This document shows positions 1 through 64,000 of a stretch of 64,000 nucleotides of DNA, piece after piece. Position numbers and translations under genes: made by a program. Within the stretch, counting starts at the first letter, position 1; every line of letters begins with the position of its first letter. The notes beneath the pieces are model-generated. The model saw only the letters and a list, made by a program, of their open reading frames with translations, was not told the DNA's origin and searched no databases. The DNA is from a virus (lineage: Duplodnaviria > Caudoviricetes): IMG/VR virus record IMGVR_UViG_3300046779_001679, positions 1-64,000 of that record. The stretch is one strand, 5' to 3'.

Positions 1-83
1 CTTCTTGTACATGATTACACGCAGCAGCGTGCAAGCTGTAAGCATGCCACACGTTAACAACCTGAACTACCTAGGAGCAAGCT

Positions 84-155
84 ATGGGATATCGCGCAAA
101 AACAAAAACACAAGCAGCAGCACGTCGTGCATTGCGTCGCAGCCGCAACAAATAA
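84..155 (+). CDS. 23-aa basic peptide MGYRAKTKTQAAARRALRRSRNK (not in ORF track)
   Basis: AGGAG about 6 nt upstream of ATG at 84; TAA at 153-155; followed by a strong hairpin at 165-197. Confidence 0.55.
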   Translation: MGYRAKTKTQAAARRALRRSRNK

Positions 156-324
156 CAGCAGCAGTGCAGGCTACAGCTCCGGCAGTTGTAGTCTGCAGCC
201 ATGCATTAATTCTTGGTACGTACCGCAGCATAAACGAGGCAAGCCGTACAAGCACAGCGATAGGTTACCATCAGAGCCTCCGGGGCTATAACGCACTAAG
301 CGCCTCACCTAGCTAATCCTGCAG

Positions 325-367
325 CAACCTTGGGGTTTATTTTTTTTAACACAAAGCCCCAAGGTTG
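325..367. repeat. 11-bp inverted repeat CAACCTTGGGG...CCCCAAGGTTG around a T-rich loop
   Basis: Arms read directly at 325-335 and 357-367. Confidence 0.8.
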
Positions 368-819
368 GTATTAAAACCTAAACGCAGCAGCCCGGGGCAG
401 TTGGCATTTCTTAATTTCAAAAAATAAAAAACTCTTTTTAAAATTTGTCTTTAATTTCATCTAGTACAAAACCCCACAACGATATGAATTGATCTTCTGA
501 ATGCAAGCTAAGGCGGCTGCGTAAGTCATTGATTTATATAGCCCACAAAAACACTAGCCCCGCAAACTTGTGAAAAGATCAAAAGAATCGCCCTGGGGCT
601 AACGCAAGTTTAGCACAGCCCCACATAACTAAAAGAAAACCTAAGCGTCGCTTTAGCAGCAGCATGGGGCTTAACACAATAACTGCAACGCCCCGCAAGT
701 GATTTTGCAGCAAAAGTTACCAACCTTGGGGCGCAGCACTAGCCCCAACTAACTAACTTGTGTAGTGCAGTAAGGCTACAAAAAATAAATTAAAAAAGAC
801 TAGCGCAGCAACAGAGTTG

Positions 820-828
820 TGTTATACT
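820..828 (+). promoter_or_regulatory. Extended -10 (TGtTATACT) sigma70-type promoter with A-rich UP-like tract at 781-798
   Basis: TG-n-TATACT about 40 nt upstream of the RBS/ATG at 870; -35 is poor. Confidence 0.45.
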
Positions 829-869
829 TGCGTTGTAGCAATAGTGCTACGCAAACTAGGAGCAAAAAA

Positions 870-1202
870 ATGGAACAGTTGCAACAAGCTATGTTAAAAG
901 CAGCAGCACAGCAAAACATTAACCTTGTAGTGCTAATTTTTGCAGCAGCGCACGCACACGGGGACACAGCAACTATGCAGTTAGTAGTAAACGATTACGC
1001 ACACGAGTTTACAGCTAATGTGCAGCAAGCTATGCGCCAAGCACTAGCAGCGCATGTACAGTTGCAGCAGTGCGAGGACACGCTAGTGCAACACTTGCAA
1101 CAGCACTTGCCCATGCAGCAGCTTAAACAAGCAGCAAGCAGCGCAAGCGAGGACACAATAACAGCAGCACAGCAAGCTATTGCTAAAGCCATGCTACACT
1201 AA
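870..1202 (+). CDS. 110-aa Gln/Ala-rich helical hypothetical protein (putative early gene)
   Basis: AGGAG at 858-862 favours ATG 870 over the track start at 819; strongly biased codon use. Confidence 0.75.
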   Translation: MEQLQQAMLKAAAQQNINLVVLIFAAAHAHGDTATMQLVVNDYAHEFTANVQQAMRQALAAHVQLQQCEDTLVQHLQQHLPMQQLKQAASSASEDTITAAQQAIAKAMLH

Positions 1203-1528
1203 TAGCAGCTGAGCACGCACACACGAGGCAACTTGTGTGTGCAATTGTTTTTATTTTTTGCTAGCCCCGGAAGCAACGTTTTTAATTAGCACATTAGGTG
1301 GTGGGGTTGATAGCCCCATGCCACCGATGAGGTTCAGACCGGGGCATTTAGCCCCACGGCCGGCATATAAAAAAATTAATACTAAAGCATTAATTTTTTG
1401 GCAAGCAAAAAAACACCCCATATAGGTGCAAAATCACCACCATGAATCTGTAAGTACTTCTTTTATTTTTTTCGTAGCGCAAAAATACAGGACCCAAGGA
1501 CCCATTCTGGGCAAACCTGCCCCCCTCT

Positions 1529-1563
1529 CTATAGTTCTCTATAATAGTCTATAATTGTCTATA
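1529..1563. repeat. Four CTATA units at exact 10-nt period
   Basis: CTATA at 1529, 1539, 1549 and 1559. Confidence 0.8.
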
Positions 1564-1837
1564 GTAACGACGCCCATGTAATACGCTTTTCTAAGTTGTC
1601 GATCAAAGCCTCTAACTCGGCCGCTTGTATTTGATACAAACTGCTAAAATATTTGATCCGCCTACAGTCCACTAGAATTTGATCTACCTTTACGTACTGT
1701 AGGGTTACAGTTTTCAGCATCTTAGTCAAATCACGCTTAATAGCCATTTTTCCCTTAAACTCTCTTACTAGCATACTCACATGTTCGTAACGTGCTACTA
1801 GTTGAGTGTGTTGGGTCATGTCAAGCGTTTTAGTCAT
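1559..1837 (-). CDS. Hypothetical helical protein, about 92 aa, probably leaderless
   Basis: The track start at 1873 is the TTG of a -35 box; the first ATG after the -10 is 1837. Confidence 0.65.
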   Translation of the reverse strand: MTKTLDMTQHTQLVARYEHVSMLVREFKGKMAIKRDLTKMLKTVTLQYVKVDQILVDCRRIKYFSSLYQIQAAELEALIDNLEKRITWASLL

Positions 1838-1844
1838 AGCCCTT

Positions 1845-1873
1845 ATTATACTAGTAAAAACTAACCCCGTCAA
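1845..1873 (-). promoter_or_regulatory. sigma70-type promoter TTGACG-17-TATAAT
   Basis: Near-consensus hexamers with 17-nt spacer; ATG 7 nt after the -10. Confidence 0.85.
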
Positions 1874-1957
1874 TTGCCTAAGTACTTCGCTAATTTTTTT
1901 TGCGCTGGTAAAAAATGGGCCCTAAGACCCATTTCAGTGTATAGATACTATAAAGGA

Positions 1958-2407
1958 TTATTCACTAGCGTAAGGATCGGGTCTTGGCTGCTCTGGCTTA
2001 CGACCCATTGGATTGTTGATTTTCACGTTAGGATTTTCAGTCTTTTTGTAGAACACTGGCTTACTGTCATCCATGCTGTATACTACTGATAGATAACGAT
2101 CACTGCCAAATACATGTGCGTCTTCTAGCTTGTATGTTAGCAAGTAAATGAACTTCCATTTCTTTTGATCTTCACGTCCTACTTGTAGTGTAACAGTGTC
2201 GTTTTCTGGATTGTACTCTAGCAAGTCAGCAGCTACTCTGCGTGCATTGTTGTTGCTACGATGATTAGGTACATCAATAGTAAATCTAACTTCTTTATCC
2301 AATTGATCGCTTAGTGCTTGACGTACTTGATCAAACGTATTAGTACTCTTAGTGTTACCAGTCCAAAAACTTTCGTTTAGTAGCTTACGCATAAATTCTG
2401 CTGACAT
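1958..2407 (-). CDS. Hypothetical late protein starting MSAEFMRKLLNES
   Basis: TATAAATA on the minus strand at 2428-2435 precedes ATG 2407. Confidence 0.7.
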   Translation of the reverse strand: MSAEFMRKLLNESFWTGNTKSTNTFDQVRQALSDQLDKEVRFTIDVPNHRSNNNARRVAADLLEYNPENDTVTLQVGREDQKKWKFIYLLTYKLEDAHVFGSDRYLSVVYSMDDSKPVFYKKTENPNVKINNPMGRKPEQPRPDPYASE

Positions 2408-2427
2408 ATTATAATCCTGTGATTGAT

Positions 2428-2444
2428 TATTTATACTATAAATA
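2428..2444. promoter_or_regulatory. Back-to-back T4-type late promoter boxes TATTTATA-C-TATAAATA
   Basis: Two perfect TATAAATA boxes in opposite orientation between divergent genes. Confidence 0.8.
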
Positions 2445-2449
2445 CTAGT

Positions 2450-2665
2450 ATGCGACACATTACTCAAATCCAATTAAACCCTGACTCGTGGACACAGTAC
2501 TCAGGTTGGTTTTATGTTAAAAACTATGGTCCTAAAGACTATGTGTTTGATGCTAGCACTGGTGTGTTGACTCTATTCAATACCACAGTAATTAACCACT
2601 TTTTTCAACATCACCCAAACTTGCCATATACGCTAGTTTCACACAGTGATGGCACAATAAAGTAA
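2450..2665 (+). CDS. Hypothetical protein, about 71 aa
   Basis: ATG 5 nt after TATAAATA; ORF track 2423..2665. Confidence 0.6.
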   Translation: MRHITQIQLNPDSWTQYSGWFYVKNYGPKDYVFDASTGVLTLFNTTVINHFFQHHPNLPYTLVSHSDGTIK

Positions 2666-2666
2666 G

Positions 2667-3032
2667 TTAATCTTTACTAGTACGCTGCTTCCAAAACTTC
2701 TTGCCCATGCGGCTAAGAGTTGAGCTTGCTACTACAGTGTTACCCAGTTTTTCTGCCCAATTATACATCTTTGTAGCTATACCCATGCGACGAAACTTTT
2801 GATGTACCCATGTGTCAATTGAGCTCATAGAGTCTTCGTCGGGATTTACTTCTAGTGTGATATAAGCGATTTGGCCCATGTGTGGGCTTTGAACGTCTAC
2901 AGTTAAATCAAATTCACCACGGCTGTGTGCAGTCCAAATCAAACCCAGTTCGTCAGTGTGGGTTTTTGTAAAGCCCTTTTGCTGCTTTATTTCAGGCTGT
3001 ATTAGTTCTGTGGTGAATTCTTTGTAGCGCAT
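2667..3032 (-). CDS. GNAT-family acetyltransferase-like protein
   Basis: Motif-A-like VHQKFRRMGIATKMY; C-terminal GKKFW; ATAAATA upstream. Confidence 0.65.
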   Translation of the reverse strand: MRYKEFTTELIQPEIKQQKGFTKTHTDELGLIWTAHSRGEFDLTVDVQSPHMGQIAYITLEVNPDEDSMSSIDTWVHQKFRRMGIATKMYNWAEKLGNTVVASSTLSRMGKKFWKQRTSKD

Positions 3033-3141
3033 TCAGTATTTATAGTGCAAGCGGCGCTGTACGCGATAACGCTAGTTCGCGTTTTACCGCTAGCCGCTTC
3101 GCGGGTTGGAAATTTTCGCTGACGCTTCGCGCTGTTGAGGC

Positions 3142-3744
3142 TTATTGCCAATAGTAATCAAGAGTAAAAGAGCCAGTTTCTTCTACCATAATTCGATCTC
3201 TTACATTTGGATAATCGATATTACTTAAATGGTCGATAAAGTCAGAATACTGAATAAAGTCAAATTTATATTTTTTAGCTAGTTTATCCCAGTTAGTTTG
3301 GCTTTGTAAATGCCATGGCCAATATTTTTGATTGTAACTTTGTAATGTGATGTTGCCAATTTGACTATCTTGACTGATAAAACTATGTATTAGGGAGTTG
3401 GTTGGCATAATAGTTAAAAACTCGATTAAATCATACATCGAATCTTTAATGCTAGTTTGCCTAAAAATTTCGCTAGGACCGTACCGGCCTTTGTCAACAC
3501 TTATACCTGATGATTTATTTGGAGTTGCACGTTGTCTAATATGATTAAAATCTGTAGTAAATCTATTTTTTTGATTACCTGTGATCAAACAATCCCACAG
3601 CATAAATGCTGGTTGTTGGCTTATCAAACAACTTAGCGGAGTTGCTGGGTCTCCGTGATAGATTTCTTGTAGAAATGGTAAATTTAGATTTTTATATTTT
3701 GCTTTGCTATCTTCTCGAGTGCCTGGTTTTGTGCTAACAAACAT
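3142..3744 (-). CDS. Hypothetical protein, 200 aa
   Basis: Long ORF; no motif recognised. Confidence 0.6.
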   Translation of the reverse strand: MFVSTKPGTREDSKAKYKNLNLPFLQEIYHGDPATPLSCLISQQPAFMLWDCLITGNQKNRFTTDFNHIRQRATPNKSSGISVDKGRYGPSEIFRQTSIKDSMYDLIEFLTIMPTNSLIHSFISQDSQIGNITLQSYNQKYWPWHLQSQTNWDKLAKKYKFDFIQYSDFIDHLSNIDYPNVRDRIMVEETGSFTLDYYWQ

Positions 3745-3874
3745 ATGCCTATAGTTCCTTTATTATAAATTATTTTATTACTGCGATATGCAGTTTTTGT
3801 ATTTTATTAAATTCATCTGTTTAAATACGACCGATTCGAATCATTATCCAAACTAATTTGCTCATAAATATTAG

Positions 3875-4588
3875 ATGAAAACTGAACAAGAATTAGAAGA
3901 AGGCTGGCGCAGTGTTGCCGCAGGTATTGCCACAGGCATTGGCCTAGGTGCTGGCGGATATCATTTAGATAAATTGCTACAGCCAGGTGCTACACAAGCA
4001 GTTACACAGCCCGCAGCAGTAGCCCAAGTGCCACAAAAGATTGTTGATCATGCTAATAACTTGTTGGCAACACCTAATGGGCAAATGCTTAAAAATATTG
4101 CTGTTAAAAGCGGCATACAAGGGCAAGCACTAGCAGCGTTTCTAGCGCAGTGTGCTCATGAAAGTCAAAACTTTACTAGACTAAAAGAGTTTGGCGGTAA
4201 ACTGGATTATCGCAAATATGATCCAAAATTCAATCCCCAAAAAGCTCGGGAATTGGGCAACAAACAAGTAGGCGATGGTGCTAGATATGCAGGCCGTGGG
4301 TTTATACAAATTACCGGACGTTGGAACTATGCACAGTTAGAACAAGCACTTAACTTGCCATTAACTAAACACCCTGAACTATTAGAAAAACCACATATTG
4401 CTGCTCGTGCTAGCGTGTGGTATTGGCAAAACCGTGTAGAGCCTCATGTAGCTAACTATGATGACGTAGCTGCTACTACTAAGCCTATTAACAAAGGTCT
4501 AAAGGGTCTAGAAGATAGAAAAATCAAGTACATGGGCCTAAAACATGTTCTAGTTAATGAACCAGCCAGCGTTAAAACTGCTAAATAA
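3875..4588 (+). CDS. Glycoside hydrolase family 19 (chitinase/lysozyme-like) muralytic enzyme
   Basis: AAFLAQCAHES, RYAGRGFIQITGRWNY and SVWYW motifs; ATAAATA 4 nt before ATG. Confidence 0.9.
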   Translation: MKTEQELEEGWRSVAAGIATGIGLGAGGYHLDKLLQPGATQAVTQPAAVAQVPQKIVDHANNLLATPNGQMLKNIAVKSGIQGQALAAFLAQCAHESQNFTRLKEFGGKLDYRKYDPKFNPQKARELGNKQVGDGARYAGRGFIQITGRWNYAQLEQALNLPLTKHPELLEKPHIAARASVWYWQNRVEPHVANYDDVAATTKPINKGLKGLEDRKIKYMGLKHVLVNEPASVKTAK

Positions 4589-4607
4589 CTAATATTAAGG
4601 AATATGC

Positions 4608-6536
4608 ATGCCTATTGACGACAATGAGCCGCAACGTAGACGCAGACCGGAAGGTGATAACCAGCCGAGCCGTCCTACCCAGGATCGTCCTAACGCACCA
4701 AGGTTTAATCCTCAGTTTCCTAACGATGCTAACTTACCAGCCGGTCCTAACGATCAGCCAAGACAGCCTCGTAGAGATGCTAACGAGCCAACTCGTGCTC
4801 CAGATTTAAATCGTGCTACTGGTGACGAAACTCGTCGCTCATTCCGTGGTGGAGATTTCAATCCACAAATGCGCGACATGCTTAATCGCTTAGATCGTCT
4901 AGATCAACCCGGCGATATCAGCGACGAAGAAGCACGCAGGCTAGCCGGATTAGACAATGATCAAGGTGAGCCTCGTCCCGTTAATCCCGAAAACTTACCT
5001 GCTCTTACAGGCCGGGAAGTTGCACGAATTAGCAACGAAATTGCAGCAGCCGGTACAGTACATCCAAAGTGGCACAGTATCAGCAACTTACCAGGTTTTC
5101 AAAATCGTAAGATTCGTGGAATGGGTCAAGACTTGTTCTCTATGTTTACTACAACTGAACATCACAACATTCTTACTATTAGCACAAGAGCTAACAGTGA
5201 ACGTGAAGTTAAAGCAGTGTTAGCATGGTTGCAAAAAAATGCAGAATCGCTACCTGAAGTAGACATTGACTATTCAGGTTACAACATGGGCGACTATCGT
5301 CCAAAAGTCCGTGAATTCCGCACAGAAAACACACGCTTCCATGTTGTTCAAGATCCTGAGGGTTGGTATATCTATGCTTACCCAGAGCAAACAGCAGTAG
5401 AGCATACAAGTCAATCACGCCTAGGTCATGATGGTGATGATAGCGGCAGCGACGAGCCAGAACGCGATGAATTCGGCGCACTTATTCCAAAGAGATTAAA
5501 AGAGGATACTCAAATGAAATTTAGCAGCATTAGCGAACAGATTCGCTATCTAACTAACAAACTAGATAACTTGGAAGAAACAGCATTAGTTGACGATATT
5601 TTTAAATCCCAACTAGCTGAAGCTATCCTCGACGAAAGTACACTAGCTAAGTTGCTAGGTACAACTCCTGGCGCTGGTCAGCTTGTAAGAGCATTACACA
5701 GCAGACACAAATTAGCTAGCGGCGGTCTAAAGAATCGTCCCGGTTCTGCAAACATTGACCCTAACTACGAAGAGATTCCTCCAGACACAAAAAACATTGC
5801 TGTTACTATTAAGAGCAATAAAGACAACTTCTGTATCATTGTTGGTACAAAGGGTGTAGCAGGTGTTAAACCTGAAGAAAAGCGTTGGGATCAAAGCCGT
5901 AGTAAAGAACGTGATACAACATTGCCTTATGTAGTTGTTTGGTCAACAGGCGAAGGTGCAGAAAGCGAAATTGCTAAGTACCGCATGGGACGTATGGATG
6001 CTACCGGTGGCTCAAGTGCTATGGAAGGTGGTGCTCCTAACTTGTTCCAAGTATTACGTGATCGTATTGGACCTGTAGTCCGTGCTTATCGTGCTACAGG
6101 TGCTGTTGAACGTACTAAGATGTCAGGTCGCGAAAAGCTAAAGCAATCTGCTGTTCCATCAATGGAGCAAGTGGCCGACAAACTAAAGCCAGTTTTAGCT
6201 AAGTTACTACAACAAACAGTTGGTCAATTAGGCCCACGTATTCAACGTCTAGCACAAGCAGGTAACTACGATGCAGTTGAAAAACTAACTCGTGCTGGTA
6301 AGAAAATCCAAGCTATGGCTACTGCTTTAGATTCTGATAACCCACAGTGGACAGGATGGAATAGCCCATTATCTTCATACTCATCGTTAGTACAAAGCGG
6401 TGTTCGTGAAATTACACAAGGCATGGACGAAGACGGAAGAAATCAGTTTATGATTAACATTGTAAACGGCCAAGCAAAAGAATTAGGCGAGTTATTAAAC
6501 TTTGTAAGAGCAAGATTGTTTAGCATCTCGGAGTAA
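4608..6536 (+). CDS. 642-aa hypothetical protein with Pro/Arg/Asp-rich disordered N-terminus; putative head-internal protein
   Basis: Long ORF; AAGGA upstream; internal LxE motifs. Confidence 0.75.
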   Translation: MPIDDNEPQRRRRPEGDNQPSRPTQDRPNAPRFNPQFPNDANLPAGPNDQPRQPRRDANEPTRAPDLNRATGDETRRSFRGGDFNPQMRDMLNRLDRLDQPGDISDEEARRLAGLDNDQGEPRPVNPENLPALTGREVARISNEIAAAGTVHPKWHSISNLPGFQNRKIRGMGQDLFSMFTTTEHHNILTISTRANSEREVKAVLAWLQKNAESLPEVDIDYSGYNMGDYRPKVREFRTENTRFHVVQDPEGWYIYAYPEQTAVEHTSQSRLGHDGDDSGSDEPERDEFGALIPKRLKEDTQMKFSSISEQIRYLTNKLDNLEETALVDDIFKSQLAEAILDESTLAKLLGTTPGAGQLVRALHSRHKLASGGLKNRPGSANIDPNYEEIPPDTKNIAVTIKSNKDNFCIIVGTKGVAGVKPEEKRWDQSRSKERDTTLPYVVVWSTGEGAESEIAKYRMGRMDATGGSSAMEGGAPNLFQVLRDRIGPVVRAYRATGAVERTKMSGREKLKQSAVPSMEQVADKLKPVLAKLLQQTVGQLGPRIQRLAQAGNYDAVEKLTRAGKKIQAMATALDSDNPQWTGWNSPLSSYSSLVQSGVREITQGMDEDGRNQFMINIVNGQAKELGELLNFVRARLFSISE

Positions 6537-6537
6537 T

Positions 6538-7611
6538 ATGTTTTTAAGAGAACTATTTGAGTCAACTAGGCTCGTCGAAAATGCTGTTAGTAAAGGCGGC
6601 GCTAATGTACTTGCAAACAAGAACTTAGTAGCCGGTATTGCTAACGGCTTGCGTACTGATCCAAGCCCTACAATGAATTATGCATTGCAAAGCAAGTTCA
6701 ACAGGTTACCTGACGAAGAAGTTGCTAAGTGGTTTGTTGAACAATTAGACCGCATCGAACGCCAAGGGTACGAAGGCATTGTGTATGGCCGTAATGGCCA
6801 ATACCATATGTGGATTGCACAGAACTATGCCACTGGTGCTGACATTTGGGAAGATATCGAAGGTGAAATGGGCCCTGCATTGCGTGACTTTACTATTCTA
6901 AAGAATCGTAACATGCTCGATCCACGCCATGCTGAAATTGGTAGATACAAAGGTGTTAAAGCCCTACACCGTTACATGGTACAGCATTACAATCAAGCAC
7001 TACAAGATGTGCGTCAAACTGCTGCAATGGCTGCTATGTTAAAGAGTGCAAGAAGTGTATTACTTGCCGATACACCCGAGTATAAGATTTATTACTTGCA
7101 AAACCGTCCAGCTGCAATTGCATATGGTAAAGGTGCTACTTTCTGTACTGCTAATAGTAATAGCGATCTCAACTTTAAATCATACAGCTCTAGAGCTCCG
7201 TTACTAGGTCTGTTACCAAAATCAGAAGCAAAGCAAGATACTACTGGTCGATTGGGCGGAAGAACTTATCAAGAAAAGTATCAGTTCGATGCAAGTAATG
7301 ATCCGCGCAGTGCTAACTTCCGTGATAACCTAGACCAAATGGTTGATCCTAAAGTTATTAGAGAGCGTTTCCCTTACTTGTGGGATGACTTATCTAAAGG
7401 ATGGAATGCCAATGCTAAAGAAATTGGTGAGCCAACTGAAGAAGAAGGAATTCAAAAGCTACAGTATGATCCACAGAAGGAACTACAGAAGCTCAGAGTT
7501 AATTTGTCACAATACTGGACTAACGAAAAACGCCCAGAAGCACCACCAGAAGGCGAGGCTCCTGCAGAACAACCGGCTGCAACTCCTCAAAAGGGAAGAT
7601 TACCAGGTTAA
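6538..7611 (+). CDS. Hypothetical putative head-associated protein (MFLRELFES)
   Basis: Long ORF coupled to the previous gene and ending at a terminator. Confidence 0.75.
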   Translation: MFLRELFESTRLVENAVSKGGANVLANKNLVAGIANGLRTDPSPTMNYALQSKFNRLPDEEVAKWFVEQLDRIERQGYEGIVYGRNGQYHMWIAQNYATGADIWEDIEGEMGPALRDFTILKNRNMLDPRHAEIGRYKGVKALHRYMVQHYNQALQDVRQTAAMAAMLKSARSVLLADTPEYKIYYLQNRPAAIAYGKGATFCTANSNSDLNFKSYSSRAPLLGLLPKSEAKQDTTGRLGGRTYQEKYQFDASNDPRSANFRDNLDQMVDPKVIRERFPYLWDDLSKGWNANAKEIGEPTEEEGIQKLQYDPQKELQKLRVNLSQYWTNEKRPEAPPEGEAPAEQPAATPQKGRLPG

Positions 7612-7638
7612 AAAAAGCACTCCGAAGAGTGCTTTTTT
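7611..7638. terminator. Bidirectional intrinsic terminator AAAAAAGCACTC-cgaa-GAGTGCTTTTTT
   Basis: Perfect stem with A/T tails between convergent genes. Confidence 0.9.
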
Positions 7639-8080
7639 ATTCTTTACAGTAATACTGATAGTTTACGCTTGTTTCATTTTCCCTACGGATACTTGCTCCG
7701 TTTTTCAAATGGAAACGTTTTGCCATTTCCGTTTGCGGGCTTAATGTTACAATAGCCTTTATATCTTTGTATTCGCCCAATAACCAATCTGCTGCCGCTT
7801 TGATTAGTTGTTGTCCGGCGCCGGGCTTATAGCTCCAAATGGTGTAAAATACAGCAACATCTTTATTTTCTGCTAGTTTTACAAGATCTGCTTCGTCTTC
7901 GGGCACATCTGTTAGCCATTGCATACAAGTAGCTGCTAATACCTCCTCCCCTGCTTTCAATAATAAAATTTCGGCAAAGTTGTTAACACGCTGTTCTAGA
8001 GGAATATGCGGACGGACAGGATCATCTTTGATCACGCTTGTTAACGGATCATTAATGTCTTTAATGTGATGTAGTTCCAT
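7637..8080 (-). CDS. Divergent GNAT-fold-like protein
   Basis: YTIWSYKPGAGQQLI and TLSP..EMAKRFHLKNGA resemble GNAT motifs A and B. Confidence 0.5.
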   Translation of the reverse strand: MELHHIKDINDPLTSVIKDDPVRPHIPLEQRVNNFAEILLLKAGEEVLAATCMQWLTDVPEDEADLVKLAENKDVAVFYTIWSYKPGAGQQLIKAAADWLLGEYKDIKAIVTLSPQTEMAKRFHLKNGASIRRENETSVNYQYYCKE

Positions 8081-8144
8081 GATAGCTCCCCAGGTATTAT
8101 ATGCGTATTTATTATAATACCTGAAAAACTAGATTGCAATAGTA

Positions 8145-9581
8145 TTACAGCTCGTCTTGAGGTAAGTTATTGATTAATTGTCTAAGTTTAGTACTTTCTA
8201 CTGTAGCTTTTACCTTAGGTACAGGAGCCGAGCTATTTGGATTCACTTCACCAGTAGTAGGATCAACTTCAACAGTTTGTCGATTTTTAATGCTTGCTAG
8301 CAATGAACTGCCTGCACTAGTTGACGCACTGTTTCCGTATGTTTCTTCTTCCTCAAGGTCGTTAATACGTAGAGTATCAAGGTTAAACTCTAAATCAAGT
8401 TTCATACCTACACCGCTTGAACTACGAGTCTTCATTAACTGAATTTGATAACGGCCACGTTCACGCATTGCACGACTTGTAAAAATACCGATAACGTTGT
8501 CAGCAGTTTGAATCTTTGACAAACCGCCCGAAATATGACTGTGGTCAAATTCTACTTCTTCAACAGCACTACGGTTTAACTGACTAGCTGTAACAAAGAT
8601 ACAATTCTTTTCCATAGCTAAGTTACGCAGTTCTTCTGATACGTATTTGTCTTTAATGAACAAGTTTTCTGCACTAATTTTGCGGCTAATAGGCATAAGC
8701 AAGTCTAAGTAGTCAACTAGCAATACATCGATTTTATGCCCCATTTTGATTTCATATTCTTTCAAATACGAACGAATGTCGTTACATGTTTTACCGCTAG
8801 GCATATACTTAACTTGGAACTTGCCTGACTTCTTGCCAAGAATCTTAACCTTCATTTCAACATCGTCGATACTTTTAAAAATCTCACGACTTGGGATTCC
8901 TGTCATCATACTATCAACACGCATTGATACAAGTTCTTCACTAAGTTCGAATGTTAAGTATAAGACATTAAGACCTTGCAATGCCCAGTTTACACCTAAG
9001 TTTGCTAAGAACAAAGATTTACCGCCGCCCGATGCTGCTGCAAAAATGTTTAGCTCGCCGCGGTTCATTCCGCCAAACAACTTGTTATCTAAACTCTTCC
9101 AGCCTGTGCTTACTTGTCCGTTCTTGTCTTTAATTTTCATTAATCGAGCTCTTGGATCTTCAAAGTAGTTTGTACCCATGTCTCTGTTAAGACCAATCTG
9201 AACAGCCGCTTTAATTTTTTCTTCTACTGGACCATACTCACCGTTTTCTAACATGTCAGCAGATTCAAGAATAGCTCTTTCTAGACCTTTGTGTCTTGTA
9301 AAGGTTTCGAAGTCATTCATTAACCAGTCATAATGCTCTTCGCGAAGATTATCAGGAACCTTAAAACTACTGTTAGTCGCTGCATTTACAATTTCTTGAG
9401 TTGGCATGAGACTATGTTCTTTAACATATTCGTTAATAAACTCTGCTGCCAACTGAAGTTTCTTGTCAAATAAAGAATGGTCAAAGATGCTTTGGCAACG
9501 ACTAAATGTTGCTGCATCACTTAACATCATTTCTAAATAGACTTTTTGTATTTCGTAACCGTAATCTGTGTTCTGTTTCAT
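8145..9581 (-). CDS. DnaB/T4 gp41-like replicative helicase
   Basis: Walker A AASGGGKS, LLVDYLDL, TASQLNR, IQTADNV, QLMKTR. Confidence 0.93.
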   Translation of the reverse strand: MKQNTDYGYEIQKVYLEMMLSDAATFSRCQSIFDHSLFDKKLQLAAEFINEYVKEHSLMPTQEIVNAATNSSFKVPDNLREEHYDWLMNDFETFTRHKGLERAILESADMLENGEYGPVEEKIKAAVQIGLNRDMGTNYFEDPRARLMKIKDKNGQVSTGWKSLDNKLFGGMNRGELNIFAAASGGGKSLFLANLGVNWALQGLNVLYLTFELSEELVSMRVDSMMTGIPSREIFKSIDDVEMKVKILGKKSGKFQVKYMPSGKTCNDIRSYLKEYEIKMGHKIDVLLVDYLDLLMPISRKISAENLFIKDKYVSEELRNLAMEKNCIFVTASQLNRSAVEEVEFDHSHISGGLSKIQTADNVIGIFTSRAMRERGRYQIQLMKTRSSSGVGMKLDLEFNLDTLRINDLEEEETYGNSASTSAGSSLLASIKNRQTVEVDPTTGEVNPNSSAPVPKVKATVESTKLRQLINNLPQDEL

Positions 9582-9599
9582 CTTATAATTTTATGCTCT

Positions 9600-10544
9600 T
9601 TATACGTTAATTGCGATGTGTTTGGCTTCACCGTATAACCAATTAACTCGCCATTGTGTATGATATAATACTGACCCAATAGAACTGCTAGGATCACCTG
9701 GGTTTGGTAAACTCCAAATGTACTTAAACTTTGGCTCTACAGCTATCTTGTTTGCTGCACTATTCATTGCACATCCGCCCATGTACACAAGGCTATCAGT
9801 TTTTACTAGTTCTTTTGCAAGTAACATAACACCATACACTTGCTCAGTAAATACTTCTTGAACTGCTGCGGCTATGTCACACTGATCTTGCAAACTAACT
9901 ATCTCATGAGGCCAATCATTTATACCACGATGCATATTTTTATGAGCATGTACTAAAGTGCCCATGTATTCTTTCACATCGTGATAGTAACGTTCTGGAT
10001 TACCATTCTCCGCCATTTGTTGCAACAAGTGTTCTTGTTTGATCGGCTCTAGTCCGCAGAGTTTTGTAAATGCACTATAGAACAAACCTAAGCTATGTGG
10101 ATAACTTTTACTCCAAACTTTAGTTAATGTTCCGTGTTTACCTTCCCATATACTAACACATTCAAATTCGCCAATAGCGTCAAGTACTACCACAGCACAA
10201 TGGTTAAATGGACTAGTAAAGTAACCAGCAGCGGCGTGACTACCGTGATGAGGAGTATAGGTAACAGGTGCATAATTTAGGCGTGCTTGTTTTAAATACC
10301 TACTTGGCAACACACTCATATTTAACGCCGTTTTATATTGTCCAGCATACACTTGCCTAGCTTTTTTAAGCCAAGGCTTTTCGTACCAAAATAATCTGTC
10401 AGGAGAATCCCAATGTAAACCTTGTCTAATATGCTCTTGTAGTAGCTCATCGGACGAACTAGCTTGCCAATATTTCAAATCCCCATTAGAAAATACAGCA
10501 AGACTAGATCCGTGATTTAATGCGTTTATGCCCCAGTATATCAT
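9600..10544 (-). CDS. Carbamoyltransferase N-terminal (Kae1-like) domain only
   Basis: NHGSSLA, HHGSHAAAGYFTSPF, VVLDAIGE, SLGLFYSAFT, GGCAMNSAAN, PGDPSSSIG; no C-terminal YrdC-like domain. Confidence 0.85.
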   Translation of the reverse strand: MIYWGINALNHGSSLAVFSNGDLKYWQASSSDELLQEHIRQGLHWDSPDRLFWYEKPWLKKARQVYAGQYKTALNMSVLPSRYLKQARLNYAPVTYTPHHGSHAAAGYFTSPFNHCAVVVLDAIGEFECVSIWEGKHGTLTKVWSKSYPHSLGLFYSAFTKLCGLEPIKQEHLLQQMAENGNPERYYHDVKEYMGTLVHAHKNMHRGINDWPHEIVSLQDQCDIAAAVQEVFTEQVYGVMLLAKELVKTDSLVYMGGCAMNSAANKIAVEPKFKYIWSLPNPGDPSSSIGSVLYHTQWRVNWLYGEAKHIAINV

Positions 10545-10654
10545 TTGTAAATAAATGGATCACGTTTACGTAGTTCAGCAATACGCTTTTTGTAAGCCCT
10601 GTGGTCTGCCCACATTCGCCAAGGTTTTAAAATAAAATCAATTATTCTTTTCAT
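10541..10654 (-). CDS. 37-aa basic peptide MKRIIDFILKPWRMWADHRAYKKRIAELRKRDPFIYK (not in ORF track)
   Basis: Start overlaps the primase 3' end; its TGA overlaps the next ATG (ATGA coupling); AAGGA upstream. Confidence 0.7.
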   Translation of the reverse strand: MKRIIDFILKPWRMWADHRAYKKRIAELRKRDPFIYK

Positions 10655-11648
10655 GTTTGTCCTTAAACCATTTTTTTGCACGCAGTTGAATCTTAAGGCT
10701 ACTAGATTCTTTTGCTTGTATAATTAGCCATAGTGTTGCAAGTTTGCCTAACTTAACAACAGCATCGTTGATATCTTTTACACCACTAGGCCATTCGGGC
10801 ATACTAACTGACCACCCGTATTCTATTGCTTGTTCCACTGTGCGTGGACCTTCGTGATCATTATCTGGAACTAGAATGATTTCTTTTCCTAGTTGTTTTA
10901 ACAACCAATTTTGACTGTCTTTAATTTCTGCACCAAGTAAAGCACATCCATCAATACTTAGCGCATCAAATGGACCTTCAGACACAATTACGAAATCTCG
11001 TTCGTATGTTTGTCTATCTAAATTAAACACATATCCCGGTTGCTGATCACTAAGGTATTTAGGTTTAGCATCATTAATAGCTCGTGCTGTATAACCTACA
11101 CATACCCTATCTTTATAAAACGGAATAATAACTCTGTTCTTAAATCCGAGTTTGCTTGTCCAGTAATATTTGTAACCGTATGGGTCTAACCCTCTGTTGT
11201 TTCGCAAGTAACAAAATACATTTATGAGATCTTGGTCTGTATTTTCCCAACCTTGCATTTCAATCCAAGTGGACCACTCTTCTAAACTCTTAGCACCTTC
11301 TGGTAACGCTACTTCATTAAATGTTGGAATAATGTTTCTTACAAATGAAACATCGCTTTCTTGCTGTCGTAGCGCATCAAGTCTAAGTTGGTTAATGACA
11401 TCATTGGGTACTGACAACAATGACAAAAACTTTTGCATCTTGTTGTTAATAGTCCAACCGGGTTTCCAACTTGCTTTAAAGCCGCAATTAAAACAATGAT
11501 AGCTTACTGTATCATCTGTATTAAAGATAATGCCGCCGCGTTGTTTTTTATCTCCGCAGCAAGGGGCATTAAAAGATGTCCAACCACTAAGGGTTACTTT
11601 CTTTTTACCCGGCAAGTATGCTTTAATTGTATCGATGATAAGGCTCAT
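10638..11648 (-). CDS. DNA primase (T4 gp61/DnaG-like)
   Basis: Zn ligands PCC...YHCFNC; GYTAR; TOPRIM motifs VSEGPFDA and PDND. Confidence 0.9.
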   Translation of the reverse strand: MSLIIDTIKAYLPGKKKVTLSGWTSFNAPCCGDKKQRGGIIFNTDDTVSYHCFNCGFKASWKPGWTINNKMQKFLSLLSVPNDVINQLRLDALRQQESDVSFVRNIIPTFNEVALPEGAKSLEEWSTWIEMQGWENTDQDLINVFCYLRNNRGLDPYGYKYYWTSKLGFKNRVIIPFYKDRVCVGYTARAINDAKPKYLSDQQPGYVFNLDRQTYERDFVIVSEGPFDALSIDGCALLGAEIKDSQNWLLKQLGKEIILVPDNDHEGPRTVEQAIEYGWSVSMPEWPSGVKDINDAVVKLGKLATLWLIIQAKESSSLKIQLRAKKWFKDKHEKNN

Positions 11649-11654
11649 TGCCCT

Positions 11655-11684
11655 ATTGTAATTAACTTAGTGTTATTTTGTCAA
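11655..11684 (-). promoter_or_regulatory. sigma70-type promoter TTGACA-18-TACAAT, leaderless to primase
   Basis: Hexamers at 11679-11684 and 11655-11660; ATG 6 nt downstream. Confidence 0.75.
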
Positions 11685-12750
11685 CAACTCCGGCATAATT
11701 AATGCCAGAAACTGAGTAAGTTCCAGCACCGTCTGATGCAGTGCCAGTCCATGTAAATGACGTAATTGAACTAACTGCATAACTAGAAATGCCGCCTTCT
11801 AGAGAAGTAACTGTGATGTATAAGTCGTTTGTTACATCAACGCCGCCTAGTAAACTACCAGGAACTCTAAGTACAGCACCAACACCGTAACCGGTGCCGC
11901 CTTTTTCTAAAGTAACGTTGTACACACTATTTTCTTTTGTTACTCTAAATATAGCACTTCTTCCATTTAATGTCGGTGTCTGATATGATACTCTGAAATG
12001 TGTGTAATCTCCAATTGGCAAAGCTGAACCAAATGGAATAGTACCTGTAAACAAATCAGTATCCCATATCCAAGATCCAAATGGTTTGCCGGCACTGCGC
12101 CATGACTCAACACTGATAGTATCCGATGTCGCTGCTTCGATCCAAATAGTTCCTTTAAACCCAATAACGTCAATTGCTAGGTCAACTGATGTAGTTTTAA
12201 TTGCTTCGTAAAACTTAACAGGGATTGCACTGCTGTGATATATTGGATTACCATTGAGATCAATTTCTGCTGTAAAGTCTTTGTAAACTTTAGGAGCTCT
12301 TATAACTGGCATGGCATCAGTAATTAATTCAATTGTTCCTGCTAGGCCAAATCTTGTATCACCGTAAAGAGGAATTGTGTTTGTTCCTTTAGTAGCGGTT
12401 ACACTATATGATAAAAATTGATGATCTAAACCGTCAAGGTCTGCGCTAGGAATGGTTGCAGTTGCTATACCCTTAATTGTTGCACTAGGAGTAACTGTGT
12501 AAGGACTGTTAGGAAGGGCATACCCACTTGCGTCCATTACGTTTAATTGCATGTTTGTTATCTCAGGTGTTGACACTAATTCCAAACGTTTCTCGTCTGC
12601 GTTTTTTATGTCAAACTCAAGGACATTATCTACACCCTTATAAATTTTAACTGTTCTTTGATACACGTTTGTAAACTCCACATTGAAGCCCGCCAAATCA
12701 GCTAATAACTGAATCCTATTTGGATATAAATATGTTGAGATTTTTTGCAT
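11662..12750 (-). CDS. Putative virion structural protein with one beta-rich fibre-type repeat
   Basis: YNVTLEKGGTGYGVG...GSLLGGVDVTNDLYITV matches repeats in the giant tail genes; TAAATA upstream. Confidence 0.65.
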   Translation of the reverse strand: MQKISTYLYPNRIQLLADLAGFNVEFTNVYQRTVKIYKGVDNVLEFDIKNADEKRLELVSTPEITNMQLNVMDASGYALPNSPYTVTPSATIKGIATATIPSADLDGLDHQFLSYSVTATKGTNTIPLYGDTRFGLAGTIELITDAMPVIRAPKVYKDFTAEIDLNGNPIYHSSAIPVKFYEAIKTTSVDLAIDVIGFKGTIWIEAATSDTISVESWRSAGKPFGSWIWDTDLFTGTIPFGSALPIGDYTHFRVSYQTPTLNGRSAIFRVTKENSVYNVTLEKGGTGYGVGAVLRVPGSLLGGVDVTNDLYITVTSLEGGISSYAVSSITSFTWTGTASDGAGTYSVSGINYAGVVDKITLS

Positions 12751-12776
12751 TCTGGCAAACCTATAATATAGTATTT

Positions 12777-13151
12777 ATGGCAAAATTAAGAGAAGATATA
12801 GAACAAAATTTACCGTTTATTTCGGTCATTAACTACGGCGGAGAAGAGTACATAGGAATTATCATTAACCAAGATCAATTTGTTACTAGCTTCTATGATC
12901 TAAATGCTATCAAAACCCCAGAGGAAAAACAAGCATTTTTAGAAGTAGGCGAAACTTGGTGGTGGGAAAGCAATAGACAATTTCCAATCAGTATTTTCTG
13001 TAAAGAGCAAATTCACCCGTTCGCGTATGCGATTAAAACTTTTAACAGTAAAGATGTTAGAGTTATATTAGGGCCCGTGGTTAACCTAATGAACTTAACT
13101 CTTAAAAGAGTAAAACGTAAAAGTGTTCAACTAGTTAGAAGAACTCGTTAA
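12777..13151 (+). CDS. Hypothetical protein (MAKLREDIE...WWWESNR)
   Basis: In-frame ATG 12777 within track ORF 12720..13151. Confidence 0.7.
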   Translation: MAKLREDIEQNLPFISVINYGGEEYIGIIINQDQFVTSFYDLNAIKTPEEKQAFLEVGETWWWESNRQFPISIFCKEQIHPFAYAIKTFNSKDVRVILGPVVNLMNLTLKRVKRKSVQLVRRTR

Positions 13152-13726
13152 CTGTAACCGTAACTTATCTTTTCGCAGATTAAATTCATCTGCACAACAA
13201 CTACATGAGCATATGCAATGGCGTGTGCTTTCTTAAAGTAGTAATCACCGTTCTCCGGCTTCGTCCAAATCTCCGTACCAATCTCCGTCCAAGTCTTCCC
13301 AATTAGGTGTTTCTTTGCAGGGCGGATTAAAGCGAGACACATTGCCAATTCTTCTATAGAAGAAGGTTTCATCTGTCTCAATAAGCTCCCGTGCCCATTT
13401 ACGTGGAATAGTAAATCCGTGAAATCGTCTTGTTCCAGTAAGTCCCATAGTGGTTCAGTCTCCATAAGTTGTTTAAGATGCTGCCTGTCTTTTACACCTT
13501 CGTATACACTTACATTAAGAAAATCTATCTTAAAATAACCTCTATCTTCTGCTTCTTTGTAGTCTATAGTACTTAACCCCGTAAAAGGATTGTACGGAAT
13601 AGGAGTACAATACACACCAGTATTGTGCTTTTTAAAAGTGCCATTATCTCCAATGGCAGCTACTACATGCTTGAACTTATCAAGTGCTTTACTTCGATCT
13701 GCAAAGTCGATATCGATATCTGGCAT
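13148..13726 (-). CDS. dnaE: Minimal DNA polymerase III alpha (family C/DnaE) catalytic core, 192 aa
   Basis: PDIDIDF, HNTGV, KIDFL, LALIRP and FKKAHAIAY correspond in order to DnaE motifs PDFDVDF, HAGG, KFDFL, ALFRP and FNKSHSAAY. Confidence 0.85.
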   Translation of the reverse strand: MPDIDIDFADRSKALDKFKHVVAAIGDNGTFKKHNTGVYCTPIPYNPFTGLSTIDYKEAEDRGYFKIDFLNVSVYEGVKDRQHLKQLMETEPLWDLLEQDDFTDLLFHVNGHGSLLRQMKPSSIEELAMCLALIRPAKKHLIGKTWTEIGTEIWTKPENGDYYFKKAHAIAYAHVVVVQMNLICEKISYGYS

Positions 13727-13920
13727 TAGTGTTTTACCTCTGATTCAAATAACATCAACGGTAATACTTCTGTTAAGTATTCTGCATACTTGTCAGCTTC
13801 GTTAATATCGTCAAATCCTGAAATCTTAACATACACTGAGTTGTCTTCTTCTGATACTAACACTTTCATGTCCAACTGGAGAGCATCTGGATTTGTGTTA
13901 ACGTGATTGGTACTTGTCAT
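13726..13920 (-). CDS. Small acidic hypothetical protein
   Basis: Translationally coupled to both neighbours. Confidence 0.6.
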   Translation of the reverse strand: MTSTNHVNTNPDALQLDMKVLVSEEDNSVYVKISGFDDINEADKYAEYLTEVLPLMLFESEVKH

Positions 13921-14609
13921 ATTTTAGATTCCTTAACAACTTCTTTTACTAGCTCTACATCTGCTGGCATTTTTTTAAATTTATTGAGCCAATATGGAAC
14001 GTCCATAATTGTGCCAATTGCTGCTAACTGTTCGTCATTAAAGTTGCGTAACATATCTTTGCCATTCTTTGAATTTAAAACAATCCACGGGCTAATTTTA
14101 CCATCTTTAATGTCATACATAACTCTATTTAAACTTGCATAAAGGAAGTAATGATTCCATTGGGCATTGTTGTTATCACCCCATTTAATCATAGTTTCAA
14201 TGCTTCGTTCAAGGGCAACTTCAACTGGTTCTTTTTTAATTAGATAAACAACGTATTTGTCATACAGTTCATCCCTGCACCAATGATCTAGTTTAACTCC
14301 GCTTTGAACAACGTAGTCCAAAAACTTATCAGGGTATAATGGATTAACGTTACTAACAAAACTTCCAAACTTTACAAATTGATTGTAGTATGGGCTTTTT
14401 GCAAACTCATCATAAGTTTTTACACCATTAAAGTTTTGATTAAACTTGTAAAATCGGTTATAAGTATCATATCCTATAACAACATGTTTTTCAGTTTTTG
14501 CTAACGCTCTACGTTTTTGCTCGCAGACATGCACAGACAAAGTCTTTTCTTTAGCAAACTTATGTCCGCAGTACTGACAAACGTAGGGTTGTTCAGCTAG
14601 TGCCATCAT
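13917..14609 (-). CDS. Hypothetical protein with N-terminal C2H2/C2HC-type zinc finger
   Basis: YVCQYCGHKFAKEKTLSVHVC. Confidence 0.75.
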   Translation of the reverse strand: MMALAEQPYVCQYCGHKFAKEKTLSVHVCEQKRRALAKTEKHVVIGYDTYNRFYKFNQNFNGVKTYDEFAKSPYYNQFVKFGSFVSNVNPLYPDKFLDYVVQSGVKLDHWCRDELYDKYVVYLIKKEPVEVALERSIETMIKWGDNNNAQWNHYFLYASLNRVMYDIKDGKISPWIVLNSKNGKDMLRNFNDEQLAAIGTIMDVPYWLNKFKKMPADVELVKEVVKESKI

Positions 14610-15088
14610 TTAACAATTTTCTTAATAGTTGCGTCATCGATTCCGTGATCTTTTGCTAGCTCTTTAAACTCTTTGTCAGTCATAATTTTTGCTAGCAATT
14701 CAATCTCATCTTCCTTCATTGTAGGAAAGAAACTTAGTAACATTGGAATCTTTTTATTACTAGACATGCGTTTAGTTGGAAGCCATTCGTGGAAATAAGT
14801 TTTTCCATCATTAACACTACACATGCAAAGTAGAAACCAAAGAAGTTTTGCATCTTCTTTTTGCAAAGCATTCCAGTTCTTATTATAGTATTCGTTTACT
14901 GTTAAAACAAAGTGTTCTTGGAGATCTCGACTGCTGTGTTTTACACTGCTAATGTATCGATTAAGGTTCCACATGTCGCCTTTGATTTCCTTGCGACCTT
15001 CGTCAGTAGTTGCATCCCACAGTTCCTTAACATTTAAGTCAACTGCTGGAATAATATCTTTAAATAGGTCTACATGCTTATTTGACAT
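14606..15088 (-). CDS. Clamp-loader small subunit (T4 gp62-like)
   Basis: Size, WNLNRYISS, FHEWLP.K and FP.MKEDEIELLA patterns; replication-operon context. Confidence 0.6.
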   Translation of the reverse strand: MSNKHVDLFKDIIPAVDLNVKELWDATTDEGRKEIKGDMWNLNRYISSVKHSSRDLQEHFVLTVNEYYNKNWNALQKEDAKLLWFLLCMCSVNDGKTYFHEWLPTKRMSSNKKIPMLLSFFPTMKEDEIELLAKIMTDKEFKELAKDHGIDDATIKKIVK

Positions 15089-15704
15089 CTGGTTCTAACC
15101 TCGCATCGAATGCCATTACAATTCTGCTTCCATTGCCTTTCCAAGGATAAACGGTATGTGGTATTACACTTGGGAATAAAATAATACTGCCTGCTTGTGG
15201 TTTATAGTTCCAAGTATCACTCATTACAAATCTAGTAATGTCTCTTGTTTGAGGTAATTTAAACGCAATATGTGCATCACAAGGATTACTATCATCAGGC
15301 AAGTCTGGAACACTAATGTACATGTTACCGCTCAAGTTGCCGCCTGGGTGTGTATGCAACTCTTGATAGTGCCCAGCTTCTTGTTTAATAGTCCAAATAC
15401 TAGTGACTACCGGCTTACATAGCTTGAGATCTTCTTTACCACTTTGTGCTGTGATAATTTCCATATAACCTCTGCAAACTAGTTCTAAATATTTTACAAG
15501 CCAGTCTACGTTAACACCTAGTGTATTTGGATACACTTGAATTTGTTGTCCTCCGCGAATACTAATTAGCGGATTCATTGCATCATTTAATTCTGGATGA
15601 TTGTGCAATTCACTTGCAAGATTAAAAATTTTACTAAATTCAACAGGCGGTATTTGATCAACTGCAATAACCGTTGGTTGAAAGTATGCTACATGCAATG
15701 CCAT
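15078..15704 (-). CDS. 2OG-Fe(II) oxygenase-like protein (TIGR02466-type, HxH)
   Basis: HTHPGGNLSGNMYI...FPSVIPHTVYP...RIVMAF. Confidence 0.8.
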   Translation of the reverse strand: MALHVAYFQPTVIAVDQIPPVEFSKIFNLASELHNHPELNDAMNPLISIRGGQQIQVYPNTLGVNVDWLVKYLELVCRGYMEIITAQSGKEDLKLCKPVVTSIWTIKQEAGHYQELHTHPGGNLSGNMYISVPDLPDDSNPCDAHIAFKLPQTRDITRFVMSDTWNYKPQAGSIILFPSVIPHTVYPWKGNGSRIVMAFDARLEPDVK

Positions 15705-15967
15705 TATGTTTGTTCCTCACTGAGTTTATAGATCATTATAGCACGATCTAATGCAGATTTTAAAGTGATATTGGTTTTTGCTTTTCGCCGAATGTCGGAC
15801 CACATCATATCTTCCTGCATTTCTTTTTCAATTTCTTCTTTAGATCGTACTACATTTGGGTAGTCCATGCCTATAATTGTTCTTTCACCCGAGCCAAATT
15901 CTCTGGCATATGTAACGCCATTTGCTCGTTCATATATGTAAGTAGCACCAGGAGTTAAGTTTCCCAT
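15704..15967 (-). CDS. Small hypothetical protein
   Basis: Coupled ORF with 1-nt overlaps on both sides. Confidence 0.65.
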   Translation of the reverse strand: MGNLTPGATYIYERANGVTYAREFGSGERTIIGMDYPNVVRSKEEIEKEMQEDMMWSDIRRKAKTNITLKSALDRAIMIYKLSEEQT

Positions 15968-16548
15968 TATTCGATCCTTGTTGTATTAAATGCAAGTGAA
16001 ATACGCTCTACATCCGATGTGTTCGGTCCTACACAATGTGGCAAGTAACTTGGGAACATAATAATAGTTCCAGGTATAGGATCAATTGCTCGTGTTTCGC
16101 CTGCGAATTCATTGCGTTCAGGGCATGAATTAAATCCTTCCCATAAATGTATAGGTGCAGGATTAGTCAAGTATAGTTTGCCGCTACCTTTTGGAACTTG
16201 CAGATAAAATACTCCAGAAATTACACCACCATGTATATGCTGTAGATTAAACGCACCTGGAGTATCGTTTATATTAACCCATGACTCCATTACTCTCAAA
16301 TTTCCTCGCAAGCCAATAGACTCGGCTGCTTGATTTGTTATAAGAGTAATGAAATCAAATAATGGCTTAAATTCAGGTGCTTCGTGAACCAATGTTTTAC
16401 TATGTTTGCCGTTTACGTTTGATCGAATTTCTTCGGGATACCGACTCATGTAACTTTTTAAATCAGTAATAAGCGTATCCTTAAGAATATCAAAATTGGG
16501 ATATTGAATATCCCAAATAGGAACAGCAAATAAAGTATTAACGATCAT
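15967..16548 (-). CDS. 2OG-Fe(II) oxygenase-like protein (TIGR02466-type, HxH)
   Basis: HIHGGVISGVFYL...FPSYLPHCVGP...RISLAFN. Confidence 0.85.
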   Translation of the reverse strand: MIVNTLFAVPIWDIQYPNFDILKDTLITDLKSYMSRYPEEIRSNVNGKHSKTLVHEAPEFKPLFDFITLITNQAAESIGLRGNLRVMESWVNINDTPGAFNLQHIHGGVISGVFYLQVPKGSGKLYLTNPAPIHLWEGFNSCPERNEFAGETRAIDPIPGTIIMFPSYLPHCVGPNTSDVERISLAFNTTRIE

Positions 16549-17051
16549 AGTATTTTGTCTAATTGAATAATTTCACTTTGTCTGCTAATTTCTTTTACAA
16601 AATATGCACATGGCGGTTTTTCGCCATATCTTGTTGGAACTGAAAGTAGCTGCCCATTTTTCATTTTAGGAAAATACCATTTGACATCGTTGTAAAAATT
16701 AACAATTTCAATCTTCTTAAATTCAACTCTAAAACTACTAAGTGGATTGAATATTAGTGCTTCAAATCCTCTGTCATTTAAGCTAGTTAATGGTAAAATT
16801 TCAATATCGCTAGCACACGTACTATCCCCAACTGCAATGCTCCAATCAATCGGCATTGTTACTTCATCTTCTCCGATTCTTAAAACCATTGCCGGTGCGT
16901 TGAAACTTTCTAAAAATATCAACGGCATAAAAAAGAAATCCGGCTCTGTTGGGTTGCTGTTATCTAGTACTGCAAATCTTGTGCTATCGTCAACCTCGTC
17001 TGGTAAATTGTTTAAGTTGAACGTAGTGTTATCTAATGTTAGTATTTGCAT
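16545..17051 (-). CDS. Beta-rich hypothetical protein (MQILTLDN...)
   Basis: AAGGA precedes ATG 17051; coupled to the UvsW gene. Confidence 0.7.
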   Translation of the reverse strand: MQILTLDNTTFNLNNLPDEVDDSTRFAVLDNSNPTEPDFFFMPLIFLESFNAPAMVLRIGEDEVTMPIDWSIAVGDSTCASDIEILPLTSLNDRGFEALIFNPLSSFRVEFKKIEIVNFYNDVKWYFPKMKNGQLLSVPTRYGEKPPCAYFVKEISRQSEIIQLDKIL

Positions 17052-17056
17052 AATCC

Positions 17057-18526
17057 TTATTTTTGCCAATCCACTTTATCAATCGTGAAGGGATACTTGG
17101 CTTCCTTGTAAAATTTTTTCCTCGTTGTGAGGTGACGTTTCGCATATTTACAAGTGGAGGTAATGTCCCAGACCTGGACGAAGTCTTTGTCTTCTGCTTT
17201 TCGAATGCCTCGCCCAATGCTTTGTATAACTCTCGTAAAGCTCTTTCCGGGCTCCAAAAGAACCAAATTGAAAATACGAGGAATATTAATACCCACAGCG
17301 GCCACACCGTAAGTCGCCACAGTAATCTTGTCATTTGAAATTGCATGTTCTTTATACTCCGCCTTTCGGTCTTTTCCTTTTACTTCACCTGATATAAATG
17401 CTGCTTCTGGTAATAGTTCTGTTAAAAATTTGCCTGTGTCGATTCTATTCACTAATATAAGTGTATTGCCTGACTCTGATATGCCTTTAATTAAATTTGC
17501 TAGGTATGTCATACGTTCCTTGTTAGTAACAAGATACTTTAATTCTTCTGAGTATGACTTAAATTCTGGTAGGTCTAGTAGCTGTACAATTTGAATTTGT
17601 AAATTGCTTAACACACCCATTTCTTGTAATTGGTATGCAGCAATACCGCCAACGACTGGGCCGATGCTTGCAAAAATTGGTGCTGACTCAAATTCTTCTT
17701 TAGGAACTGTGCCTGTTAAGCCCCACCTAATAGGTGCATTTCTTAAGTTTTGTGTTAAGAGATTTTGTAGCACTTGTGCCTTGGCCATGTGTACTTCATC
17801 AACAATAACAGTTTCAACATCTTCGAGGAATTCTGCTAATGTTAGTGCATCATTTTCGTCCCAATTCTTTGATTTTTTATCAAGGACGTTAAGACTTTGC
17901 CATGTACAAATAGTATGCTTATGACCGATCATCTTTCGATCACCAAAATATACCCCTACATCTAGCCCCACATTAACAAAGTCCTCTTCAGTTTGTGTGA
18001 CGAGGTCTTTGTTAGGAACAATGACAACCGTGCGTCCATATTTTTCTGCACAGTGGGCAAGGGTAGCAGTCATGATGGTCTTACCTGCGCCAGTTGCTAC
18101 TTCTTGCAATGCTTGTGTGTTGGTAAAAAAGCGATTTACAACCTCTACTTGGTCATCTCTTAACATAATTGGTTGTCCAGCAAAGCGATGTCCTTCTGGC
18201 CATACCTTACCCATATCAGCCCAATAACTATTTTTAATTTCGTCGAAAGAAATTAATCCAGTAGTACGTAAATCTTCTACTTCACTAATATCAATATCAC
18301 ATTCTGCAAGTACTTCTAAGCACTTTTCTAACTGGCTCAGATAGCCGTTGCCTCCGAGCCCAAACATACTAACACTGCCATCCCAACGTCCTAGCTTGTA
18401 TGCTGGCCTGTATCGAGCAGTTGGATCTTCGTACTTAAATGTGTTTGCTAATTTTTTGCGAGCATCAAGAGGTAACCCCTCAAATTTGATGTTTACCTCG
18501 TCTCTTATAATTAATTTTATTCCCAT
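17057..18526 (-). CDS. uvsW: UvsW-like superfamily-2 DNA helicase
   Basis: ATGAGKT, DEVH, GLTGT, VATYG, QSIGRGIR. Confidence 0.92.
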   Translation of the reverse strand: MGIKLIIRDEVNIKFEGLPLDARKKLANTFKYEDPTARYRPAYKLGRWDGSVSMFGLGGNGYLSQLEKCLEVLAECDIDISEVEDLRTTGLISFDEIKNSYWADMGKVWPEGHRFAGQPIMLRDDQVEVVNRFFTNTQALQEVATGAGKTIMTATLAHCAEKYGRTVVIVPNKDLVTQTEEDFVNVGLDVGVYFGDRKMIGHKHTICTWQSLNVLDKKSKNWDENDALTLAEFLEDVETVIVDEVHMAKAQVLQNLLTQNLRNAPIRWGLTGTVPKEEFESAPIFASIGPVVGGIAAYQLQEMGVLSNLQIQIVQLLDLPEFKSYSEELKYLVTNKERMTYLANLIKGISESGNTLILVNRIDTGKFLTELLPEAAFISGEVKGKDRKAEYKEHAISNDKITVATYGVAAVGINIPRIFNLVLLEPGKSFTRVIQSIGRGIRKAEDKDFVQVWDITSTCKYAKRHLTTRKKFYKEAKYPFTIDKVDWQK

Positions 18527-19707
18527 GCAATCTTTGGCTCGTATAAAGGCTCCTTATCAGTGTAAGTGATTACAAGGTCACAACAATTTGCATAGACAGC
18601 AGTTTTGTTATGTCGTAAGCTATTTCCAATGCTAATAACACTCATAGGTTTCCAGTCGTTTTTTAGCAAAAATTTCGGAATTTTTCCACTTTGAACACCG
18701 ACAATTTTTGTGTCAGGAGTTAACACACAATTATATTTCTTTTGACTAATCAGTTGATTAAATTCTTTTCCTTGCTCATCGTTAGCAAGTCTAAAGTAAA
18801 TTCCTACATTATCAGTGATTCCATTTTTTTCCAAAATTTCACTGATTTTTGCCAATTCTTTGGCAGATTCTTTTGTGCCATATGAATCAAATACTAGCAG
18901 CGTTGGAAGACGATTCAATTCGACCAAACTTTCAAAAATATTGTCCAAAGAAAATTTAGACTTGTCAATCCATACTTTTGTGCTGTATCTGTTGGCAATA
19001 ATTTCTGTTGTATTTTCCGGTTCTTTTTCAGATTTTTTGGTAAAATACTGGTACCGCACAGACCTGTCTGCAACCAACATAGGATTAGTAACAGAGTCTT
19101 CGTTTAATTCTGCTTTTATCTTTTTTAAGAACTGTTCGTGCGTAATGTTGTCAAATGCAAACTTAGATTCAATTTCAGTTTTTGACCAAGATTTGATAAT
19201 TTCGTAAAATTCCATCAATTTTTCGTCAACATCAAACCCCAATCCTTTGACACCGTCGATTAAGGCAACAATATTTTTTTCAGTGTAACTTGCGTAGTAC
19301 AGCTTACCACTTGTTACTTGTACAAGTCCAGACAGCACTTTGTTCATAGCCATAATTTTTTGTCTAATGGCCGTAGAAAACGCAAATTCGATGGCAATAA
19401 CCGGGCTGCTTTCTTTTTCGAACTCAACGTATATACGCTTAGTCTTGTCAGCTGGTCTGAAAGGCTTTGACCACTTTGGATCGCCTAAACTACTGTCAAT
19501 GTCTTCAACTAGTTGGGACACAATTTTCTTGTTTTCGTTAAAAATTTTCACAATTAGTCGACCTTGATTTTCTGTAATAAAGTTAGGACCTGAAATATTC
19601 TTGTATAGGCTGGATAAGATACGAACGTCTCTATGAGCCATAGACTCTTTGAGAGTATCGATATTATTTGTTACCAAGTGCCTGAGGATTTGATCAATTT
19701 CTTTCAT
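18517..19707 (-). CDS. Hypothetical protein, 396 aa
   Basis: Long ORF coupled to uvsW with its own leaderless promoter. Confidence 0.75.
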   Translation of the reverse strand: MKEIDQILRHLVTNNIDTLKESMAHRDVRILSSLYKNISGPNFITENQGRLIVKIFNENKKIVSQLVEDIDSSLGDPKWSKPFRPADKTKRIYVEFEKESSPVIAIEFAFSTAIRQKIMAMNKVLSGLVQVTSGKLYYASYTEKNIVALIDGVKGLGFDVDEKLMEFYEIIKSWSKTEIESKFAFDNITHEQFLKKIKAELNEDSVTNPMLVADRSVRYQYFTKKSEKEPENTTEIIANRYSTKVWIDKSKFSLDNIFESLVELNRLPTLLVFDSYGTKESAKELAKISEILEKNGITDNVGIYFRLANDEQGKEFNQLISQKKYNCVLTPDTKIVGVQSGKIPKFLLKNDWKPMSVISIGNSLRHNKTAVYANCCDLVITYTDKEPLYEPKIAWE

Positions 19708-19713
19708 AACAAT

Positions 19714-19742
19714 ATTTTAACATTAGCAATAGTACAAGTCAA
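19714..19742 (-). promoter_or_regulatory. sigma70-type promoter TTGACT-17-TAAAAT, leaderless
   Basis: Hexamers at 19737-19742 and 19714-19719; ATG 6 nt downstream. Confidence 0.8.
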
Positions 19743-19750
19743 CATCTTAG

Positions 19751-19785
19751 AAAAAAATAGGCCTCATAAATATTTAAGGCCTATT
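19751..19785 (-). terminator. Intrinsic terminator after uvsY
   Basis: AATAGGCCT...AGGCCTATT stem followed by a T-run on the minus strand. Confidence 0.7.
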
Positions 19786-19807
19786 AGGTAGATTTTGGAC
19801 AAATTAG

Positions 19808-20263
19808 TTACAACGATGCATCTTCCATACCCGCAACACGCAATTTTACAATATTTGTAATTTGCCATTGCTTTTGATCTAATGCTTTAGTAATACCTAA
19901 CCACTTGTTGCGTAGCAAAGCAAAGTCGTTGATAATTTTTTCAAAATCAACTACATCTGCTTCGCCTTCAACAAACTTTTCACAGTCTCTACTACTAAGA
20001 GCACGTTGATAGTTTTCAAGATACTTTCTAAAATGCTGGCTTTTCAATCTTCTAAGTTCGATATTTAAATATTCCAAAATTGCTTCAATTTCTTGAAGCT
20101 GACTAAATCGTTGCTCCACAATACCAGGCATACCTGCCGCTGCTCTTTCTATATTTCCCGTTATACGGCATTCTGTTTTTGCGGCGTCCAGTTCTGCATT
20201 GTAATATACCACAGCATCGGGGATATACGAAATGTCTTTTGCAATCTTACTATACCAGCTCAT
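19808..20263 (-). CDS. uvsY: UvsY-like recombination mediator
   Basis: 151 aa helical; LSSRDCEKFVEGEADV...RNKWLGITKALDQKQWQITNIVKLR; next to RecA and gp32 genes. Confidence 0.8.
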   Translation of the reverse strand: MSWYSKIAKDISYIPDAVVYYNAELDAAKTECRITGNIERAAAGMPGIVEQRFSQLQEIEAILEYLNIELRRLKSQHFRKYLENYQRALSSRDCEKFVEGEADVVDFEKIINDFALLRNKWLGITKALDQKQWQITNIVKLRVAGMEDASL

Positions 20264-20496
20264 TAAAAGTCCAGTTCTTTATAATCGTCGTCTTCGTCGC
20301 TTGGCTCATCAAGGTAGTAATCAATTGCTGCATCAAGTGTTCCATCGATGCCCATTGCACTTTGCAATGTGCGATCACTAACACCGTAGTCTGCTAACAA
20401 GTCAACATATCTTTCTGCCGCAACTTCTAATTGTTTCTTATCGATAAAGTCGCTAAACAATACCCAGATGTCGCCAATTTGTGTTTCACTCAACAT
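20263..20496 (-). CDS. Small acidic hypothetical protein
   Basis: Coupled between uvsX and uvsY. Confidence 0.65.
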   Translation of the reverse strand: MLSETQIGDIWVLFSDFIDKKQLEVAAERYVDLLADYGVSDRTLQSAMGIDGTLDAAIDYYLDEPSDEDDDYKELDF

Positions 20497-21553
20497 GATC
20501 TTCGTTCTCCTCAGGAATGGATGTTTCTGTCACTTCTGGTTTGATATGAAATTTCTCCATTATCATATCTAATTTATCATCTTTCCATTCTTTTCGGTAG
20601 AATTTGAACTCTTCTCCAGTTTCCGGATCAATCCACTTGAGTCTGTTACCTTCTTGCTTGAGCAAACCTTCTGCTTCAAACAAATCAACAAGACCACTGT
20701 AAGGACTCATGCCAGTTGCGTAAGGAATCTTGACTTGAACACTTTCAAATGGTTTAGCATAACGTGTCTTCATGATTTTACATGCAGCACGAATACCATT
20801 TACCTCTGAAGTTTTGTTACCGTCTTCATCTTCTTTCAACTTTAACTTACGCATAGCAACTACAATAGAACTTGCGTAGATAAAGCCTTGACCGCCGGAG
20901 ATTTTGTCATCTGGGTCAAACATATCTTGTGAAGCATATGTGTGGTTAGTAGCAACTAAACCGATATTCAATGCACCGAACATGTTAACACAGTTACGAA
21001 CTAGTGCAGTAAGTGCTTTTGGCTTACGACCCATGTCGCCTTTTAGATCTCCCGCTTCGAATTGATTAACATCGGTTGGGGTCAAAAGCATACCTAGTGA
21101 GTCAATTACAAACAACACTTTTGGTCGAGCTTCTTCTGGCATTGCTCTGTATTCAGTAACAAACTCGTTAATAGTTTTAGCTACATCATCGATCATTGCC
21201 ATGTTGAGTTTGAGCAACTTTTCTTCACTTGTATCTACACCAAGTGCGTGCAACCACTTTTCATCCAATGCATTTTCACTGTCAACTAATACAACGTAAA
21301 TGCCCTGTTCTTGTGCGGCTTTAACAAGGTTACCAGAGCAAATATAAGACTTGCCTGCGCCAGATTCGCCTGCAAATACAGTTACTTTACCTAGTGGGAC
21401 ACCTTTTTTAAAGTCTCCGCTAATTAGGTAATTTAATGCGTAGTTACCTGTACTGATCCAATCAGTTGGATCGCTAAACCCTACACTAAGTCCAGAAATA
21501 GACTTAGTTAAGGTTTTTCTAAATTTTGATAAATCAAAAGGCTTTGATGCCAT
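20486..21553 (-). CDS. uvsX: UvsX/RecA-like recombinase
   Basis: STGNYALN, FAGESGAGKS, VIDSLG, TNHTY, SGGQG, KTRY; RBS-supported start MASKPFDL near 21553. Confidence 0.93.
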   Translation of the reverse strand: MASKPFDLSKFRKTLTKSISGLSVGFSDPTDWISTGNYALNYLISGDFKKGVPLGKVTVFAGESGAGKSYICSGNLVKAAQEQGIYVVLVDSENALDEKWLHALGVDTSEEKLLKLNMAMIDDVAKTINEFVTEYRAMPEEARPKVLFVIDSLGMLLTPTDVNQFEAGDLKGDMGRKPKALTALVRNCVNMFGALNIGLVATNHTYASQDMFDPDDKISGGQGFIYASSIVVAMRKLKLKEDEDGNKTSEVNGIRAACKIMKTRYAKPFESVQVKIPYATGMSPYSGLVDLFEAEGLLKQEGNRLKWIDPETGEEFKFYRKEWKDDKLDMIMEKFHIKPEVTETSIPEENEDHVE

Positions 21554-21623
21554 ATTTGTGTTTCTCCTAAAATAGTGATGGCTTGGGCGTAGCACTAGGT
21601 GCAAGAGGCCCAAACTGTGTTAA

Positions 21624-22625
21624 TTACTGCTTTTGACGATTGCGAATCATTGCCAAGATGTCTTGTGCTCGGCTATCGCCACCAGTGCTTGCAGGTGCTG
21701 CTTCTGCTTTAGGAGCAGGTGCAGTTTCAGCTACTGGTGCAGGTGCTGCTTTAGGAGCAGGTGCAGAATACTCTTCAGCATCGTCGTGTGTAACACGAGA
21801 TACTGTAGTTGTTGCTTTGTTAGGATCACCAGTATTTTGTGACATACCTGCTGGCTTGAAGTATTGTCCCCAACGATCCATATCAAATGGTTCGCCTTCG
21901 ACGCTTGCTTCAAACATTTCCTTGATAACCTTTAGTTCGACATCACTTGGCTTCTTAGGCAAGAAGTCTGACAAGTTAAACAGATTATGTTGCTGAATTG
22001 CACCAGCTTCTGTTTCGCTTAGTGGACGTGAACGACGGCTCCAAGTAGAAGTAGAGTAGTCAGCGTAACCGCCTTTGCTACCTTTCTTCATACGGAAGTC
22101 AATACCGTTGATGTAATCTGTTGGTAGATCTTCGAGTTCTGGATCTAGCAATGCAGATTGGATTAGTTTAAAAATTTGAGGTCCGATAATGAATCGGCGG
22201 ATTGGGTTTTCTGGTAATTCTTTTTCGCCAAGTCCGTCTTCTACAACAAACCCTTGGAAAATGTAAGAACGCTTCTTCCAGTACTTACGACCCATATCTT
22301 CGAGGCTTGGATCTTTAAACCAGCCGCGGACTTCGCTTAGAATTGGGCAAGTCTCGCCATACATTTCCATGCATGGTACTTGAACGATTGTTTCTTTGTT
22401 ATCGGTTTCACCTTTAACGCCTGCGAATGGCAATTTAATCATTGCACGTTCGACCCAGAAAAAAGTGTTGTTTTGATTACCGTCTGGTAGGAAGCGTAGG
22501 ATTGCTTCTTGACCTTCTTTTAAGTTCCAGAACGGATAAATTGAATTGTCACCGCCTGTACGTTCTCCTGAACCACGTTGTTCAGCTGCCTTTAATTTTG
22601 CGCGAATTTCTGCCAAAGATGCCAT
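21624..22625 (-). CDS. T4 gp32-like single-stranded DNA-binding protein
   Basis: LAEIRAKL, RFLPD, Zn-type PCME...CP, YWKKRSY, KGGYADYS, acidic Ala/Pro tail. Confidence 0.88.
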   Translation of the reverse strand: MASLAEIRAKLKAAEQRGSGERTGGDNSIYPFWNLKEGQEAILRFLPDGNQNNTFFWVERAMIKLPFAGVKGETDNKETIVQVPCMEMYGETCPILSEVRGWFKDPSLEDMGRKYWKKRSYIFQGFVVEDGLGEKELPENPIRRFIIGPQIFKLIQSALLDPELEDLPTDYINGIDFRMKKGSKGGYADYSTSTWSRRSRPLSETEAGAIQQHNLFNLSDFLPKKPSDVELKVIKEMFEASVEGEPFDMDRWGQYFKPAGMSQNTGDPNKATTTVSRVTHDDAEEYSAPAPKAAPAPVAETAPAPKAEAAPASTGGDSRAQDILAMIRNRQKQ

Positions 22626-22684
22626 AATGTTTCTCCTATTGTTAGCCTTTGTGTTTTTGCCTTTATGTTCTAACCTTTTAGAAC

Positions 22685-22718
22685 AAAAAACGCATACGTA
22701 TAAGTGTATGCGTTTTTA
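22685..22718 (-). terminator. Hairpin AAAAAACGCATAC...GTATGCGTTTTT
   Basis: Perfect stem with T-tails downstream of the 22769 gene. Confidence 0.8.
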
Positions 22719-22768
22719 TTTATCATTACAAGGCAAATGGTGCCTTAATTATGATGTTGTTTTACCAA

Positions 22769-23854
22769 TTATCTATGATGAATTAAACTAACAATTCTCT
22801 GTAGCTCATCATAGCCAGTGCTCTCTTCCATGTCACGTCTGTCTGCATTTGCTACACCTTGTTGAACTGGTGCTGCTGGTGCTGCTGGTGCTGTACTGCC
22901 TAACTTAGCTTGTAATCTAGCAACATAGTCCTTGTTAGCTTGCAATGTCATGTTGTTGCCTTTAGAGAACCTATCAATCTCTGCCTGAATCTTTGCAGCA
23001 TTCGGATTTGCTGGTGCTGCTGGTGCTGCTGCCGGTGCTGCTGGTGTAGCTGCCTGGCCTGCAGGTTGATTTAATGGGTTACTAGGATCTTTTCCTTGTG
23101 CTGCTGCAACTGTAGGACCTTTTAGACCTGTGCCTGGTGCTGCACCTACGTTAGGAACTTTTGGAGTAGCTGCTGCTTTTAATTCTGCTGCTGTTGGTCC
23201 GCCTTGACTGCCACGGCCTGCTCCTGCCCCTGATGGTGTTGCGCCTTGTCCGCCAGCAGCTTGTGGGAATTGTTTCATAGCTGCTTGAGTCATTGGTCCC
23301 ATAACACCGTCTGCGGTAATCTTTGCGCCAGCTGCAATTAATTTCTTTTGTAAATCTAACACACTCGGGTCAGGCTTTCTTGCTGGTTTTGCTGGTGTAG
23401 CTGCTTGCTGAGTAGGAGCAGCTTGTGGCGTAACAGGTAAACCGTTTTCTGGATTGATCATTTGGCCAGTAACTGGATCTTTCATAGAAACCATTTGCCC
23501 AGTAGCTGGATCAACTCCATTTGCTCTTTGTGTTGCTGCTGCGTCACTTGCTTTATCCATTTCATTTCTATCATCAGCTGGTGCTGCTGCTGGTGTAGCT
23601 GCTGGTGCTGCTGCCGGTGCTGCTGGTGCTGCTGGAAAGCCTAGTTGTTTTGCTAGTGCTTGATCTTGAGGATTTGTAAAGTGCGTTACTGGTGGTTTAG
23701 CGCCAGGCATTCTAGAAAGAATATACGGATCTTGTTGATTTGCGCCGCCCAGCCATTTAGCTTGTTCAGCATCCGGAGTCCATGCAGGAGCATCAGCCTC
23801 TGCTAACATACTCTTTTCTGTAACTATTTTGATATAATCGCGGATTGATGACAT
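22769..23854 (-). CDS. Ala/Pro-rich protein with a peptidoglycan-binding (PG_binding_1-like) domain
   Basis: VLDLQKKLIAAGAKITADGVMGPMTQAAMKQF; APAAP and DP.TG repeats. Confidence 0.75.
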   Translation of the reverse strand: MSSIRDYIKIVTEKSMLAEADAPAWTPDAEQAKWLGGANQQDPYILSRMPGAKPPVTHFTNPQDQALAKQLGFPAAPAAPAAAPAATPAAAPADDRNEMDKASDAAATQRANGVDPATGQMVSMKDPVTGQMINPENGLPVTPQAAPTQQAATPAKPARKPDPSVLDLQKKLIAAGAKITADGVMGPMTQAAMKQFPQAAGGQGATPSGAGAGRGSQGGPTAAELKAAATPKVPNVGAAPGTGLKGPTVAAAQGKDPSNPLNQPAGQAATPAAPAAAPAAPANPNAAKIQAEIDRFSKGNNMTLQANKDYVARLQAKLGSTAPAAPAAPVQQGVANADRRDMEESTGYDELQRIVSLIHHR

Positions 23855-23855
23855 G

Positions 23856-26015
23856 TTATTTCCCAAAGTTAATTTTTTTCATAAGGTCTTTAATTTGGTC
23901 TGCTGAAGATTTACTTTCGGCAAAACTTACTTTAATACCTTTTAGCATATTTTCTAATCCGCTAGCTTTATCGTCGTGATGAACTTCTGGCTCAGGAGCA
24001 CTACGTTGTACACCGGCTAATTTTAAAATATGAGATTGTTCTTGATCTTGTGGCTCTGTGCTAGGATCCTTTGCATCGATTAACTTAAAGACTTTAATTA
24101 GATCAGATGCTGGGCAATCACCAAACTCGCCTTCTTCCCAAGCCTTCTTTAACTTGATCTTCATGCGTGTTCCTCCAATAGTAAAGTTGCCTTCACTTAA
24201 TTGGTTGTTGCCTTCTTTATTATAGAATCCAGAAATATATTTTAGCATTGCTGGAATGCCAGCTTCTTGAGGTTCACTACCTTCTTCGTCGCTGAATCCA
24301 ACTGATTGCGGATCACAACCACATTCGTCAATAATTTCAGCAATGGTCTTAACACCGTAACCAAAATCTAATGCTGTTTCTAATGTTGCTCCTGCTGCCT
24401 TTGCTTTTCTTAGAGCGTTCATTATGCTTTCTGCCATTGGCGCTGCTGGCGCAGGAGTTGCCGGTGCAGGGGGAATTTCTTCAGGAGCTGCTGGAGGAAT
24501 TTCTGAAGCTGGCGGTACTGCTGCTGGTTCTGCCGGCGGAACTTCTGGAGCAGGTGCCGGAGCCTCTACTTCAGCTTCTGGTTGAGGAGTTGTTTCACCT
24601 TCGCCACCAAAGTGGATTAATGCTAATGTTTCAGCAGCGTTCCCTGGAAACTTGTCTTTGTTAGCAATTAACCATTGTTGAATAACTGGTCTAACATCTA
24701 AATTAGGATCTAAATCTGTGAGTCCGTTAATAAAATCCGGATCATCGATTAGTCCTTTAAGGCTTTCTACGGCATTGATACCACCTGGGCCACCTTGCAA
24801 TTCTTTTTCTAAAATCTTGTTTAGCTTGTCAATTGCTCTTAATTTGGCAGACTTGTTAGGACTAAAAATTTCGTCTTTGTCTTCGTTAACAATGCTATCC
24901 ATAAACGATTCAAATTCTAGTTCCGGAGCAAATGACTCAGTGTATCCGTTTTCTTGTTTACTATCTTCTACTTGATCTTCGTCTAGCAAATCGTCAACTG
25001 ATAACTCAGTAACAGGCAAATCGCCTTCGTTGACAAACTTGTAAATGTATGGAAAAACTGATTTTAATTCTTCATTAAATGTACGAATAGTTAAACGATC
25101 AACTAAATCATCAACTACTGACTCTGGAATTTGTTCTTGTTCTGTTTCTTCAAAAGATTCTGCAAACTGCGAGTAGTAGTTTGTCTTTTGTAGATTGTGT
25201 AATTCTTTCTTAATAGACTCAATACGTTCTGCAACTCTCATTGTTACAGTGCCCATTGCTTCACTAATTTGTGTTTGGCGCATTACGTAACCTTTGAATT
25301 TACGTAAGCCTGCTAATTCTTCACTTAGGCTAACAATATGTTTACCGATGCTGTCGTATGGAATACCACCAGCTTTAATGTGTTCAGCTAATGCACGAGC
25401 GCCGCTTAGGTGCTTAAACGGATATTTAAATCTTTCACCTTCTGCATTTTCAATGTAAATGCTTTCGATGTGCATTGTACGACCTGCTGGTAGATCAATA
25501 TTAACTGGCTGAGTGTGTTTAATGATTAAACGTGCTTCGCCTAGATCTTGATAACTCATTCTTGAATTACCGTAAAGTTTACTTTCCATAACTGGTTGCA
25601 TTGGCATAACTGGTTCTTCCTTGCGCTTCGCCTGGAACATGTAATCTCTCTTGTCCAAGTTACTTTTTCCGATGTTGTCTACTTTATAACTTAGAAGTCT
25701 ATCTCTAGCAAACTTTCTAAAACTACGGATGAATTTATATGCTCCGTGGTGCGTTGTTTCATTGTCATCGTCAACTAAGTCACCGCTTACTTGTACAACA
25801 ATACCAACTTGATCGTCTACTACGCCTAAATTAATAGAGATAGATCCTAGGCTTTCACCACCTTCAACGTATTCAAACTCAAAGAAGCGAGCCTTAGGAA
25901 TATCTTCTTTACGGGATAACGGAGCCGCGTGTTCATCACCGATTTTAATGTCTTGAAAACGGGTTTGTATCTTACCGTAAAGGTCTTTAGCAATATTATC
26001 TAAATTAATGTCCAT
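23856..26015 (-). CDS. Large acidic hypothetical protein, putative prohead core/scaffold-associated
   Basis: ATAAATA precedes ATG 26015 (MDINLD); many LxE/ES motifs and a Pro/Ala linker; adjacent to terminase. Confidence 0.65.
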   Translation of the reverse strand: MDINLDNIAKDLYGKIQTRFQDIKIGDEHAAPLSRKEDIPKARFFEFEYVEGGESLGSISINLGVVDDQVGIVVQVSGDLVDDDNETTHHGAYKFIRSFRKFARDRLLSYKVDNIGKSNLDKRDYMFQAKRKEEPVMPMQPVMESKLYGNSRMSYQDLGEARLIIKHTQPVNIDLPAGRTMHIESIYIENAEGERFKYPFKHLSGARALAEHIKAGGIPYDSIGKHIVSLSEELAGLRKFKGYVMRQTQISEAMGTVTMRVAERIESIKKELHNLQKTNYYSQFAESFEETEQEQIPESVVDDLVDRLTIRTFNEELKSVFPYIYKFVNEGDLPVTELSVDDLLDEDQVEDSKQENGYTESFAPELEFESFMDSIVNEDKDEIFSPNKSAKLRAIDKLNKILEKELQGGPGGINAVESLKGLIDDPDFINGLTDLDPNLDVRPVIQQWLIANKDKFPGNAAETLALIHFGGEGETTPQPEAEVEAPAPAPEVPPAEPAAVPPASEIPPAAPEEIPPAPATPAPAAPMAESIMNALRKAKAAGATLETALDFGYGVKTIAEIIDECGCDPQSVGFSDEEGSEPQEAGIPAMLKYISGFYNKEGNNQLSEGNFTIGGTRMKIKLKKAWEEGEFGDCPASDLIKVFKLIDAKDPSTEPQDQEQSHILKLAGVQRSAPEPEVHHDDKASGLENMLKGIKVSFAESKSSADQIKDLMKKINFGK

Positions 26016-26025
26016 GTTATATTTA

Positions 26026-27621
26026 TCAGAATCCGCTTGAAACAAAAATAGGTAACGGCGCTTCAAATTCGTCGTCTGCATTACCGTCTACACTCATAAG
26101 TTCAAAAACTTGTGGGTCCCATTCGGCTAAAACTACACTCATTCTAACTATTAATAGCAATGCTGCTACTAAGTCATCATGTTGCCCTTCTTTAGCACTA
26201 AAAGTAACACCCTTTGCAATAAATGACTTCAGCTCACTAATAAGTATTTTGCTGTTAATTGTCATTTTATTTTCTTCAATTAAGAACTTTAATCTAGAAC
26301 AAGCTGAAATTTTAGAACCGTGTGTAGTGTTAAATCCTTTACGGAATTTGCGAACATGCCCTTTTCTCTGAGGCTCATTAACAAATAGCCCAGGGAATGT
26401 TTCTTCACCTAAGTCCGAAATAACTACTAACGCAGCTTCACCTACTGTGTTGTTTTCTACACTGTAATAAATGCTATTAGTGTTTTCAGGACCAATTGTT
26501 TCCTGTATATATCTTAATACATCTCGGAATATTTTAACTTGCCCTTGTACTGGAGTAATGTTGTGCTGCCATTCTGCAACTTGTGTCATACTAGGCAATT
26601 CAAATACTTGTATACCTGCAAAGTCACCGCCTGTACCTAAACTAGGGTCTAATGCTGCTAAGTACAACATACCTGCCTGTGGCTTCTTAAACCACCTAAC
26701 TTGCCCCATTTTAAAAATAGGCTCACGACCAAGTAGCTCTGTTAACTTAATACTATTAACAAGAGTTTCGTCGTAAATTAAGAACTCGCAACCATATTCT
26801 CGGCGGAATCGTTCCTCGCCAATACGGCCCATTTCTTCTTCTTTCCATTTCTCATTACGATCCGGGTGTTCCCACCATTCACTTCTATATCCGTGAAAGC
26901 CGTTGCGCCCTGTGTTGTCTGTCTTTGAGTTACCATAAGAGTCAAACATATCCTGTGACTCTTTCCAAATAGTAGCAAACGTATCTTCGTCTGAGTTTGG
27001 TGTAGATGTAATAATCGCCTTACCACCAGTTGCTAGTGTAGGCGAAATAGAAGTCCAAAATTCTTCAGCTATGTTAGGTTGTACGAACGCAAACTCGTCA
27101 CAATATAGTAATGATATAGACATACCACGACCTGTTGTACCAGTTGTTGTTTGACTTACAATACGCGATCCATTATCAAATTCGATACTACCTTTGTTAT
27201 AGCTAACAACACCACTTCGTATAAAGTCAGGACACAGTTCGTATCCATAACGAATACGTTGCATAATTTCTTGAGCACCTGTGTATTTGTGAGCTGCAAC
27301 TAGAACTGTTTGATCCGGATGGAACATTGCATACCAAAGCAAGTATCCAGCAGCACATGTAGTTTTACCACTTTGTCGTGGCATCATGTTTACGTTGAAA
27401 CGAAAATCGTGATAACTGTGCAGCAATCTTTCTTGATATTCAAACGGCTCAAACTTAACCTTACCACGTGTAGGATGTTGAATATGGAAAAAGTTTTTAA
27501 CAAAGTGCATGTACCCTTCTACGGGGTCAGAACACATTAGCAATTGCTGTACTTGATCTTCTGTAAATTTTTCTTTTGTATGCGCCTTTTTGGTTAAGAC
27601 GCCATCTAATGATTTAGCCAT
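26026..27621 (-). CDS. terL: Terminase large subunit (T4 gp17-like)
   Basis: PRQSGKT, LLYCDEFAF, ITSTPN, AALDPS, HDDLV. Confidence 0.95.
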   Translation of the reverse strand: MAKSLDGVLTKKAHTKEKFTEDQVQQLLMCSDPVEGYMHFVKNFFHIQHPTRGKVKFEPFEYQERLLHSYHDFRFNVNMMPRQSGKTTCAAGYLLWYAMFHPDQTVLVAAHKYTGAQEIMQRIRYGYELCPDFIRSGVVSYNKGSIEFDNGSRIVSQTTTGTTGRGMSISLLYCDEFAFVQPNIAEEFWTSISPTLATGGKAIITSTPNSDEDTFATIWKESQDMFDSYGNSKTDNTGRNGFHGYRSEWWEHPDRNEKWKEEEMGRIGEERFRREYGCEFLIYDETLVNSIKLTELLGREPIFKMGQVRWFKKPQAGMLYLAALDPSLGTGGDFAGIQVFELPSMTQVAEWQHNITPVQGQVKIFRDVLRYIQETIGPENTNSIYYSVENNTVGEAALVVISDLGEETFPGLFVNEPQRKGHVRKFRKGFNTTHGSKISACSRLKFLIEENKMTINSKILISELKSFIAKGVTFSAKEGQHDDLVAALLLIVRMSVVLAEWDPQVFELMSVDGNADDEFEAPLPIFVSSGF

Positions 27622-27636
27622 ACTTTATTTACATAA

Positions 27637-27660
27637 AAAAAGGGGCATAAAGCCCCTTTT
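27637..27660 (-). terminator. Intrinsic terminator AAAAGGGGC-ataaa-GCCCCTTTT
   Basis: GC stem plus T-run, immediately followed by the TAAATA late box of terL. Confidence 0.85.
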
Positions 27661-27676
27661 CGATAACTAGATTATT

Positions 27677-28165
27677 TTATCTAGATTTAACTTCTTCATA
27701 AAAACTTGATAGTTTTCTAACTAACGTTTCTTGCATCGGGTTTCCGCCACCGTTTACTTTCGGACTTTCTGCACCCTTACTTGCTAGATCGTTACCAGTT
27801 CTAGTAACGGCATCAACTCCTGCAACAATTTCATCGGGCTCAGTTGTTGCATCTTTAAAGCCGCCGTCGGTTAGTTCTTCGTCCATACCAACAATCACGT
27901 CTTTTTCGCTATCGCCGCTTTCAATGTTTCTAAGAACATCAAGCAAATCTTTAATTCCGCCTGCACCGCTACCATTAATGCTAACATTCATAGAAATGTT
28001 ATCTGATTGCTTGCTGACCATTGGAGACATCATTTCTCCGTGCTCTTCACCGACTAGTAAGTCATCAGCGCCAGCCATTCTAGGTGAATCACCGCACTCT
28101 TCCATGCCGCTATTAGATGATTCATCTAATGTTTTAAGTTTTGTTAAAAGATCTTGAAAGTTCAT
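27677..28165 (-). CDS. Acidic hypothetical head-associated protein
   Basis: MNFQDLLTKLKTLDES N-terminus; late operon. Confidence 0.65.
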   Translation of the reverse strand: MNFQDLLTKLKTLDESSNSGMEECGDSPRMAGADDLLVGEEHGEMMSPMVSKQSDNISMNVSINGSGAGGIKDLLDVLRNIESGDSEKDVIVGMDEELTDGGFKDATTEPDEIVAGVDAVTRTGNDLASKGAESPKVNGGGNPMQETLVRKLSSFYEEVKSR

Positions 28166-28773
28166 TTTTGTCCTCCGGCAGTCCTTGTAACTTTTTTACT
28201 ACCAACAGGACTTGTGTTATTTTGTGTTTCTTTTACTTTAGCTGATTTTTCACTAGGCACTTTTTTAGCTAAAATCTTTTCGTTAGTACCCTTGTACTGT
28301 GTGCCTTGTGTTTTGTTCTTACCTAACTCTTTTAAAAGAGCCATCTTTTGCTTTTCGCCAACTAGGTCTTGATTAGAATCCTTATCGTATCCTTTTTCTA
28401 ACAATGCGCCTTCTGGCTTAGTGTCATTTGCATGATTTAACAGGACTTCTGCTTCTTCTGCAGGATTACGTACAATAACGCATGATTCTGATTTCTGTAA
28501 TTTAGTAGCTACCGCAGCACGCACTTGCTGACTGTTTGTAGGGTAATTTAAGCAAACTTCAAATGTTGTAACTTTGACGTTCTTTTCTTCTGGAAAGTCA
28601 AAATGTGTTTCTTGAATTGGCATACTTGTGCCACTTGAGCAACTTGCACAGTCGTAAACGCTTAGTGCTTCTTTAATCTTGTCGTTGCAACCTTCTGGGC
28701 AATCATGTGCGATCTTAATTTTAAAATCGTATGTTTTCTTGCTTTCTGTTAGATATTCTTTAAATGATTTCAT
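28162..28773 (-). CDS. Hypothetical head-associated protein (MKSFKEYLTES)
   Basis: N-terminus resembles the T4 capsid-targeting sequence; late box upstream. Confidence 0.7.
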   Translation of the reverse strand: MKSFKEYLTESKKTYDFKIKIAHDCPEGCNDKIKEALSVYDCASCSSGTSMPIQETHFDFPEEKNVKVTTFEVCLNYPTNSQQVRAAVATKLQKSESCVIVRNPAEEAEVLLNHANDTKPEGALLEKGYDKDSNQDLVGEKQKMALLKELGKNKTQGTQYKGTNEKILAKKVPSEKSAKVKETQNNTSPVGSKKVTRTAGGQK

Positions 28774-28790
28774 AGTAAAGTCCTGATATA

Positions 28791-29279
28791 TTATTTATTC
28801 ATGTTTTTAAGTTTTTCGATCAGGCTGTTACGATCTGCAATAATAACACCGTCGCCGTTAAGGTTAATTCCGTTGTCCTCGGAACTAGCAGAGTCTTGAT
28901 CGAGCTTTTGTTTTTTAAGCTGTAGCTCGATCATTTTAAGTTTTTTATCAATTTTTGCAGCTTTGGCATCAATAGCATTTTTAAGCATAGAACCTGCAAC
29001 TTCAAAAATTCGAGCACTGTAACGAGCTTCTACGTTCATGCCTAAGTCAATTAAATCGTCATAAGCATCTGTTGCACGTTGAGCTAGTGCATCAAACTCA
29101 GAATCGCTTGCATCGCCTAGGCCTTTTACAGCAGGAAGTGCAGCACTAATTTTATCAAACTCAGAAATGTCTCTTAAAAATGGCTGTGCCATTTCTGTTT
29201 TCTTAGTTTGCTTTTCATCGGCCTTAATAACTTGCTTACTTTCGGGCAGATTTAATAGTTCTTCTAGTTTTTTTGTCAT
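28791..29279 (-). CDS. terS: Terminase small subunit (T4 gp16-like)
   Basis: Helical ARIFEVAGSMLKNAIDAK..KID, coiled coil and terminal VIIADRNSLI match the gp16 layout. Confidence 0.65.
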   Translation of the reverse strand: MTKKLEELLNLPESKQVIKADEKQTKKTEMAQPFLRDISEFDKISAALPAVKGLGDASDSEFDALAQRATDAYDDLIDLGMNVEARYSARIFEVAGSMLKNAIDAKAAKIDKKLKMIELQLKKQKLDQDSASSEDNGINLNGDGVIIADRNSLIEKLKNMNK

Positions 29280-29287
29280 AACTTTAC

Positions 29288-29725
29288 TTATGCCATTCCG
29301 CCGGTATGGAAAATATCATTTTGATTTAACACACGGAACTTAATGCCTTGCTGCTTACACCAAACAGTAGCAGCGGCCCATTTAGCTTGATTTTTAACGT
29401 ATTGTGCTTGATTGTATTTGTTCTTGCCTACACGCTCTAACAGTTGCTGACTAGCTGGTTTAATTTCTATTAATTCAACGTGCATTTTGCCCATTTTATC
29501 AACATACTGAATAAAGAAGTCTGGCACATACACTGTGTTTCGGCCAGTTAAGGGATCTTTATAAGGTATTTGTATAGCTTCGCTGGCCCACTTTTGAATG
29601 CCGTCGTTAGTGTCGCAAAAGTTCATAAAGTGCCATTCCCAACTACTGCGGTATATAGGCTGCTTAGTCCCCACGTATTTGTCGGGACGCTTCATAGTAA
29701 ATTTACCTTTTGCAAACTTAACCAT
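29288..29725 (-). CDS. Head completion nuclease (T4 gp4/TnsA-like)
   Basis: YRSSWE, WASE.IQIPY, YVPDF, EIKP, NQAKWAAA. Confidence 0.9.
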   Translation of the reverse strand: MVKFAKGKFTMKRPDKYVGTKQPIYRSSWEWHFMNFCDTNDGIQKWASEAIQIPYKDPLTGRNTVYVPDFFIQYVDKMGKMHVELIEIKPASQQLLERVGKNKYNQAQYVKNQAKWAAATVWCKQQGIKFRVLNQNDIFHTGGMA

Positions 29726-30081
29726 TATACTAAGATATTTCTAGACTCGTAAGTATCTACTAAAGGGGCAATTCTATACCCTAGCAAACTTACTTTTTCT
29801 CTATATGCATTTAGAATTTGTGCCACTACCTGGCTCAATTGCACATCGGTAAGTGTTTTTAACGTATCAATTAACTCAAATACATTAACGTTATCTGCAC
29901 GAGCTTGATTGAGCAATACAATGCCAGTACTACGTGCGCTTTCAATATCGAATCCATTCTTTAAAAAGAATCCAACTACAGCATCAATTTGGTTTGCTGG
30001 AAAACTAATCTTTTGATCATAATATTTGTCAAAAAATTGTTTAACGTCTCCACTTGTATTTTGTGAAGGTAAATTAGACAT
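29725..30081 (-). CDS. Hypothetical tail/baseplate-region protein
   Basis: Coupled ORF in the late operon. Confidence 0.6.
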   Translation of the reverse strand: MSNLPSQNTSGDVKQFFDKYYDQKISFPANQIDAVVGFFLKNGFDIESARSTGIVLLNQARADNVNVFELIDTLKTLTDVQLSQVVAQILNAYREKVSLLGYRIAPLVDTYESRNILV

Positions 30082-30082
30082 A

Positions 30083-31093
30083 TTATGTTCCTGTGATAAT
30101 ATTAATTGGTTTTGCTACAACTGTATCGTTATTATTATTTGTTGATACTGGGAATGACACTCCTTGCAATCCGCTTACACCTTGTCGAGCAGTTGCAGAA
30201 GTATTTGTTATGATTCCAGATTGTAAATTTGCGTTTAATCGTTGAGTATTTTGATACCCATTAATTGTATTAGCAATGTTATTTAAAAACTCGTTAGCAT
30301 TAGTTGTTAAATTTTTATTCGACGTTAACGACGGATTAATTGCGCCTGGGTCAGAAAGTCCTTGCAAAGGACTAGGAGTTTGATCATAATGCTCTGAACC
30401 AAACCCTTCAACAGAATCAGCAGTAATGTCGCCACGGTCATACGACACTGCTTCAAAAGCAATTTGTGCAGTGTTGTCATGCGGGGTTCCGCCTTGCGAG
30501 TAATCTAACTTGTTATGATTCCACTGTGTTATAATTGGGTTATGTAATGTATAGCTTACATACTCGTGCCTAGCCATTTGATAGATGCGTATGTAGTTAA
30601 AAAATGGAGCAGTGCTGTTATTGTCTAAACCAAATGTGTTGTAAATGTAATCAAAGTTTTTAGTTGCAGTTCTATCATAGGCTCCTGCATCTTTAGAGCT
30701 AGTAGCATCAGCAAAGTAGTAACTATAGTAGTTTTCCCATAACTGATTAATTAACCCCATATTATCATCATGAAATGTAATATTAATCGGGTTATACTTT
30801 AATGAGGTTTGGATGTTTTTCTTTCGGTTATACTGATTAAGAGTTTCAGTGTTAACAGATATATTAGGCAAGTCGCAACTCTTAACTAACATATTAATTT
30901 CATTTTTATATCGCTGTGCTAAGTCTGTTGTTATCAATGCTGCTTGATTGATGTTAAACGCAACGTGAAATAGAAACTTTTGTTTAGGGGCAAGCCTAAA
31001 CTGATCGTCTACAAATAGACGTGCGGCGTGCTGTTGATCCCTTAAGGTAACATTGCCAGTTAGATTTAAGAATTGACTAGGTATGAATGCCAT
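30083..31093 (-). CDS. Tail-tube-fold baseplate/tube initiator (gp54/gp48-like)
   Basis: LVKSCDLP...NQYNRK...YNPINITFHDD is a tube-type signature; adjacent to the tube gene. Confidence 0.7.
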   Translation of the reverse strand: MAFIPSQFLNLTGNVTLRDQQHAARLFVDDQFRLAPKQKFLFHVAFNINQAALITTDLAQRYKNEINMLVKSCDLPNISVNTETLNQYNRKKNIQTSLKYNPINITFHDDNMGLINQLWENYYSYYFADATSSKDAGAYDRTATKNFDYIYNTFGLDNNSTAPFFNYIRIYQMARHEYVSYTLHNPIITQWNHNKLDYSQGGTPHDNTAQIAFEAVSYDRGDITADSVEGFGSEHYDQTPSPLQGLSDPGAINPSLTSNKNLTTNANEFLNNIANTINGYQNTQRLNANLQSGIITNTSATARQGVSGLQGVSFPVSTNNNNDTVVAKPINIITGT

Positions 31094-31140
31094 AATAATA
31101 TTTATTTAATTATTAACTACGCATATAATGTGTTGTCGTA

Positions 31141-31163
31141 AAAAAGCCCACCGAAGTGGGCTA
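31141..31163 (-). terminator. Intrinsic terminator with UUCG loop after the tube gene
   Basis: Minus strand AGCCCAC-TTCG-GTGGGCTTTTT. Confidence 0.9.
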
Positions 31164-31168
31164 ATTTA

Positions 31169-31795
31169 TTAAACTCTAGAACCTGCGCCAGTAACTGCTG
31201 TACCTTTAGCCCAAGCTGTAGGCGCATTAGCACCACCGCTAGTCTGAATACAGTTGTCAGGCTGGATTGTCAAGTCAATTGTCATTGCTTCCTGACCTGA
31301 GTAAGCCAATGCTTGATAGTTAGCTTGTGTTACATAGCAGCCATAACATTCCCATGTTTCTAAAACTACAGGAGTGTTAGCACCGTTACCACCGTCTAAC
31401 ATTTCAATACGCATTGTAAATTTATAGTCGCCGCCTGCTGCTGCACTCGACTGCTCGAAGAAGTCGAATTGCTTTTGCATCTGTTCGCCAATTAGCTTAG
31501 ATACTGAACCAGTAACATCGTCACGTAGCTTAACTGTAAATGTCTGCCATGTAGGCTTGCCTGCATAGTGAATTGTCGAGTTGTAAACTTCGATCTTCTG
31601 ATCAGCGAACTGTACGTTTGGACGAGCAGCTTCTGCAACTTGCTTTGTAAGTTCTGTTGTTGGTGTTGATACACCAAAGTTTTCAAACATCACACGGAAG
31701 CGATATTTGAGCTTTGGCATCAACATACCTTGTGCGCTAGCGGATTGATCGCTAGCTAAAGGTACTGTAAATTTGCTTAAACTTGAAATTGCCAT
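31169..31795 (-). CDS. Tail tube protein (T4 gp19-like)
   Basis: RPNV...YAGKPTWQTFTVKLRDD; directly follows the sheath gene. Confidence 0.9.
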   Translation of the reverse strand: MAISSLSKFTVPLASDQSASAQGMLMPKLKYRFRVMFENFGVSTPTTELTKQVAEAARPNVQFADQKIEVYNSTIHYAGKPTWQTFTVKLRDDVTGSVSKLIGEQMQKQFDFFEQSSAAAGGDYKFTMRIEMLDGGNGANTPVVLETWECYGCYVTQANYQALAYSGQEAMTIDLTIQPDNCIQTSGGANAPTAWAKGTAVTGAGSRV

Positions 31796-31812
31796 TTGTT
31801 ATGCTCCGTTAA

Positions 31813-34800
31813 TTAACCTAGTGCCTTAATTTCACCAGTGTTCTTTAGGCGTAGTGGAATGTAAATAAATTCAACTGCCTTAACTGGTTCAATCGCAACG
31901 TCTAGGTATAGTTCACTACGATCGATTCTTGACGGTGTGTTATTTGACGTATCGCAAACTACGATATAATCATATAGAGCACGCTGTCCTACTAACTCTA
32001 ACAATAGGCTTTCTGCTGCACCTTTGATTTCATCACGTGTAATCTTATCGTTTGGTTCAAACACATATGGCTTAGCCAATTGTGAGAACTGACGACGTAA
32101 GTAAATTACTAAACGTGCAACGTTAATGCGATCTAACGCACTTGCGTTCTTAGCACGAGTGTACTGACCGTAGTTAACTAAACCTGTACCTGTGATAAAT
32201 GTTAGCGGGTTAACTTTAATAGCTGCTAATGTATCACGTTGTCCTGTGTTCAATGCAACAGATTGGAATTCGCCGCTATCTGGGTCAACATAACCAACTG
32301 CTGTTGCGTTTGTAATACCGCCACGACGTGTACCTGCTGGTGCAAACCATGGGTAACTAACTTGGTCGTTTAATGCAATAGTACGTAACATCATGTGGCT
32401 TGGAGGAACAACAACGTTATTACCGATGTTATCGCTTGTGTAACCCCATGGATAGAACACACCTAAGTATTCGTCAAAACTTACTAAGCCTTGATCGTTG
32501 TCTTCTAATGCGCCTGCGGTATTGTAACCCCAGTTGCTTAGTGTTGTTGCATCTGCTTTTAATCTTGCTGGACAGTCGCCAACTACAAATGCAGTAATGC
32601 CGCGATCATAGTTTAAGCTAACCATTTCGCCAATAAGCTCTGGATAACCAGGAGTTGCAATTAGGTTGAAAATACGTGATTCTTCATCACGGATTTGTTG
32701 GTTGCTATTAACAAGTGCTTGCAGAGCTTGTACAACAACTTTACGTTGTGCTTTGCGACCAAATGTACCTGCACCATTTTCTTGGTTAGCAGCTTCGCTT
32801 ACCCAACGATCTGGGTTGTATTCGAAGCCAGTTGTATCCATTGGCTCATCACCAAAACGTGTGTTTCTTAAACTAATGTCGATGTAATTCTTTACAAAAC
32901 GCTTAACGTTAAATCCGCTACGACGTAAGTTCCATAGCAACATACCCTTTGGATATAGTGCTGGATCTGGAGCATCTGGATCTAGGAAATCGCTTGCTAG
33001 CAAATCAGCAATTGAAGCTGCATCTGCGTCACGGCCGTTTGTTGACCAACGTGCATCAGCAAACAAGATACCGTCTTCTGTAGTTTGGTCTGAAGAATCA
33101 ACTAATACCCACTTCTTAGTCAAGTAATTGAACTTACGAATAGTTGGATAATTTTCTAAATCGCTTGTGTCGATCCATAAATCACCGTTTGCTAGGTCAG
33201 TACCGTCACTTTGTGTTGTTGGCTGACTTGCGCTTACAATTGGACCAGCTGGATCAGTAGATGTTCCGCCTGCTTGGTTTTGTACGTAATTTGCATAACC
33301 TACCCAACCAGAACCGTCATGTACCATAATGTCAACTTCGTCAACAATGCTGTTATACCATAGTTGTCCGTCTGCTGGAGTAGTTGTAGGAGCGTCTGCA
33401 CTTGCTGGAGCAAATGCTGAACCTGCTACTTCTGAAGTCCATAGTGTAGCAACATAGTGATCAGCTGTACCGGTTGGAGCATTGTAGAAATTAGATGTTA
33501 CACCAGTTGAGAAAATCTTAGCTAGTGGACGACCTGCTGCAATTCCGCCAAGATCTAAGTCAACTAAATGAATGTCACCACCTAGTGCATGGCTAATAAC
33601 AATCTCGTTGCTAGCTGTCTTGCTAGCTACAATGTTACTTCCTGATAATGCACCAGTTAATGCTGTTAGTAATGTGTCAGCATCGCCTGCGGTTGCACTT
33701 CCTGTAAACACGATTTCGATCGGTGTTGATGGAATTGCTGAACCTGCTACAGTTTCACTAATTGTAAACTTATATGTTGCTGCTGGGAATTGTGAACCAA
33801 TTACAGCTGACTTGATTGATGTTGCGCCTACGCCATTACGTGCATAGATCTTAAAGTTAGCAAGAGTTGGGTTTGCTTCGTCATCGTTGTACTTAACATA
33901 CAATTGACCCAATGCTAAGTTAATACCGCCGCCTAATGGATCTAAACCAGCTAATGCTGCTGCGTTATTAGAATACAACGGAGCAGGAACTTCAGTCCAT
34001 GCAAGTGTTGCATCGCTGTACTTTTTAACAATCCAATCTGCACCTAAGTTAGGTGTAGTTGTTTTAACCCATACTGCACCTGTTGCAACACCGTTTGCTG
34101 TTCCCATATTATCAGAACGCTTATATGTTGGAACAACTGTGTGCTTTGAAATTTGTAATGCAGGTGCTTTGTAAGTAGTTGCTGTTAAACCAACTAATGT
34201 AGCTAATGTACCAGACACTGCAACGTCGACGCCTGTCGAGTATAGTTCTAACTTACCATTTGGCTTACCAGCAGTAATGCCTGGAATGTTTAAAGAATTA
34301 ATGTCTGCAATAAGACCGTCTAAGTCTGTGCTGCCAGCACCTGCTGGAGTTGTGTTAATAATAAGAGTATTACCAGATACCCAGGTTGGGTTCGATACTG
34401 TACCTTGTGCAGTTGGCCAGCTAGATGCCCAATCACCGGATCCAACTTCAACCCATGTTCCGCCAGCTGTGTTTGTTTTTGCTTTCTTATACCAAATCTT
34501 ATTTAGGTTAGTTGTAGCAACAACTGCGTAATCGCCAATAGCACCGATACTAGCTAAAGGAGCTCCGCCGCCATCAACTTTAGTAGAGTCTGTAATAACT
34601 GTTGGAACTTTGTTAGTAAATGTCTGGCCGCCAGTTACTGTTGCAGCAGCCGAGTTCCATTCAAAGATACCAAACTTAGTGTTTGATGTGTCAAACCAGT
34701 AAGTGCCATTTGCTGGTGCGCCTGCTGGAGCAGTTGCTGTAGCGTTTAATTGGGCTAAGTCAATATCAGCACGTACTACATATGCACGATTGCTTACACC

Positions 34801-35106
34801 TAAGAAACTATAAGCAGCCTGGAGACCATATTCGTTTTGTTCTCCTGCATGAATCGGATTATTGTTAGCATCAGTTTTGAAAACTGGTGTGCCAAACGTA
34901 TCCGACAAATCTTTTTGGCTTGTTAGCAAGTATACAGTACCGGCATTAGCTTTTAATGTGCCTGGTGCTGTGCCTGTGCCTGCGCCGTTTTGTTTACCTT
35001 CTTCTGAGGTAACGATAATTAAAGGGACTGTACCCGGAGCAGCAGGGGTATAGAAACTTTCGTCTATAACACTAACGCTTACGCCTGGTGAACTTAATTG
35101 AGCCAT
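31813..35106 (-). CDS. Contractile tail sheath protein (gp18-like), 1097 aa
   Basis: SPGVSVSVIDES, WFAPAGTRRG, RINVARL, FEPND..TR, IEPVKAVEFIYI. Confidence 0.95.
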   Translation of the reverse strand: MAQLSSPGVSVSVIDESFYTPAAPGTVPLIIVTSEEGKQNGAGTGTAPGTLKANAGTVYLLTSQKDLSDTFGTPVFKTDANNNPIHAGEQNEYGLQAAYSFLGVSNRAYVVRADIDLAQLNATATAPAGAPANGTYWFDTSNTKFGIFEWNSAAATVTGGQTFTNKVPTVITDSTKVDGGGAPLASIGAIGDYAVVATTNLNKIWYKKAKTNTAGGTWVEVGSGDWASSWPTAQGTVSNPTWVSGNTLIINTTPAGAGSTDLDGLIADINSLNIPGITAGKPNGKLELYSTGVDVAVSGTLATLVGLTATTYKAPALQISKHTVVPTYKRSDNMGTANGVATGAVWVKTTTPNLGADWIVKKYSDATLAWTEVPAPLYSNNAAALAGLDPLGGGINLALGQLYVKYNDDEANPTLANFKIYARNGVGATSIKSAVIGSQFPAATYKFTISETVAGSAIPSTPIEIVFTGSATAGDADTLLTALTGALSGSNIVASKTASNEIVISHALGGDIHLVDLDLGGIAAGRPLAKIFSTGVTSNFYNAPTGTADHYVATLWTSEVAGSAFAPASADAPTTTPADGQLWYNSIVDEVDIMVHDGSGWVGYANYVQNQAGGTSTDPAGPIVSASQPTTQSDGTDLANGDLWIDTSDLENYPTIRKFNYLTKKWVLVDSSDQTTEDGILFADARWSTNGRDADAASIADLLASDFLDPDAPDPALYPKGMLLWNLRRSGFNVKRFVKNYIDISLRNTRFGDEPMDTTGFEYNPDRWVSEAANQENGAGTFGRKAQRKVVVQALQALVNSNQQIRDEESRIFNLIATPGYPELIGEMVSLNYDRGITAFVVGDCPARLKADATTLSNWGYNTAGALEDNDQGLVSFDEYLGVFYPWGYTSDNIGNNVVVPPSHMMLRTIALNDQVSYPWFAPAGTRRGGITNATAVGYVDPDSGEFQSVALNTGQRDTLAAIKVNPLTFITGTGLVNYGQYTRAKNASALDRINVARLVIYLRRQFSQLAKPYVFEPNDKITRDEIKGAAESLLLELVGQRALYDYIVVCDTSNNTPSRIDRSELYLDVAIEPVKAVEFIYIPLRLKNTGEIKALG

Positions 35107-35211
35107 TTGTTGATCTCCAATGAATACTAATTCTAATTGTATTTAGTGGATTTTGGCTTTTTGCCCTAGATATAGTACCTGAAAAAGGGGCAGAAAAGGC
35201 TTAAATAAAAT

Positions 35212-35547
35212 ATGAGACCATTATGCCAATGCGGTAAGCGTCCTAAAGCTATTAATTATTACAAGAATGGGCGCCCTTACTTTAGAAAATTTTGTGAAGT
35301 TTGCCTAACTAATGGGTTATATCATGGTATACCACGATGGGAACGTGCCGGATATAAAATAAAAAACACCTGCGATAAGTGCGGATTTAAAAGTCCTTAC
35401 TTAGAGGTGTTTAATGTGTTTCACGTCGATGGCGACCTAAATAACTGCCGCCATACTAATCTTAAGACGGTGTGTTCAAATTGTCAAAGACTCCTGCATC
35501 GTGAAGGTGTGAAGTGGAAACAAGGTGATCTTGTACCAGATCTTTAA
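35212..35547 (+). CDS. HNH-endonuclease-like zinc-binding protein
   Basis: CxC, CxxC and CxxC ligands; HVDGDLNNCRHTNLKTVCSNC. Confidence 0.75.
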   Translation: MRPLCQCGKRPKAINYYKNGRPYFRKFCEVCLTNGLYHGIPRWERAGYKIKNTCDKCGFKSPYLEVFNVFHVDGDLNNCRHTNLKTVCSNCQRLLHREGVKWKQGDLVPDL

Positions 35548-36160
35548 CCTTAGAAAACAGGTCATCAATGCTACCGTCGTTATCTAATACTGCGTCAAAA
35601 TCTGTTCCTACCCATGCTGTTTCACTAGCATGAATTCCTAATTTTTCAAGTTTAGATTTACTTGTTGACCAGGTAAAATTTTGTACTTCGCCCTTGTTTA
35701 CGCTTAATGCAGAATCGTACCATTCTGGTAGATCTCCTCGTTTGACCCAAACAATAATGCCGCCTGCATCTCGAATTGATTTAATTTCGTTAGGGAATCT
35801 ACAATCACTAATAACAATATCGTCTGTAGAATTACGAAGTTTGTTTTCTAAGCTAGCAATCCAAATATCATCATGAAAGCCTTTGCGGCAAACTTCAGTA
35901 CCCCACAATTGTAGCATTAAACGCGGAGTTAAATTAGGCATGTTTAATCGTTCTGCCCACCACGGATCAACTTGTTCTCGCCATTCACGGGCTTGTTTTG
36001 TACGCCCTTCTAGCAGTGTTCGATCCCAGCCAAACACTTGTGCTACAGCATCTTTTAAACTGTTAGCAAAACTTTCTCTTCTAAATCCGTGAAAGTTAGT
36101 AAGATAATCGGCAATAGTATCTTTGCCTGAACCAATAAATCCGCAAACGCCTATAATCAT
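35462..36160 (-). CDS. Deoxynucleoside monophosphate kinase (T4 gp1-like)
   Basis: GFIGSGKDT, FANSLKDAV, QLWGTEVCR, ISDCRFPNE, HASE. Confidence 0.9.
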   Translation of the reverse strand: MIIGVCGFIGSGKDTIADYLTNFHGFRRESFANSLKDAVAQVFGWDRTLLEGRTKQAREWREQVDPWWAERLNMPNLTPRLMLQLWGTEVCRKGFHDDIWIASLENKLRNSTDDIVISDCRFPNEIKSIRDAGGIIVWVKRGDLPEWYDSALSVNKGEVQNFTWSTSKSKLEKLGIHASETAWVGTDFDAVLDNDGSIDDLFSKVKDLVQDHLVSTSHLHDAGVFDNLNTPS

Positions 36161-36219
36161 AAGAAACCCCTCAATAAGTTCAAGTATATATTACTAAACT
36201 ATGAGGGGTCAAGAGTTTG

Positions 36220-36639
36220 TTAGCCGTTTCCGTCGCCTGCTTCGATAACTTCTGCTGTAAATGGCCAAGGGCCTTGATGCCCGTTGTGACGCTTGTAATG
36301 GTCATATTTGTTATTGCTACGAGCATGATTCATCATACGATCTGCAATTGTTTCTGCAAGATCGCGGCTTGCGTAGCTAGCAATAGCTGCCCACCCACCT
36401 TGGTGAGCACGCATCATTCTACGAATAGCTTCGTCCGGGCTTAAACGTGTAGCATGAATAATGGCTTCAACAACAACTTCCATTGGCGTAATAGGGTCAT
36501 TTAAAATTACAACAGTAAACCCGCCTGGTAAGTGTACAGGAACTTCTTGCTGCTGACGATCCGGTGTTCTAACAGGAGGACGGTCAACAACGTCGGAATC
36601 ACCTGCTTCTACAATTTTAATAAGTTCCCTAATGTTCAT
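36220..36639 (-). CDS. clpS: ClpS-like N-degron adaptor
   Basis: VVILNDPITPMEVV...EA..RMM.AH..G.A....RDLAET. Confidence 0.85.
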   Translation of the reverse strand: MNIRELIKIVEAGDSDVVDRPPVRTPDRQQQEVPVHLPGGFTVVILNDPITPMEVVVEAIIHATRLSPDEAIRRMMRAHQGGWAAIASYASRDLAETIADRMMNHARSNNKYDHYKRHNGHQGPWPFTAEVIEAGDGNG

Positions 36640-36642
36640 AAA

Positions 36643-37410
36643 TTATCCTAAAACAAATGTATAAGGTACGCCGCCTGGCACTAGATTTTCAATTTCTTTT
36701 TCTAGCTTTTCAATTTCTTTTTCGCCCTCTTGTTTTAGGGTTGCACCATTCATTTGAATGCCACTGCCTGGGCCAGCAATGCTAGCAAACTTGCTACGAG
36801 CTTCACCTAACTGTAACTTAGCTACAGCTAAAGCATAGTCATAAAGCCATTGTTTAGCGTAAATATCGTCTAATAATGCCCAGTCTGGACGGTAGTTATA
36901 CGTCTGGAGCAATATTTGCTCTCCTGCGGCAAAAGGACGTTGTAAAATAGTTAGCGTATGAGCTTGTTGTTTCCACTTATATTCGATATAACTACCGAAC
37001 ATACGTCCTACTAATTTTTGATACCCTGCAAACATTTCGTACGTTGCTAGTCCGCCCATCATTGTACCACTTAGCAAATAGGTATTTGTATATGCTAAGT
37101 TAAATGGTTCAAAAAGGGTACCGCCTGCGCCTAACCCACTTCTACTTCCAATTGCACGTCTAAACACATTTCTTACTTCTATTACTTCGTCGGGCAAGCG
37201 GTACTCGTTTTGATCCTGGATTAGTTCCAAGAACATATAGCTTTCTTCAACTGCGCCTGAACTACGCTGTCTATACTTTGTTAAAGCACGATTTAAAGCA
37301 ATTTCTAAGTGCTTTGGATCAAGTTCAACTTCTACCATTCCGTCACCTAGCATGGCGCGGACGTAATCAAATACTTGGTTTCTTTTTTGGACTGCGGTAA
37401 TTTCAGACAT
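36643..37410 (-). CDS. Neck protein (T4 gp13-like)
   Basis: MLGDGMVEVELD, W..DYALAVAKLQLGEARSKF, MNG..L..EG..E. Confidence 0.85.
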   Translation of the reverse strand: MSEITAVQKRNQVFDYVRAMLGDGMVEVELDPKHLEIALNRALTKYRQRSSGAVEESYMFLELIQDQNEYRLPDEVIEVRNVFRRAIGSRSGLGAGGTLFEPFNLAYTNTYLLSGTMMGGLATYEMFAGYQKLVGRMFGSYIEYKWKQQAHTLTILQRPFAAGEQILLQTYNYRPDWALLDDIYAKQWLYDYALAVAKLQLGEARSKFASIAGPGSGIQMNGATLKQEGEKEIEKLEKEIENLVPGGVPYTFVLG

Positions 37411-37427
37411 GTTTTGCTCTCCATGTA

Positions 37428-37447
37428 TATTTAGCTACTGATAAATA
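37428..37447. promoter_or_regulatory. Divergent late promoter pair (TAAATA minus, ATAAATA plus)
   Basis: TATTTA at 37428-37433 and ATAAATA at 37441-37447 between the gp13- and gp14-like genes. Confidence 0.75.
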
Positions 37448-37452
37448 TCATT

Positions 37453-38874
37453 ATGCCACGAATATCTTTATATAAGCCCGAACGAGGGCAAGACTACAAG
37501 TTTATAGATCGACAAATTAGCGAAATGTTTCAGGCTGGCGGTACTGATGTGTTTTTGCACAAGTATTTAGGTGCAAATACTGCACAAGAAAATGCAACTG
37601 CTGATCAACCGCATTATGCAACTACTGCTGTCACTAACATACAAGACTTGTTGTTTTTAGAAAATAGAGATAGAAAATATGATAGTTCTATCTACAGAAT
37701 TCGCGGGTTTTATAATGTACAAAACATTGATTTTAATTTAAGTCAGTTTGGACTTTTTATTGATAACGATACGTTGTACATGACTGTACACATTAACGAT
37801 TTTATTAGCTATGTAGGTCGTAAGCCAATAAGCGGTGACGTTCTTGAATTACCACACTTAAAAGACAACTTTACGTTAGATGATCACGATTTTGGTATGC
37901 CCAGGTATTATGTAATCGAAGACGTAGGCCGTGCTAGCGAAGGATTTAGTGCTACGTGGTATCCGCATCTATACAGATTACGTGTCAAACGAATTACAGA
38001 TAGCCAGCAATTTGCTGACATCCTTAATAAGCCTGCTTTAGATTCAAACGGGGATCCTGTATCTGATGGTACTACCCTAAGAGATTTAATCAGCACTCAC
38101 AACACAGAATTAGCAGTTAATGATGTTATTGTTGCACAAGCAGAAGTAGATGCTCCTAAGAGCGGATATGAAACAAGACAATTCTATACACTAGCTGTTG
38201 ATCCTACTACAGGTAAAACAGTTTTAAATACTGCCGATACTTTGTCGTTAGATGCTAGCGTTACTTCAACAACGGCATTAGAATCAGCCGCAAGGCCTGT
38301 TAGAACTGGGTATACTGGTTACCTTGTTGGAGACGGATTCCCACAAAACGGCTACGATTTTGGTCACGGTATTCAATTCCCAGATAACCCAGGGCAAGAC
38401 GATTTCTTTTTGCGTACCGACTTTATGCCTAATCGACTATTTAGATTTGATGGTACTAGATGGGCAAAGGTAGAAGATGCTGTTCGTATGAACATGACTA
38501 ATAACGACACTCGATCAACTCTCAAGACTGGCTTTATTAATAACGATGCATTTATCTACAACGATATTGTAAAATCAGATTTTGTAACATTAAGTCGAGG
38601 TGATTATGTAATAGATACCAACATTGATTACACTGTTACTGCACCATTCCTTGAATTTAAATTAAGTACAGTTGTATTTGGTTATCAACTATCAAGCTAT
38701 ACACCTTCGTTGATTAGCAATAACGGTGGAAAAATTAGAATTACATTGCCTGTTATTAACTTAGAACAACAAGTAATCCCAGAAGACGGTAGCTGGCGAA
38801 TTAGTATGTGCAATAACAGAGAAGCACAAAGACAGAGTCTCAGCAAGGCTCTCAGACCTAAGGCGGATTTATAA
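37453..38874 (+). CDS. Neck protein (T4 gp14-like) with C-terminal extension
   Basis: LFLENRDRKYD, DFNLSQFGLF, GRKPISGDVLELPHL. Confidence 0.8.
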   Translation: MPRISLYKPERGQDYKFIDRQISEMFQAGGTDVFLHKYLGANTAQENATADQPHYATTAVTNIQDLLFLENRDRKYDSSIYRIRGFYNVQNIDFNLSQFGLFIDNDTLYMTVHINDFISYVGRKPISGDVLELPHLKDNFTLDDHDFGMPRYYVIEDVGRASEGFSATWYPHLYRLRVKRITDSQQFADILNKPALDSNGDPVSDGTTLRDLISTHNTELAVNDVIVAQAEVDAPKSGYETRQFYTLAVDPTTGKTVLNTADTLSLDASVTSTTALESAARPVRTGYTGYLVGDGFPQNGYDFGHGIQFPDNPGQDDFFLRTDFMPNRLFRFDGTRWAKVEDAVRMNMTNNDTRSTLKTGFINNDAFIYNDIVKSDFVTLSRGDYVIDTNIDYTVTAPFLEFKLSTVVFGYQLSSYTPSLISNNGGKIRITLPVINLEQQVIPEDGSWRISMCNNREAQRQSLSKALRPKADL

Positions 38875-40325
38875 TGCTTCATTTTTACGACGGGCAAATA
38901 AGAAGATACTTAACACAAGTTGTTCGTGTTATGAGCAATTTTACAGTTAAGTACGGAGATGGCACTTTAGTTAGAGTGCCCGTAATGTATGGTGATCCAG
39001 ATAGGCAAGCTGCAACTATTTTAAGACAGAACTCTGAAAATAAAGTTAATTCAGTGCCACGTATTAGCGTTTATATTACTGGACTAGATATAGACAAAGA
39101 ACGTTTGTCAGATGCATCCTTTGTTGGTAACGTCCATATTAGAGAGCGTGAAATTAACAACTCTAACCCTAACAATCCAGTATATACTACCGGCCAAGGC
39201 CGTAACTATACTGTTGAAAGGTTAATGCCAACTCCTTTTAAACTCACATTAAAATGTGATATATGGGCTGCAAATACTGAACAAAAGTTACAAATATTAG
39301 AACAAATTTTAGTATTGTTTAACCCGAGCCTAGAACTACAAACATCGGACAATTATATCGACTGGACTAGTCTTAGCGTTTTAAACTTATCTCAAGTCAC
39401 TTGGTCAAATAGAAGTATTCCGGTCGGTACTGATAGTCCAATTGACATTGCTACACTAACCCTAGATACTCCGATTTGGATTAGTCCGCCTGTTAAGGTC
39501 AAGCACTTAGGTGTTATTACTAGCATTATTACTAGTTTGCATCAAGGCGCTAGCACTGATAATAATGCCTATATCGAAGGTCTTGGACAACCGCTTGCAA
39601 GTTCAGAAGTTACATTATCAACACTGCTTGCACAAGACATTGTAACTATAACTGAATACAATATCGAAGTATATAACAACCAAGCAATTGTATTAGGTAA
39701 ATCAGAAAGTACAATCCCTAGAGAACCAACTTTAGACATTCCGGTAAGACAAGGCTCTCCAATTTCTTGGGAAGAAGTGTTTAGTTACTATCCTGCCAAA
39801 TATGTTGCAGGGTCGTCGACGTTATACTTAGTACAGCCAAACGGATCAGAAATTGTAGGTACTGTTGCTATTAGTCCTTTAGATCCAACAGTATTACAAA
39901 TTAATTGGGATGTTGACACTAGATCCCCGGATAATGATTTGCCAAGCCCAGGTGATAGAAGTGCCAACGGTGGAAGATCATTAGGTACATTCGATGCTAT
40001 CATTGATCCACAAAAAGTTTATCCAGATCACGGAATGACTGCATTAGTTTCTGGAGACAGATTCCTAATTGTTGAAGACATTATTGATACAAGCCAAAAT
40101 AATATTAACGTGCAAGCATGGGGAGGCTTCCTTGCAAAAGCAAATGATATCATTGAATGGGACGGTACTCAATGGCATGTTATTTTTGAAGCAGCTCAGG
40201 AATCCAGTACACTGATATACCAAACTAATATATACAGTGGAGTTCAATATACATGGAATGGTGTATATTGGTCCAAATCATTTGAGGGCGTGTATTCTGC
40301 AGGAAAATGGAGAATAGAACTTTAA
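38874..40325 (+). CDS. Tail sheath stabiliser/terminator (T4 gp15-like)
   Basis: FYDGQIRRYL..F, RVPVMYG, PTPF.L, LQILEQILVLFNP. Confidence 0.88.
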   Translation: MLHFYDGQIRRYLTQVVRVMSNFTVKYGDGTLVRVPVMYGDPDRQAATILRQNSENKVNSVPRISVYITGLDIDKERLSDASFVGNVHIREREINNSNPNNPVYTTGQGRNYTVERLMPTPFKLTLKCDIWAANTEQKLQILEQILVLFNPSLELQTSDNYIDWTSLSVLNLSQVTWSNRSIPVGTDSPIDIATLTLDTPIWISPPVKVKHLGVITSIITSLHQGASTDNNAYIEGLGQPLASSEVTLSTLLAQDIVTITEYNIEVYNNQAIVLGKSESTIPREPTLDIPVRQGSPISWEEVFSYYPAKYVAGSSTLYLVQPNGSEIVGTVAISPLDPTVLQINWDVDTRSPDNDLPSPGDRSANGGRSLGTFDAIIDPQKVYPDHGMTALVSGDRFLIVEDIIDTSQNNINVQAWGGFLAKANDIIEWDGTQWHVIFEAAQESSTLIYQTNIYSGVQYTWNGVYWSKSFEGVYSAGKWRIEL

Positions 40326-40765
40326 CAGATAAAATTGTATGCAGCGGAGCTTTGTTCTACGCTAAATCTACACGAAGACTGTTACTGTTACAAAAATCAC
40401 GCGGTAAGCATCAAGGAACTTGGGGGTTAGTTGGCGGAACTAACTTTCAAAATGAAAACCCATGGCAAGGACTTCAGCGAGAAGTTCAAGAAGAAATTGG
40501 ACAAGTTCCTAAAATTTTAAAAACAATCCCATTAGAAACGTTCGTTAGTAACGACTCTGTGTTTAACTTTCACACCTATTTGTGTGTTGTCGAAAACGAA
40601 TTTGTACCTACACTAAGCGACGAGCATATTGCATGGGCTTGGTCAACTATTGACTATGCTCCTAAGCCCCTTCATCAAGGGCTTAGGAATAGTTTTTCTA
40701 ACAAGACCATTCGCACTAAACTACAAACAGTGTTTGATTTAGTTAGTGTTATTGATAAACTTTAA
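40307..40765 (+). CDS. Nudix hydrolase
   Basis: Nudix box G-TNFQN-E-NPWQGLQ-REVQEEIG; EHIAWAW. Confidence 0.88.
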   Translation: MENRTLTDKIVCSGALFYAKSTRRLLLLQKSRGKHQGTWGLVGGTNFQNENPWQGLQREVQEEIGQVPKILKTIPLETFVSNDSVFNFHTYLCVVENEFVPTLSDEHIAWAWSTIDYAPKPLHQGLRNSFSNKTIRTKLQTVFDLVSVIDKL

Positions 40766-43700
40766 GCCTGTGCTTCACCCCATCGAATAATAATATTCGA
40801 CGAAACTGCTGTTCCAGAAGTCTTATATACGTTAATAGCTAACACGTCTGGACCGTTAGGATAAGTTCCACGACCGCCTAGTGTAGTGTTAGTCAATTCT
40901 TTCAACGCAGACAAATCTAGCGAATTAGATCCACCTGGTGTACTAATGAACGAGAATACAGTTTCCCCAGGCAACGCATATGGTGGTTGACCAAATTGGA
41001 ATGTAACATTACTTCCGCCAGCAATTGTAGTAACAGAACTTTGTGTAAAGTTTACACGATAATACTGTGTTCCTGCAAATGCTGACAACACACTAATCGA
41101 TTGTATCGAAGTACCACTTGGGAATTTATCAACGTCAGCTACGGTTGTTCCAATACCGGCATTATATGTGTTAACTAAGGTTTCCCAACTTGCCTTTGTG
41201 AAATACAAGAACGAGCTGTTTGCACTTAGCACCGATGGTGTAAACGGAACTGTAGTTCCAAAGTTAACGTTGCTTGATGCTGTTTTACTTAACGTTAATA
41301 CGTAGTAAGGAATATAATCAAACGTTAATGATGATCCTGCCGATTGTGCAGTTAACAGTGTATTATTAAATGTTACAGTATAATAGTTTACTCCGTTAAA
41401 TGTTTTCAACGAGCTAATTGTGCTAATCTGTGTTCCCGAAGCAAATTTTGTTGGGTCATTAACTAAACGACCAACTACTGCTGTTGCAACAGGTAACGCA
41501 GTCCAGCTTGATTGCGTAAAGTTCATCGATGTTGAGCCAACGTTTGCTTGACCTGTAACTGAGAACGACGCAAAATTTAACGATGTATTATTAACAACTG
41601 ATCCTGTTGAACTTCCGTTGAAGTTTCCACCGATTCCGGTAAATTGTACATACTGGGTTGTACAAGCTGTTACAGTCCTAGTTCCATTAACTTGCGGAAC
41701 TCCAGCATTACCTGAAACTGTGATAACTTCGCCTACAACATATGGAGCATAGGTTTGTGCTGGGTTAAAATAAATTGTAGCTGTTCCACCAGATACAATT
41801 GTATAGTATGTTGCAATAGTAGATCTTACCGGGTTGTGAATTACCAACGAATTATTACTAAATGTCACAGTATAATAACTTTGTCCTGCTGCTACAGCTG
41901 GTCCAGTAACGTTAGTAACAGTAGTACCAGCTGGGAAATCTGTACTATAAACAGCCGTTCCAATTTGTCCGTTTAAAGCGGTCCAGCTTGCTTGGGTAAA
42001 ATACAAGAAATTAACACCTGCCGCTGTTTTAAAGTTAGGACTTGGCGGTATTGTAGCATTACCTGTTATTAAGCCGATTGTTGTTGCAACCGGAGAAGGA
42101 TTTTCAGCAATTGATGTTATTGTAGTACCGCTAGGGAATCTAGTTTCACTTGCGTCAACAGCAAAACCGGTTGTTGCTCCTAATGTGTCCCACGAATCCT
42201 TTGTTACATATAATGTGTTTGAACCTGATATTGTAGTGAACAACGCATTATTTGGAACTGTTGCGGTTCCAGATAATGTAGCAGTAGTTGTAGCAGTTGC
42301 GTTTGTAGTAGTAGCACCTCCAGACCAACTAACCGAACCACCAGGTGCTACTTGTGCAAAGCTAGGCTGTCCACCAGCAGCAGATGTGTTTAATGCTGAC
42401 CAAGTAATTGCTGTTGGGTCTGTCGGATAGTTTTGAGGATTTAAGATACCTTCAACAACTAAGCCGCCTGCACCTGCGTCTGACGTTACTTCAATGGCTT
42501 GTAAAAGCAATTGGGCTCGGTTGATTAATTCTTTTTCTCCTAAGTCACCAACTTGTGCGTTAGAAACGCTAGGTGCTAAACGAATTAAGAACGCTGTTTG
42601 TTTTGTAGTCGAAGCTTGAACACCAGTTGATGCATAGTTAAAAATGTATCCACGGTCTTCATCAAATAAACCGTCAGTTAAGAAAGCACTACCCCAGTGA
42701 CTAATAATAGGAGTAATTGTGTTACTAATTAATATTACACCAGTGTTAACTTCGTGTGTTGAAGCTGCTCCGGCTCTAAATAGTCGAGGTGCACCGCCTG
42801 TAAACTGAGGTAATGATGCAGATCTAGTACAACCAGTTAATGTATTTCTATTTTTACCAGTAAACGCAATAACTTCATTGTCGACATAAATGTAACCTGA
42901 TTCATCTGGGAACATTGTTGCATCAACTAATGGAATAGTTGTTTGGGTTGCTGTAATCGATTCTCTTAATTTGCTGCTTGCGCCTTCGTTATGTACTTCG
43001 TATCGAACAGGCATGTTACCAGTACGCATATAAGCTTCTGTGTTTACGTTACTGTTACGAATACGGTGTGCAAATACGTAGTTACCGTCTGAGCCTCTTA
43101 GCATAAAGTCGATAAATCCAGCACCGTACCATGACCATTGCATACCGATCATCTGCATCTTAGTAATATCTAGATTATATCCGCTTGGGCCGGTACCATC
43201 TAATTTGTCTAAGTTAAATTGACTTTGCGGAACTACTAGTTCTTGGACTAAGCAAATTTTACTTCCGACACAATCTTTTGCGCCACGGTAATCAGGAGTT
43301 ACATACAACTTAGTTTGACTAGGGACACTAGTGACAACATGCGTCATTCCTTTGATAACAATTTTATCGCCGGCCTTAATTTGATCACGGAATCGTGTGT
43401 TTGTACCAGTTACTAAGTTTGTGTCTTTTTCAATATCTGCTACACCAGCTAGCTGGAATGTGCTAGATCTACGAACAACTGATAACTCTTTGCCATTGTA
43501 TTGCCAGAACATACCGTTTTGTTCATCAAACGTTCCTGCACGAACAGTTGACCCGTGCCAATTTAGAATCGACACTTGTGCATTACTTGAAATATACCCA
43601 TATCTATTACCCAAAGTTGATTGAGCTTGAACTGTAAAAATACGTTCAGTCTGTATACTTACTACAGTGTATTCCCCGTTGAACCCAGTAGTGTCAACGC

Positions 43701-46700
43701 CGGAGATTCTAACTTTTCCACCTATTTGTAATCCGTGGTCTACATCGTCTGTTGTAAATTGAATATAGGATCCAATAGATGTACCAGATGCTGTTGCAGC
43801 TTGTAAATTGTAGCTAGGAGCAAACAATGCGCCGGTTGTATACATTACACCCTTACCAGACTGGTATCGAATGTATTTTTTACTCATACGAATTGCCTGA
43901 CTACCGTGCTGTGGGCCACCAGTTCCTAACTGTACACCACCGTCGAATGGTCTGTGTACAAAGAATGACTGTGGTCTTGCATAAACAATACCAGTTAATG
44001 CAGTAGCAGTATCGATAATACCGTTTGTTCTTGCAGTATATCTAATAGAATTTAAATTAGGAACTTCTTCAATATAGAACGGGCCTTTTGCAAATAGATG
44101 ATTAGTTCCAGAACTAGTAATGTCTACCAATATGCTCATGCCAGGAACTAAACCGTGATAAGTTGGCCAGGTTACTTGAATTGTTGCAATAGCAACAGTA
44201 GTAATAGATGTTGAATTTGCAATACTTCCAATTGTTGGTTCACTAATAGAAACAGCTGACCAAAATGCAATGTTTGCGCCGCCTACTGCTGTTCCAACAA
44301 TCGTTGCATTTGTTATTACACCACCTACATCAACCCCGGTTACAGTAATAGTTGCATCATTTAAAACATCACTGCCGCCAATATCTGTACCGTCAATTTT
44401 TATGACGTCATTAACAGCATATCCAGATCCTCCCAGGTTAGGTTGTACACTATAAGATCCAACGCTTCTAGTAATATCAAAGGATGCATTAACCCCTGGA
44501 GCTATGTTAGTTCCAATCAATGAGTTAAATGTAGCATTAATACTTGATGGTAAACCTGCAGAACTAAAAGTTAAAATACTTCCGCCGACACCTGCTGAAA
44601 CAACTGTAATAGTTAAATCATTAACTCCGTCTTGTCCGCCTAACACACTTCCAAGAATAACAATTTCTTCTCCAAGTACATACGAGTCTCCAGTTGATGT
44701 TATAGTAACATCGTATTCTCCATTGTTTGTTTGAACATTGAATACTGAATTTGCGCCCGAACCTGTAGTTGTTGACTGTGCTAACCCAGTGTATGAGCGT
44801 TCTCCGCTAACACTTGTGCCTGATTGAATTGTAGCAATATCAATTGCGCCGCCGCTTATCGAACTAACTGTAATAGTTAAGTCATTAGTAATATCAGTTC
44901 CGTCTAATAAACTACCTAAGATAGTTATAGTATCACCAACTTGGTAATCGGTTCCTTTTAATACTCGTGTAACATTATAGTTACCTGCTCCATCTAAACT
45001 AACGTTAAATGATGCGCCAGTTCCTACTCCGTCAGTTGAAGATTGGAAAATACCAGAGGCAATGTTTAACGAACTAACAGTTGTTATAGAAATTGTCAAG
45101 TCATTTGTACCGTCAACACCGTCTAATAAACTACCTAAAATTACAACTTGATCAGATGACTGGTAAGAGTTACCAGGATCCACTACTGTTACAGAATACC
45201 CACCTAGCCCGTCTAAACTAACATTAAATGTGGCATTTGCTCCAGCACCTGTAGTAGACGATTGCGAGATAGCTGTAGCAATATCTAATGAAGTTACTGC
45301 TGTAATTGTAATAACAATATCATTAACGCCGTTTGATCCGCTTAGTTGGCTTCCTAAAATAGTAAGTTCGTCGCCAACATTAAACCCTTGACCGTCTGTG
45401 TTCAACGCTACTAGGTATGCACCTGATCCACTATCATTAATGTCAAATGTTGCACCTGTACCAGACCCAGTATTAGAGTCCGGAGTTACACCTAAGAACG
45501 GTCCAATTGGGGAATTTGCAACACCCGAGTGAGTAAATGTAAGTATGCCCCCCGATCCGTCTATGGTATCAACTGTAACAGTTAAGTTGTTTACACCGTC
45601 TGCACCTTCGAGCACGCTACCTAAAATTGTAACTACTTCGCCTACAATATATCCAGAACCAATAGTTGATAACGACACACTATATGCACCTGCGCCAGCA
45701 TCAGTAACGTTAAAAGTTGCGCCTGCGCCAGTTCCAGATGTTGAAGATTGTATTAAGTTTGTAAATGGTCCAACTGGGGAGTTAGGAGTACCGGCAAATG
45801 TAAACGAAACAATATGTTTTCCTAAAACAGCAGTTCCGCTAGTAAGGTAAGACTCAATACCATTACCTAGTACAGCAGCACCTGCATGATTAACTGTTTC
45901 AACTTTTCCGCCAATTACGCTAGCAACTTTAACAATGATATCATTGTCGCCGTCTACTCCACCTAAGTCAGATCCTAAGATTTTAATTCTTGAGTTAGTA
46001 ACGTAATCAACACCAGGTGTAGTAACTAATAAATTAGTATATTGGCCGTTAACACGTTCAACACTAAAGTCTGCGCCACTGCCGCCCGGAATAACGTTTG
46101 TACCGATCACGTTTAGATATGTTTCGGTTGTGCCGCCTTTAGCAACAGTCATTGGACCATTTAATGCTACATCGTTTCCAGAAATTTCAGTTACAAATAT
46201 TGCTGTTCCGCTACCGTTATCGATGGCCATTCCTTCAAGTATGCCTGTAGTATCATTAACAGAAATAATAGTATCTCCGATTTCAATACTAGAATCAACA
46301 ACTGCTAATACTTGCTGACCGCCTGTTCCAACTGTACCTGTAATTTGTGTGCCTGAATTAATGCCTGCAGAACTTAACGGAACACCTAATGCAGGCAATG
46401 CACCTGCAACTGCAATTTGAGAAGACCCGCTAGGTGTTACAAACTTACTAGTAAATGAGCTAGTTTGTCCATTGCTGTAAACGCTAATTGTTGGCGAACC
46501 AATGCTAGCACCTGTGTAAAATCCTGCTTTTCTTAATTGAGTATATGTCGTAGCAAGGATTTGGCCATCAATACTTCCTACCTTTGCAGACGCATAATAT
46601 GTAAACGAGGTTGGACTTGGCACATCTAGGACAATAAAAGTTCCTTCTGCTCTGTTAAAGCCAGACACAGTATTTGCCAAAGACCTAATTGTTATCGGAG

Positions 46701-48297
46701 TTCCTACAGTAAATCCGTGTGCGCTTTGCGTAGTAACAGTAATTAAACTTGCACCTACCCCGCCTGTTCCAGTACTTGCATCTGTAATAACAGAAATTAC
46801 CGGAGTATCTGAGCCCGGAACTTCGTAAACGCTTGGGTATCCTCTAGCAATACCAATAGCTTGCCACTTTGTAGGTTGTAGTCCGTACTCAAAGTCAGCA
46901 TCGAGCATAGATTGAGGTTGTGCAACACGCATACGTTCAATTGCATCTGTACCAAAATCGTACGGTCTAATCTTTTGTTCTTCACCTTCGACAAAAATTT
47001 GAATATCGTCAGATGTACTAGAGTTAGAAGTATCGGCGTTTAAAGTAATTGTTGTTACATAATCAGCAACTTCCAAGAATCTTACAAAGTCTTCATCCTG
47101 AGAGTGAGAGTTACTAGTATATGTAGAACTAAAAGAAACTGTTGCGCTTGCTGTTGGATCACTAAAATTATATAAAATTTGGTTTGTAGTTGCATTAGTA
47201 ATTAATAACAACTTATCTAGTGTATATTGACCTTGTAACCTAATAGTAGTTACACCGTTTACCAGTGAAGGGATACTACTAGGTCCGTCTGCAATTACAG
47301 TGTTAACTAAGTTAACTAAACTTGTAATCCTGTTAGCTGCTCCAGCTTCGCCTTCTAAACCGTTAAGCAACTGTCTTGGGTAAGATTGTTGCAACGGTGT
47401 ATAACTACTAGCTGAAAAAATATTGCTAATTAATCCTTCAATAAATGTATGAGTGTCTATTTCAGTTTTTCTATCTCCCAGAATCTGGGGTACATCTCCG
47501 TCCCAGTATCTGCTAGCGATTGTTCTAGTTTTTGCGTTGCCGCCGTATTTTAAATCATTAAGATATGCATCAAATATGTAACCAACATCTCTTTCACATT
47601 TGCTGCTATCATATGTATATTCTGCAAAATTATAGTCGGAATAAATGATAGCCGGTAAAGTGGACAACCCGCCAGACATTACATTACTTGCTATTGTTGA
47701 CAACATAAGTGCCCATGCAATTGCGCTAATTTCACCCGGTGCTCCGGAAGTGTTTTGGGTGCTAGATACTGGACTCTGTTGTGATACATAAGGGGTAGCT
47801 GTTAAAATGTAATCAGAAATAAGCTCCCATAATTGTGATTGAATTGCAACTTCAACCGGGACGTTAATTACCTGAACTACACCACTCTGATAATACTGAC
47901 TAGCAACATAACTAACTTGTTCGTTCCCGCCGTATCTTAAATCGTGTATTAATGCATCAATGAGATATCCCATATCTCTTTTGCACTTTGATATTTCAGT
48001 TGGGCCATACTCATACCCGTAGAACAAATCTCCTACTACTGAACTTTGAGTAGTTTCAAAAATCCAAGCCGAAATTTCATCTAATATAAATTGTTTGTTG
48101 CTAGTTAACAATGCAACAGCAGCAGGGTATAAGTTTTGTGCAGTATCTTCCGCTACCTTTGATGCAATATAAGCAGTTGACTCTTTAATAATAAAAGTCT
48201 TGTTAGCACTTAATAAAGAATACGCATTTGGGTAAGCATTGGTTGAGCTAGATACCCCTGGTAAAAATACGTAATTTGCTATTCTTTTCTTTGCCAT
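40762..48297 (-). CDS. Giant (2511 aa) virion structural/fibre-like protein with several repeat families
   Basis: Gly/Ser/Thr/Val-rich; two CxRD-GY-YGGN repeats, seven beta-rich repeats, four FTxxSW...FPxGT repeats. Confidence 0.8.
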   Translation of the reverse strand: MAKKRIANYVFLPGVSSSTNAYPNAYSLLSANKTFIIKESTAYIASKVAEDTAQNLYPAAVALLTSNKQFILDEISAWIFETTQSSVVGDLFYGYEYGPTEISKCKRDMGYLIDALIHDLRYGGNEQVSYVASQYYQSGVVQVINVPVEVAIQSQLWELISDYILTATPYVSQQSPVSSTQNTSGAPGEISAIAWALMLSTIASNVMSGGLSTLPAIIYSDYNFAEYTYDSSKCERDVGYIFDAYLNDLKYGGNAKTRTIASRYWDGDVPQILGDRKTEIDTHTFIEGLISNIFSASSYTPLQQSYPRQLLNGLEGEAGAANRITSLVNLVNTVIADGPSSIPSLVNGVTTIRLQGQYTLDKLLLITNATTNQILYNFSDPTASATVSFSSTYTSNSHSQDEDFVRFLEVADYVTTITLNADTSNSSTSDDIQIFVEGEEQKIRPYDFGTDAIERMRVAQPQSMLDADFEYGLQPTKWQAIGIARGYPSVYEVPGSDTPVISVITDASTGTGGVGASLITVTTQSAHGFTVGTPITIRSLANTVSGFNRAEGTFIVLDVPSPTSFTYYASAKVGSIDGQILATTYTQLRKAGFYTGASIGSPTISVYSNGQTSSFTSKFVTPSGSSQIAVAGALPALGVPLSSAGINSGTQITGTVGTGGQQVLAVVDSSIEIGDTIISVNDTTGILEGMAIDNGSGTAIFVTEISGNDVALNGPMTVAKGGTTETYLNVIGTNVIPGGSGADFSVERVNGQYTNLLVTTPGVDYVTNSRIKILGSDLGGVDGDNDIIVKVASVIGGKVETVNHAGAAVLGNGIESYLTSGTAVLGKHIVSFTFAGTPNSPVGPFTNLIQSSTSGTGAGATFNVTDAGAGAYSVSLSTIGSGYIVGEVVTILGSVLEGADGVNNLTVTVDTIDGSGGILTFTHSGVANSPIGPFLGVTPDSNTGSGTGATFDINDSGSGAYLVALNTDGQGFNVGDELTILGSQLSGSNGVNDIVITITAVTSLDIATAISQSSTTGAGANATFNVSLDGLGGYSVTVVDPGNSYQSSDQVVILGSLLDGVDGTNDLTISITTVSSLNIASGIFQSSTDGVGTGASFNVSLDGAGNYNVTRVLKGTDYQVGDTITILGSLLDGTDITNDLTITVSSISGGAIDIATIQSGTSVSGERSYTGLAQSTTTGSGANSVFNVQTNNGEYDVTITSTGDSYVLGEEIVILGSVLGGQDGVNDLTITVVSAGVGGSILTFSSAGLPSSINATFNSLIGTNIAPGVNASFDITRSVGSYSVQPNLGGSGYAVNDVIKIDGTDIGGSDVLNDATITVTGVDVGGVITNATIVGTAVGGANIAFWSAVSISEPTIGSIANSTSITTVAIATIQVTWPTYHGLVPGMSILVDITSSGTNHLFAKGPFYIEEVPNLNSIRYTARTNGIIDTATALTGIVYARPQSFFVHRPFDGGVQLGTGGPQHGSQAIRMSKKYIRYQSGKGVMYTTGALFAPSYNLQAATASGTSIGSYIQFTTDDVDHGLQIGGKVRISGVDTTGFNGEYTVVSIQTERIFTVQAQSTLGNRYGYISSNAQVSILNWHGSTVRAGTFDEQNGMFWQYNGKELSVVRRSSTFQLAGVADIEKDTNLVTGTNTRFRDQIKAGDKIVIKGMTHVVTSVPSQTKLYVTPDYRGAKDCVGSKICLVQELVVPQSQFNLDKLDGTGPSGYNLDITKMQMIGMQWSWYGAGFIDFMLRGSDGNYVFAHRIRNSNVNTEAYMRTGNMPVRYEVHNEGASSKLRESITATQTTIPLVDATMFPDESGYIYVDNEVIAFTGKNRNTLTGCTRSASLPQFTGGAPRLFRAGAASTHEVNTGVILISNTITPIISHWGSAFLTDGLFDEDRGYIFNYASTGVQASTTKQTAFLIRLAPSVSNAQVGDLGEKELINRAQLLLQAIEVTSDAGAGGLVVEGILNPQNYPTDPTAITWSALNTSAAGGQPSFAQVAPGGSVSWSGGATTTNATATTTATLSGTATVPNNALFTTISGSNTLYVTKDSWDTLGATTGFAVDASETRFPSGTTITSIAENPSPVATTIGLITGNATIPPSPNFKTAAGVNFLYFTQASWTALNGQIGTAVYSTDFPAGTTVTNVTGPAVAAGQSYYTVTFSNNSLVIHNPVRSTIATYYTIVSGGTATIYFNPAQTYAPYVVGEVITVSGNAGVPQVNGTRTVTACTTQYVQFTGIGGNFNGSSTGSVVNNTSLNFASFSVTGQANVGSTSMNFTQSSWTALPVATAVVGRLVNDPTKFASGTQISTISSLKTFNGVNYYTVTFNNTLLTAQSAGSSLTFDYIPYYVLTLSKTASSNVNFGTTVPFTPSVLSANSSFLYFTKASWETLVNTYNAGIGTTVADVDKFPSGTSIQSISVLSAFAGTQYYRVNFTQSSVTTIAGGSNVTFQFGQPPYALPGETVFSFISTPGGSNSLDLSALKELTNTTLGGRGTYPNGPDVLAINVYKTSGTAVSSNIIIRWGEAQA

Positions 48298-48316
48298 TTA
48301 TTTCTCCGAATTCTTT

Positions 48317-48799
48317 TTACGATAGTGCCACTGCAAATGCAATTGACAATGATTTAATGTTTTGGTTGCCTAGATAGATACTATCTGATGCAGTTAAATT
48401 TACAAAATTTCCGTTGCCGGGGGTATTTGTTCCAATATCTATATTATCAATGCTGCCAGTTATAGCTGGTAATAATGTAATAGTTCCACTTGAAGTAACC
48501 GTTAACGAGCTAGAATTAATTGCAACATTATCGCCTGTTAGGTTGATATTGTTTGTTGTTGATAAATTTACAGATGCTGTACTATTTACGGTTAATCCCG
48601 ATAGTGTCCCTACTGAAGTTAGATTGCTAGCTACGATCCCCGATCCTAGACTATTAGTAGTAATAACAGTTTGCCCGGAAATTTTAATAGCTGAGGTGGT
48701 ATTAAGATTTGCAATTGTAAAGCTGCCGGTTTCGTCAACTAAAAAGCCCGGGCTTTGAAAACCCTTGTCTGATATAAATGGTTTATAAGTAACTGTCAT
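48317..48799 (-). CDS. Small fibre-type structural protein
   Basis: SNLTSVGTLSGLTV fibre motif; C-terminal IAFAVALS. Confidence 0.65.
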   Translation of the reverse strand: MTVTYKPFISDKGFQSPGFLVDETGSFTIANLNTTSAIKISGQTVITTNSLGSGIVASNLTSVGTLSGLTVNSTASVNLSTTNNINLTGDNVAINSSSLTVTSSGTITLLPAITGSIDNIDIGTNTPGNGNFVNLTASDSIYLGNQNIKSLSIAFAVALS

Positions 48800-48801
48800 A
48801 A

Positions 48802-49197
48802 TTAGGTTAACAGGTTAGGGTTAATTGTTTGGTAATAAGATGCGCTGAAATAAACTTTAGCTGGATTTAACACTGGGGTTGCATATAATGTTAATTTTGA
48901 ATTATTTACTGATGCTTCTAACTCAATAACTTTTCCAGTGAGATCAGTTTGGCCGTATGCAGTAATGGCAGCATTGTCTGGGCTAGCTACAATCAAACAT
49001 TTAATAATTTCTTTAGTGTTTGTACCGGCATCTGCAACAATAGTGTAGTCAGCGCTCATGAAGTCACCGACATACCAGCTATCAATTTCTATTTTTTCTA
49101 TTACATTTACCCAAGGACCGGCATGGGAAAACTGAGTTCCGTTGGCTAGTTTTAAGGTTCCCCTCAACCCGTTCATGAAAAATTTTGTTATTTGCAT
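48802..49197 (-). CDS. Hypothetical structural protein
   Basis: ATAAATA and GAGGA upstream. Confidence 0.6.
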   Translation of the reverse strand: MQITKFFMNGLRGTLKLANGTQFSHAGPWVNVIEKIEIDSWYVGDFMSADYTIVADAGTNTKEIIKCLIVASPDNAAITAYGQTDLTGKVIELEASVNNSKLTLYATPVLNPAKVYFSASYYQTINPNLLT

Positions 49198-49238
49198 TGT
49201 AGTCCTCTTACATATTTATCCAACTCAAAACTCTTGTT

Positions 49239-49267
49239 TTGCTTTCAAAAAAATGCTAAATTATAGT
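49239..49267 (+). promoter_or_regulatory. sigma70-type promoter TTGCTT-17-TATAGT for the modification operon
   Basis: Hexamers at 49239-49244 and 49262-49267; AGGA before ATG 49288. Confidence 0.6.
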
Positions 49268-49287
49268 ATCTTATTATAGGACTTTTT

Positions 49288-50292
49288 ATGACCCAGCGAG
49301 CAAAGGCATTTTTTATCAACGGTGGTGCAGGCCGTGTTATTTGTTCAATTCCAGCATTAGAGAAATATGCAGAGGAAGTTAGCAAAGATTTTATTATTGT
49401 ATGCGAGGGCGGCACTGACTTTTACAAAGGCCACCCAGTTTTACATTCGCGTGCATACGATCATTGGCACAAAAACTTGTTCGAAGACAAGTTAGTTAAT
49501 ATGGACTTAGTAAGTCCAGAGCCATACAGAATTTGGGAATACTATAACCAAAAATGTTCAATTGCACAGGCATATGATATTGCAATTAATAACAAAGGTA
49601 TTCGAGACCTACAGCGACCGCTGATTAGACTAGTTAACGAAGAAATGTATGCTGGTTTCAATGTCATTAAAGAAGTAAAAGAAAAAACTAAAAAAGACAA
49701 AGTTGTTGTATTCCAACCCTTTGGTCGTGGCGTTCGTGCTGAAAATAACATTATCTATGACCCGTCTAACAGATCGTTTGAAGGACAGCACGTTATCAAT
49801 ATTGTTAAAAAGCTACAGAAAAAATACGCCGTTATTTTTATGAGTGAAATTGGCATTGATTTTTCAAAACATGGATGTAAGGAACCAGTTGCTACTCCAC
49901 AAAATACTTCACTTAGAACTTGGGCTGGTATTATTAATGCAGCTGATTATTTCTTAGGATGTGATTCTGTAGGACAACATCTAGCATATTCGTTTGATGT
50001 GCCATCAACTGTCGTAGTAGGGTCAACGTTTGGAATTAATGTATCCTATCCAAACTACGAAAAGTTTGATGTTTTAGATATGGGTGGTAATATTAGGCAA
50101 TACAGTCCAATTAGAATTACAATGGACGAAGTTGCTGATCGTGGTAATGACGGTATTATGATCATGAATGATAAAGTTGAAGATGCAATTGTTGATTCAG
50201 TTGTAAAAAATACTGCTAGATTTCCAAAAATGCAACAAGCTGATCCAAGTGTTAGTGTAACAGTTGCACCGGATGCAAGTTGCTGTGGTTAA
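49288..50292 (+). CDS. Glycosyltransferase family 9-like (heptosyltransferase fold)
   Basis: GGAGRVICSIPAL, VVFQPFG, FLGCDSVGQHLA...PSTVVVG. Confidence 0.75.
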   Translation: MTQRAKAFFINGGAGRVICSIPALEKYAEEVSKDFIIVCEGGTDFYKGHPVLHSRAYDHWHKNLFEDKLVNMDLVSPEPYRIWEYYNQKCSIAQAYDIAINNKGIRDLQRPLIRLVNEEMYAGFNVIKEVKEKTKKDKVVVFQPFGRGVRAENNIIYDPSNRSFEGQHVINIVKKLQKKYAVIFMSEIGIDFSKHGCKEPVATPQNTSLRTWAGIINAADYFLGCDSVGQHLAYSFDVPSTVVVGSTFGINVSYPNYEKFDVLDMGGNIRQYSPIRITMDEVADRGNDGIMIMNDKVEDAIVDSVVKNTARFPKMQQADPSVSVTVAPDASCCG

Positions 50293-50293
50293 T

Positions 50294-51214
50294 ATGAGAA
50301 GATTTTTTGCATTTGGTTGTAGTTATACTAGCTATTCTTGGCCTACTTGGGCTGATTTAGCTGGCATTGATTACGATTTTTCTAAAAATTGGGGGTTGTC
50401 TGGTATTGGAAATAAAGCTATTGCCGAAAGAGTTTCCGAAGCAAATGCTAGGTACGAGTTTGGTCCAGACGATGTTGTAGTTGTACAGTGGTCAAGTCAC
50501 TTGCGTAATGACTGGTGGCACATGTATAGTATGCCTGAAAGACACGCTGGGTGGAAAACTGCTGGCAGTATCTTCAACTACATCAATGAAAAGTTGTATG
50601 ACAAAAAATGGGTCGATACGTTTTTCTTCGAACCTGCATATTTCATGCATACCTTAAATCATATCTCATTAACACAAGGGTTGTTAGAATCTACCGGCTG
50701 TAAGTGGTATATGTCTAGCATTGGCGACATTAGAAACATGGGTGCTGATCTTAGAGATAACGAAGGAATTGGCGAGCAAACCGACTTCTTAAATCCTCGA
50801 GACAAAGAACAAGATCTGGTTGCATGGAAGAAAATTCCAGAATTACAGATTTATGACAAGGCTATTTGGCAGAAATATGCAGATCACTGGCTAACTCCTA
50901 TGGAACATGCTGCAAAGCAAACCCCAGAACACACTTTTGATTTTATCGATACTGTAAGAAAAAATAAAACATTTTTAGATACGCATCCGAGTACACGTCA
51001 ACATTTGCTATGGGTTGAAAAAGAGCTTAAAGATAAGTTGCAATTATCTGATAACTCAATTAAAATTGCAAATAAAGTAGCAGATGCTGTTGACCAAGTA
51101 CATGAAAAATTTAAGTTTAACAAACATACATTTGAATTAATGCTATCTAAGAGAACATTCTTCCCAGAAGATGCTACTAATTTAAAATGGCCTTTTAGAT
51201 ACGAAGGCTTTTAA
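50294..51214 (+). CDS. SGNH/GDSL-hydrolase-like protein
   Basis: Block I FGCSYT, block II NWGLSGIGN, VVVQWS, block V DTHP. Confidence 0.65.
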   Translation: MRRFFAFGCSYTSYSWPTWADLAGIDYDFSKNWGLSGIGNKAIAERVSEANARYEFGPDDVVVVQWSSHLRNDWWHMYSMPERHAGWKTAGSIFNYINEKLYDKKWVDTFFFEPAYFMHTLNHISLTQGLLESTGCKWYMSSIGDIRNMGADLRDNEGIGEQTDFLNPRDKEQDLVAWKKIPELQIYDKAIWQKYADHWLTPMEHAAKQTPEHTFDFIDTVRKNKTFLDTHPSTRQHLLWVEKELKDKLQLSDNSIKIANKVADAVDQVHEKFKFNKHTFELMLSKRTFFPEDATNLKWPFRYEGF

Positions 51215-51223
51215 AGGAACAAT

Positions 51224-53026
51224 ATGACAGAAAATAAAAAAGATATTTGGATTGCAGGTATTGCTAGAGGACACAACAGCGGAGTCTGCTTGCTTAAAAA
51301 CGGCGAGGTTGTTTTTGCTATCGAAGAAGAGCGTATTAGTCGTCACAAATACGACGGCGGGCCATATGCTACTATGTTAAAGATTCTAGATTACACAGAT
51401 CATCTAGATTACATGGTAATTGCACACACTCAAAAGTTAAGTGAAACAGCCGGTCGTGTTGACTTCTCAGGTGACGATGTATACACTGGCCTTGCTAGAA
51501 AACTAGGACTAATTAAACGACATCAAAATCCGTTTGATCATCCACAAGTTGTAGACCTAAGTCATGTACATCACAAGTTACATGCCGCGTGTGCTTTTTA
51601 TCGTTCGGGATTTGAAGAAGCCGCTGCACTAATTGTCGACGGCGCAGGAACATTTTTACCATTAATAATCAATGGCGAAAACGTAACTGGTTGGGAAACA
51701 GAAAGCATTTATGATTGCTCATATCCTGCTAACTTTAAAACAAAGTATAAACATATTGGGCTTAGAGGTCCAATGACAGGTGCATTGGTTACAAACTTTG
51801 ACGGTACAATGTATGACGAACCAGGGTCAACTCACGAAGCATTAGTAACAGATCGAGCAGGTATTACAAAAATTTACGAAGCAGTTACACAATATTGCGG
51901 ATGGTCAAGTATCGAAGCAGGGAAAACAATGGGCTTATTCCCATATGGCAAGGAAAATCCAGCAATTCCTCCATTGTTTGACGAATCAGGTATTGCGCCG
52001 TTGTCCAACAGAAACTTAGTAGTACCTACGTATCCAAACGGTGCTCACATTAATTTTGGATTATTTCCGTTTTTAAACAGCAGTAATGCTGATGACATTA
52101 CTACTTTAGAAAATCGCAGAGATCTAGCATATGCGGTTCAAACACAAACACAAGAGCAGGTTCTTAAATTAATTCGTAAAGCTAGCCAAATGACTGGCCA
52201 GAAAAAGGTGGTTATTAGCGGCGGTTATGGTTTAAACTGTGTTGCTAACTATTTCTACCTCGAGGGTCTTAAAGACGACGGAATTGAAATATATGTAGAA
52301 CCAATTAGCAACGATGCAGGTACAGCAATTGGTGCAGCACTTATGTTCTGGAAGGACATGATGCCAAACAGCACGAATGATTATAGCAAAGATGGCTTGT
52401 ACCTCGGATTTAAGTATAATTACACTAACGAAGATCTTGCAAAAGTTGCAAAAGATCATAATGCGGAAATTACAGATGCTACACACGAAGATGTAGTTGA
52501 CTTGTTAATGAACAAAAACATTGTATGTTTCTATCAAGGTCGTAGTGAAAACGGCCCTAGAGCATTAGGTAATCGCAGCATCTTGTTCAATCCAACATAC
52601 GAGGACGGGAAAGACTTTGTTAACCTAGTCAAGCGTAGAGAATACTTTAGACCATTTGCAGGCTCTATCTTACAAGAACATGTACATGAGTGGTTTGATC
52701 TTAGAGGAATGGAAGATAGTCCATATATGATGTATGCTGTTAATTGCCAACCAGGTGTTGAGTCTAAGATTCCTAGCATCATACACGTTGATGGTACATG
52801 CCGTATTCAAACTGTTACTAAAGAGCAAAACAATCATTATTACGATTTGATCAAAGCATTCTATAATCGTACAAGTGTACCGATTATCTTTAATACTAGC
52901 TTTAACCTAGGCGGTGATCCTTTAGTTGAAACATTAGAAGATGCATTAGACACGCTAGCTAGAAGCGATATCGAATACTTGTATTTGCCAGAGCTAGGCA
53001 AGCTAGTTAAAATAGCAAATCAGTAA
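51224..53026 (+). CDS. Full-length NodU/CmcH/TobZ-family O-carbamoyltransferase
   Basis: GHNSG...EEER, HHKLHA, VDGAG, GKTMGL, LNCVAN, DAGTAIGAA, GPRALGNRS, RPFA, HVDGTCR.QTV, NTSFN. Confidence 0.93.
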   Translation: MTENKKDIWIAGIARGHNSGVCLLKNGEVVFAIEEERISRHKYDGGPYATMLKILDYTDHLDYMVIAHTQKLSETAGRVDFSGDDVYTGLARKLGLIKRHQNPFDHPQVVDLSHVHHKLHAACAFYRSGFEEAAALIVDGAGTFLPLIINGENVTGWETESIYDCSYPANFKTKYKHIGLRGPMTGALVTNFDGTMYDEPGSTHEALVTDRAGITKIYEAVTQYCGWSSIEAGKTMGLFPYGKENPAIPPLFDESGIAPLSNRNLVVPTYPNGAHINFGLFPFLNSSNADDITTLENRRDLAYAVQTQTQEQVLKLIRKASQMTGQKKVVISGGYGLNCVANYFYLEGLKDDGIEIYVEPISNDAGTAIGAALMFWKDMMPNSTNDYSKDGLYLGFKYNYTNEDLAKVAKDHNAEITDATHEDVVDLLMNKNIVCFYQGRSENGPRALGNRSILFNPTYEDGKDFVNLVKRREYFRPFAGSILQEHVHEWFDLRGMEDSPYMMYAVNCQPGVESKIPSIIHVDGTCRIQTVTKEQNNHYYDLIKAFYNRTSVPIIFNTSFNLGGDPLVETLEDALDTLARSDIEYLYLPELGKLVKIANQ

Positions 53027-53039
53027 TTTTATAGCCAAT

Positions 53040-53067
53040 AAAAAAGCCGCTTTAAGCGGCTTTTTTT
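53040..53067. terminator. Bidirectional terminator AAAAAAGCCGC-tttaa-GCGGCTTTTTT
   Basis: Perfect stem between convergent operons. Confidence 0.9.
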
Positions 53068-53734
53068 ATGCTGATCCGTCCGGAGCCGGTGGCATGTGAA
53101 CTTTCCATGCATCGACTGAGGGAGTTTCTCCGGGCGCTGCACCGTAAGTTTGTGGCAAGTCGCGAAGTGCTTGTCTATATGCTTCCCATTTTGCTTTAAC
53201 TGATTCTGGTGCATCAGCAGGAGCAATATGATCGATAGCAGTTAACGCATGGTTTCTCCATTGACGCACTGTTTCCCAATCACTATGTGGTTTTTTCCAC
53301 GGATAAGGAGTAACAAACGAATTAGTTGATGGGCTGTATTCAATGTCCATTAATTCGTATGTGTGATCAGGTGGAGGAGTTTGTGGGCGCTTATAAACAT
53401 TACCATCGGGTAATTGTTCTTCGATCTGATCTAACAAATTATAATCGCGAATCTCATCTGCACCAACTAGTGTGCATAGTAACGGATTAGTTGTGCAATC
53501 AACAAATACTTTAACCATATCCATAGGAGTAGGATAATGCTCTCCATCTTCTTTTTCTGTTAAAAAGCGACCTGCATAACGATTAGTTTCTGCATTAACT
53601 AGAATCCAGATCTTATCAGGACCGTTATAAACCCAATTACCAGTTTTACCTAATTCATTTGTTTGGTACAAATAATCGTCGGGCGCATCGTAAGTAAAAG
53701 GTACGTCTACGTGTTTATTTTCTTTTTCTTCCAT
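53066..53734 (-). CDS. Tail-fibre assembly chaperone-like protein, paralog B
   Basis: C-terminal W..VRQWRNHAL..ID...WEAYRQALRDLP. Confidence 0.75.
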   Translation of the reverse strand: MEEKENKHVDVPFTYDAPDDYLYQTNELGKTGNWVYNGPDKIWILVNAETNRYAGRFLTEKEDGEHYPTPMDMVKVFVDCTTNPLLCTLVGADEIRDYNLLDQIEEQLPDGNVYKRPQTPPPDHTYELMDIEYSPSTNSFVTPYPWKKPHSDWETVRQWRNHALTAIDHIAPADAPESVKAKWEAYRQALRDLPQTYGAAPGETPSVDAWKVHMPPAPDGSA

Positions 53735-53747
53735 GTTTTACCTCTGA

Positions 53748-54500
53748 TTAACCGTATGTAATAGAAACTGCGCCACCTGCACCCCAGCTTCCACACCAGC
53801 AGTTACCACCGTGTGCTTGAGCACTTAGTCCTCCGCCGCCCGGGAATGCAGTGCAAGGGAACCAACCTGTGCAGTTACCGTTTGCTGATCCGTTGATACA
53901 ACCGCCGGGGCCTGTTTGAGGACCGGACTGGGCCATAGGGGCCATTGAAGCTAGCTGTTGAGGATATTGAGCACACCAAGTACTAGAAGTCATACTACTT
54001 TGCATACCGTGAATACAAATATCTCCACCGAAAGCACAGCAGCAATATGGATAAGGAATACTACATGTATAGCATCCATAATACATAAAGCAGTGAGTAT
54101 CACCGTAAGAACCGCCTTTTGCACAGAAGTTAGTTAAACCGTAACCCTGTACCCAGCTATCAAATCCAGGGCATCCTAAACATCCCGGAGTCATACCTGT
54201 TGTACTTGCTGCACAAACTGTCCATTGACAACCGCCTAATGTTCCTGTAACTGTTTTTACTGTATAAGCACCAGAACCGCCTGGGTAACCTTGCATACAG
54301 CAACATGCTCCGGCGCCACCGCCGCCGCCTCCCCACACTTCAAAAGTTACCCATGAAGTCCCTGCAGGTGCAGTAAATTGGCAACAACGTCCACCATTCG
54401 AAGGTGTGTTAACACTAGTGTTATAAACAACAATTTCTGTTGGATAGTTAGACGCAGCTGGTAGTGTTAATGTATGTAATAACGATCTTAAATCTGACAT
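53748..54500 (-). CDS. Cys/Gly-rich adhesin-like protein 3 (250 aa, 23 Cys)
   Basis: FEVWGGGGGGAG.CCC, FPGGGG, terminal WGAGGAVSITY. Confidence 0.75.
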   Translation of the reverse strand: MSDLRSLLHTLTLPAASNYPTEIVVYNTSVNTPSNGGRCCQFTAPAGTSWVTFEVWGGGGGGAGACCCMQGYPGGSGAYTVKTVTGTLGGCQWTVCAASTTGMTPGCLGCPGFDSWVQGYGLTNFCAKGGSYGDTHCFMYYGCYTCSIPYPYCCCAFGGDICIHGMQSSMTSSTWCAQYPQQLASMAPMAQSGPQTGPGGCINGSANGNCTGWFPCTAFPGGGGLSAQAHGGNCWCGSWGAGGAVSITYG

Positions 54501-54509
54501 TCTTATTCC

Positions 54510-55262
54510 TTATTTGTATGTAACAACAACTAGTCCGCCAGCACCCCAGCCACCCCAGCAGCATCCGCCATAAGAAATAGCTGTACCACCACCACCGCCT
54601 GGGAATGAGTTAAATCCGCCTGCTAAATCGCAGCCCATCCAAGATTCACCGCAGTGTGTTCGAGAAATTCTAGATCCAGCACCAATAGAAGGACCGCTAG
54701 GAATATATGTCCATGAGTCAAATCCGCACCATGATTGGTGTGCGCTACCTTGTGTTCCGCAAATTGACCAGTCATGGCCACATGTGCTGCCACAAATGTT
54801 TGTTGCACAGTGATAGTTTCCGCCAATAGCTGCCCAGCAGCATGACGCTCCACCTTCTCCACCGCTTGCACATAAATTTAAAGGGTATGTAGCAGAACCG
54901 TTACATGCGTAAGACGGAAATCCATTTGTACCGCAGTTTGCTTGTGAACAGCAACCTGAGCCTGCGGCACATAATGTATATTGTTGTCCAGGAACTACAC
55001 GAATAGTTCTACGGGCATATGATCCTGATCCGCCACCTTTTGATGGTTGCTGACAGCAACATGCTCCGCCGCCGTCACCTCCACCACCCCATACTTCAAA
55101 TTTAGCCCAAACTGTGCCCGCAGGTACTGTCCAAAGACAGCATCTGCCACCGTTGTTAACGTTTCCGGTAGAAGTATTATAAACATATAATATGTTTAAA
55201 TTATTCGAAGTATTAACGATGTTATATTTCGTGTCCGGAAATAACGATCTTAAATCTGCCAT
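54510..55262 (-). CDS. Cys/Gly-rich adhesin-like protein 2 (250 aa, 22 Cys)
   Basis: FEVWGGGGDGGG.CCC, FPGGGGG, terminal WGAGGLVVVTY. Confidence 0.75.
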   Translation of the reverse strand: MADLRSLFPDTKYNIVNTSNNLNILYVYNTSTGNVNNGGRCCLWTVPAGTVWAKFEVWGGGGDGGGACCCQQPSKGGGSGSYARRTIRVVPGQQYTLCAAGSGCCSQANCGTNGFPSYACNGSATYPLNLCASGGEGGASCCWAAIGGNYHCATNICGSTCGHDWSICGTQGSAHQSWCGFDSWTYIPSGPSIGAGSRISRTHCGESWMGCDLAGGFNSFPGGGGGTAISYGGCCWGGWGAGGLVVVTYK

Positions 55263-55265
55263 AAT

Positions 55266-55907
55266 TTATCCTGCCTGTCTTGTAAATGGCTCTTGAGGGA
55301 ACGGTACTTTCCATGGATCAATGCCAGCAAATGTTGTTGTAAGATCTCGTAGTTTTTGTCTGTATTCTTCCCAAACCGGTTTATCTGTGTCCGATGCTTG
55401 ACCGTAACGTATATCACTTGCGCCTAATAATGTATTTCTAACATTGATTAATTCTTCCCAAGTGACATGAGCTTGTTTCCAAGGATACGGTTTTACTGTT
55501 TCTTTAGTTTCTAAATTAACTTCAATTTCAGTTAGTTCGTATGTATGATCGGGAGGAGTTGGATCTGGGCAACCATAAGTACTTCCGTCTGGTAAAACTT
55601 CAACGGTATGTGTTAAATCTGCATAAACCTGTTCGCTATGGAATAAGCTAGCTAACACAGGATCTAATTCTGCGTCAATTGCTATCTTTGTCATTCCTGC
55701 TGGTGTAGGAACGTCAGCTCCGTTGTCTTTTTCTGTATAGTGAAATCTACTAGAAATTTTTCTAGTCTCATTATCAACAAACGCCCACAAGTATCTTGGA
55801 CCAGTGTAAGTCCAAGTTGCTGTCTTCTTCAAGCTATCTGATTGAGACAAATAGCTGTCAGGAATGTTGTATGTAAATGTTTTTTCAATGTTTGTGTTTT
55901 CTGCCAT
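55266..55907 (-). CDS. Tail-fibre assembly chaperone-like protein, paralog A
   Basis: W..LINVRNTLL.ASD...WEEYRQKLRDL; alignable by eye with the 53066 protein along its length. Confidence 0.75.
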   Translation of the reverse strand: MAENTNIEKTFTYNIPDSYLSQSDSLKKTATWTYTGPRYLWAFVDNETRKISSRFHYTEKDNGADVPTPAGMTKIAIDAELDPVLASLFHSEQVYADLTHTVEVLPDGSTYGCPDPTPPDHTYELTEIEVNLETKETVKPYPWKQAHVTWEELINVRNTLLGASDIRYGQASDTDKPVWEEYRQKLRDLTTTFAGIDPWKVPFPQEPFTRQAG

Positions 55908-55917
55908 TTTTTACCTC

Positions 55918-56670
55918 TTATTGTCCATAAGTAATCAATACTAATCCGCCGGCTCCCCAACCACCGAAGCAACATCCACCGCCGCAAGCACGCGAGTTTG
56001 CACCCGGTCCGCCTGGCCATCTAGATGGATAATAATCGTTACCGTTACGTGTTAACTGTGTAGTACAGTATTCCATACCTACTCTAAAAGTGTTACCGTA
56101 TTTGGCAGTCCCTGCTTGGCCAGTCCACTGGTTACTCCAGCAGTAGTTTGACTCTTTAGCAATGCTATTAATAGAAGGAGCTTGGAAATCTCCACTGCTT
56201 GTGCATCCATAGCTGCACGACGGAACGCAAATACCGGTACATCCTTGGTAGGATCTAAAGCATAAAGTACAGCCCATATAGCCGCCACCGGCGCAGGTTG
56301 CCATAGTGCCGTTTTGGCAAACTACCCAACTTGGATATCCGCATTGGCCGCAACATGTAGTTGCACAGCATCCTGACCCTGCTGCACATACACAAAAATA
56401 TGTACCAGCAGTTACTGTAAGTTGTTTTTTAACATAGTTACCAGAACCTGGTCCCCAGTAGTTACCCATACAGCAGCAAGAACCTGCACCATCGCCGCCA
56501 CCTCCCCATAATTCAAAAATAGCCCAAGTAACGCCCGTTGGAACTACCCAGCAGCAACATTGTCCGCCATTTGTAACACTTTGAATGTTAGTGTTATAGA
56601 TAGCTAGTTGTTGTTGAGTAAAGTTCGATGTAAACGTTGTATTAGGCAAAAGATCGCGTAATGATGACAT
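55918..56670 (-). CDS. Cys/Gly-rich adhesin-like protein 1 (250 aa, 26 Cys)
   Basis: FELWGGGGDGAG.CCC, WPGGPG, terminal WGAGGLVLITY. Confidence 0.75.
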   Translation of the reverse strand: MSSLRDLLPNTTFTSNFTQQQLAIYNTNIQSVTNGGQCCCWVVPTGVTWAIFELWGGGGDGAGSCCCMGNYWGPGSGNYVKKQLTVTAGTYFCVCAAGSGCCATTCCGQCGYPSWVVCQNGTMATCAGGGYMGCTLCFRSYQGCTGICVPSCSYGCTSSGDFQAPSINSIAKESNYCWSNQWTGQAGTAKYGNTFRVGMEYCTTQLTRNGNDYYPSRWPGGPGANSRACGGGCCFGGWGAGGLVLITYGQ

Positions 56671-56681
56671 GTCTGTTTACC

Positions 56682-57002
56682 TTATTTTAGAATTGTCCAA
56701 CCGAGTGCAGTGCTGTAAACCAGTGTAACAGTTGAGTTATTAACGTTAATTGTTAAGTTTTCTGCTAAGTTCTGAATGTTAGCGCCGTTTCTTGCTACAG
56801 TAATATTGTTAGACCCGCTAACACCTGCTGCATCAGTAATTTGTACGGTATCACCGTCTAACAAACTTCCTGCTGCTGGCAAAGTAATAGTAAATCCACC
56901 TGCTGTACAAAGAATACGATCGTTAACTTGAGCACTATAAGCACTGCTAATTACTCTAGTTACAGATCCAGCTGTACCAGTTGTTGTAATATATCTTCCC
57001 AT
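56682..57002 (-). CDS. Small fibre/baseplate-attachment beta-sandwich protein (T4 gp9/gp34-N-like repeat)
   Basis: TITLPA...GDTVQITD..G...NNITVARNG..I...ENLTIN...VTLVY...GW. Confidence 0.7.
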   Translation of the reverse strand: MGRYITTTGTAGSVTRVISSAYSAQVNDRILCTAGGFTITLPAAGSLLDGDTVQITDAAGVSGSNNITVARNGANIQNLAENLTINVNNSTVTLVYSTALGWTILK

Positions 57003-57026
57003 GTGATTAGTCCTTTATCAGTATAT

Positions 57027-57347
57027 TTATGACGTTGGCGTCTCAATTCCAAACGCCACTGCTGATGTGTTGCCTGTATTAGCGTAAACTACTAAATTGC
57101 GGCCTGCTTCTAGAACTAAACCAGTTCTTTCTAGCACACCCTTTGGTAGAATTTCTGTATCGTATTCGATCCATTCAGCTGCCGTTGGTGATGATGTAGC
57201 AGAAAGTGCAACTCTAGCAGTAATTGCAGAGTTACTTCTGTTACAAATCGATATTGTTGCTACTGCAAACGTATTTGATGGGCATGTATAAACAACCGTG
57301 TTTGTAGCGCCGGTTAAGTTTGATGTTCCCAAAACTCCTGTTGCCAT
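57027..57347 (-). CDS. Small beta-rich virion protein
   Basis: VYTCP...ISICNR...ERTGLVL...GIE; GGAG upstream. Confidence 0.65.
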   Translation of the reverse strand: MATGVLGTSNLTGATNTVVYTCPSNTFAVATISICNRSNSAITARVALSATSSPTAAEWIEYDTEILPKGVLERTGLVLEAGRNLVVYANTGNTSAVAFGIETPTS

Positions 57348-57359
57348 ATTTTTTCTCCA

Positions 57360-60300
57360 TTATCCTAAAAGTAAGAAGTCCATTGCGACTGGCAACCCAT
57401 TAATACCGCCAGTAAAATTCATGGTAGCTGAAACATTAATTTGTACACCAGTAGTAGTACTAATACTATTACCAGCAATATAAATTACACCAGCTGTTAG
57501 TGTATTTACGTTCAATGCACTTGATCCGCCGCCAATTTGTGACGCAATGTATGCCTTAATCGCTTTTTGTGTCGGAACAATATTATCACTGTTTGCAGTA
57601 AAATATTGATCTGTTGAGAACTGGGTAATTGTTGCGCCAGTTCCGCCAAGTGCAACTGAACCTAGTGTTAATGAGTTCAAACCAGCTAAGTTGAAAGCAT
57701 CAGCATTAATGCTTGCGACACCAGTTGCCTGTTCAACGGAGAACAGTGTACCTACTCTAAAGTTACCGTCTTGGTCAGTACTTGTATAGAATACACGACC
57801 GCCGCCATTTCCTACAGTTTCCTTACTAGGATCTGGAAGTTGTAACGGTGTATTTGGATAGTTAGTTGTTGTTACGTTACCAGTACCGATACTTAAGAAG
57901 TCATGGCCAGTTAATCGAACTTGACTATACTTGAGCCTTAGTGTAATGCCAGTGCCGTGGGCAGGAGCATTACCTGCTACTAAGTCTGGGCTGATTTGGA
58001 ATCTAGCTGTATATGGACTAGATCCACCTGCCCCATTACCTTGTGTACCTAAGTAGTTAGTAACTTGAACTAACTTGTAATAGTTGCCGTTTAGAGCAAT
58101 TTGAATGTTTGATCCAGGTGTTGGTTGCTCTAACAAACCTGCTACGTTAATAAAGTAACCAGTTTGATATTGATCTGCGTACCCGTTACCTTCGACTGTT
58201 GCAATAGCAGTAGCATATTGCAAGCCTCTGTTAACAAAGTTAGGACTTGCAAGAACACCGTTACTAGATCTAACTTGCCATGTTGCGCTCGATGTTTGGT
58301 TAGGATCAATAATTTGAATTGTTGGTGCCGACGGATAACTACTACCTGGCTCAACAACTCTAAATTCGCTAATCTCACCGTTAGTAACTTTTACACGGCC
58401 TTGAGCTGTGCAGCCTAAGTTTAGATAATTAGTAACAGAAGTGTTTGCCGATGATAACACAACCCATACTGGGCTTGAATTTGGGTTACCGTAAGCGACT
58501 TGATACCAGTTAAATGTTGTTGTTAAAGAACGTTGCTTCCAGTTAATACCGTCGTCTGATGTAGTAATGATATTGCTAGAAGATGCTGTTGCACAGAAAA
58601 CGCCTGCGCCGTAAACAACTTTTTGCCAGGAAGCAGTACCTAGACCGTTGTTTGTAGATAATGTCCAATTAATACCATCTTTAGAGTATGCAAATGCTGA
58701 CGATCCAGTTGCAACTGCAACAAACAATCCTTTACCAAATGTTACACTTACCCAACCAAGTGTTGCTGGTAGGGTTCTGCTGACCCAAGTAACTCCGTTG
58801 TCGCTACTTGATGCTGCTTGATTTGTGCCACTATTAACTGTAACATATACTCCATTACCATAAGCAAGTCCAGTCCATGCTCCGCTAGCAGGAAGTGTGC
58901 CGCCTGCTGTCCACGATGCTCCATTTGTAGAGTATGCTGTGCTTGTTGAACTACTACGTACTGCTACAAACACTCCTCTTCCGTAAGTTAATCCAGACCA
59001 ACCTCCAGAAGATGGCATGTTTCCACCTGTTATCCATGCAGACGTCGGATCATCAGTGTATTCGCAAATATTGCCGGCGCTAATTGCTACCCAGCGTCCT
59101 GCACCATACGCCATGACGTTCCAAAATACATTATTAGTTCTTGAGCCGCCACTAACAAAAGATGAACCAGTTGTGCTAATTGCAGTGCTAGTACCATTCT
59201 CAGGAAGAGCAACAAAATATCCGCCAATGCCTGTACCTGTGTAGGTAAAGTTTTGTATTGCACCAGTACTTGCATTAACATCGTTAACAGTAATAGTTAA
59301 ATTGTTAGCAGGTGCTGTGCCGCCAAGGCTTGTTCCTAGGATAGTTAATACATCGCCGTAACTATACCCAGTTCCTGGATTGTTAGATGTAACAGCATAT
59401 GATACACCTGTTCTTACAATAGTAAATGTAGCGTTTGCGCCAGTGCCGCCTGTTGCAGAAACGCCAACTGAACCAGCACCATTATAAGTTTTAATAGTAT
59501 CACCGTAAACTAGATTGAAATACGATCCAGCTACAATTGTGCCTTCTGTTGCAGTGTATGCAGGACTTGTAAACTTAACACGTGGTTCAATAATATAAGC
59601 GGTAGTTAAATCAAGTGCTGATACAATTGATGTACCTGGAATAATGTGATCCCAGCCAACTGCATGTAGCTCTAATGGGCCACCGCCTGATCCAGTACCA
59701 ACGGTAATCGCTGTTCCACCTACACCAGTTGACAGGCTAAATGTATTTCCGACGATGTTAACGACATAATAATTAGTGCCAACTGCTACACCTGACATAC
59801 CTGTTAGTAGAGTTCCGACTAACTGTACTCTCATATTTTCATATAAGGTTGTAGCATCTGCTACAGTAAATGTAACCGAGCTAGTAGATTGGATAGCAAG
59901 AGGTGTAAAACTTTCTTTACCAATTGTACCTGATTTTGTACCAGAATTATATGTTAAGAAATATCCAGTTTGTCCAGAACCAGTTCCACTAGTAATAATG
60001 ATTCTCATACCAACATATGCAGCACTAATTGCACTATCAGTTGCAGCAATAGTAATGCTTGTTGCTGATCCGCCTTGAGCTACGTTAGCGATAGATGCAT
60101 GATCAGCACCACTGCTTAGAATTCGACTTTCAAATACTCCACCGTCACGGAATTCTGGAGTGTATGCGTCAACTTCAACGTTATATCCAGTACCGCTAAC
60201 ACTAAATGTTGCAGAGTTATAGTTTGAACCTGCGTTAGTAAATTCAAGTCTACTTACAGTGTCAACACCGTCAGTAACTACTAAGCCAACTTGTGCTTCA

Positions 60301-63300
60301 TAATAACGGTTATTAACTGTTGCAGTAATTGGCACTTCATAAGTGTCAACACCTTCTGCTAACGATCCATATGTTCCGTAAGAGTTGTTACCGTTTGTAG
60401 CACGGATTTTTCCACCTAATTCGGCCAAATAACCGGCATAGTTGTAATAACTAAACACAGATACAAGTTCTGTTAATGCATTAGAGCCAGTACACCATAC
60501 ACCAATACCGTCGCTCAATACTTGTGTAAAGTCGTTTGACACGATTGAACGGTTACCTGCGCTGTGTAACGCACCGTCGATCTTGCATCCAACACATCCT
60601 GTACCAAATGTAGTTACGTTTTGTACGTATGGAGAACGAGGTGTAATCCATACATTGCTGTCTGTTGGACCGTAACCAGGATCTAGAGATGCATAAGCAC
60701 CTGCGGTTGGACGTTGTGTTCCGTAAGCATTTGCAGTACCTAATACACCATTTAAACCATTCAATGTCATATTACGAAGGCCTGTGCCGTTACGTAAGTA
60801 GAACATATCAGATAATTGTGATCCAGTAATGGCATGATTATACAATGTTGCAGCTCTTATTGACTTATAGTTACCTAAGTAGTTGATGTCATAAATCAAT
60901 GCATCAATATATGCTGCCATATCTCTCTTACAAGCAACTTCGTCAAAGCTGTAAGATACTGTCATAGAACCACTAGCAGTAATTACTTCAAATACTGTTG
61001 AAGATCCCTGGATTGGTGTAAGAGTAAAGGTAACTAACGACGGTGTTGTTAGAACATAGTAAGTTGTACCAGAAGTTACATTTCCAAATAAAGATCCGCC
61101 AGTAAATTTAACAGGATCACCAACAGTTAAGTTATGTGCAGACGATGTTGTAAATTCGTTTGTTCCAGATGTTGTATTTGTAACAGTGCCACCGAAGCTA
61201 GCATTAACCCATGCAGTAGCTTCGTTTGATAAGAATGATTTATTGATTCTTAAAATTTCAGCGCCATTGATAGTAGCTAGTACATTGTTATATTCATTAG
61301 TGCCACATGTTTCAACATTTCCGCCGACGGTACCTGTAATAGAACCGGTTGCGTCTACGTTAGTCATTGCATTTCCGCCATACGTATTAGTAATTCGAAT
61401 TGTCGTTGCATCGATAATCGAATGAATCCAGTATTGCTGGTTTGCTACAATCATGCCTAGTGAACCTGCAAACTTAACTGGAAGACCTGCGTAAATTCCA
61501 GTAGTCGACGACACAATAATATTGCCGCCAACTACTGTATCTGTGACAGTAATTGTAATAACGCCGGCAATAGTTTCAATAATATCGTTAATAGTTTCAA
61601 CAGCTTGTGCTGCTGATCCATATGCTGCAATTCGTTTTGCTTTTTGTGCAATAAAATTAATCGCACCAATTTCAGCAGCAAGCTGGGTGTTGAGCACCTC
61701 TTGAGCTGTTGCTCGGTGATATGCCATACCCGCCTTGATACTATTAAAATTTGTACCAAATAATACGTCGTATGCTATAGCTTCAACAATTAAACCAGCA
61801 TCTCTTGAGCATAAGGCCGAATTAAAGTTCATTGATTGGTAGAACTTGTTAACCCAAGCAACTGTGTCTGATTGAATTTCACTCTTAGCAGCAATCAATG
61901 CGTTAAATGCATTTTGTAAATCAGAGCTAAATGTATATGCTGGATATGCTAGGACTGACGGGCTTGTTCCGCCGCTAGTAATTGTTGCAATAATTTCATC
62001 AATTCTTGCTTGTGCAAATGTTGACGATTCTGCAGAGCCAGCAGTACCGCCTGTGTTTTGAACCAGTGCTGTTGATTTAGTCCAACTTGTATTTTCTGTG
62101 ATTACATAACCAACAACGTCAGCTAAATGGTTGTATGCTGCAATTACTTCATCCTTTTCTCCTGCGCCATAAACTCCTGCGCCGTTGGAGAAATATGCAT
62201 TAGCTGCAATTCTAGTTTGATAGTTGCCTCCGTATGTTAGGTCATAAATTAATGCGTCAATGATGTAACCAACATCGGCTTCGCAAGAAGCAGTATTGTA
62301 AGTAAAGGATCCAGTAAATGGAGCAATTGACCCAGCAACTTGATCTGCAATCCATTCGGTAATTTCGTTAATAATAAATGTTTTGTTTAGAAGTAACTGG
62401 TCTTTTGCATCACCGTATCCAATTAGGATAGAAGTATTATAACCAGTGTATTCAGTATACTCAAAGTCTGGTAAAGAACCAATACCGTTTGCCACAATTT
62501 CAGCAACAGTACCTGCACTCTTAAGAACGGATGCTACAGCACTCGTGCTTCCAGTATTTCCAACAATGTTTGATAGGTATTGTTGAGTTTCAGTATTTCC
62601 ACTAGTTGGAGTTATTGGGTTATTTAAAACTAAGTCAGGAATAATGTTTTTAATTCTATTCAGAACGCTGATAGTTTTTGGTTTATCGTTAACCAAGTTT
62701 GTGTTTGCCGGTGCTGGCTGAACAACGCTTGAGCGTAATTCGTCACCTACAATTGCTGTGTTTCTAGGAACAACAATTGGTAATACTTCGTTGTATGTCC
62801 CTGTCTTTACACTAATAGTTGTTCCAGGGTTTACTACAGCTGGAATAGCACTAGTTGTACCAGCTTCGAGGCCAGTAATAACAATGTCGACTAAGTTACT
62901 AGTAATAGTTGATGCGTTTTCTTCTGCTACTAAACTAAGATCTACAATTTGTATAGCTTGGTTAGCTAATAATACACCATTTAAATCCTGATAGTTTACT
63001 GCTGGTGCAGTATTGCTAACTACATTTTCGATCAATGTTTTTACGTATTCTAAAGTGCCAGTAAATGCTGGAATGTCATAGTCATTAACACCAGCTACAT
63101 AATCGTTGCCAGCAGCATTAAAATATGCAAGTGCAGTAGTAGTAGTTTGTAAAGTTCCGCTATGGCTTAGGTCAAATGCTACAGCATCAACCATAATTCC
63201 GGTATCTCGTTCAGTTGAGGCTTCGCTAAACACAAATGTTCCAGTCATTGATCCAGCACCTGCTGACAACGAACGAGCTCCACCGCCTAAAGTATTAGAA

Positions 63301-64000
63301 ACTTTGAAACTTGTATTTGCAGTAATGCTATGTACATAGTATGTTGTACCTGCTACAACACTCCCGACAGTACCAGTAAACACAATTGGCATGTTAACAT
63401 AGATGCCAGAAGTGTCTGTAGTTAAAAAGTCAGTAGCATTTGCTGCTGAAACAATAACTTTAAATGTTTGAGAAACATAGTTTTTTGCTTCTTTAATAAT
63501 GAATTGTTTATTTTTTCTTAACAACTCAGTTGCATTTGGATTTAGATAGCCGTCCTCGATTTGTTTGGCAGCAAATCTTACAGATTTCCAAGGCTTATCA
63601 ATCGTTAAACCTTGACCGTTTCCAGTAACATCTGCGCCAGAGTTTGCAACATACACGACATTATTGATAACACCAAAATAAGTCCAAGTTGGTTTTTCTC
63701 CTACTACGCGAAGAACTTGGCCATCGGTGCCAATTGGCAACCTTGTTGGGCCAGCACCGCCATAGTACAACGTATCGCCTTGTGTAGTTAAGATTGATGT
63801 GATCGAACCAACTGCTAATAAGTTCCAGTAGCTACCAGTAGTATCATTATCTGGTCTATTTAAAGTTGCACCAACGTGTGCTTGAGTACAAATATATGTG
63901 TTTACACCGAATGCAACAGAGTCACCTAATACATATGCGGTACCGCTAGCCCAAGTAACTGAAAAACCAGCCGGTGATACCGATTGCACTGCGCCGCCGC
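57360..64000 (-). CDS. Giant tail fibre/spike-like protein (more than 2200 aa, 5' end outside window)
   Basis: Frame open to the window edge; W..GT.Y..GD.V repeat, beta-helix-like segment, Asp-box repeats, CxRD/YGGN repeats. Confidence 0.8.
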   Translation of the reverse strand, partial: GGAVQSVSPAGFSVTWASGTAYVLGDSVAFGVNTYICTQAHVGATLNRPDNDTTGSYWNLLAVGSITSILTTQGDTLYYGGAGPTRLPIGTDGQVLRVVGEKPTWTYFGVINNVVYVANSGADVTGNGQGLTIDKPWKSVRFAAKQIEDGYLNPNATELLRKNKQFIIKEAKNYVSQTFKVIVSAANATDFLTTDTSGIYVNMPIVFTGTVGSVVAGTTYYVHSITANTSFKVSNTLGGGARSLSAGAGSMTGTFVFSEASTERDTGIMVDAVAFDLSHSGTLQTTTTALAYFNAAGNDYVAGVNDYDIPAFTGTLEYVKTLIENVVSNTAPAVNYQDLNGVLLANQAIQIVDLSLVAEENASTITSNLVDIVITGLEAGTTSAIPAVVNPGTTISVKTGTYNEVLPIVVPRNTAIVGDELRSSVVQPAPANTNLVNDKPKTISVLNRIKNIIPDLVLNNPITPTSGNTETQQYLSNIVGNTGSTSAVASVLKSAGTVAEIVANGIGSLPDFEYTEYTGYNTSILIGYGDAKDQLLLNKTFIINEITEWIADQVAGSIAPFTGSFTYNTASCEADVGYIIDALIYDLTYGGNYQTRIAANAYFSNGAGVYGAGEKDEVIAAYNHLADVVGYVITENTSWTKSTALVQNTGGTAGSAESSTFAQARIDEIIATITSGGTSPSVLAYPAYTFSSDLQNAFNALIAAKSEIQSDTVAWVNKFYQSMNFNSALCSRDAGLIVEAIAYDVLFGTNFNSIKAGMAYHRATAQEVLNTQLAAEIGAINFIAQKAKRIAAYGSAAQAVETINDIIETIAGVITITVTDTVVGGNIIVSSTTGIYAGLPVKFAGSLGMIVANQQYWIHSIIDATTIRITNTYGGNAMTNVDATGSITGTVGGNVETCGTNEYNNVLATINGAEILRINKSFLSNEATAWVNASFGGTVTNTTSGTNEFTTSSAHNLTVGDPVKFTGGSLFGNVTSGTTYYVLTTPSLVTFTLTPIQGSSTVFEVITASGSMTVSYSFDEVACKRDMAAYIDALIYDINYLGNYKSIRAATLYNHAITGSQLSDMFYLRNGTGLRNMTLNGLNGVLGTANAYGTQRPTAGAYASLDPGYGPTDSNVWITPRSPYVQNVTTFGTGCVGCKIDGALHSAGNRSIVSNDFTQVLSDGIGVWCTGSNALTELVSVFSYYNYAGYLAELGGKIRATNGNNSYGTYGSLAEGVDTYEVPITATVNNRYYEAQVGLVVTDGVDTVSRLEFTNAGSNYNSATFSVSGTGYNVEVDAYTPEFRDGGVFESRILSSGADHASIANVAQGGSATSITIAATDSAISAAYVGMRIIITSGTGSGQTGYFLTYNSGTKSGTIGKESFTPLAIQSTSSVTFTVADATTLYENMRVQLVGTLLTGMSGVAVGTNYYVVNIVGNTFSLSTGVGGTAITVGTGSGGGPLELHAVGWDHIIPGTSIVSALDLTTAYIIEPRVKFTSPAYTATEGTIVAGSYFNLVYGDTIKTYNGAGSVGVSATGGTGANATFTIVRTGVSYAVTSNNPGTGYSYGDVLTILGTSLGGTAPANNLTITVNDVNASTGAIQNFTYTGTGIGGYFVALPENGTSTAISTTGSSFVSGGSRTNNVFWNVMAYGAGRWVAISAGNICEYTDDPTSAWITGGNMPSSGGWSGLTYGRGVFVAVRSSSTSTAYSTNGASWTAGGTLPASGAWTGLAYGNGVYVTVNSGTNQAASSSDNGVTWVSRTLPATLGWVSVTFGKGLFVAVATGSSAFAYSKDGINWTLSTNNGLGTASWQKVVYGAGVFCATASSSNIITTSDDGINWKQRSLTTTFNWYQVAYGNPNSSPVWVVLSSANTSVTNYLNLGCTAQGRVKVTNGEISEFRVVEPGSSYPSAPTIQIIDPNQTSSATWQVRSSNGVLASPNFVNRGLQYATAIATVEGNGYADQYQTGYFINVAGLLEQPTPGSNIQIALNGNYYKLVQVTNYLGTQGNGAGGSSPYTARFQISPDLVAGNAPAHGTGITLRLKYSQVRLTGHDFLSIGTGNVTTTNYPNTPLQLPDPSKETVGNGGGRVFYTSTDQDGNFRVGTLFSVEQATGVASINADAFNLAGLNSLTLGSVALGGTGATITQFSTDQYFTANSDNIVPTQKAIKAYIASQIGGGSSALNVNTLTAGVIYIAGNSISTTTGVQINVSATMNFTGGINGLPVAMDFLLLG

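Follow-up and report, generated by a model that had tools for sequence, protein, structure and literature searches.

A phage DnaE-like protein of 192 residues is probably the C-terminal half of a split, minimal Pol III alpha

The window analysed here comprises 64,000 nucleotides of the IMG/VR virus record IMGVR_UViG_3300046779_001679, the whole of which is an 82.5-kb contig of an uncultured phage that is ~22% complete according to CheckV. On its minus strand, the window carries a gene for a 192-residue protein that in our judgement is, with a probability of roughly 0.8, the C-terminal half of a two-chain, DnaE-like nucleotidyltransferase. The carriers of this two-piece, minimal C-family enzyme are RaK2-, PA5oct- and Atu_ph07-like large phages. 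The split arrangement is already known as a computational prediction: a split minimal Pol III alpha was predicted for the group 2.2 jumbo phages, where it accompanies a family B polymerase and was proposed to serve in the synthesis of one strand or in repair (Iyer, Anantharaman, Krishnan, Burroughs and Aravind 2021, Viruses 13:63, PMC7824862). The present copy is therefore an ordinary member of the group. The additions made here to the published prediction are natural fused forms of the two halves, statistics on invariant residues and selection, a structural model of the C-terminal half (hereafter the C unit), a conserved gene neighbourhood and a member from a phage below jumbo size.

The features of the gene on which the argument rests are the following.

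13148..13726, minus strand: C-terminal unit of the putative split minimal Pol III alpha, 192 aa, containing the DxD strand, the KxD strand, a short hairpin in the place of a thumb, and a finger core of reduced size (ORF, PHROG 11778, AlphaFold2, Foldseek, VIA).
13706..13720, minus strand: codons of D3-I-D5-I-D7, the predicted metal-binding DxD strand, equivalent to E. coli D401/D403 (sequence, conservation, phmmer).
13523..13531, minus strand: codons of K66-I-D68, invariant and aligned to KMDFL of DnaE1; K66/D68 are the equivalents of E. coli K553/D555, and D68 is the predicted third catalytic carboxylate.
13319..13324, minus strand: codons of R135-P136, an invariant finger motif (ALYRPGP in DnaE).
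13223..13234, minus strand: codons of K165-A-H168 of FKKAH (FNKSH in DnaE), from conservation and alignment to FNKSHAAGY of DnaE1.

The ORF is intact and opens with an ATG that is overlapped, in the sequence TAATG, by the TAA of an upstream 64-codon gene; a GAGG lies 10 nt 5' of the start. Translation yields a product that begins with MPDIDIDF (D3, D5 and D7) and continues with K66-I-D68-F-L, LALIRP at residues 131-136 and FKKAHAIAY at residues 164-172, leaving 63 residues between D5 and D68. When the protein was compared with PDB sequences using phmmer, these motifs were colinear with those of M. tuberculosis DnaE1, whose counterparts are MPDIDIDF at 413-420, KMDFL at ~580, ALYRPGP at ~660 and FNKSH at ~777. 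The preliminary description of this DNA had singled out the same motifs (PDIDIDF, KIDFL at D68, LALIRP and FKKAHAIAY) and the same 63-residue spacing, and the translation, together with the colinearity with DnaE1, shows that it described the ORF accurately. It was also right that the PHP, clamp-binding and OB domains are absent from the chain while all three acids are kept, as judged by Pfam, NCBIfam and conservation. Moreover, our searches of the 82.5-kb contig revealed no upstream frame or intron that joins the ORF to a conventional DnaE.

The predicted fold places the protein within the same family. An AlphaFold2 model of the C unit alone had a pLDDT of 96.6 and a pTM of 0.89, and its top 17 Foldseek matches in the PDB were all Pol III alpha or PolC. 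Aligned with VIA-align, the model superimposed on residues 461-841 of Taq Pol III alpha (PDB 3e0d) with a Z of 10.0 over 188 of its 192 residues, on residues 971-1296 of PolC (3f2b) with a Z of 9.6 over 185 residues, and on residues 400-781 of E. coli Pol III alpha (2hnh) with a Z of 9.0 over 184 residues; the best unrelated chain reached a Z of 3.0. These alignments imply that the C unit covers DnaE from the DxD strand to the helix that follows FNKSH, in half the length (192 residues compared with ~380 for the equivalent span). Like DnaE/Pol III alpha (2hnh, 3e0d, 4iqj, 5lew, 7pu7) and PolC (3f2b), it has the palm DxD and a third Asp with a preceding Lys, followed by the RPG and (F)xKxH finger motifs in the same order, with 184-190 residues superposing at a Z of 9-10. 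Unlike DnaE, it is without PHP, thumb, clamp-binding, HhH and OB domains, and the first half of the palm lies on another polypeptide. The position of the thumb is taken in the model by a beta-hairpin (strands 21-27 and 30-39), and the segment between RPG and FNKSH is shortened from ~110 residues in DnaE to ~27. That long segment is reportedly the index finger, and what the C unit retains the middle finger, in the terms of Lamers and colleagues in 2006. The GRGS nucleotide-binding motif and the palm helices, which come before the DxD strand in DnaE, are absent from the chain. Judged from its sequence, the C unit is not a whole polymerase, and its palm is incomplete within one chain.

In relatives, a separate N unit of ~170 residues carries palm helices and the GRGS motif. 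In the Sinorhizobium phage Phosso and the PA5oct-like phage PAC2, the N-unit genes have 169-177 codons and match Pfam DNA_pol3_alpha (21-97) over its cut-off, at distances of 224 kb (Phosso) and 44 kb (PAC2) from the C-unit gene. Both products end with the stretch GVGRGSSVASYVL, followed by KYNLD..FL and a stop codon. This end corresponds exactly to that of a DnaE cut after FERFLN, a single turn ahead of MPDxDxDF. Across a wider set, the N unit exceeded the cut-off of Pfam DNA_pol3_alpha (PF07733; profile ~13-98) in all ten of the sufficiently complete relatives, namely Phosso, PAC2, 121Q, Atu_ph07, XacN1, Vibrio phage 2.275.O, Slickus01 and three IMG/VR relatives that are 60-83% complete and whose C units are 72-79% identical to that of the window. 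In relatives, its gene lies 11-224 kb from the C-unit gene. Furthermore, C and N units were almost equally numerous in a phage collection when counted by organism (C/N: Escherichia 34/34, Erwinia 8/8, Salmonella 8/8, Xanthomonas 4/4, Yersinia 4/4).

At the three N-unit loci inspected, in G001, Phosso and PAC2 (L094:929-1252 on the minus strand, L012 and L013), the gene stands just upstream of a GroES-like gene, directly adjacent to it in G001 and separated from it by a single small gene in the other two. A gene for an AAA ATPase lies near the N-unit locus in both PAC2 and Phosso. Both units are also present in the Alishewanella phage vB_AspM_Slickus01 (Slickus01; L125), which at 141.6 kb falls below the 200-kb limit for jumbo phages, so the split enzyme is not restricted to that class. 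The Slickus01 C unit has 204 residues and is encoded downstream of an RFC-like clamp-loader gene, with the N unit ~11 kb away.

We did not find an N unit in the window's own record when the whole 82.5-kb contig was searched with a motif regular expression, with Pfam PF07733 and by tblastn with two N units, and we attribute this to the contig being ~22% complete. Nor was a family B polymerase found in the contig; such a polymerase was found in the relatives Phosso, PAC2, G002 and G003. For both proteins we infer the presence in this phage from its relatives, and the gene for the N unit would sit in the ~78% of the genome that lies beyond the contig.

The two units also occur in nature as a single chain. 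In an exhaustive HMMER scan, one representative of 375 aa, P0218, matched the C unit with its residues 190-370; its sequence consists of an N unit joined to a C unit through a linker of ten residues. Two more fused forms, P0272 and P0273, are 78-81% identical to P0218, the fusions being 375-376 aa long. The fused genes come from four contigs of four samples (L102, L122, L123, L124), three of which contain no letter N in their sequence. Pfam DNA_pol3_alpha runs unbroken across the fusion junction (profile 12-121). The fused gene occupies the C-unit locus, and contigs of sufficient length continue beyond it with homologs of the convergent small ORF and the structural gene that the window has there. 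These contigs have a GC content of 26-27%, compared with 40% for the window, and in two of the four a DNA methylase gene stands directly upstream of the fusion. The fused clusters number three and are near-identical, against thousands that are split, so the simpler reading would be that a single lineage fused the two genes secondarily. Taken together, the fusions and the continuous Pfam match provide support, of a comparative kind only, for the N and C units forming one enzyme. The AlphaFold2 model of the P0218 fusion was poor (pLDDT 62, with the palm sheet below 50) and was built on a shallow alignment (A6); when the input contained many C units, MAFFT placed N units wrongly on the C half (alignments A2 and A3).

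Besides the fusions, the only longer relative of the C unit was P0121, a 550-aa protein with exonuclease and PHP parts that we considered as a PHP-linked C unit and rejected. Here, 99 nt of the 3' end of a C-unit gene, 82% identical, sit beside a run of the letter N inside a bacterial exonuclease-PHP-dnaE gene (L101:6698-6796; ENA scaffold GROS21-1 scaffold_1839). By its sequence, P0121 looks like a scaffolding artefact, a chimera, not a fusion.

The genes and signals around the C unit that bear on its role are these.

19756-19785: strong terminator of uvsY, which precedes the promoter match.
19714..19742, minus strand: best sigma-70-like promoter match of the region (consensus match only).
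17057..18526, minus strand: UvsW-like helicase, in the same abutting or overlapping run as the C unit (annotation, synteny).
14606..15088, minus strand: 160-aa protein, phrog_11758, not recognisably gp62-like (Pfam, PHROGs, NCBIfam).
13917..14609, minus strand: 230-aa protein with an N-terminal C2H2-like zinc finger, phrog_11058 (PHROGs match, tblastn synteny).
13726..13920, minus strand: acidic 64-aa protein, upstream of the C unit (ORF; no family match).
12720..13151, plus strand: convergent 143-aa ORF, phrog_11637 (PHROGs match, synteny).
10638..11648, minus strand: DnaG-type primase, 1.5 kb downstream of the C unit and on the same strand (annotation, synteny).
8145..9581, minus strand: DnaB-like replicative helicase (annotation, synteny).

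Between the terminator and promoter match listed above and position 13148 lies a run of eleven abutting or overlapping genes, in the order 396-aa gene, uvsW, phrog_11279, 2OG-Fe(II) oxygenase, 87-aa gene, a further 2OG-Fe(II) oxygenase, phrog_11758, zinc-finger gene, 64-aa gene and C unit. To judge from the sequence, the promoter match at 19714-19742 may start this 11-gene run, which ends at the C unit. Upstream of the run lie uvsY, uvsX and the gene for a gp32-like SSB; downstream of the C unit follow the convergent ORF, a structural gene, the DnaG-type primase gene, a carbamoyltransferase fragment and dnaB. The window as a whole contains T4-like SSB, UvsX, UvsY, UvsW, terminase and tail sheath. 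Using tblastn, we found the order uvsW, p174, zinc-finger gene, C unit, convergent ORF, primase and dnaB to be kept in Phosso, PAC2, 121Q, Atu_ph07 and Vibrio 2.275.

The resemblance to T4 does not extend to the clamp-loader region. The C-unit gene had been placed downstream of a gp62-like gene, roughly where T4 has regA and gp43. Searches with Pfam, PHROGs and NCBIfam and with the Slickus01 RFC-like protein uncovered no gp62- or gp44-like gene, either nearby or in the contig, and the positional analogy to gp62, regA and gp43 is left unsupported by the same profile searches and clamp-loader query. The 64-, 230- and 160-aa products encoded upstream matched no clamp-loader family when compared with Pfam, PHROGs and NCBIfam, and the Slickus01 clamp loader and its three neighbours had no match in the whole 82.5-kb contig.

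The C unit and the convergent phrog_11637 ORF overlap tail-to-tail by 4 nt, which leaves no room for a terminator between them. The same convergent arrangement recurs in Phosso, PAC2, 121Q, Atu_ph07 and Vibrio 2.275, as well as beside the fused forms.

A two-chain enzyme could work as follows. The C unit supplies the D3/D5 strand, the K66/D68 strand and the reduced finger core (R135-P136 and K165/H168), the N unit of the relatives supplies the preceding half of the palm and ends exactly where the C unit begins, and the two chains would assemble into one Pol-beta-like palm. The assembled enzyme would then be an active, low-processivity, DNA-templated polymerase that stands beside the family B replicase and acts in primer extension or in recombination-dependent and repair synthesis. 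Both kinds of role are suggested by the position of the gene, with uvsX, uvsY and uvsW upstream and a DnaG-type primase and a DnaB helicase downstream. Templated polymerisation is not assured, however, since the enzyme would have no thumb, clamp-binding, OB or PHP domain and few fingers.

We also considered a reading in which the N and C units are indeed halves of a single enzyme with a Pol-beta-like palm, but one that is non-templated: a terminal transferase, a transferase that modifies DNA or nucleotides, or a maker of signalling nucleotides. Other enzymes of the Pol-beta fold catalyse reactions of these kinds. Such an activity would suit an enzyme that has shed its thumb, its clamp-binding and OB domains and the greater part of its fingers, and the relatives already own a full family B replicase. 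Nevertheless, the part retained outside the palm is the finger core of DnaE, with its invariant RP and conserved K..H, which is absent from the non-polymerase enzymes of the Pol-beta fold, and a conserved gene order ties the gene to those for recombination, primase and helicase. We regard a non-templated enzyme as unlikely.

A second alternative holds that the C unit is self-sufficient, functioning as a mini polymerase or nucleotidyltransferase alone or together with the zinc-finger and acidic proteins. All three carboxylates do reside in one chain, AlphaFold2 folds that chain confidently on its own, overlapping start and stop codons suggest translational coupling to the genes upstream, and a zinc-finger gene precedes the C unit in five of six distant phages examined by tblastn (directly next to it in PAC2; elsewhere one to three small genes intervene). 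Set against this, the GRGS motif and palm helices sit in a co-occurring N unit that ends at the point where the C unit starts; the natural fusions join N to C, not a zinc-finger protein to C; the zinc-finger and 64-aa proteins match no polymerase family; and the C units of XacN1 and Slickus01 have no detectable zinc-finger homolog nearby. For the zinc-finger family, the ESM Atlas gave virus-only hypothetical clusters and no named function. Self-sufficiency therefore strikes us as very improbable. The preliminary description had envisaged a split polymerase completed in trans, perhaps by the adjacent zinc-finger and acidic proteins. In light of the N unit, the fusions and the published prediction, the split itself is the best-supported reading; the two neighbours as the missing piece were rejected, as an N unit with GRGS is encoded elsewhere and is naturally fused to the C unit.

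The family to which the C unit belongs is large and strongly constrained. The protein matches PHROG 11778 ('DNA polymerase', 197 positions) with an E of 1.5e-70 (residues 3-186 on profile positions 8-194), a similarity in sequence that is far beyond chance. At least 7986 clusters at 90% identity were counted in a metagenome protein collection, and the exhaustive HMMER scan returned 436 representatives of clusters at 50% identity. In 96 phage records, the C unit shares 34-54% identity with this protein. Among 85 full-length representatives that are 32-55% identical to it, no substitution occurs at D3, D5, K66, D68, R135 or P136; at least 90% keep D7, K165 and H168, and H34, G37 and K138 are also nearly invariant. 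Homologs with decayed catalytic Asp residues, which the preliminary description had named as a sign of a pseudogene, were accordingly not seen in this set. Estimates of dN/dS from gap-free, close IMG/VR relatives came to ~0.07-0.11, with dS near saturation. Conventional DnaE profiles barely register the protein: Pfam DNA_pol3_finger stays below threshold (18.4 bits for a cut-off of 22), the NCBIfam DnaE models give at most 17 bits for cut-offs of 434-1653, and both kinds of model match residues 88-138 weakly. A decaying, non-catalytic remnant or pseudoenzyme of a captured bacterial dnaE might be expected from the very small size and the loss of most DnaE domains, yet with catalytic residues invariant across such divergent representatives, a dN/dS of ~0.1, a length and a DxD-strand start that are constant in hundreds of lineages and a fold predicted with high confidence, it is the least credible of the readings and we disfavour it.

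The two-chain DnaE-like enzyme that we prefer agrees closely with the published split system. In length, motifs and neighbourhood, the C unit matches those of PA5oct-like and 121Q/RaK2-like phages, Atu_ph07 and Phosso (43-54% identity), and the relatives encode an N unit far away as well as a family B polymerase, as described for that system (PMC7824862). There is no essential difference from it, the contig of this uncultured phage being short of the N unit and PolB. GenBank records label both units 'DnaE-like DNA polymerase III alpha'. Our literature search found no experimental study of the split Pol III, which is also absent from a 2026 jumbo-phage review.

A functional parallel, by analogy only, is provided by bacteria in which a second, C-family polymerase operates beside the main replicase. 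Bacillus subtilis DnaE is said to extend RNA primers and to hand them off to PolC, as reported by Sanders and colleagues in 2010. Here, the C-unit gene lies near genes for a DnaG-type primase and a DnaB-type helicase; unlike in B. subtilis, the main replicase would belong to family B, and each chain is ten times smaller. The two-chain mini Pol III might be a dedicated hand-off polymerase that extends primers from the neighbouring DnaG-type primase, or the invading 3' ends produced by UvsX, UvsY and UvsW, before PolB takes over. We put this forward tentatively, as a proposal that is more likely wrong than right; a primer-extender had also been among the readings of the preliminary description. 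The activity of the enzyme could moreover be gated by separate transcription units, the C unit being encoded with recombination and primase genes and the N unit beside a GroES-like gene.

If the hand-off role were true, a bacterial-type (DnaE-like) primer extender would be working inside a replisome of T4/archaeo-eukaryotic type. If the two halves are active together, they would make the smallest C-family polymerase core by a wide margin, with ~360 residues compared with more than 1000 and an active-site sheet built from two polypeptides. Such an enzyme would be a natural minimal model for the mechanism and evolution of DnaE-type polymerases and would give a very abundant group of large phages a second polymerase. 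The fused forms offer a single-chain version for expression.

Two other parts of the same gene block deserve mention. Genes for 2OG-Fe(II) oxygenases at 15078-15704 and 15967-16548 (both minus strand) are inserted between uvsW and the C unit; the same block in the cultured relatives that we compared is without them. Between uvsY and uvsW lies the 396-aa gene (18517-19707, minus strand), whose product has no match in Pfam, PHROGs or NCBIfam. Its position is occupied in 121Q and Vibrio phage 2.275 by a gene for a stand-alone DnaQ-like (RNase_T) exonuclease, and in XacN1 a DnaQ-like exonuclease is encoded 2.3 kb downstream of the C unit. The 396-aa protein, or the DnaQ-like exonuclease found there, might proofread for the mini polymerase.

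Follow-up and report, generated by a model that had tools for sequence, protein, structure and literature searches.

A conserved cassette of three cysteine- and glycine-rich proteins and two chaperone-like partners as a probable fibre-tip module of aquatic phages

We analysed a 64,000-nucleotide stretch of DNA (the window; positions 1 to 64,000 of the IMG/VR record IMGVR_UViG_3300046779_001679) from an uncultured giant aquatic phage, a T4-like jumbo phage. At this locus, three cysteine- and glycine-rich genes and two chaperone-like genes follow one another on the minus strand with spacings of only 3–13 nt (Table 1). The open reading frames (ORFs) agree with the initial annotation in their coordinates, in the common product length and cysteine count of each Cys gene, and in the order Cys1-chapA-Cys2-Cys3-chapB, in which the chaperone-like genes are interleaved with the Cys genes. 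Scans for promoters, terminators, and T4 late boxes inside the cassette yielded nothing above shuffled sequences. The trio had also been described as lying directly downstream of a giant fibre gene. This is not the case, as the fibre gene is separated from Cys1 by two small ORFs, S1 and S2.

Table 1. Genes at the cassette locus, in order of transcription. Positions are those of the window.
Feature	Position	Strand	Length	Remarks
Fibre gene, 3' part	57360-64000	-	2,683 aa in total	continues past the window end to contig position 65411
S1	57027-57347	-	106 aa	PHROG 11338 'tail fiber protein', E 8.6e-10
S2	56682-57002	-	106 aa	PHROG tail-fibre matches
Cys1	55918-56670	-	250 aa	26 Cys; PHROG 4205 at E 1.6e-26
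chapA (T1)	55266-55907	-	213 aa	tail-fibre-assembly-like
Cys2	54510-55262	-	250 aa	22 Cys; PF21722 Gly_rich_2 and PHROG 4205
Cys3	53748-54500	-	250 aa	23 Cys; AF2 model, variable segment ~139-218
chapB (T2)	53066-53734	-	222 aa	Phage_tail_APC, chaperone-like

The phage encodes several giant fibre genes (2,511, 2,683, 1,946, and 1,430 aa). The C-terminal region of the fibre protein encoded next to the cassette resembles proteins that are annotated as tail fibres in S-CAM1 and S-SSM7, two Synechococcus phages, and are encoded in the same syntenic place; the fibre protein at our locus is the probable carrier of the tip module that we propose below. S2, which shares 38% identity over 91 residues with the extreme C terminus of the tail fibre in S-SSM7 (E 7e-12), is a fibre-end domain and probably an adaptor joining the fibre to the tip proteins. 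S1 is a fibre-like domain and possibly a joint or adaptor. In almost every related locus, both ORFs keep this syntenic position ahead of the trio.

Cysteine makes up 8.8–10.4% of the residues in Cys1–Cys3, roughly ten times the level typical of the window (median 0.9% across its 58 non-overlapping ORFs), and each protein contains 44–51 glycines. The three proteins are 41–42% identical in pairwise comparisons and have in common the motifs noted previously (NGGxCC, FExWGGGG, GxCCC, PGG, and WGAGG..V..TY). Two glycine-rich stretches, WGGGGxGxG (residues 56–64) and PGGGG (220–224), are at least 90% conserved, and a short N-terminal motif, M-x-x-L-R-x-L-L, is conserved in all three paralogs. Variability is concentrated in residues 139–218 (numbered on the Cys3 map), where entropy peaks.

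The exact 250/250/250 equality in length is particular to the phage genome under study. Since the trios of relatives are unequal (for example, 243/246/240, 246/256/266, and 264/261/250 aa), the argument in the initial annotation that equal lengths point to co-assembly in register fails. Length does not vary freely, however, as proteins from the five-gene type of cassette fall between 240 and 268 aa.

To describe how widely the cassette is distributed, we use C for the Cys genes and T for the chaperone-like genes. Of 78 related phage loci in IMG/VR, 68 show the order S1-S2-C-T-C-C-T, and S-CAM1 and S-SSM7 carry the order C-C-C-T behind their annotated tail fibre genes. The number of paralogs is fixed at three in the 78 loci, which represent at least three lineages. 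Each paralog forms a pure clade per phage lineage (supports 0.45–0.996; 0.98 for the Cys1 clade), and each of these clades is old. In S-SSM7, the three copies are recent duplicates of one another, grouping with a support of 1.0. Tip proteins and chaperones evolve faster than neighbouring enzymes, with mean identities of 0.45–0.57 versus 0.68–0.75. None of the paralogs (C1, C2, and C3) evolves faster than the others, and the distances of the three co-vary beyond background (partial r 0.43–0.57). At E 1e-3 or better, the family comprises 1,488 clusters (50% identity); in IMG/VR, the number of confirmed stretches is 284. Every database copy is labelled hypothetical.

An AF2 model of Cys3 (pLDDT 85.1, pTM 0.83) matched, in fold searches, structures that combine a TNF-like beta-sandwich with a glycine-rich lattice. 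The best match was the Pam3 fibre (7ypx_A; Z 18.3, rmsd 2.8 Å over 189 residues; Foldseek E 2e-6), followed by a Bxb1 tail-tip protein (9d93_Qa, Z 12.7) and the TG domains of ALK/LTK (Z 8.1–9.5); the next match had a Z of 4.8. The polyglycine fold expected from the initial annotation is therefore borne out at the level of prediction, as a glycine-lattice fold of the kind found in receptor-binding tips. The N terminus of the model consists of one short predicted helix (residues 4–7, pLDDT about 55). With some 20 residues before the head, the long N-terminal helical bundle of Pam3 gp24 (residues ~1–76) is absent.

Family searches gave a compatible picture. Cys2 matched PF21722 (Gly_rich_2) with 25.3 bits (cut-off 24.3), Cys3 scored 13.0 bits, and Cys1 had no match to this family; about half of 120 listed homologs carry a precomputed PF21722 match. 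The family profile also finds a seven-domain, Cys-poor, Gly-rich protein (E 2.8e-27). Searches of PDB sequences with a three-paralog profile and with a 105-sequence profile returned no meaningful match and no gp38, so the link to Pam3 is one of fold only. A nucleotide search of phage records and an NCBIfam search gave no match.

The proteins had originally been likened to T-even gp38-type adhesins. None of Cys1, Cys2, and Cys3 matched the Pfam GP38 family at E up to 1, and S16 gp38 (6F45) was not among the listed matches in two fold searches of the Cys3 model; the closest relatives are instead Pam3 gp24 and Gly_rich_2, which are of the TNF-like plus Gly-rich type. As these nearest relatives place the trio in a fold class that is already known, we also abandoned the suggestion of an uncharacterised adhesin class.

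Experiments have shown that the Pam3 fibre gp24 is a trimer; it contains TNF-like and Gly-rich domains along with a GGGGxGG motif (PMC9608196, PMC9942802). The chaperone of gp24, gp25, binds the head through an N-terminal beta-sandwich, trimerises through a helical C-terminal domain, assembles with gp24 into a 3:3 complex, and is not found in virions (PMC9608196, PMC9942802). Our cassette resembles this pair (7YPX, 7YFW) in the head, a TNF-like sandwich with a glycine lattice and GGGGxGG-type motifs, in pairing a conserved frame with a distal part that varies, and in the downstream chaperone gene with its beta and helical domains. The trio nevertheless differs from gp24 in sequence (~20% identity, with no sequence-level match), in lacking the long N-terminal helical shaft, and in its 9–10% cysteine with invariant CC and CCC clusters. 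Further, Pam3 has one head and one chaperone, whereas the cassette has three fixed paralogs and two chaperones, and the Pam3 head sits directly on a minimal baseplate, whereas the genes described here follow giant fibre genes in a jumbo phage of T4-like type.

Other glycine-rich proteins are more distant. Like the trio, gp38 of S16 and the T-even phages (6F45) is a small adhesin of ~250 aa encoded after a fibre gene, with a short N-terminal attachment part and a polyglycine lattice in which variable segments alternate with glycine motifs. However, gp38 contains a beta-helix rather than a TNF-like sandwich, has a three-layer lattice, is not rich in Cys, and sits as a monomer on trimeric gp37 (PMC9608196). 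The Bxb1 tail-tip 'brush' protein (9D93 chain Q), which is gp33 (PMC13243192), resembles the trio as an accessory tail-tip protein of ~230 aa with a glycine-rich bundle domain. It differs in that it belongs to a siphophage with a Gram-positive-type host, is attached via gp30/gp31, and has no paralog trio; Cys enrichment is not known for it. The ALK/LTK TG domains (7NX3, 7LS0, 7LIR) show the combined fold over ~143 residues and bind ligand, but these are domains of animal receptor kinases and are similar in fold only (13–15% identity).

The two chaperone-like proteins are 43% identical to each other. chapB matches PF16778 (Phage_tail_APC) with 47.8 bits, well above the cut-off of 26.6, through its C-terminal helical domain. 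chapA, at 23.3 bits, falls below this cut-off and matches PHROG 9740 and the 'tail fiber assembly' family PHROG 4912; PHROG families of the latter kind match at E 1e-5 to 3e-10. In the AF2 model of chapB (pLDDT 95.8), strands span residues 8–134 and helices occupy 153–167, 177–191, and 193–196, the same layout of an N-terminal beta and a C-terminal helical domain as in Pam3 gp25. The C-terminal domain of the model matched 2kz6 (Z 5.8, 33% identity over 63 aa), the match to Mu Tfa (5yvq_B) was weak (Z 2.6), and Pam3 gp25 was not among the listed matches. For the N-terminal beta domain of ~150 residues, fold searches gave no strong match to solved structures. Among relatives, T2 ranges from 201 to 496 aa. 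The helical domain of chapB and the position of the genes right after the tip genes recall phage tail fibre assembly proteins (PF16778; Mu Tfa 5YVQ), although the cassette has two paralogs.

The initial annotation called these proteins two dedicated chaperones. Pfam, PHROG, and AF2 results all support the tail-fibre-assembly type. The dedication does not follow: at a partial r of 0.30, the co-variation of T1 with the adjacent C1 is nothing special, and stronger values link both chaperones to S2 (0.51–0.66), leaving a pairing by adjacency unsupported.

We propose that the five genes, together with S1 and S2, encode a chaperone-assisted fibre-tip module of the TG (TNF-like plus glycine-rich-lattice) type, a reading to which we give a probability of about 0.75, and that the trio probably recognises the host. 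By analogy with Pam3, the Cys proteins would be located on the virion and bind the receptor as stand-alone TG heads, like the one that makes up the receptor-binding end of gp24. Their frame, in which glycine motifs and beta strands are conserved, would present the fast-evolving segment at ~139–218 as the distal, host-contacting surface. chapA and chapB would belong to the Tfa or Pam3-gp25 type; again by analogy, the beta domain would hold the TG head while the helical domain drives trimerisation in the cytoplasm, followed by release. The M-x-x-L-R-x-L-L motif may attach the heads to the end of the fibre or to the adaptor S2.

How the heads would assemble can be approached through the number of paralogs. 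Three old paralogs that do not interchange, no more and no fewer, are retained everywhere; on this ground we tentatively favour a single head built as a C1:C2:C3 heterotrimer, in the manner of C1q, with three homotrimers a close second. Three separate Pam3-like homotrimeric tips, on the same or different fibres, would widen or layer host recognition and would agree with the homotrimeric state of Pam3 gp24. Each of the giant fibres could then carry a tip, the putative docking motif is common to all three paralogs, and recent duplication, as seen in S-SSM7, is not required by an obligate ancient heterotrimer. We consider this arrangement somewhat less likely than the heterotrimer, as the number of three is fixed across lineages, the paralogs evolve at equal rates with co-varying distances, and chaperones are fewer than heads (two in this cassette, one in the C-C-C-T type).

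Cysteine positions are conserved: across 158 sequences, ten columns reach at least 93% Cys. The clusters CC (39–40) and CCC (66–68) are invariant, and CxxC is frequent at 107/110 and 143/146. In the Cys-poor relative P0270, the conserved Cys columns are occupied by I, L, A, T, S, and G, with Y at one column. The parity of Cys counts is random (51 even versus 54 odd); since odd counts are as frequent as even ones, not all cysteines are paired, and we rejected a model in which all of them are. Some Cys columns co-occur in raw comparisons (for example, 39/201 at r 0.83). When paired gain and loss of Cys was assessed with phylogenetically independent pairs, all 595 column pairs had a median p of at least 0.25, with too few contrasts. 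Searches of five partial genomes for an Erv1/ALR thiol oxidase, thioredoxin, and psbA found no match, which is uninformative for genomes that are 22–60% complete, and the Erv1 control matched nowhere.

Within the predicted fold, the cysteines would fill core and small-residue positions as well as variable loops. We put at even odds that they form disulfides after lysis, in oxic water, with some thiols staying free. A different role would be to hold a metal (Zn, Fe, or Cu) on the CC, CCC, and CxxC thiolates, giving the glycine lattice stability while it is still in the reducing cytoplasm. Such a role would suit both the invariant clusters and the frequent CxxC pairs, would tolerate odd Cys counts, and would meet the need of tip proteins for stability before lysis. 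There is also a precedent, in that the T4 fibre tips gp37 and gp12 bind Fe and Zn. We regard metal binding as improbable, because CxxC is not universal and Cys2 lacks both first cysteines, no His/Asp co-ligands stand out among the conserved columns, and P0270 has ordinary core residues at these positions, with no metal-site signature.

The residues found in P0270 could also mean that the cysteines are packing residues only, a lineage habit of replacing small or hydrophobic core residues that entails neither cross-links nor ligands. Random parity fits this idea, as does the fact that many Cys positions come and go between orthologs. It is hard to reconcile, however, with ten columns that stay Cys in sequences otherwise 30–55% identical, or with the ~10% Cys kept in 143 of 144 listed 50%-identity clusters. 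Retention in such divergent sequences indicates strong purifying selection for Cys itself, not for any small residue, and we give the packing idea little credence. Disulfide formation after lysis remains the reading that we prefer. In a bolder and distinctly less likely version, the three chains would form an obligate C1q-like heterotrimeric knob, with ~70 cysteines that stay reduced during chaperone folding and cross-link or load metal after lysis.

The carriers of the cassette are abundant uncultured aquatic jumbo phages and cultured Synechococcus myoviruses, in which it sits at what is likely the host-recognition end; among them, the cultured S-CAM1 and S-SSM7 are open to direct testing. 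If the three chains form one head, it would be the first phage tip with the TG fold that is a heterotrimer. If the cysteines cross-link after release, redox-dependent virion assembly, which has been shown for Pam3, would extend to fibre tips. Should the obligate knob prove true, its reactive thiols might act in host attachment or triggering, and a redox-matured fibre tip of this kind would represent a widespread, previously undescribed way in which aquatic phages build their host-recognition tips.

The segment at 53066-56670 on the minus strand holds five open reading frames (ORFs) spaced 3-13 nt apart. Both the ORF list and the amino acid composition bore out the initial annotation of three cysteine-packed paralogs of 250 residues, Cys1, Cys2, and Cys3, and the motifs it had described (NGGxCC, FExWGGGG, GAxCCC, PGG, and WGAGGxVxxTY) are present in all three.

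Genes of the proposed cysteine-rich tip cassette
Gene	Position	Strand	Product
Cys1	55918-56670	minus	250 aa, 26 Cys
chapA (T1)	55266-55907	minus	213 aa
Cys2	54510-55262	minus	250 aa, 22 Cys
Cys3	53748-54500	minus	250 aa, 23 Cys
chapB (T2)	53066-53734	minus	222 aa

The three paralogs are 41-42% identical, contain 44-51 glycines each, and are by far the top three ORFs of the window in cysteine content, with 8.8-10.4% Cys compared to a median of 0.9% for 58 non-overlapping ORFs. A 111-aa ORF on the plus strand (35212-35547; 8.1% Cys and 8.1% Gly), which may be a chance ORF, ranks fourth. The trio had been placed directly downstream of the fibre gene; instead, two 106-aa ORFs, S1 (57027-57347) and S2 (56682-57002), intervene. 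The fibre gene itself encodes 2,683 aa and extends beyond the end of the window. On the source contig, an 82.5-kb fragment estimated to be 22% complete, three giant minus-strand genes (2,683, 1,946, and 1,430 aa; 57360-76346, locus L081) lie upstream of the cassette, and another, of 2,511 aa, lies at 40762-48297. Thus, very large fibre-like proteins number at least four in this phage.

In Pfam, Cys2 gave a marginal match above threshold to Gly_rich_2 (PF21722), Cys3 matched this family below threshold, and Cys1 did not match it. All three matched PHROG 4205, whose function is not annotated. A database search returned 170 clusters at 90% identity, none of them named, and an exhaustive profile search returned 1,488 clusters (50% identity) at E <= 1e-3. 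The AlphaFold2 model of Cys3, based on an alignment of 105 sequences, was confident (pLDDT 85.1, pTM 0.83). Its top structural match was the Pam3 fibre (7ypx_A; Z 18.3, rmsd 2.8 Å, 189 residues), followed by a chain of the Bxb1 tail tip (Z 12.7) and ALK/LTK's TNF-like plus glycine-rich domains (Z 8.1-9.5), below which scores fell to Z 4.8. Pam3 gp24, a cyanophage tail fibre, has been characterised experimentally as a trimer built of an N-terminal helical shaft, a TNF-like domain, and four layers of glycine-rich lattice; the distal end of the lattice is variable, and receptor binding is proposed to occur there (PMC9608196, PMC9942802). The authors compare gp24 with S16 gp38, pointing out that the middle domain differs (PMC9608196, PMC9942802). 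Since the Cys3 model matches this glycine-lattice fibre, the earlier idea of polyglycine adhesins was right in kind, with a predicted Pam3-type fold, but the proposed T-even gp38 family was not. We rejected gp38 membership on sequence, as Cys1-Cys3 have no match to the GP38 Pfam family; S16 gp38 (6F45) was not among the listed fold matches of the Cys3 model. The modelled Cys3 fold places the trio in the Pam3 gp24/Gly_rich_2 family of heads, which combine TNF-like and glycine-rich (TG) domains.

The partner proteins chapA and chapB are 43% identical, and both match tail-fibre-assembly PHROGs. Against Phage_tail_APC (PF16778), chapB scored 47.8 bits, well over the cut-off, and chapA 23.3 bits, just under it. 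In the very confident chapB model (pLDDT 95.8), a beta domain at the N terminus is joined to a helical domain at the C terminus, as in the published architecture of gp25, the Pam3 chaperone. The gp25 beta-sandwich grips the TNF-like/glycine-rich head, and its helical domain mediates trimerisation; the protein binds gp24 in a 3:3 complex and is missing from virions (PMC9608196, PMC9942802). As the chapB model matched solved chaperones weakly (2kz6, Z 5.8, 33% identity; Mu Tfa, Z 2.6), the chaperone assignment rests on sequence profile, architecture, and gene position. Among relatives, chapA keeps to 209-260 aa except in L036, where it has 327 aa, whereas chapB ranges from 201 to 496 aa (loci L035, L049, L050, L056, L058, L060, and L076-L080), indicating that chapB gained extra domains in some lineages.

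In a tblastn search, the sole carriers of homologs were Synechococcus myoviruses (S-CAM1, S-CAM3, S-SSM7, S-SSM6a, and Sf-FS3), each with three copies preceded by annotated tail fibre genes and followed by a carbamoyltransferase. We then compared 78 loci, comprising 75 from IMG/VR together with the isolates. The order Cys protein-chaperone-Cys protein-Cys protein-chaperone was found in 68 loci; six were cut by contig ends, and the remaining four, including S-CAM1 and S-SSM7, had three Cys genes followed by one chaperone gene. The number of Cys proteins was always three, and the arrangement of S1, S2, the five genes, a GT9-like gene, and the carbamoyltransferase was kept almost everywhere. The GT9-like and NodU-type carbamoyltransferase genes (49288-53026, plus strand, in the window) follow the cassette in either orientation at nearly every related locus (L006-L080), as well as in S-CAM1 and S-SSM7, so that sugar-modifying enzymes are persistently linked with the fibre-tip module.

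S2 shares 38% identity with the very C terminus of the S-SSM7 tail fibre (E 7e-12), a similarity suggesting that S2 serves as the end of the fibre or as an adaptor. The minus-strand S2 gene is a free-standing counterpart of the last ~90 residues of the S-SSM7 fibre (L002, 1770-6203); both in this phage and in S-CAM1, the fibre end is encoded by a separate gene.

In a tree of 158 distinct Cys proteins, the five-gene cassette occurred in two phage lineages, and Cys1, Cys2, and Cys3 formed pure clades in each (supports 0.45-0.996), indicating that the triplication is old and that every copy was retained. The three S-SSM7 copies grouped together. Where the cassette has five genes, Cys proteins span 240-268 aa; where it has four, they span 261-384 aa. 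The equal lengths had been read as a sign of co-assembly; since lengths are unequal within relatives' genomes, the 250/250/250 pattern is a coincidence. Mean ortholog identity was 0.45-0.57 for tip proteins and chaperones compared to 0.68-0.75 for the adjacent enzymes, and Cys1, Cys2, and Cys3 diverged at about equal rates. Variability concentrates at residues 139-218, while strands and glycine motifs are conserved, a pattern that would fit a host-contact surface in a conserved frame.

We favour assembly of the trio into one heterotrimeric head, because there are invariably three copies, these paralogs are old, non-redundant, and evolving at equal rates, all share an N-terminal M-x-x-L-R-x-L-L motif, and the Pam3 fold is known to be trimeric. 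Cys1, Cys2, and Cys3 distances also co-vary above background (partial r 0.43-0.57), which is weak, non-independent evidence from distance matrices of loci L006-L080 and window 53066-57347. Three separate homotrimeric tips are the alternative: Pam3 gp24 is a homotrimer, this phage has several giant fibres, and the S-SSM7 copies look recent. The proposal that each chaperone is dedicated to its upstream neighbour was not supported, as partial r for chapA and Cys1 was only 0.30. In the same analysis, likewise weak and non-independent as evidence, the chaperones co-varied most with S2 (0.51-0.66) and each other (0.56), and less with the preceding Cys proteins (0.30-0.48); they may also act where S2 meets the fibre.

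Cysteine positions are conserved, as anticipated: of 158 sequences, at least 93% have Cys at each of ten columns (39, 40, 66-68, 96, 137, 176, 201, and 234, numbered as in Cys3), and 71-86% have it at six more (102, 103, 126, 143, 146, and 153). The remaining columns either vary or belong to a single paralog. Among the best 144 representatives at 50% identity, 143 contain 6-12.8% Cys. The sole exception, P0270, has 5,418 aa with seven tandem Cys-poor domain copies and, at 0.2% Cys, offers a natural "Cys-free" comparison for the glycine-rich domain. In its three alignable copies, conserved Cys columns hold I, L, A, T, S, or G, and Y at one, placing the cysteines where the fold has core or small residues, and in variable loops. 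Odd Cys counts were as frequent as even ones (54 and 51), so complete pairing of the cysteines is impossible; a test of whether cysteines are gained and lost in pairs, with phylogeny controlled for, lacked power. Searches of five partial genomes, which are fragments, found no thiol oxidase or thioredoxin. Because functional disulfides have a precedent in the virion of Pam3, an aquatic phage (PMC9608196, PMC9942802), we rank first that disulfides would cross-link the tip after lysis, with some thiols left free, ahead of metal binding or a mere packing role.

The tail sheath (31813-35106, minus strand) is closest, at 43-46% identity, to those of three jumbo phages, Atu_ph07, Phosso, and PA5oct. 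The cultured carriers of the cassette are all Synechococcus myoviruses, which suggests movement of the fibre-tip module from one T4-like lineage to another, distant one. The gene psbA was not found in the five partial genomes searched. The fold, the chaperone type, and the pairing of both are known from Pam3, so the fold class is not the proposed "uncharacterised adhesin class". Database copies of the Cys proteins are all unnamed, and we did not find the Cys-rich subfamily, the fixed trio, or the two-chaperone cassette in the searchable literature. Judged by its predicted fold, the trio cassette is real and widespread, an uncharacterised version of a receptor-binding tip whose kind is known from phages.
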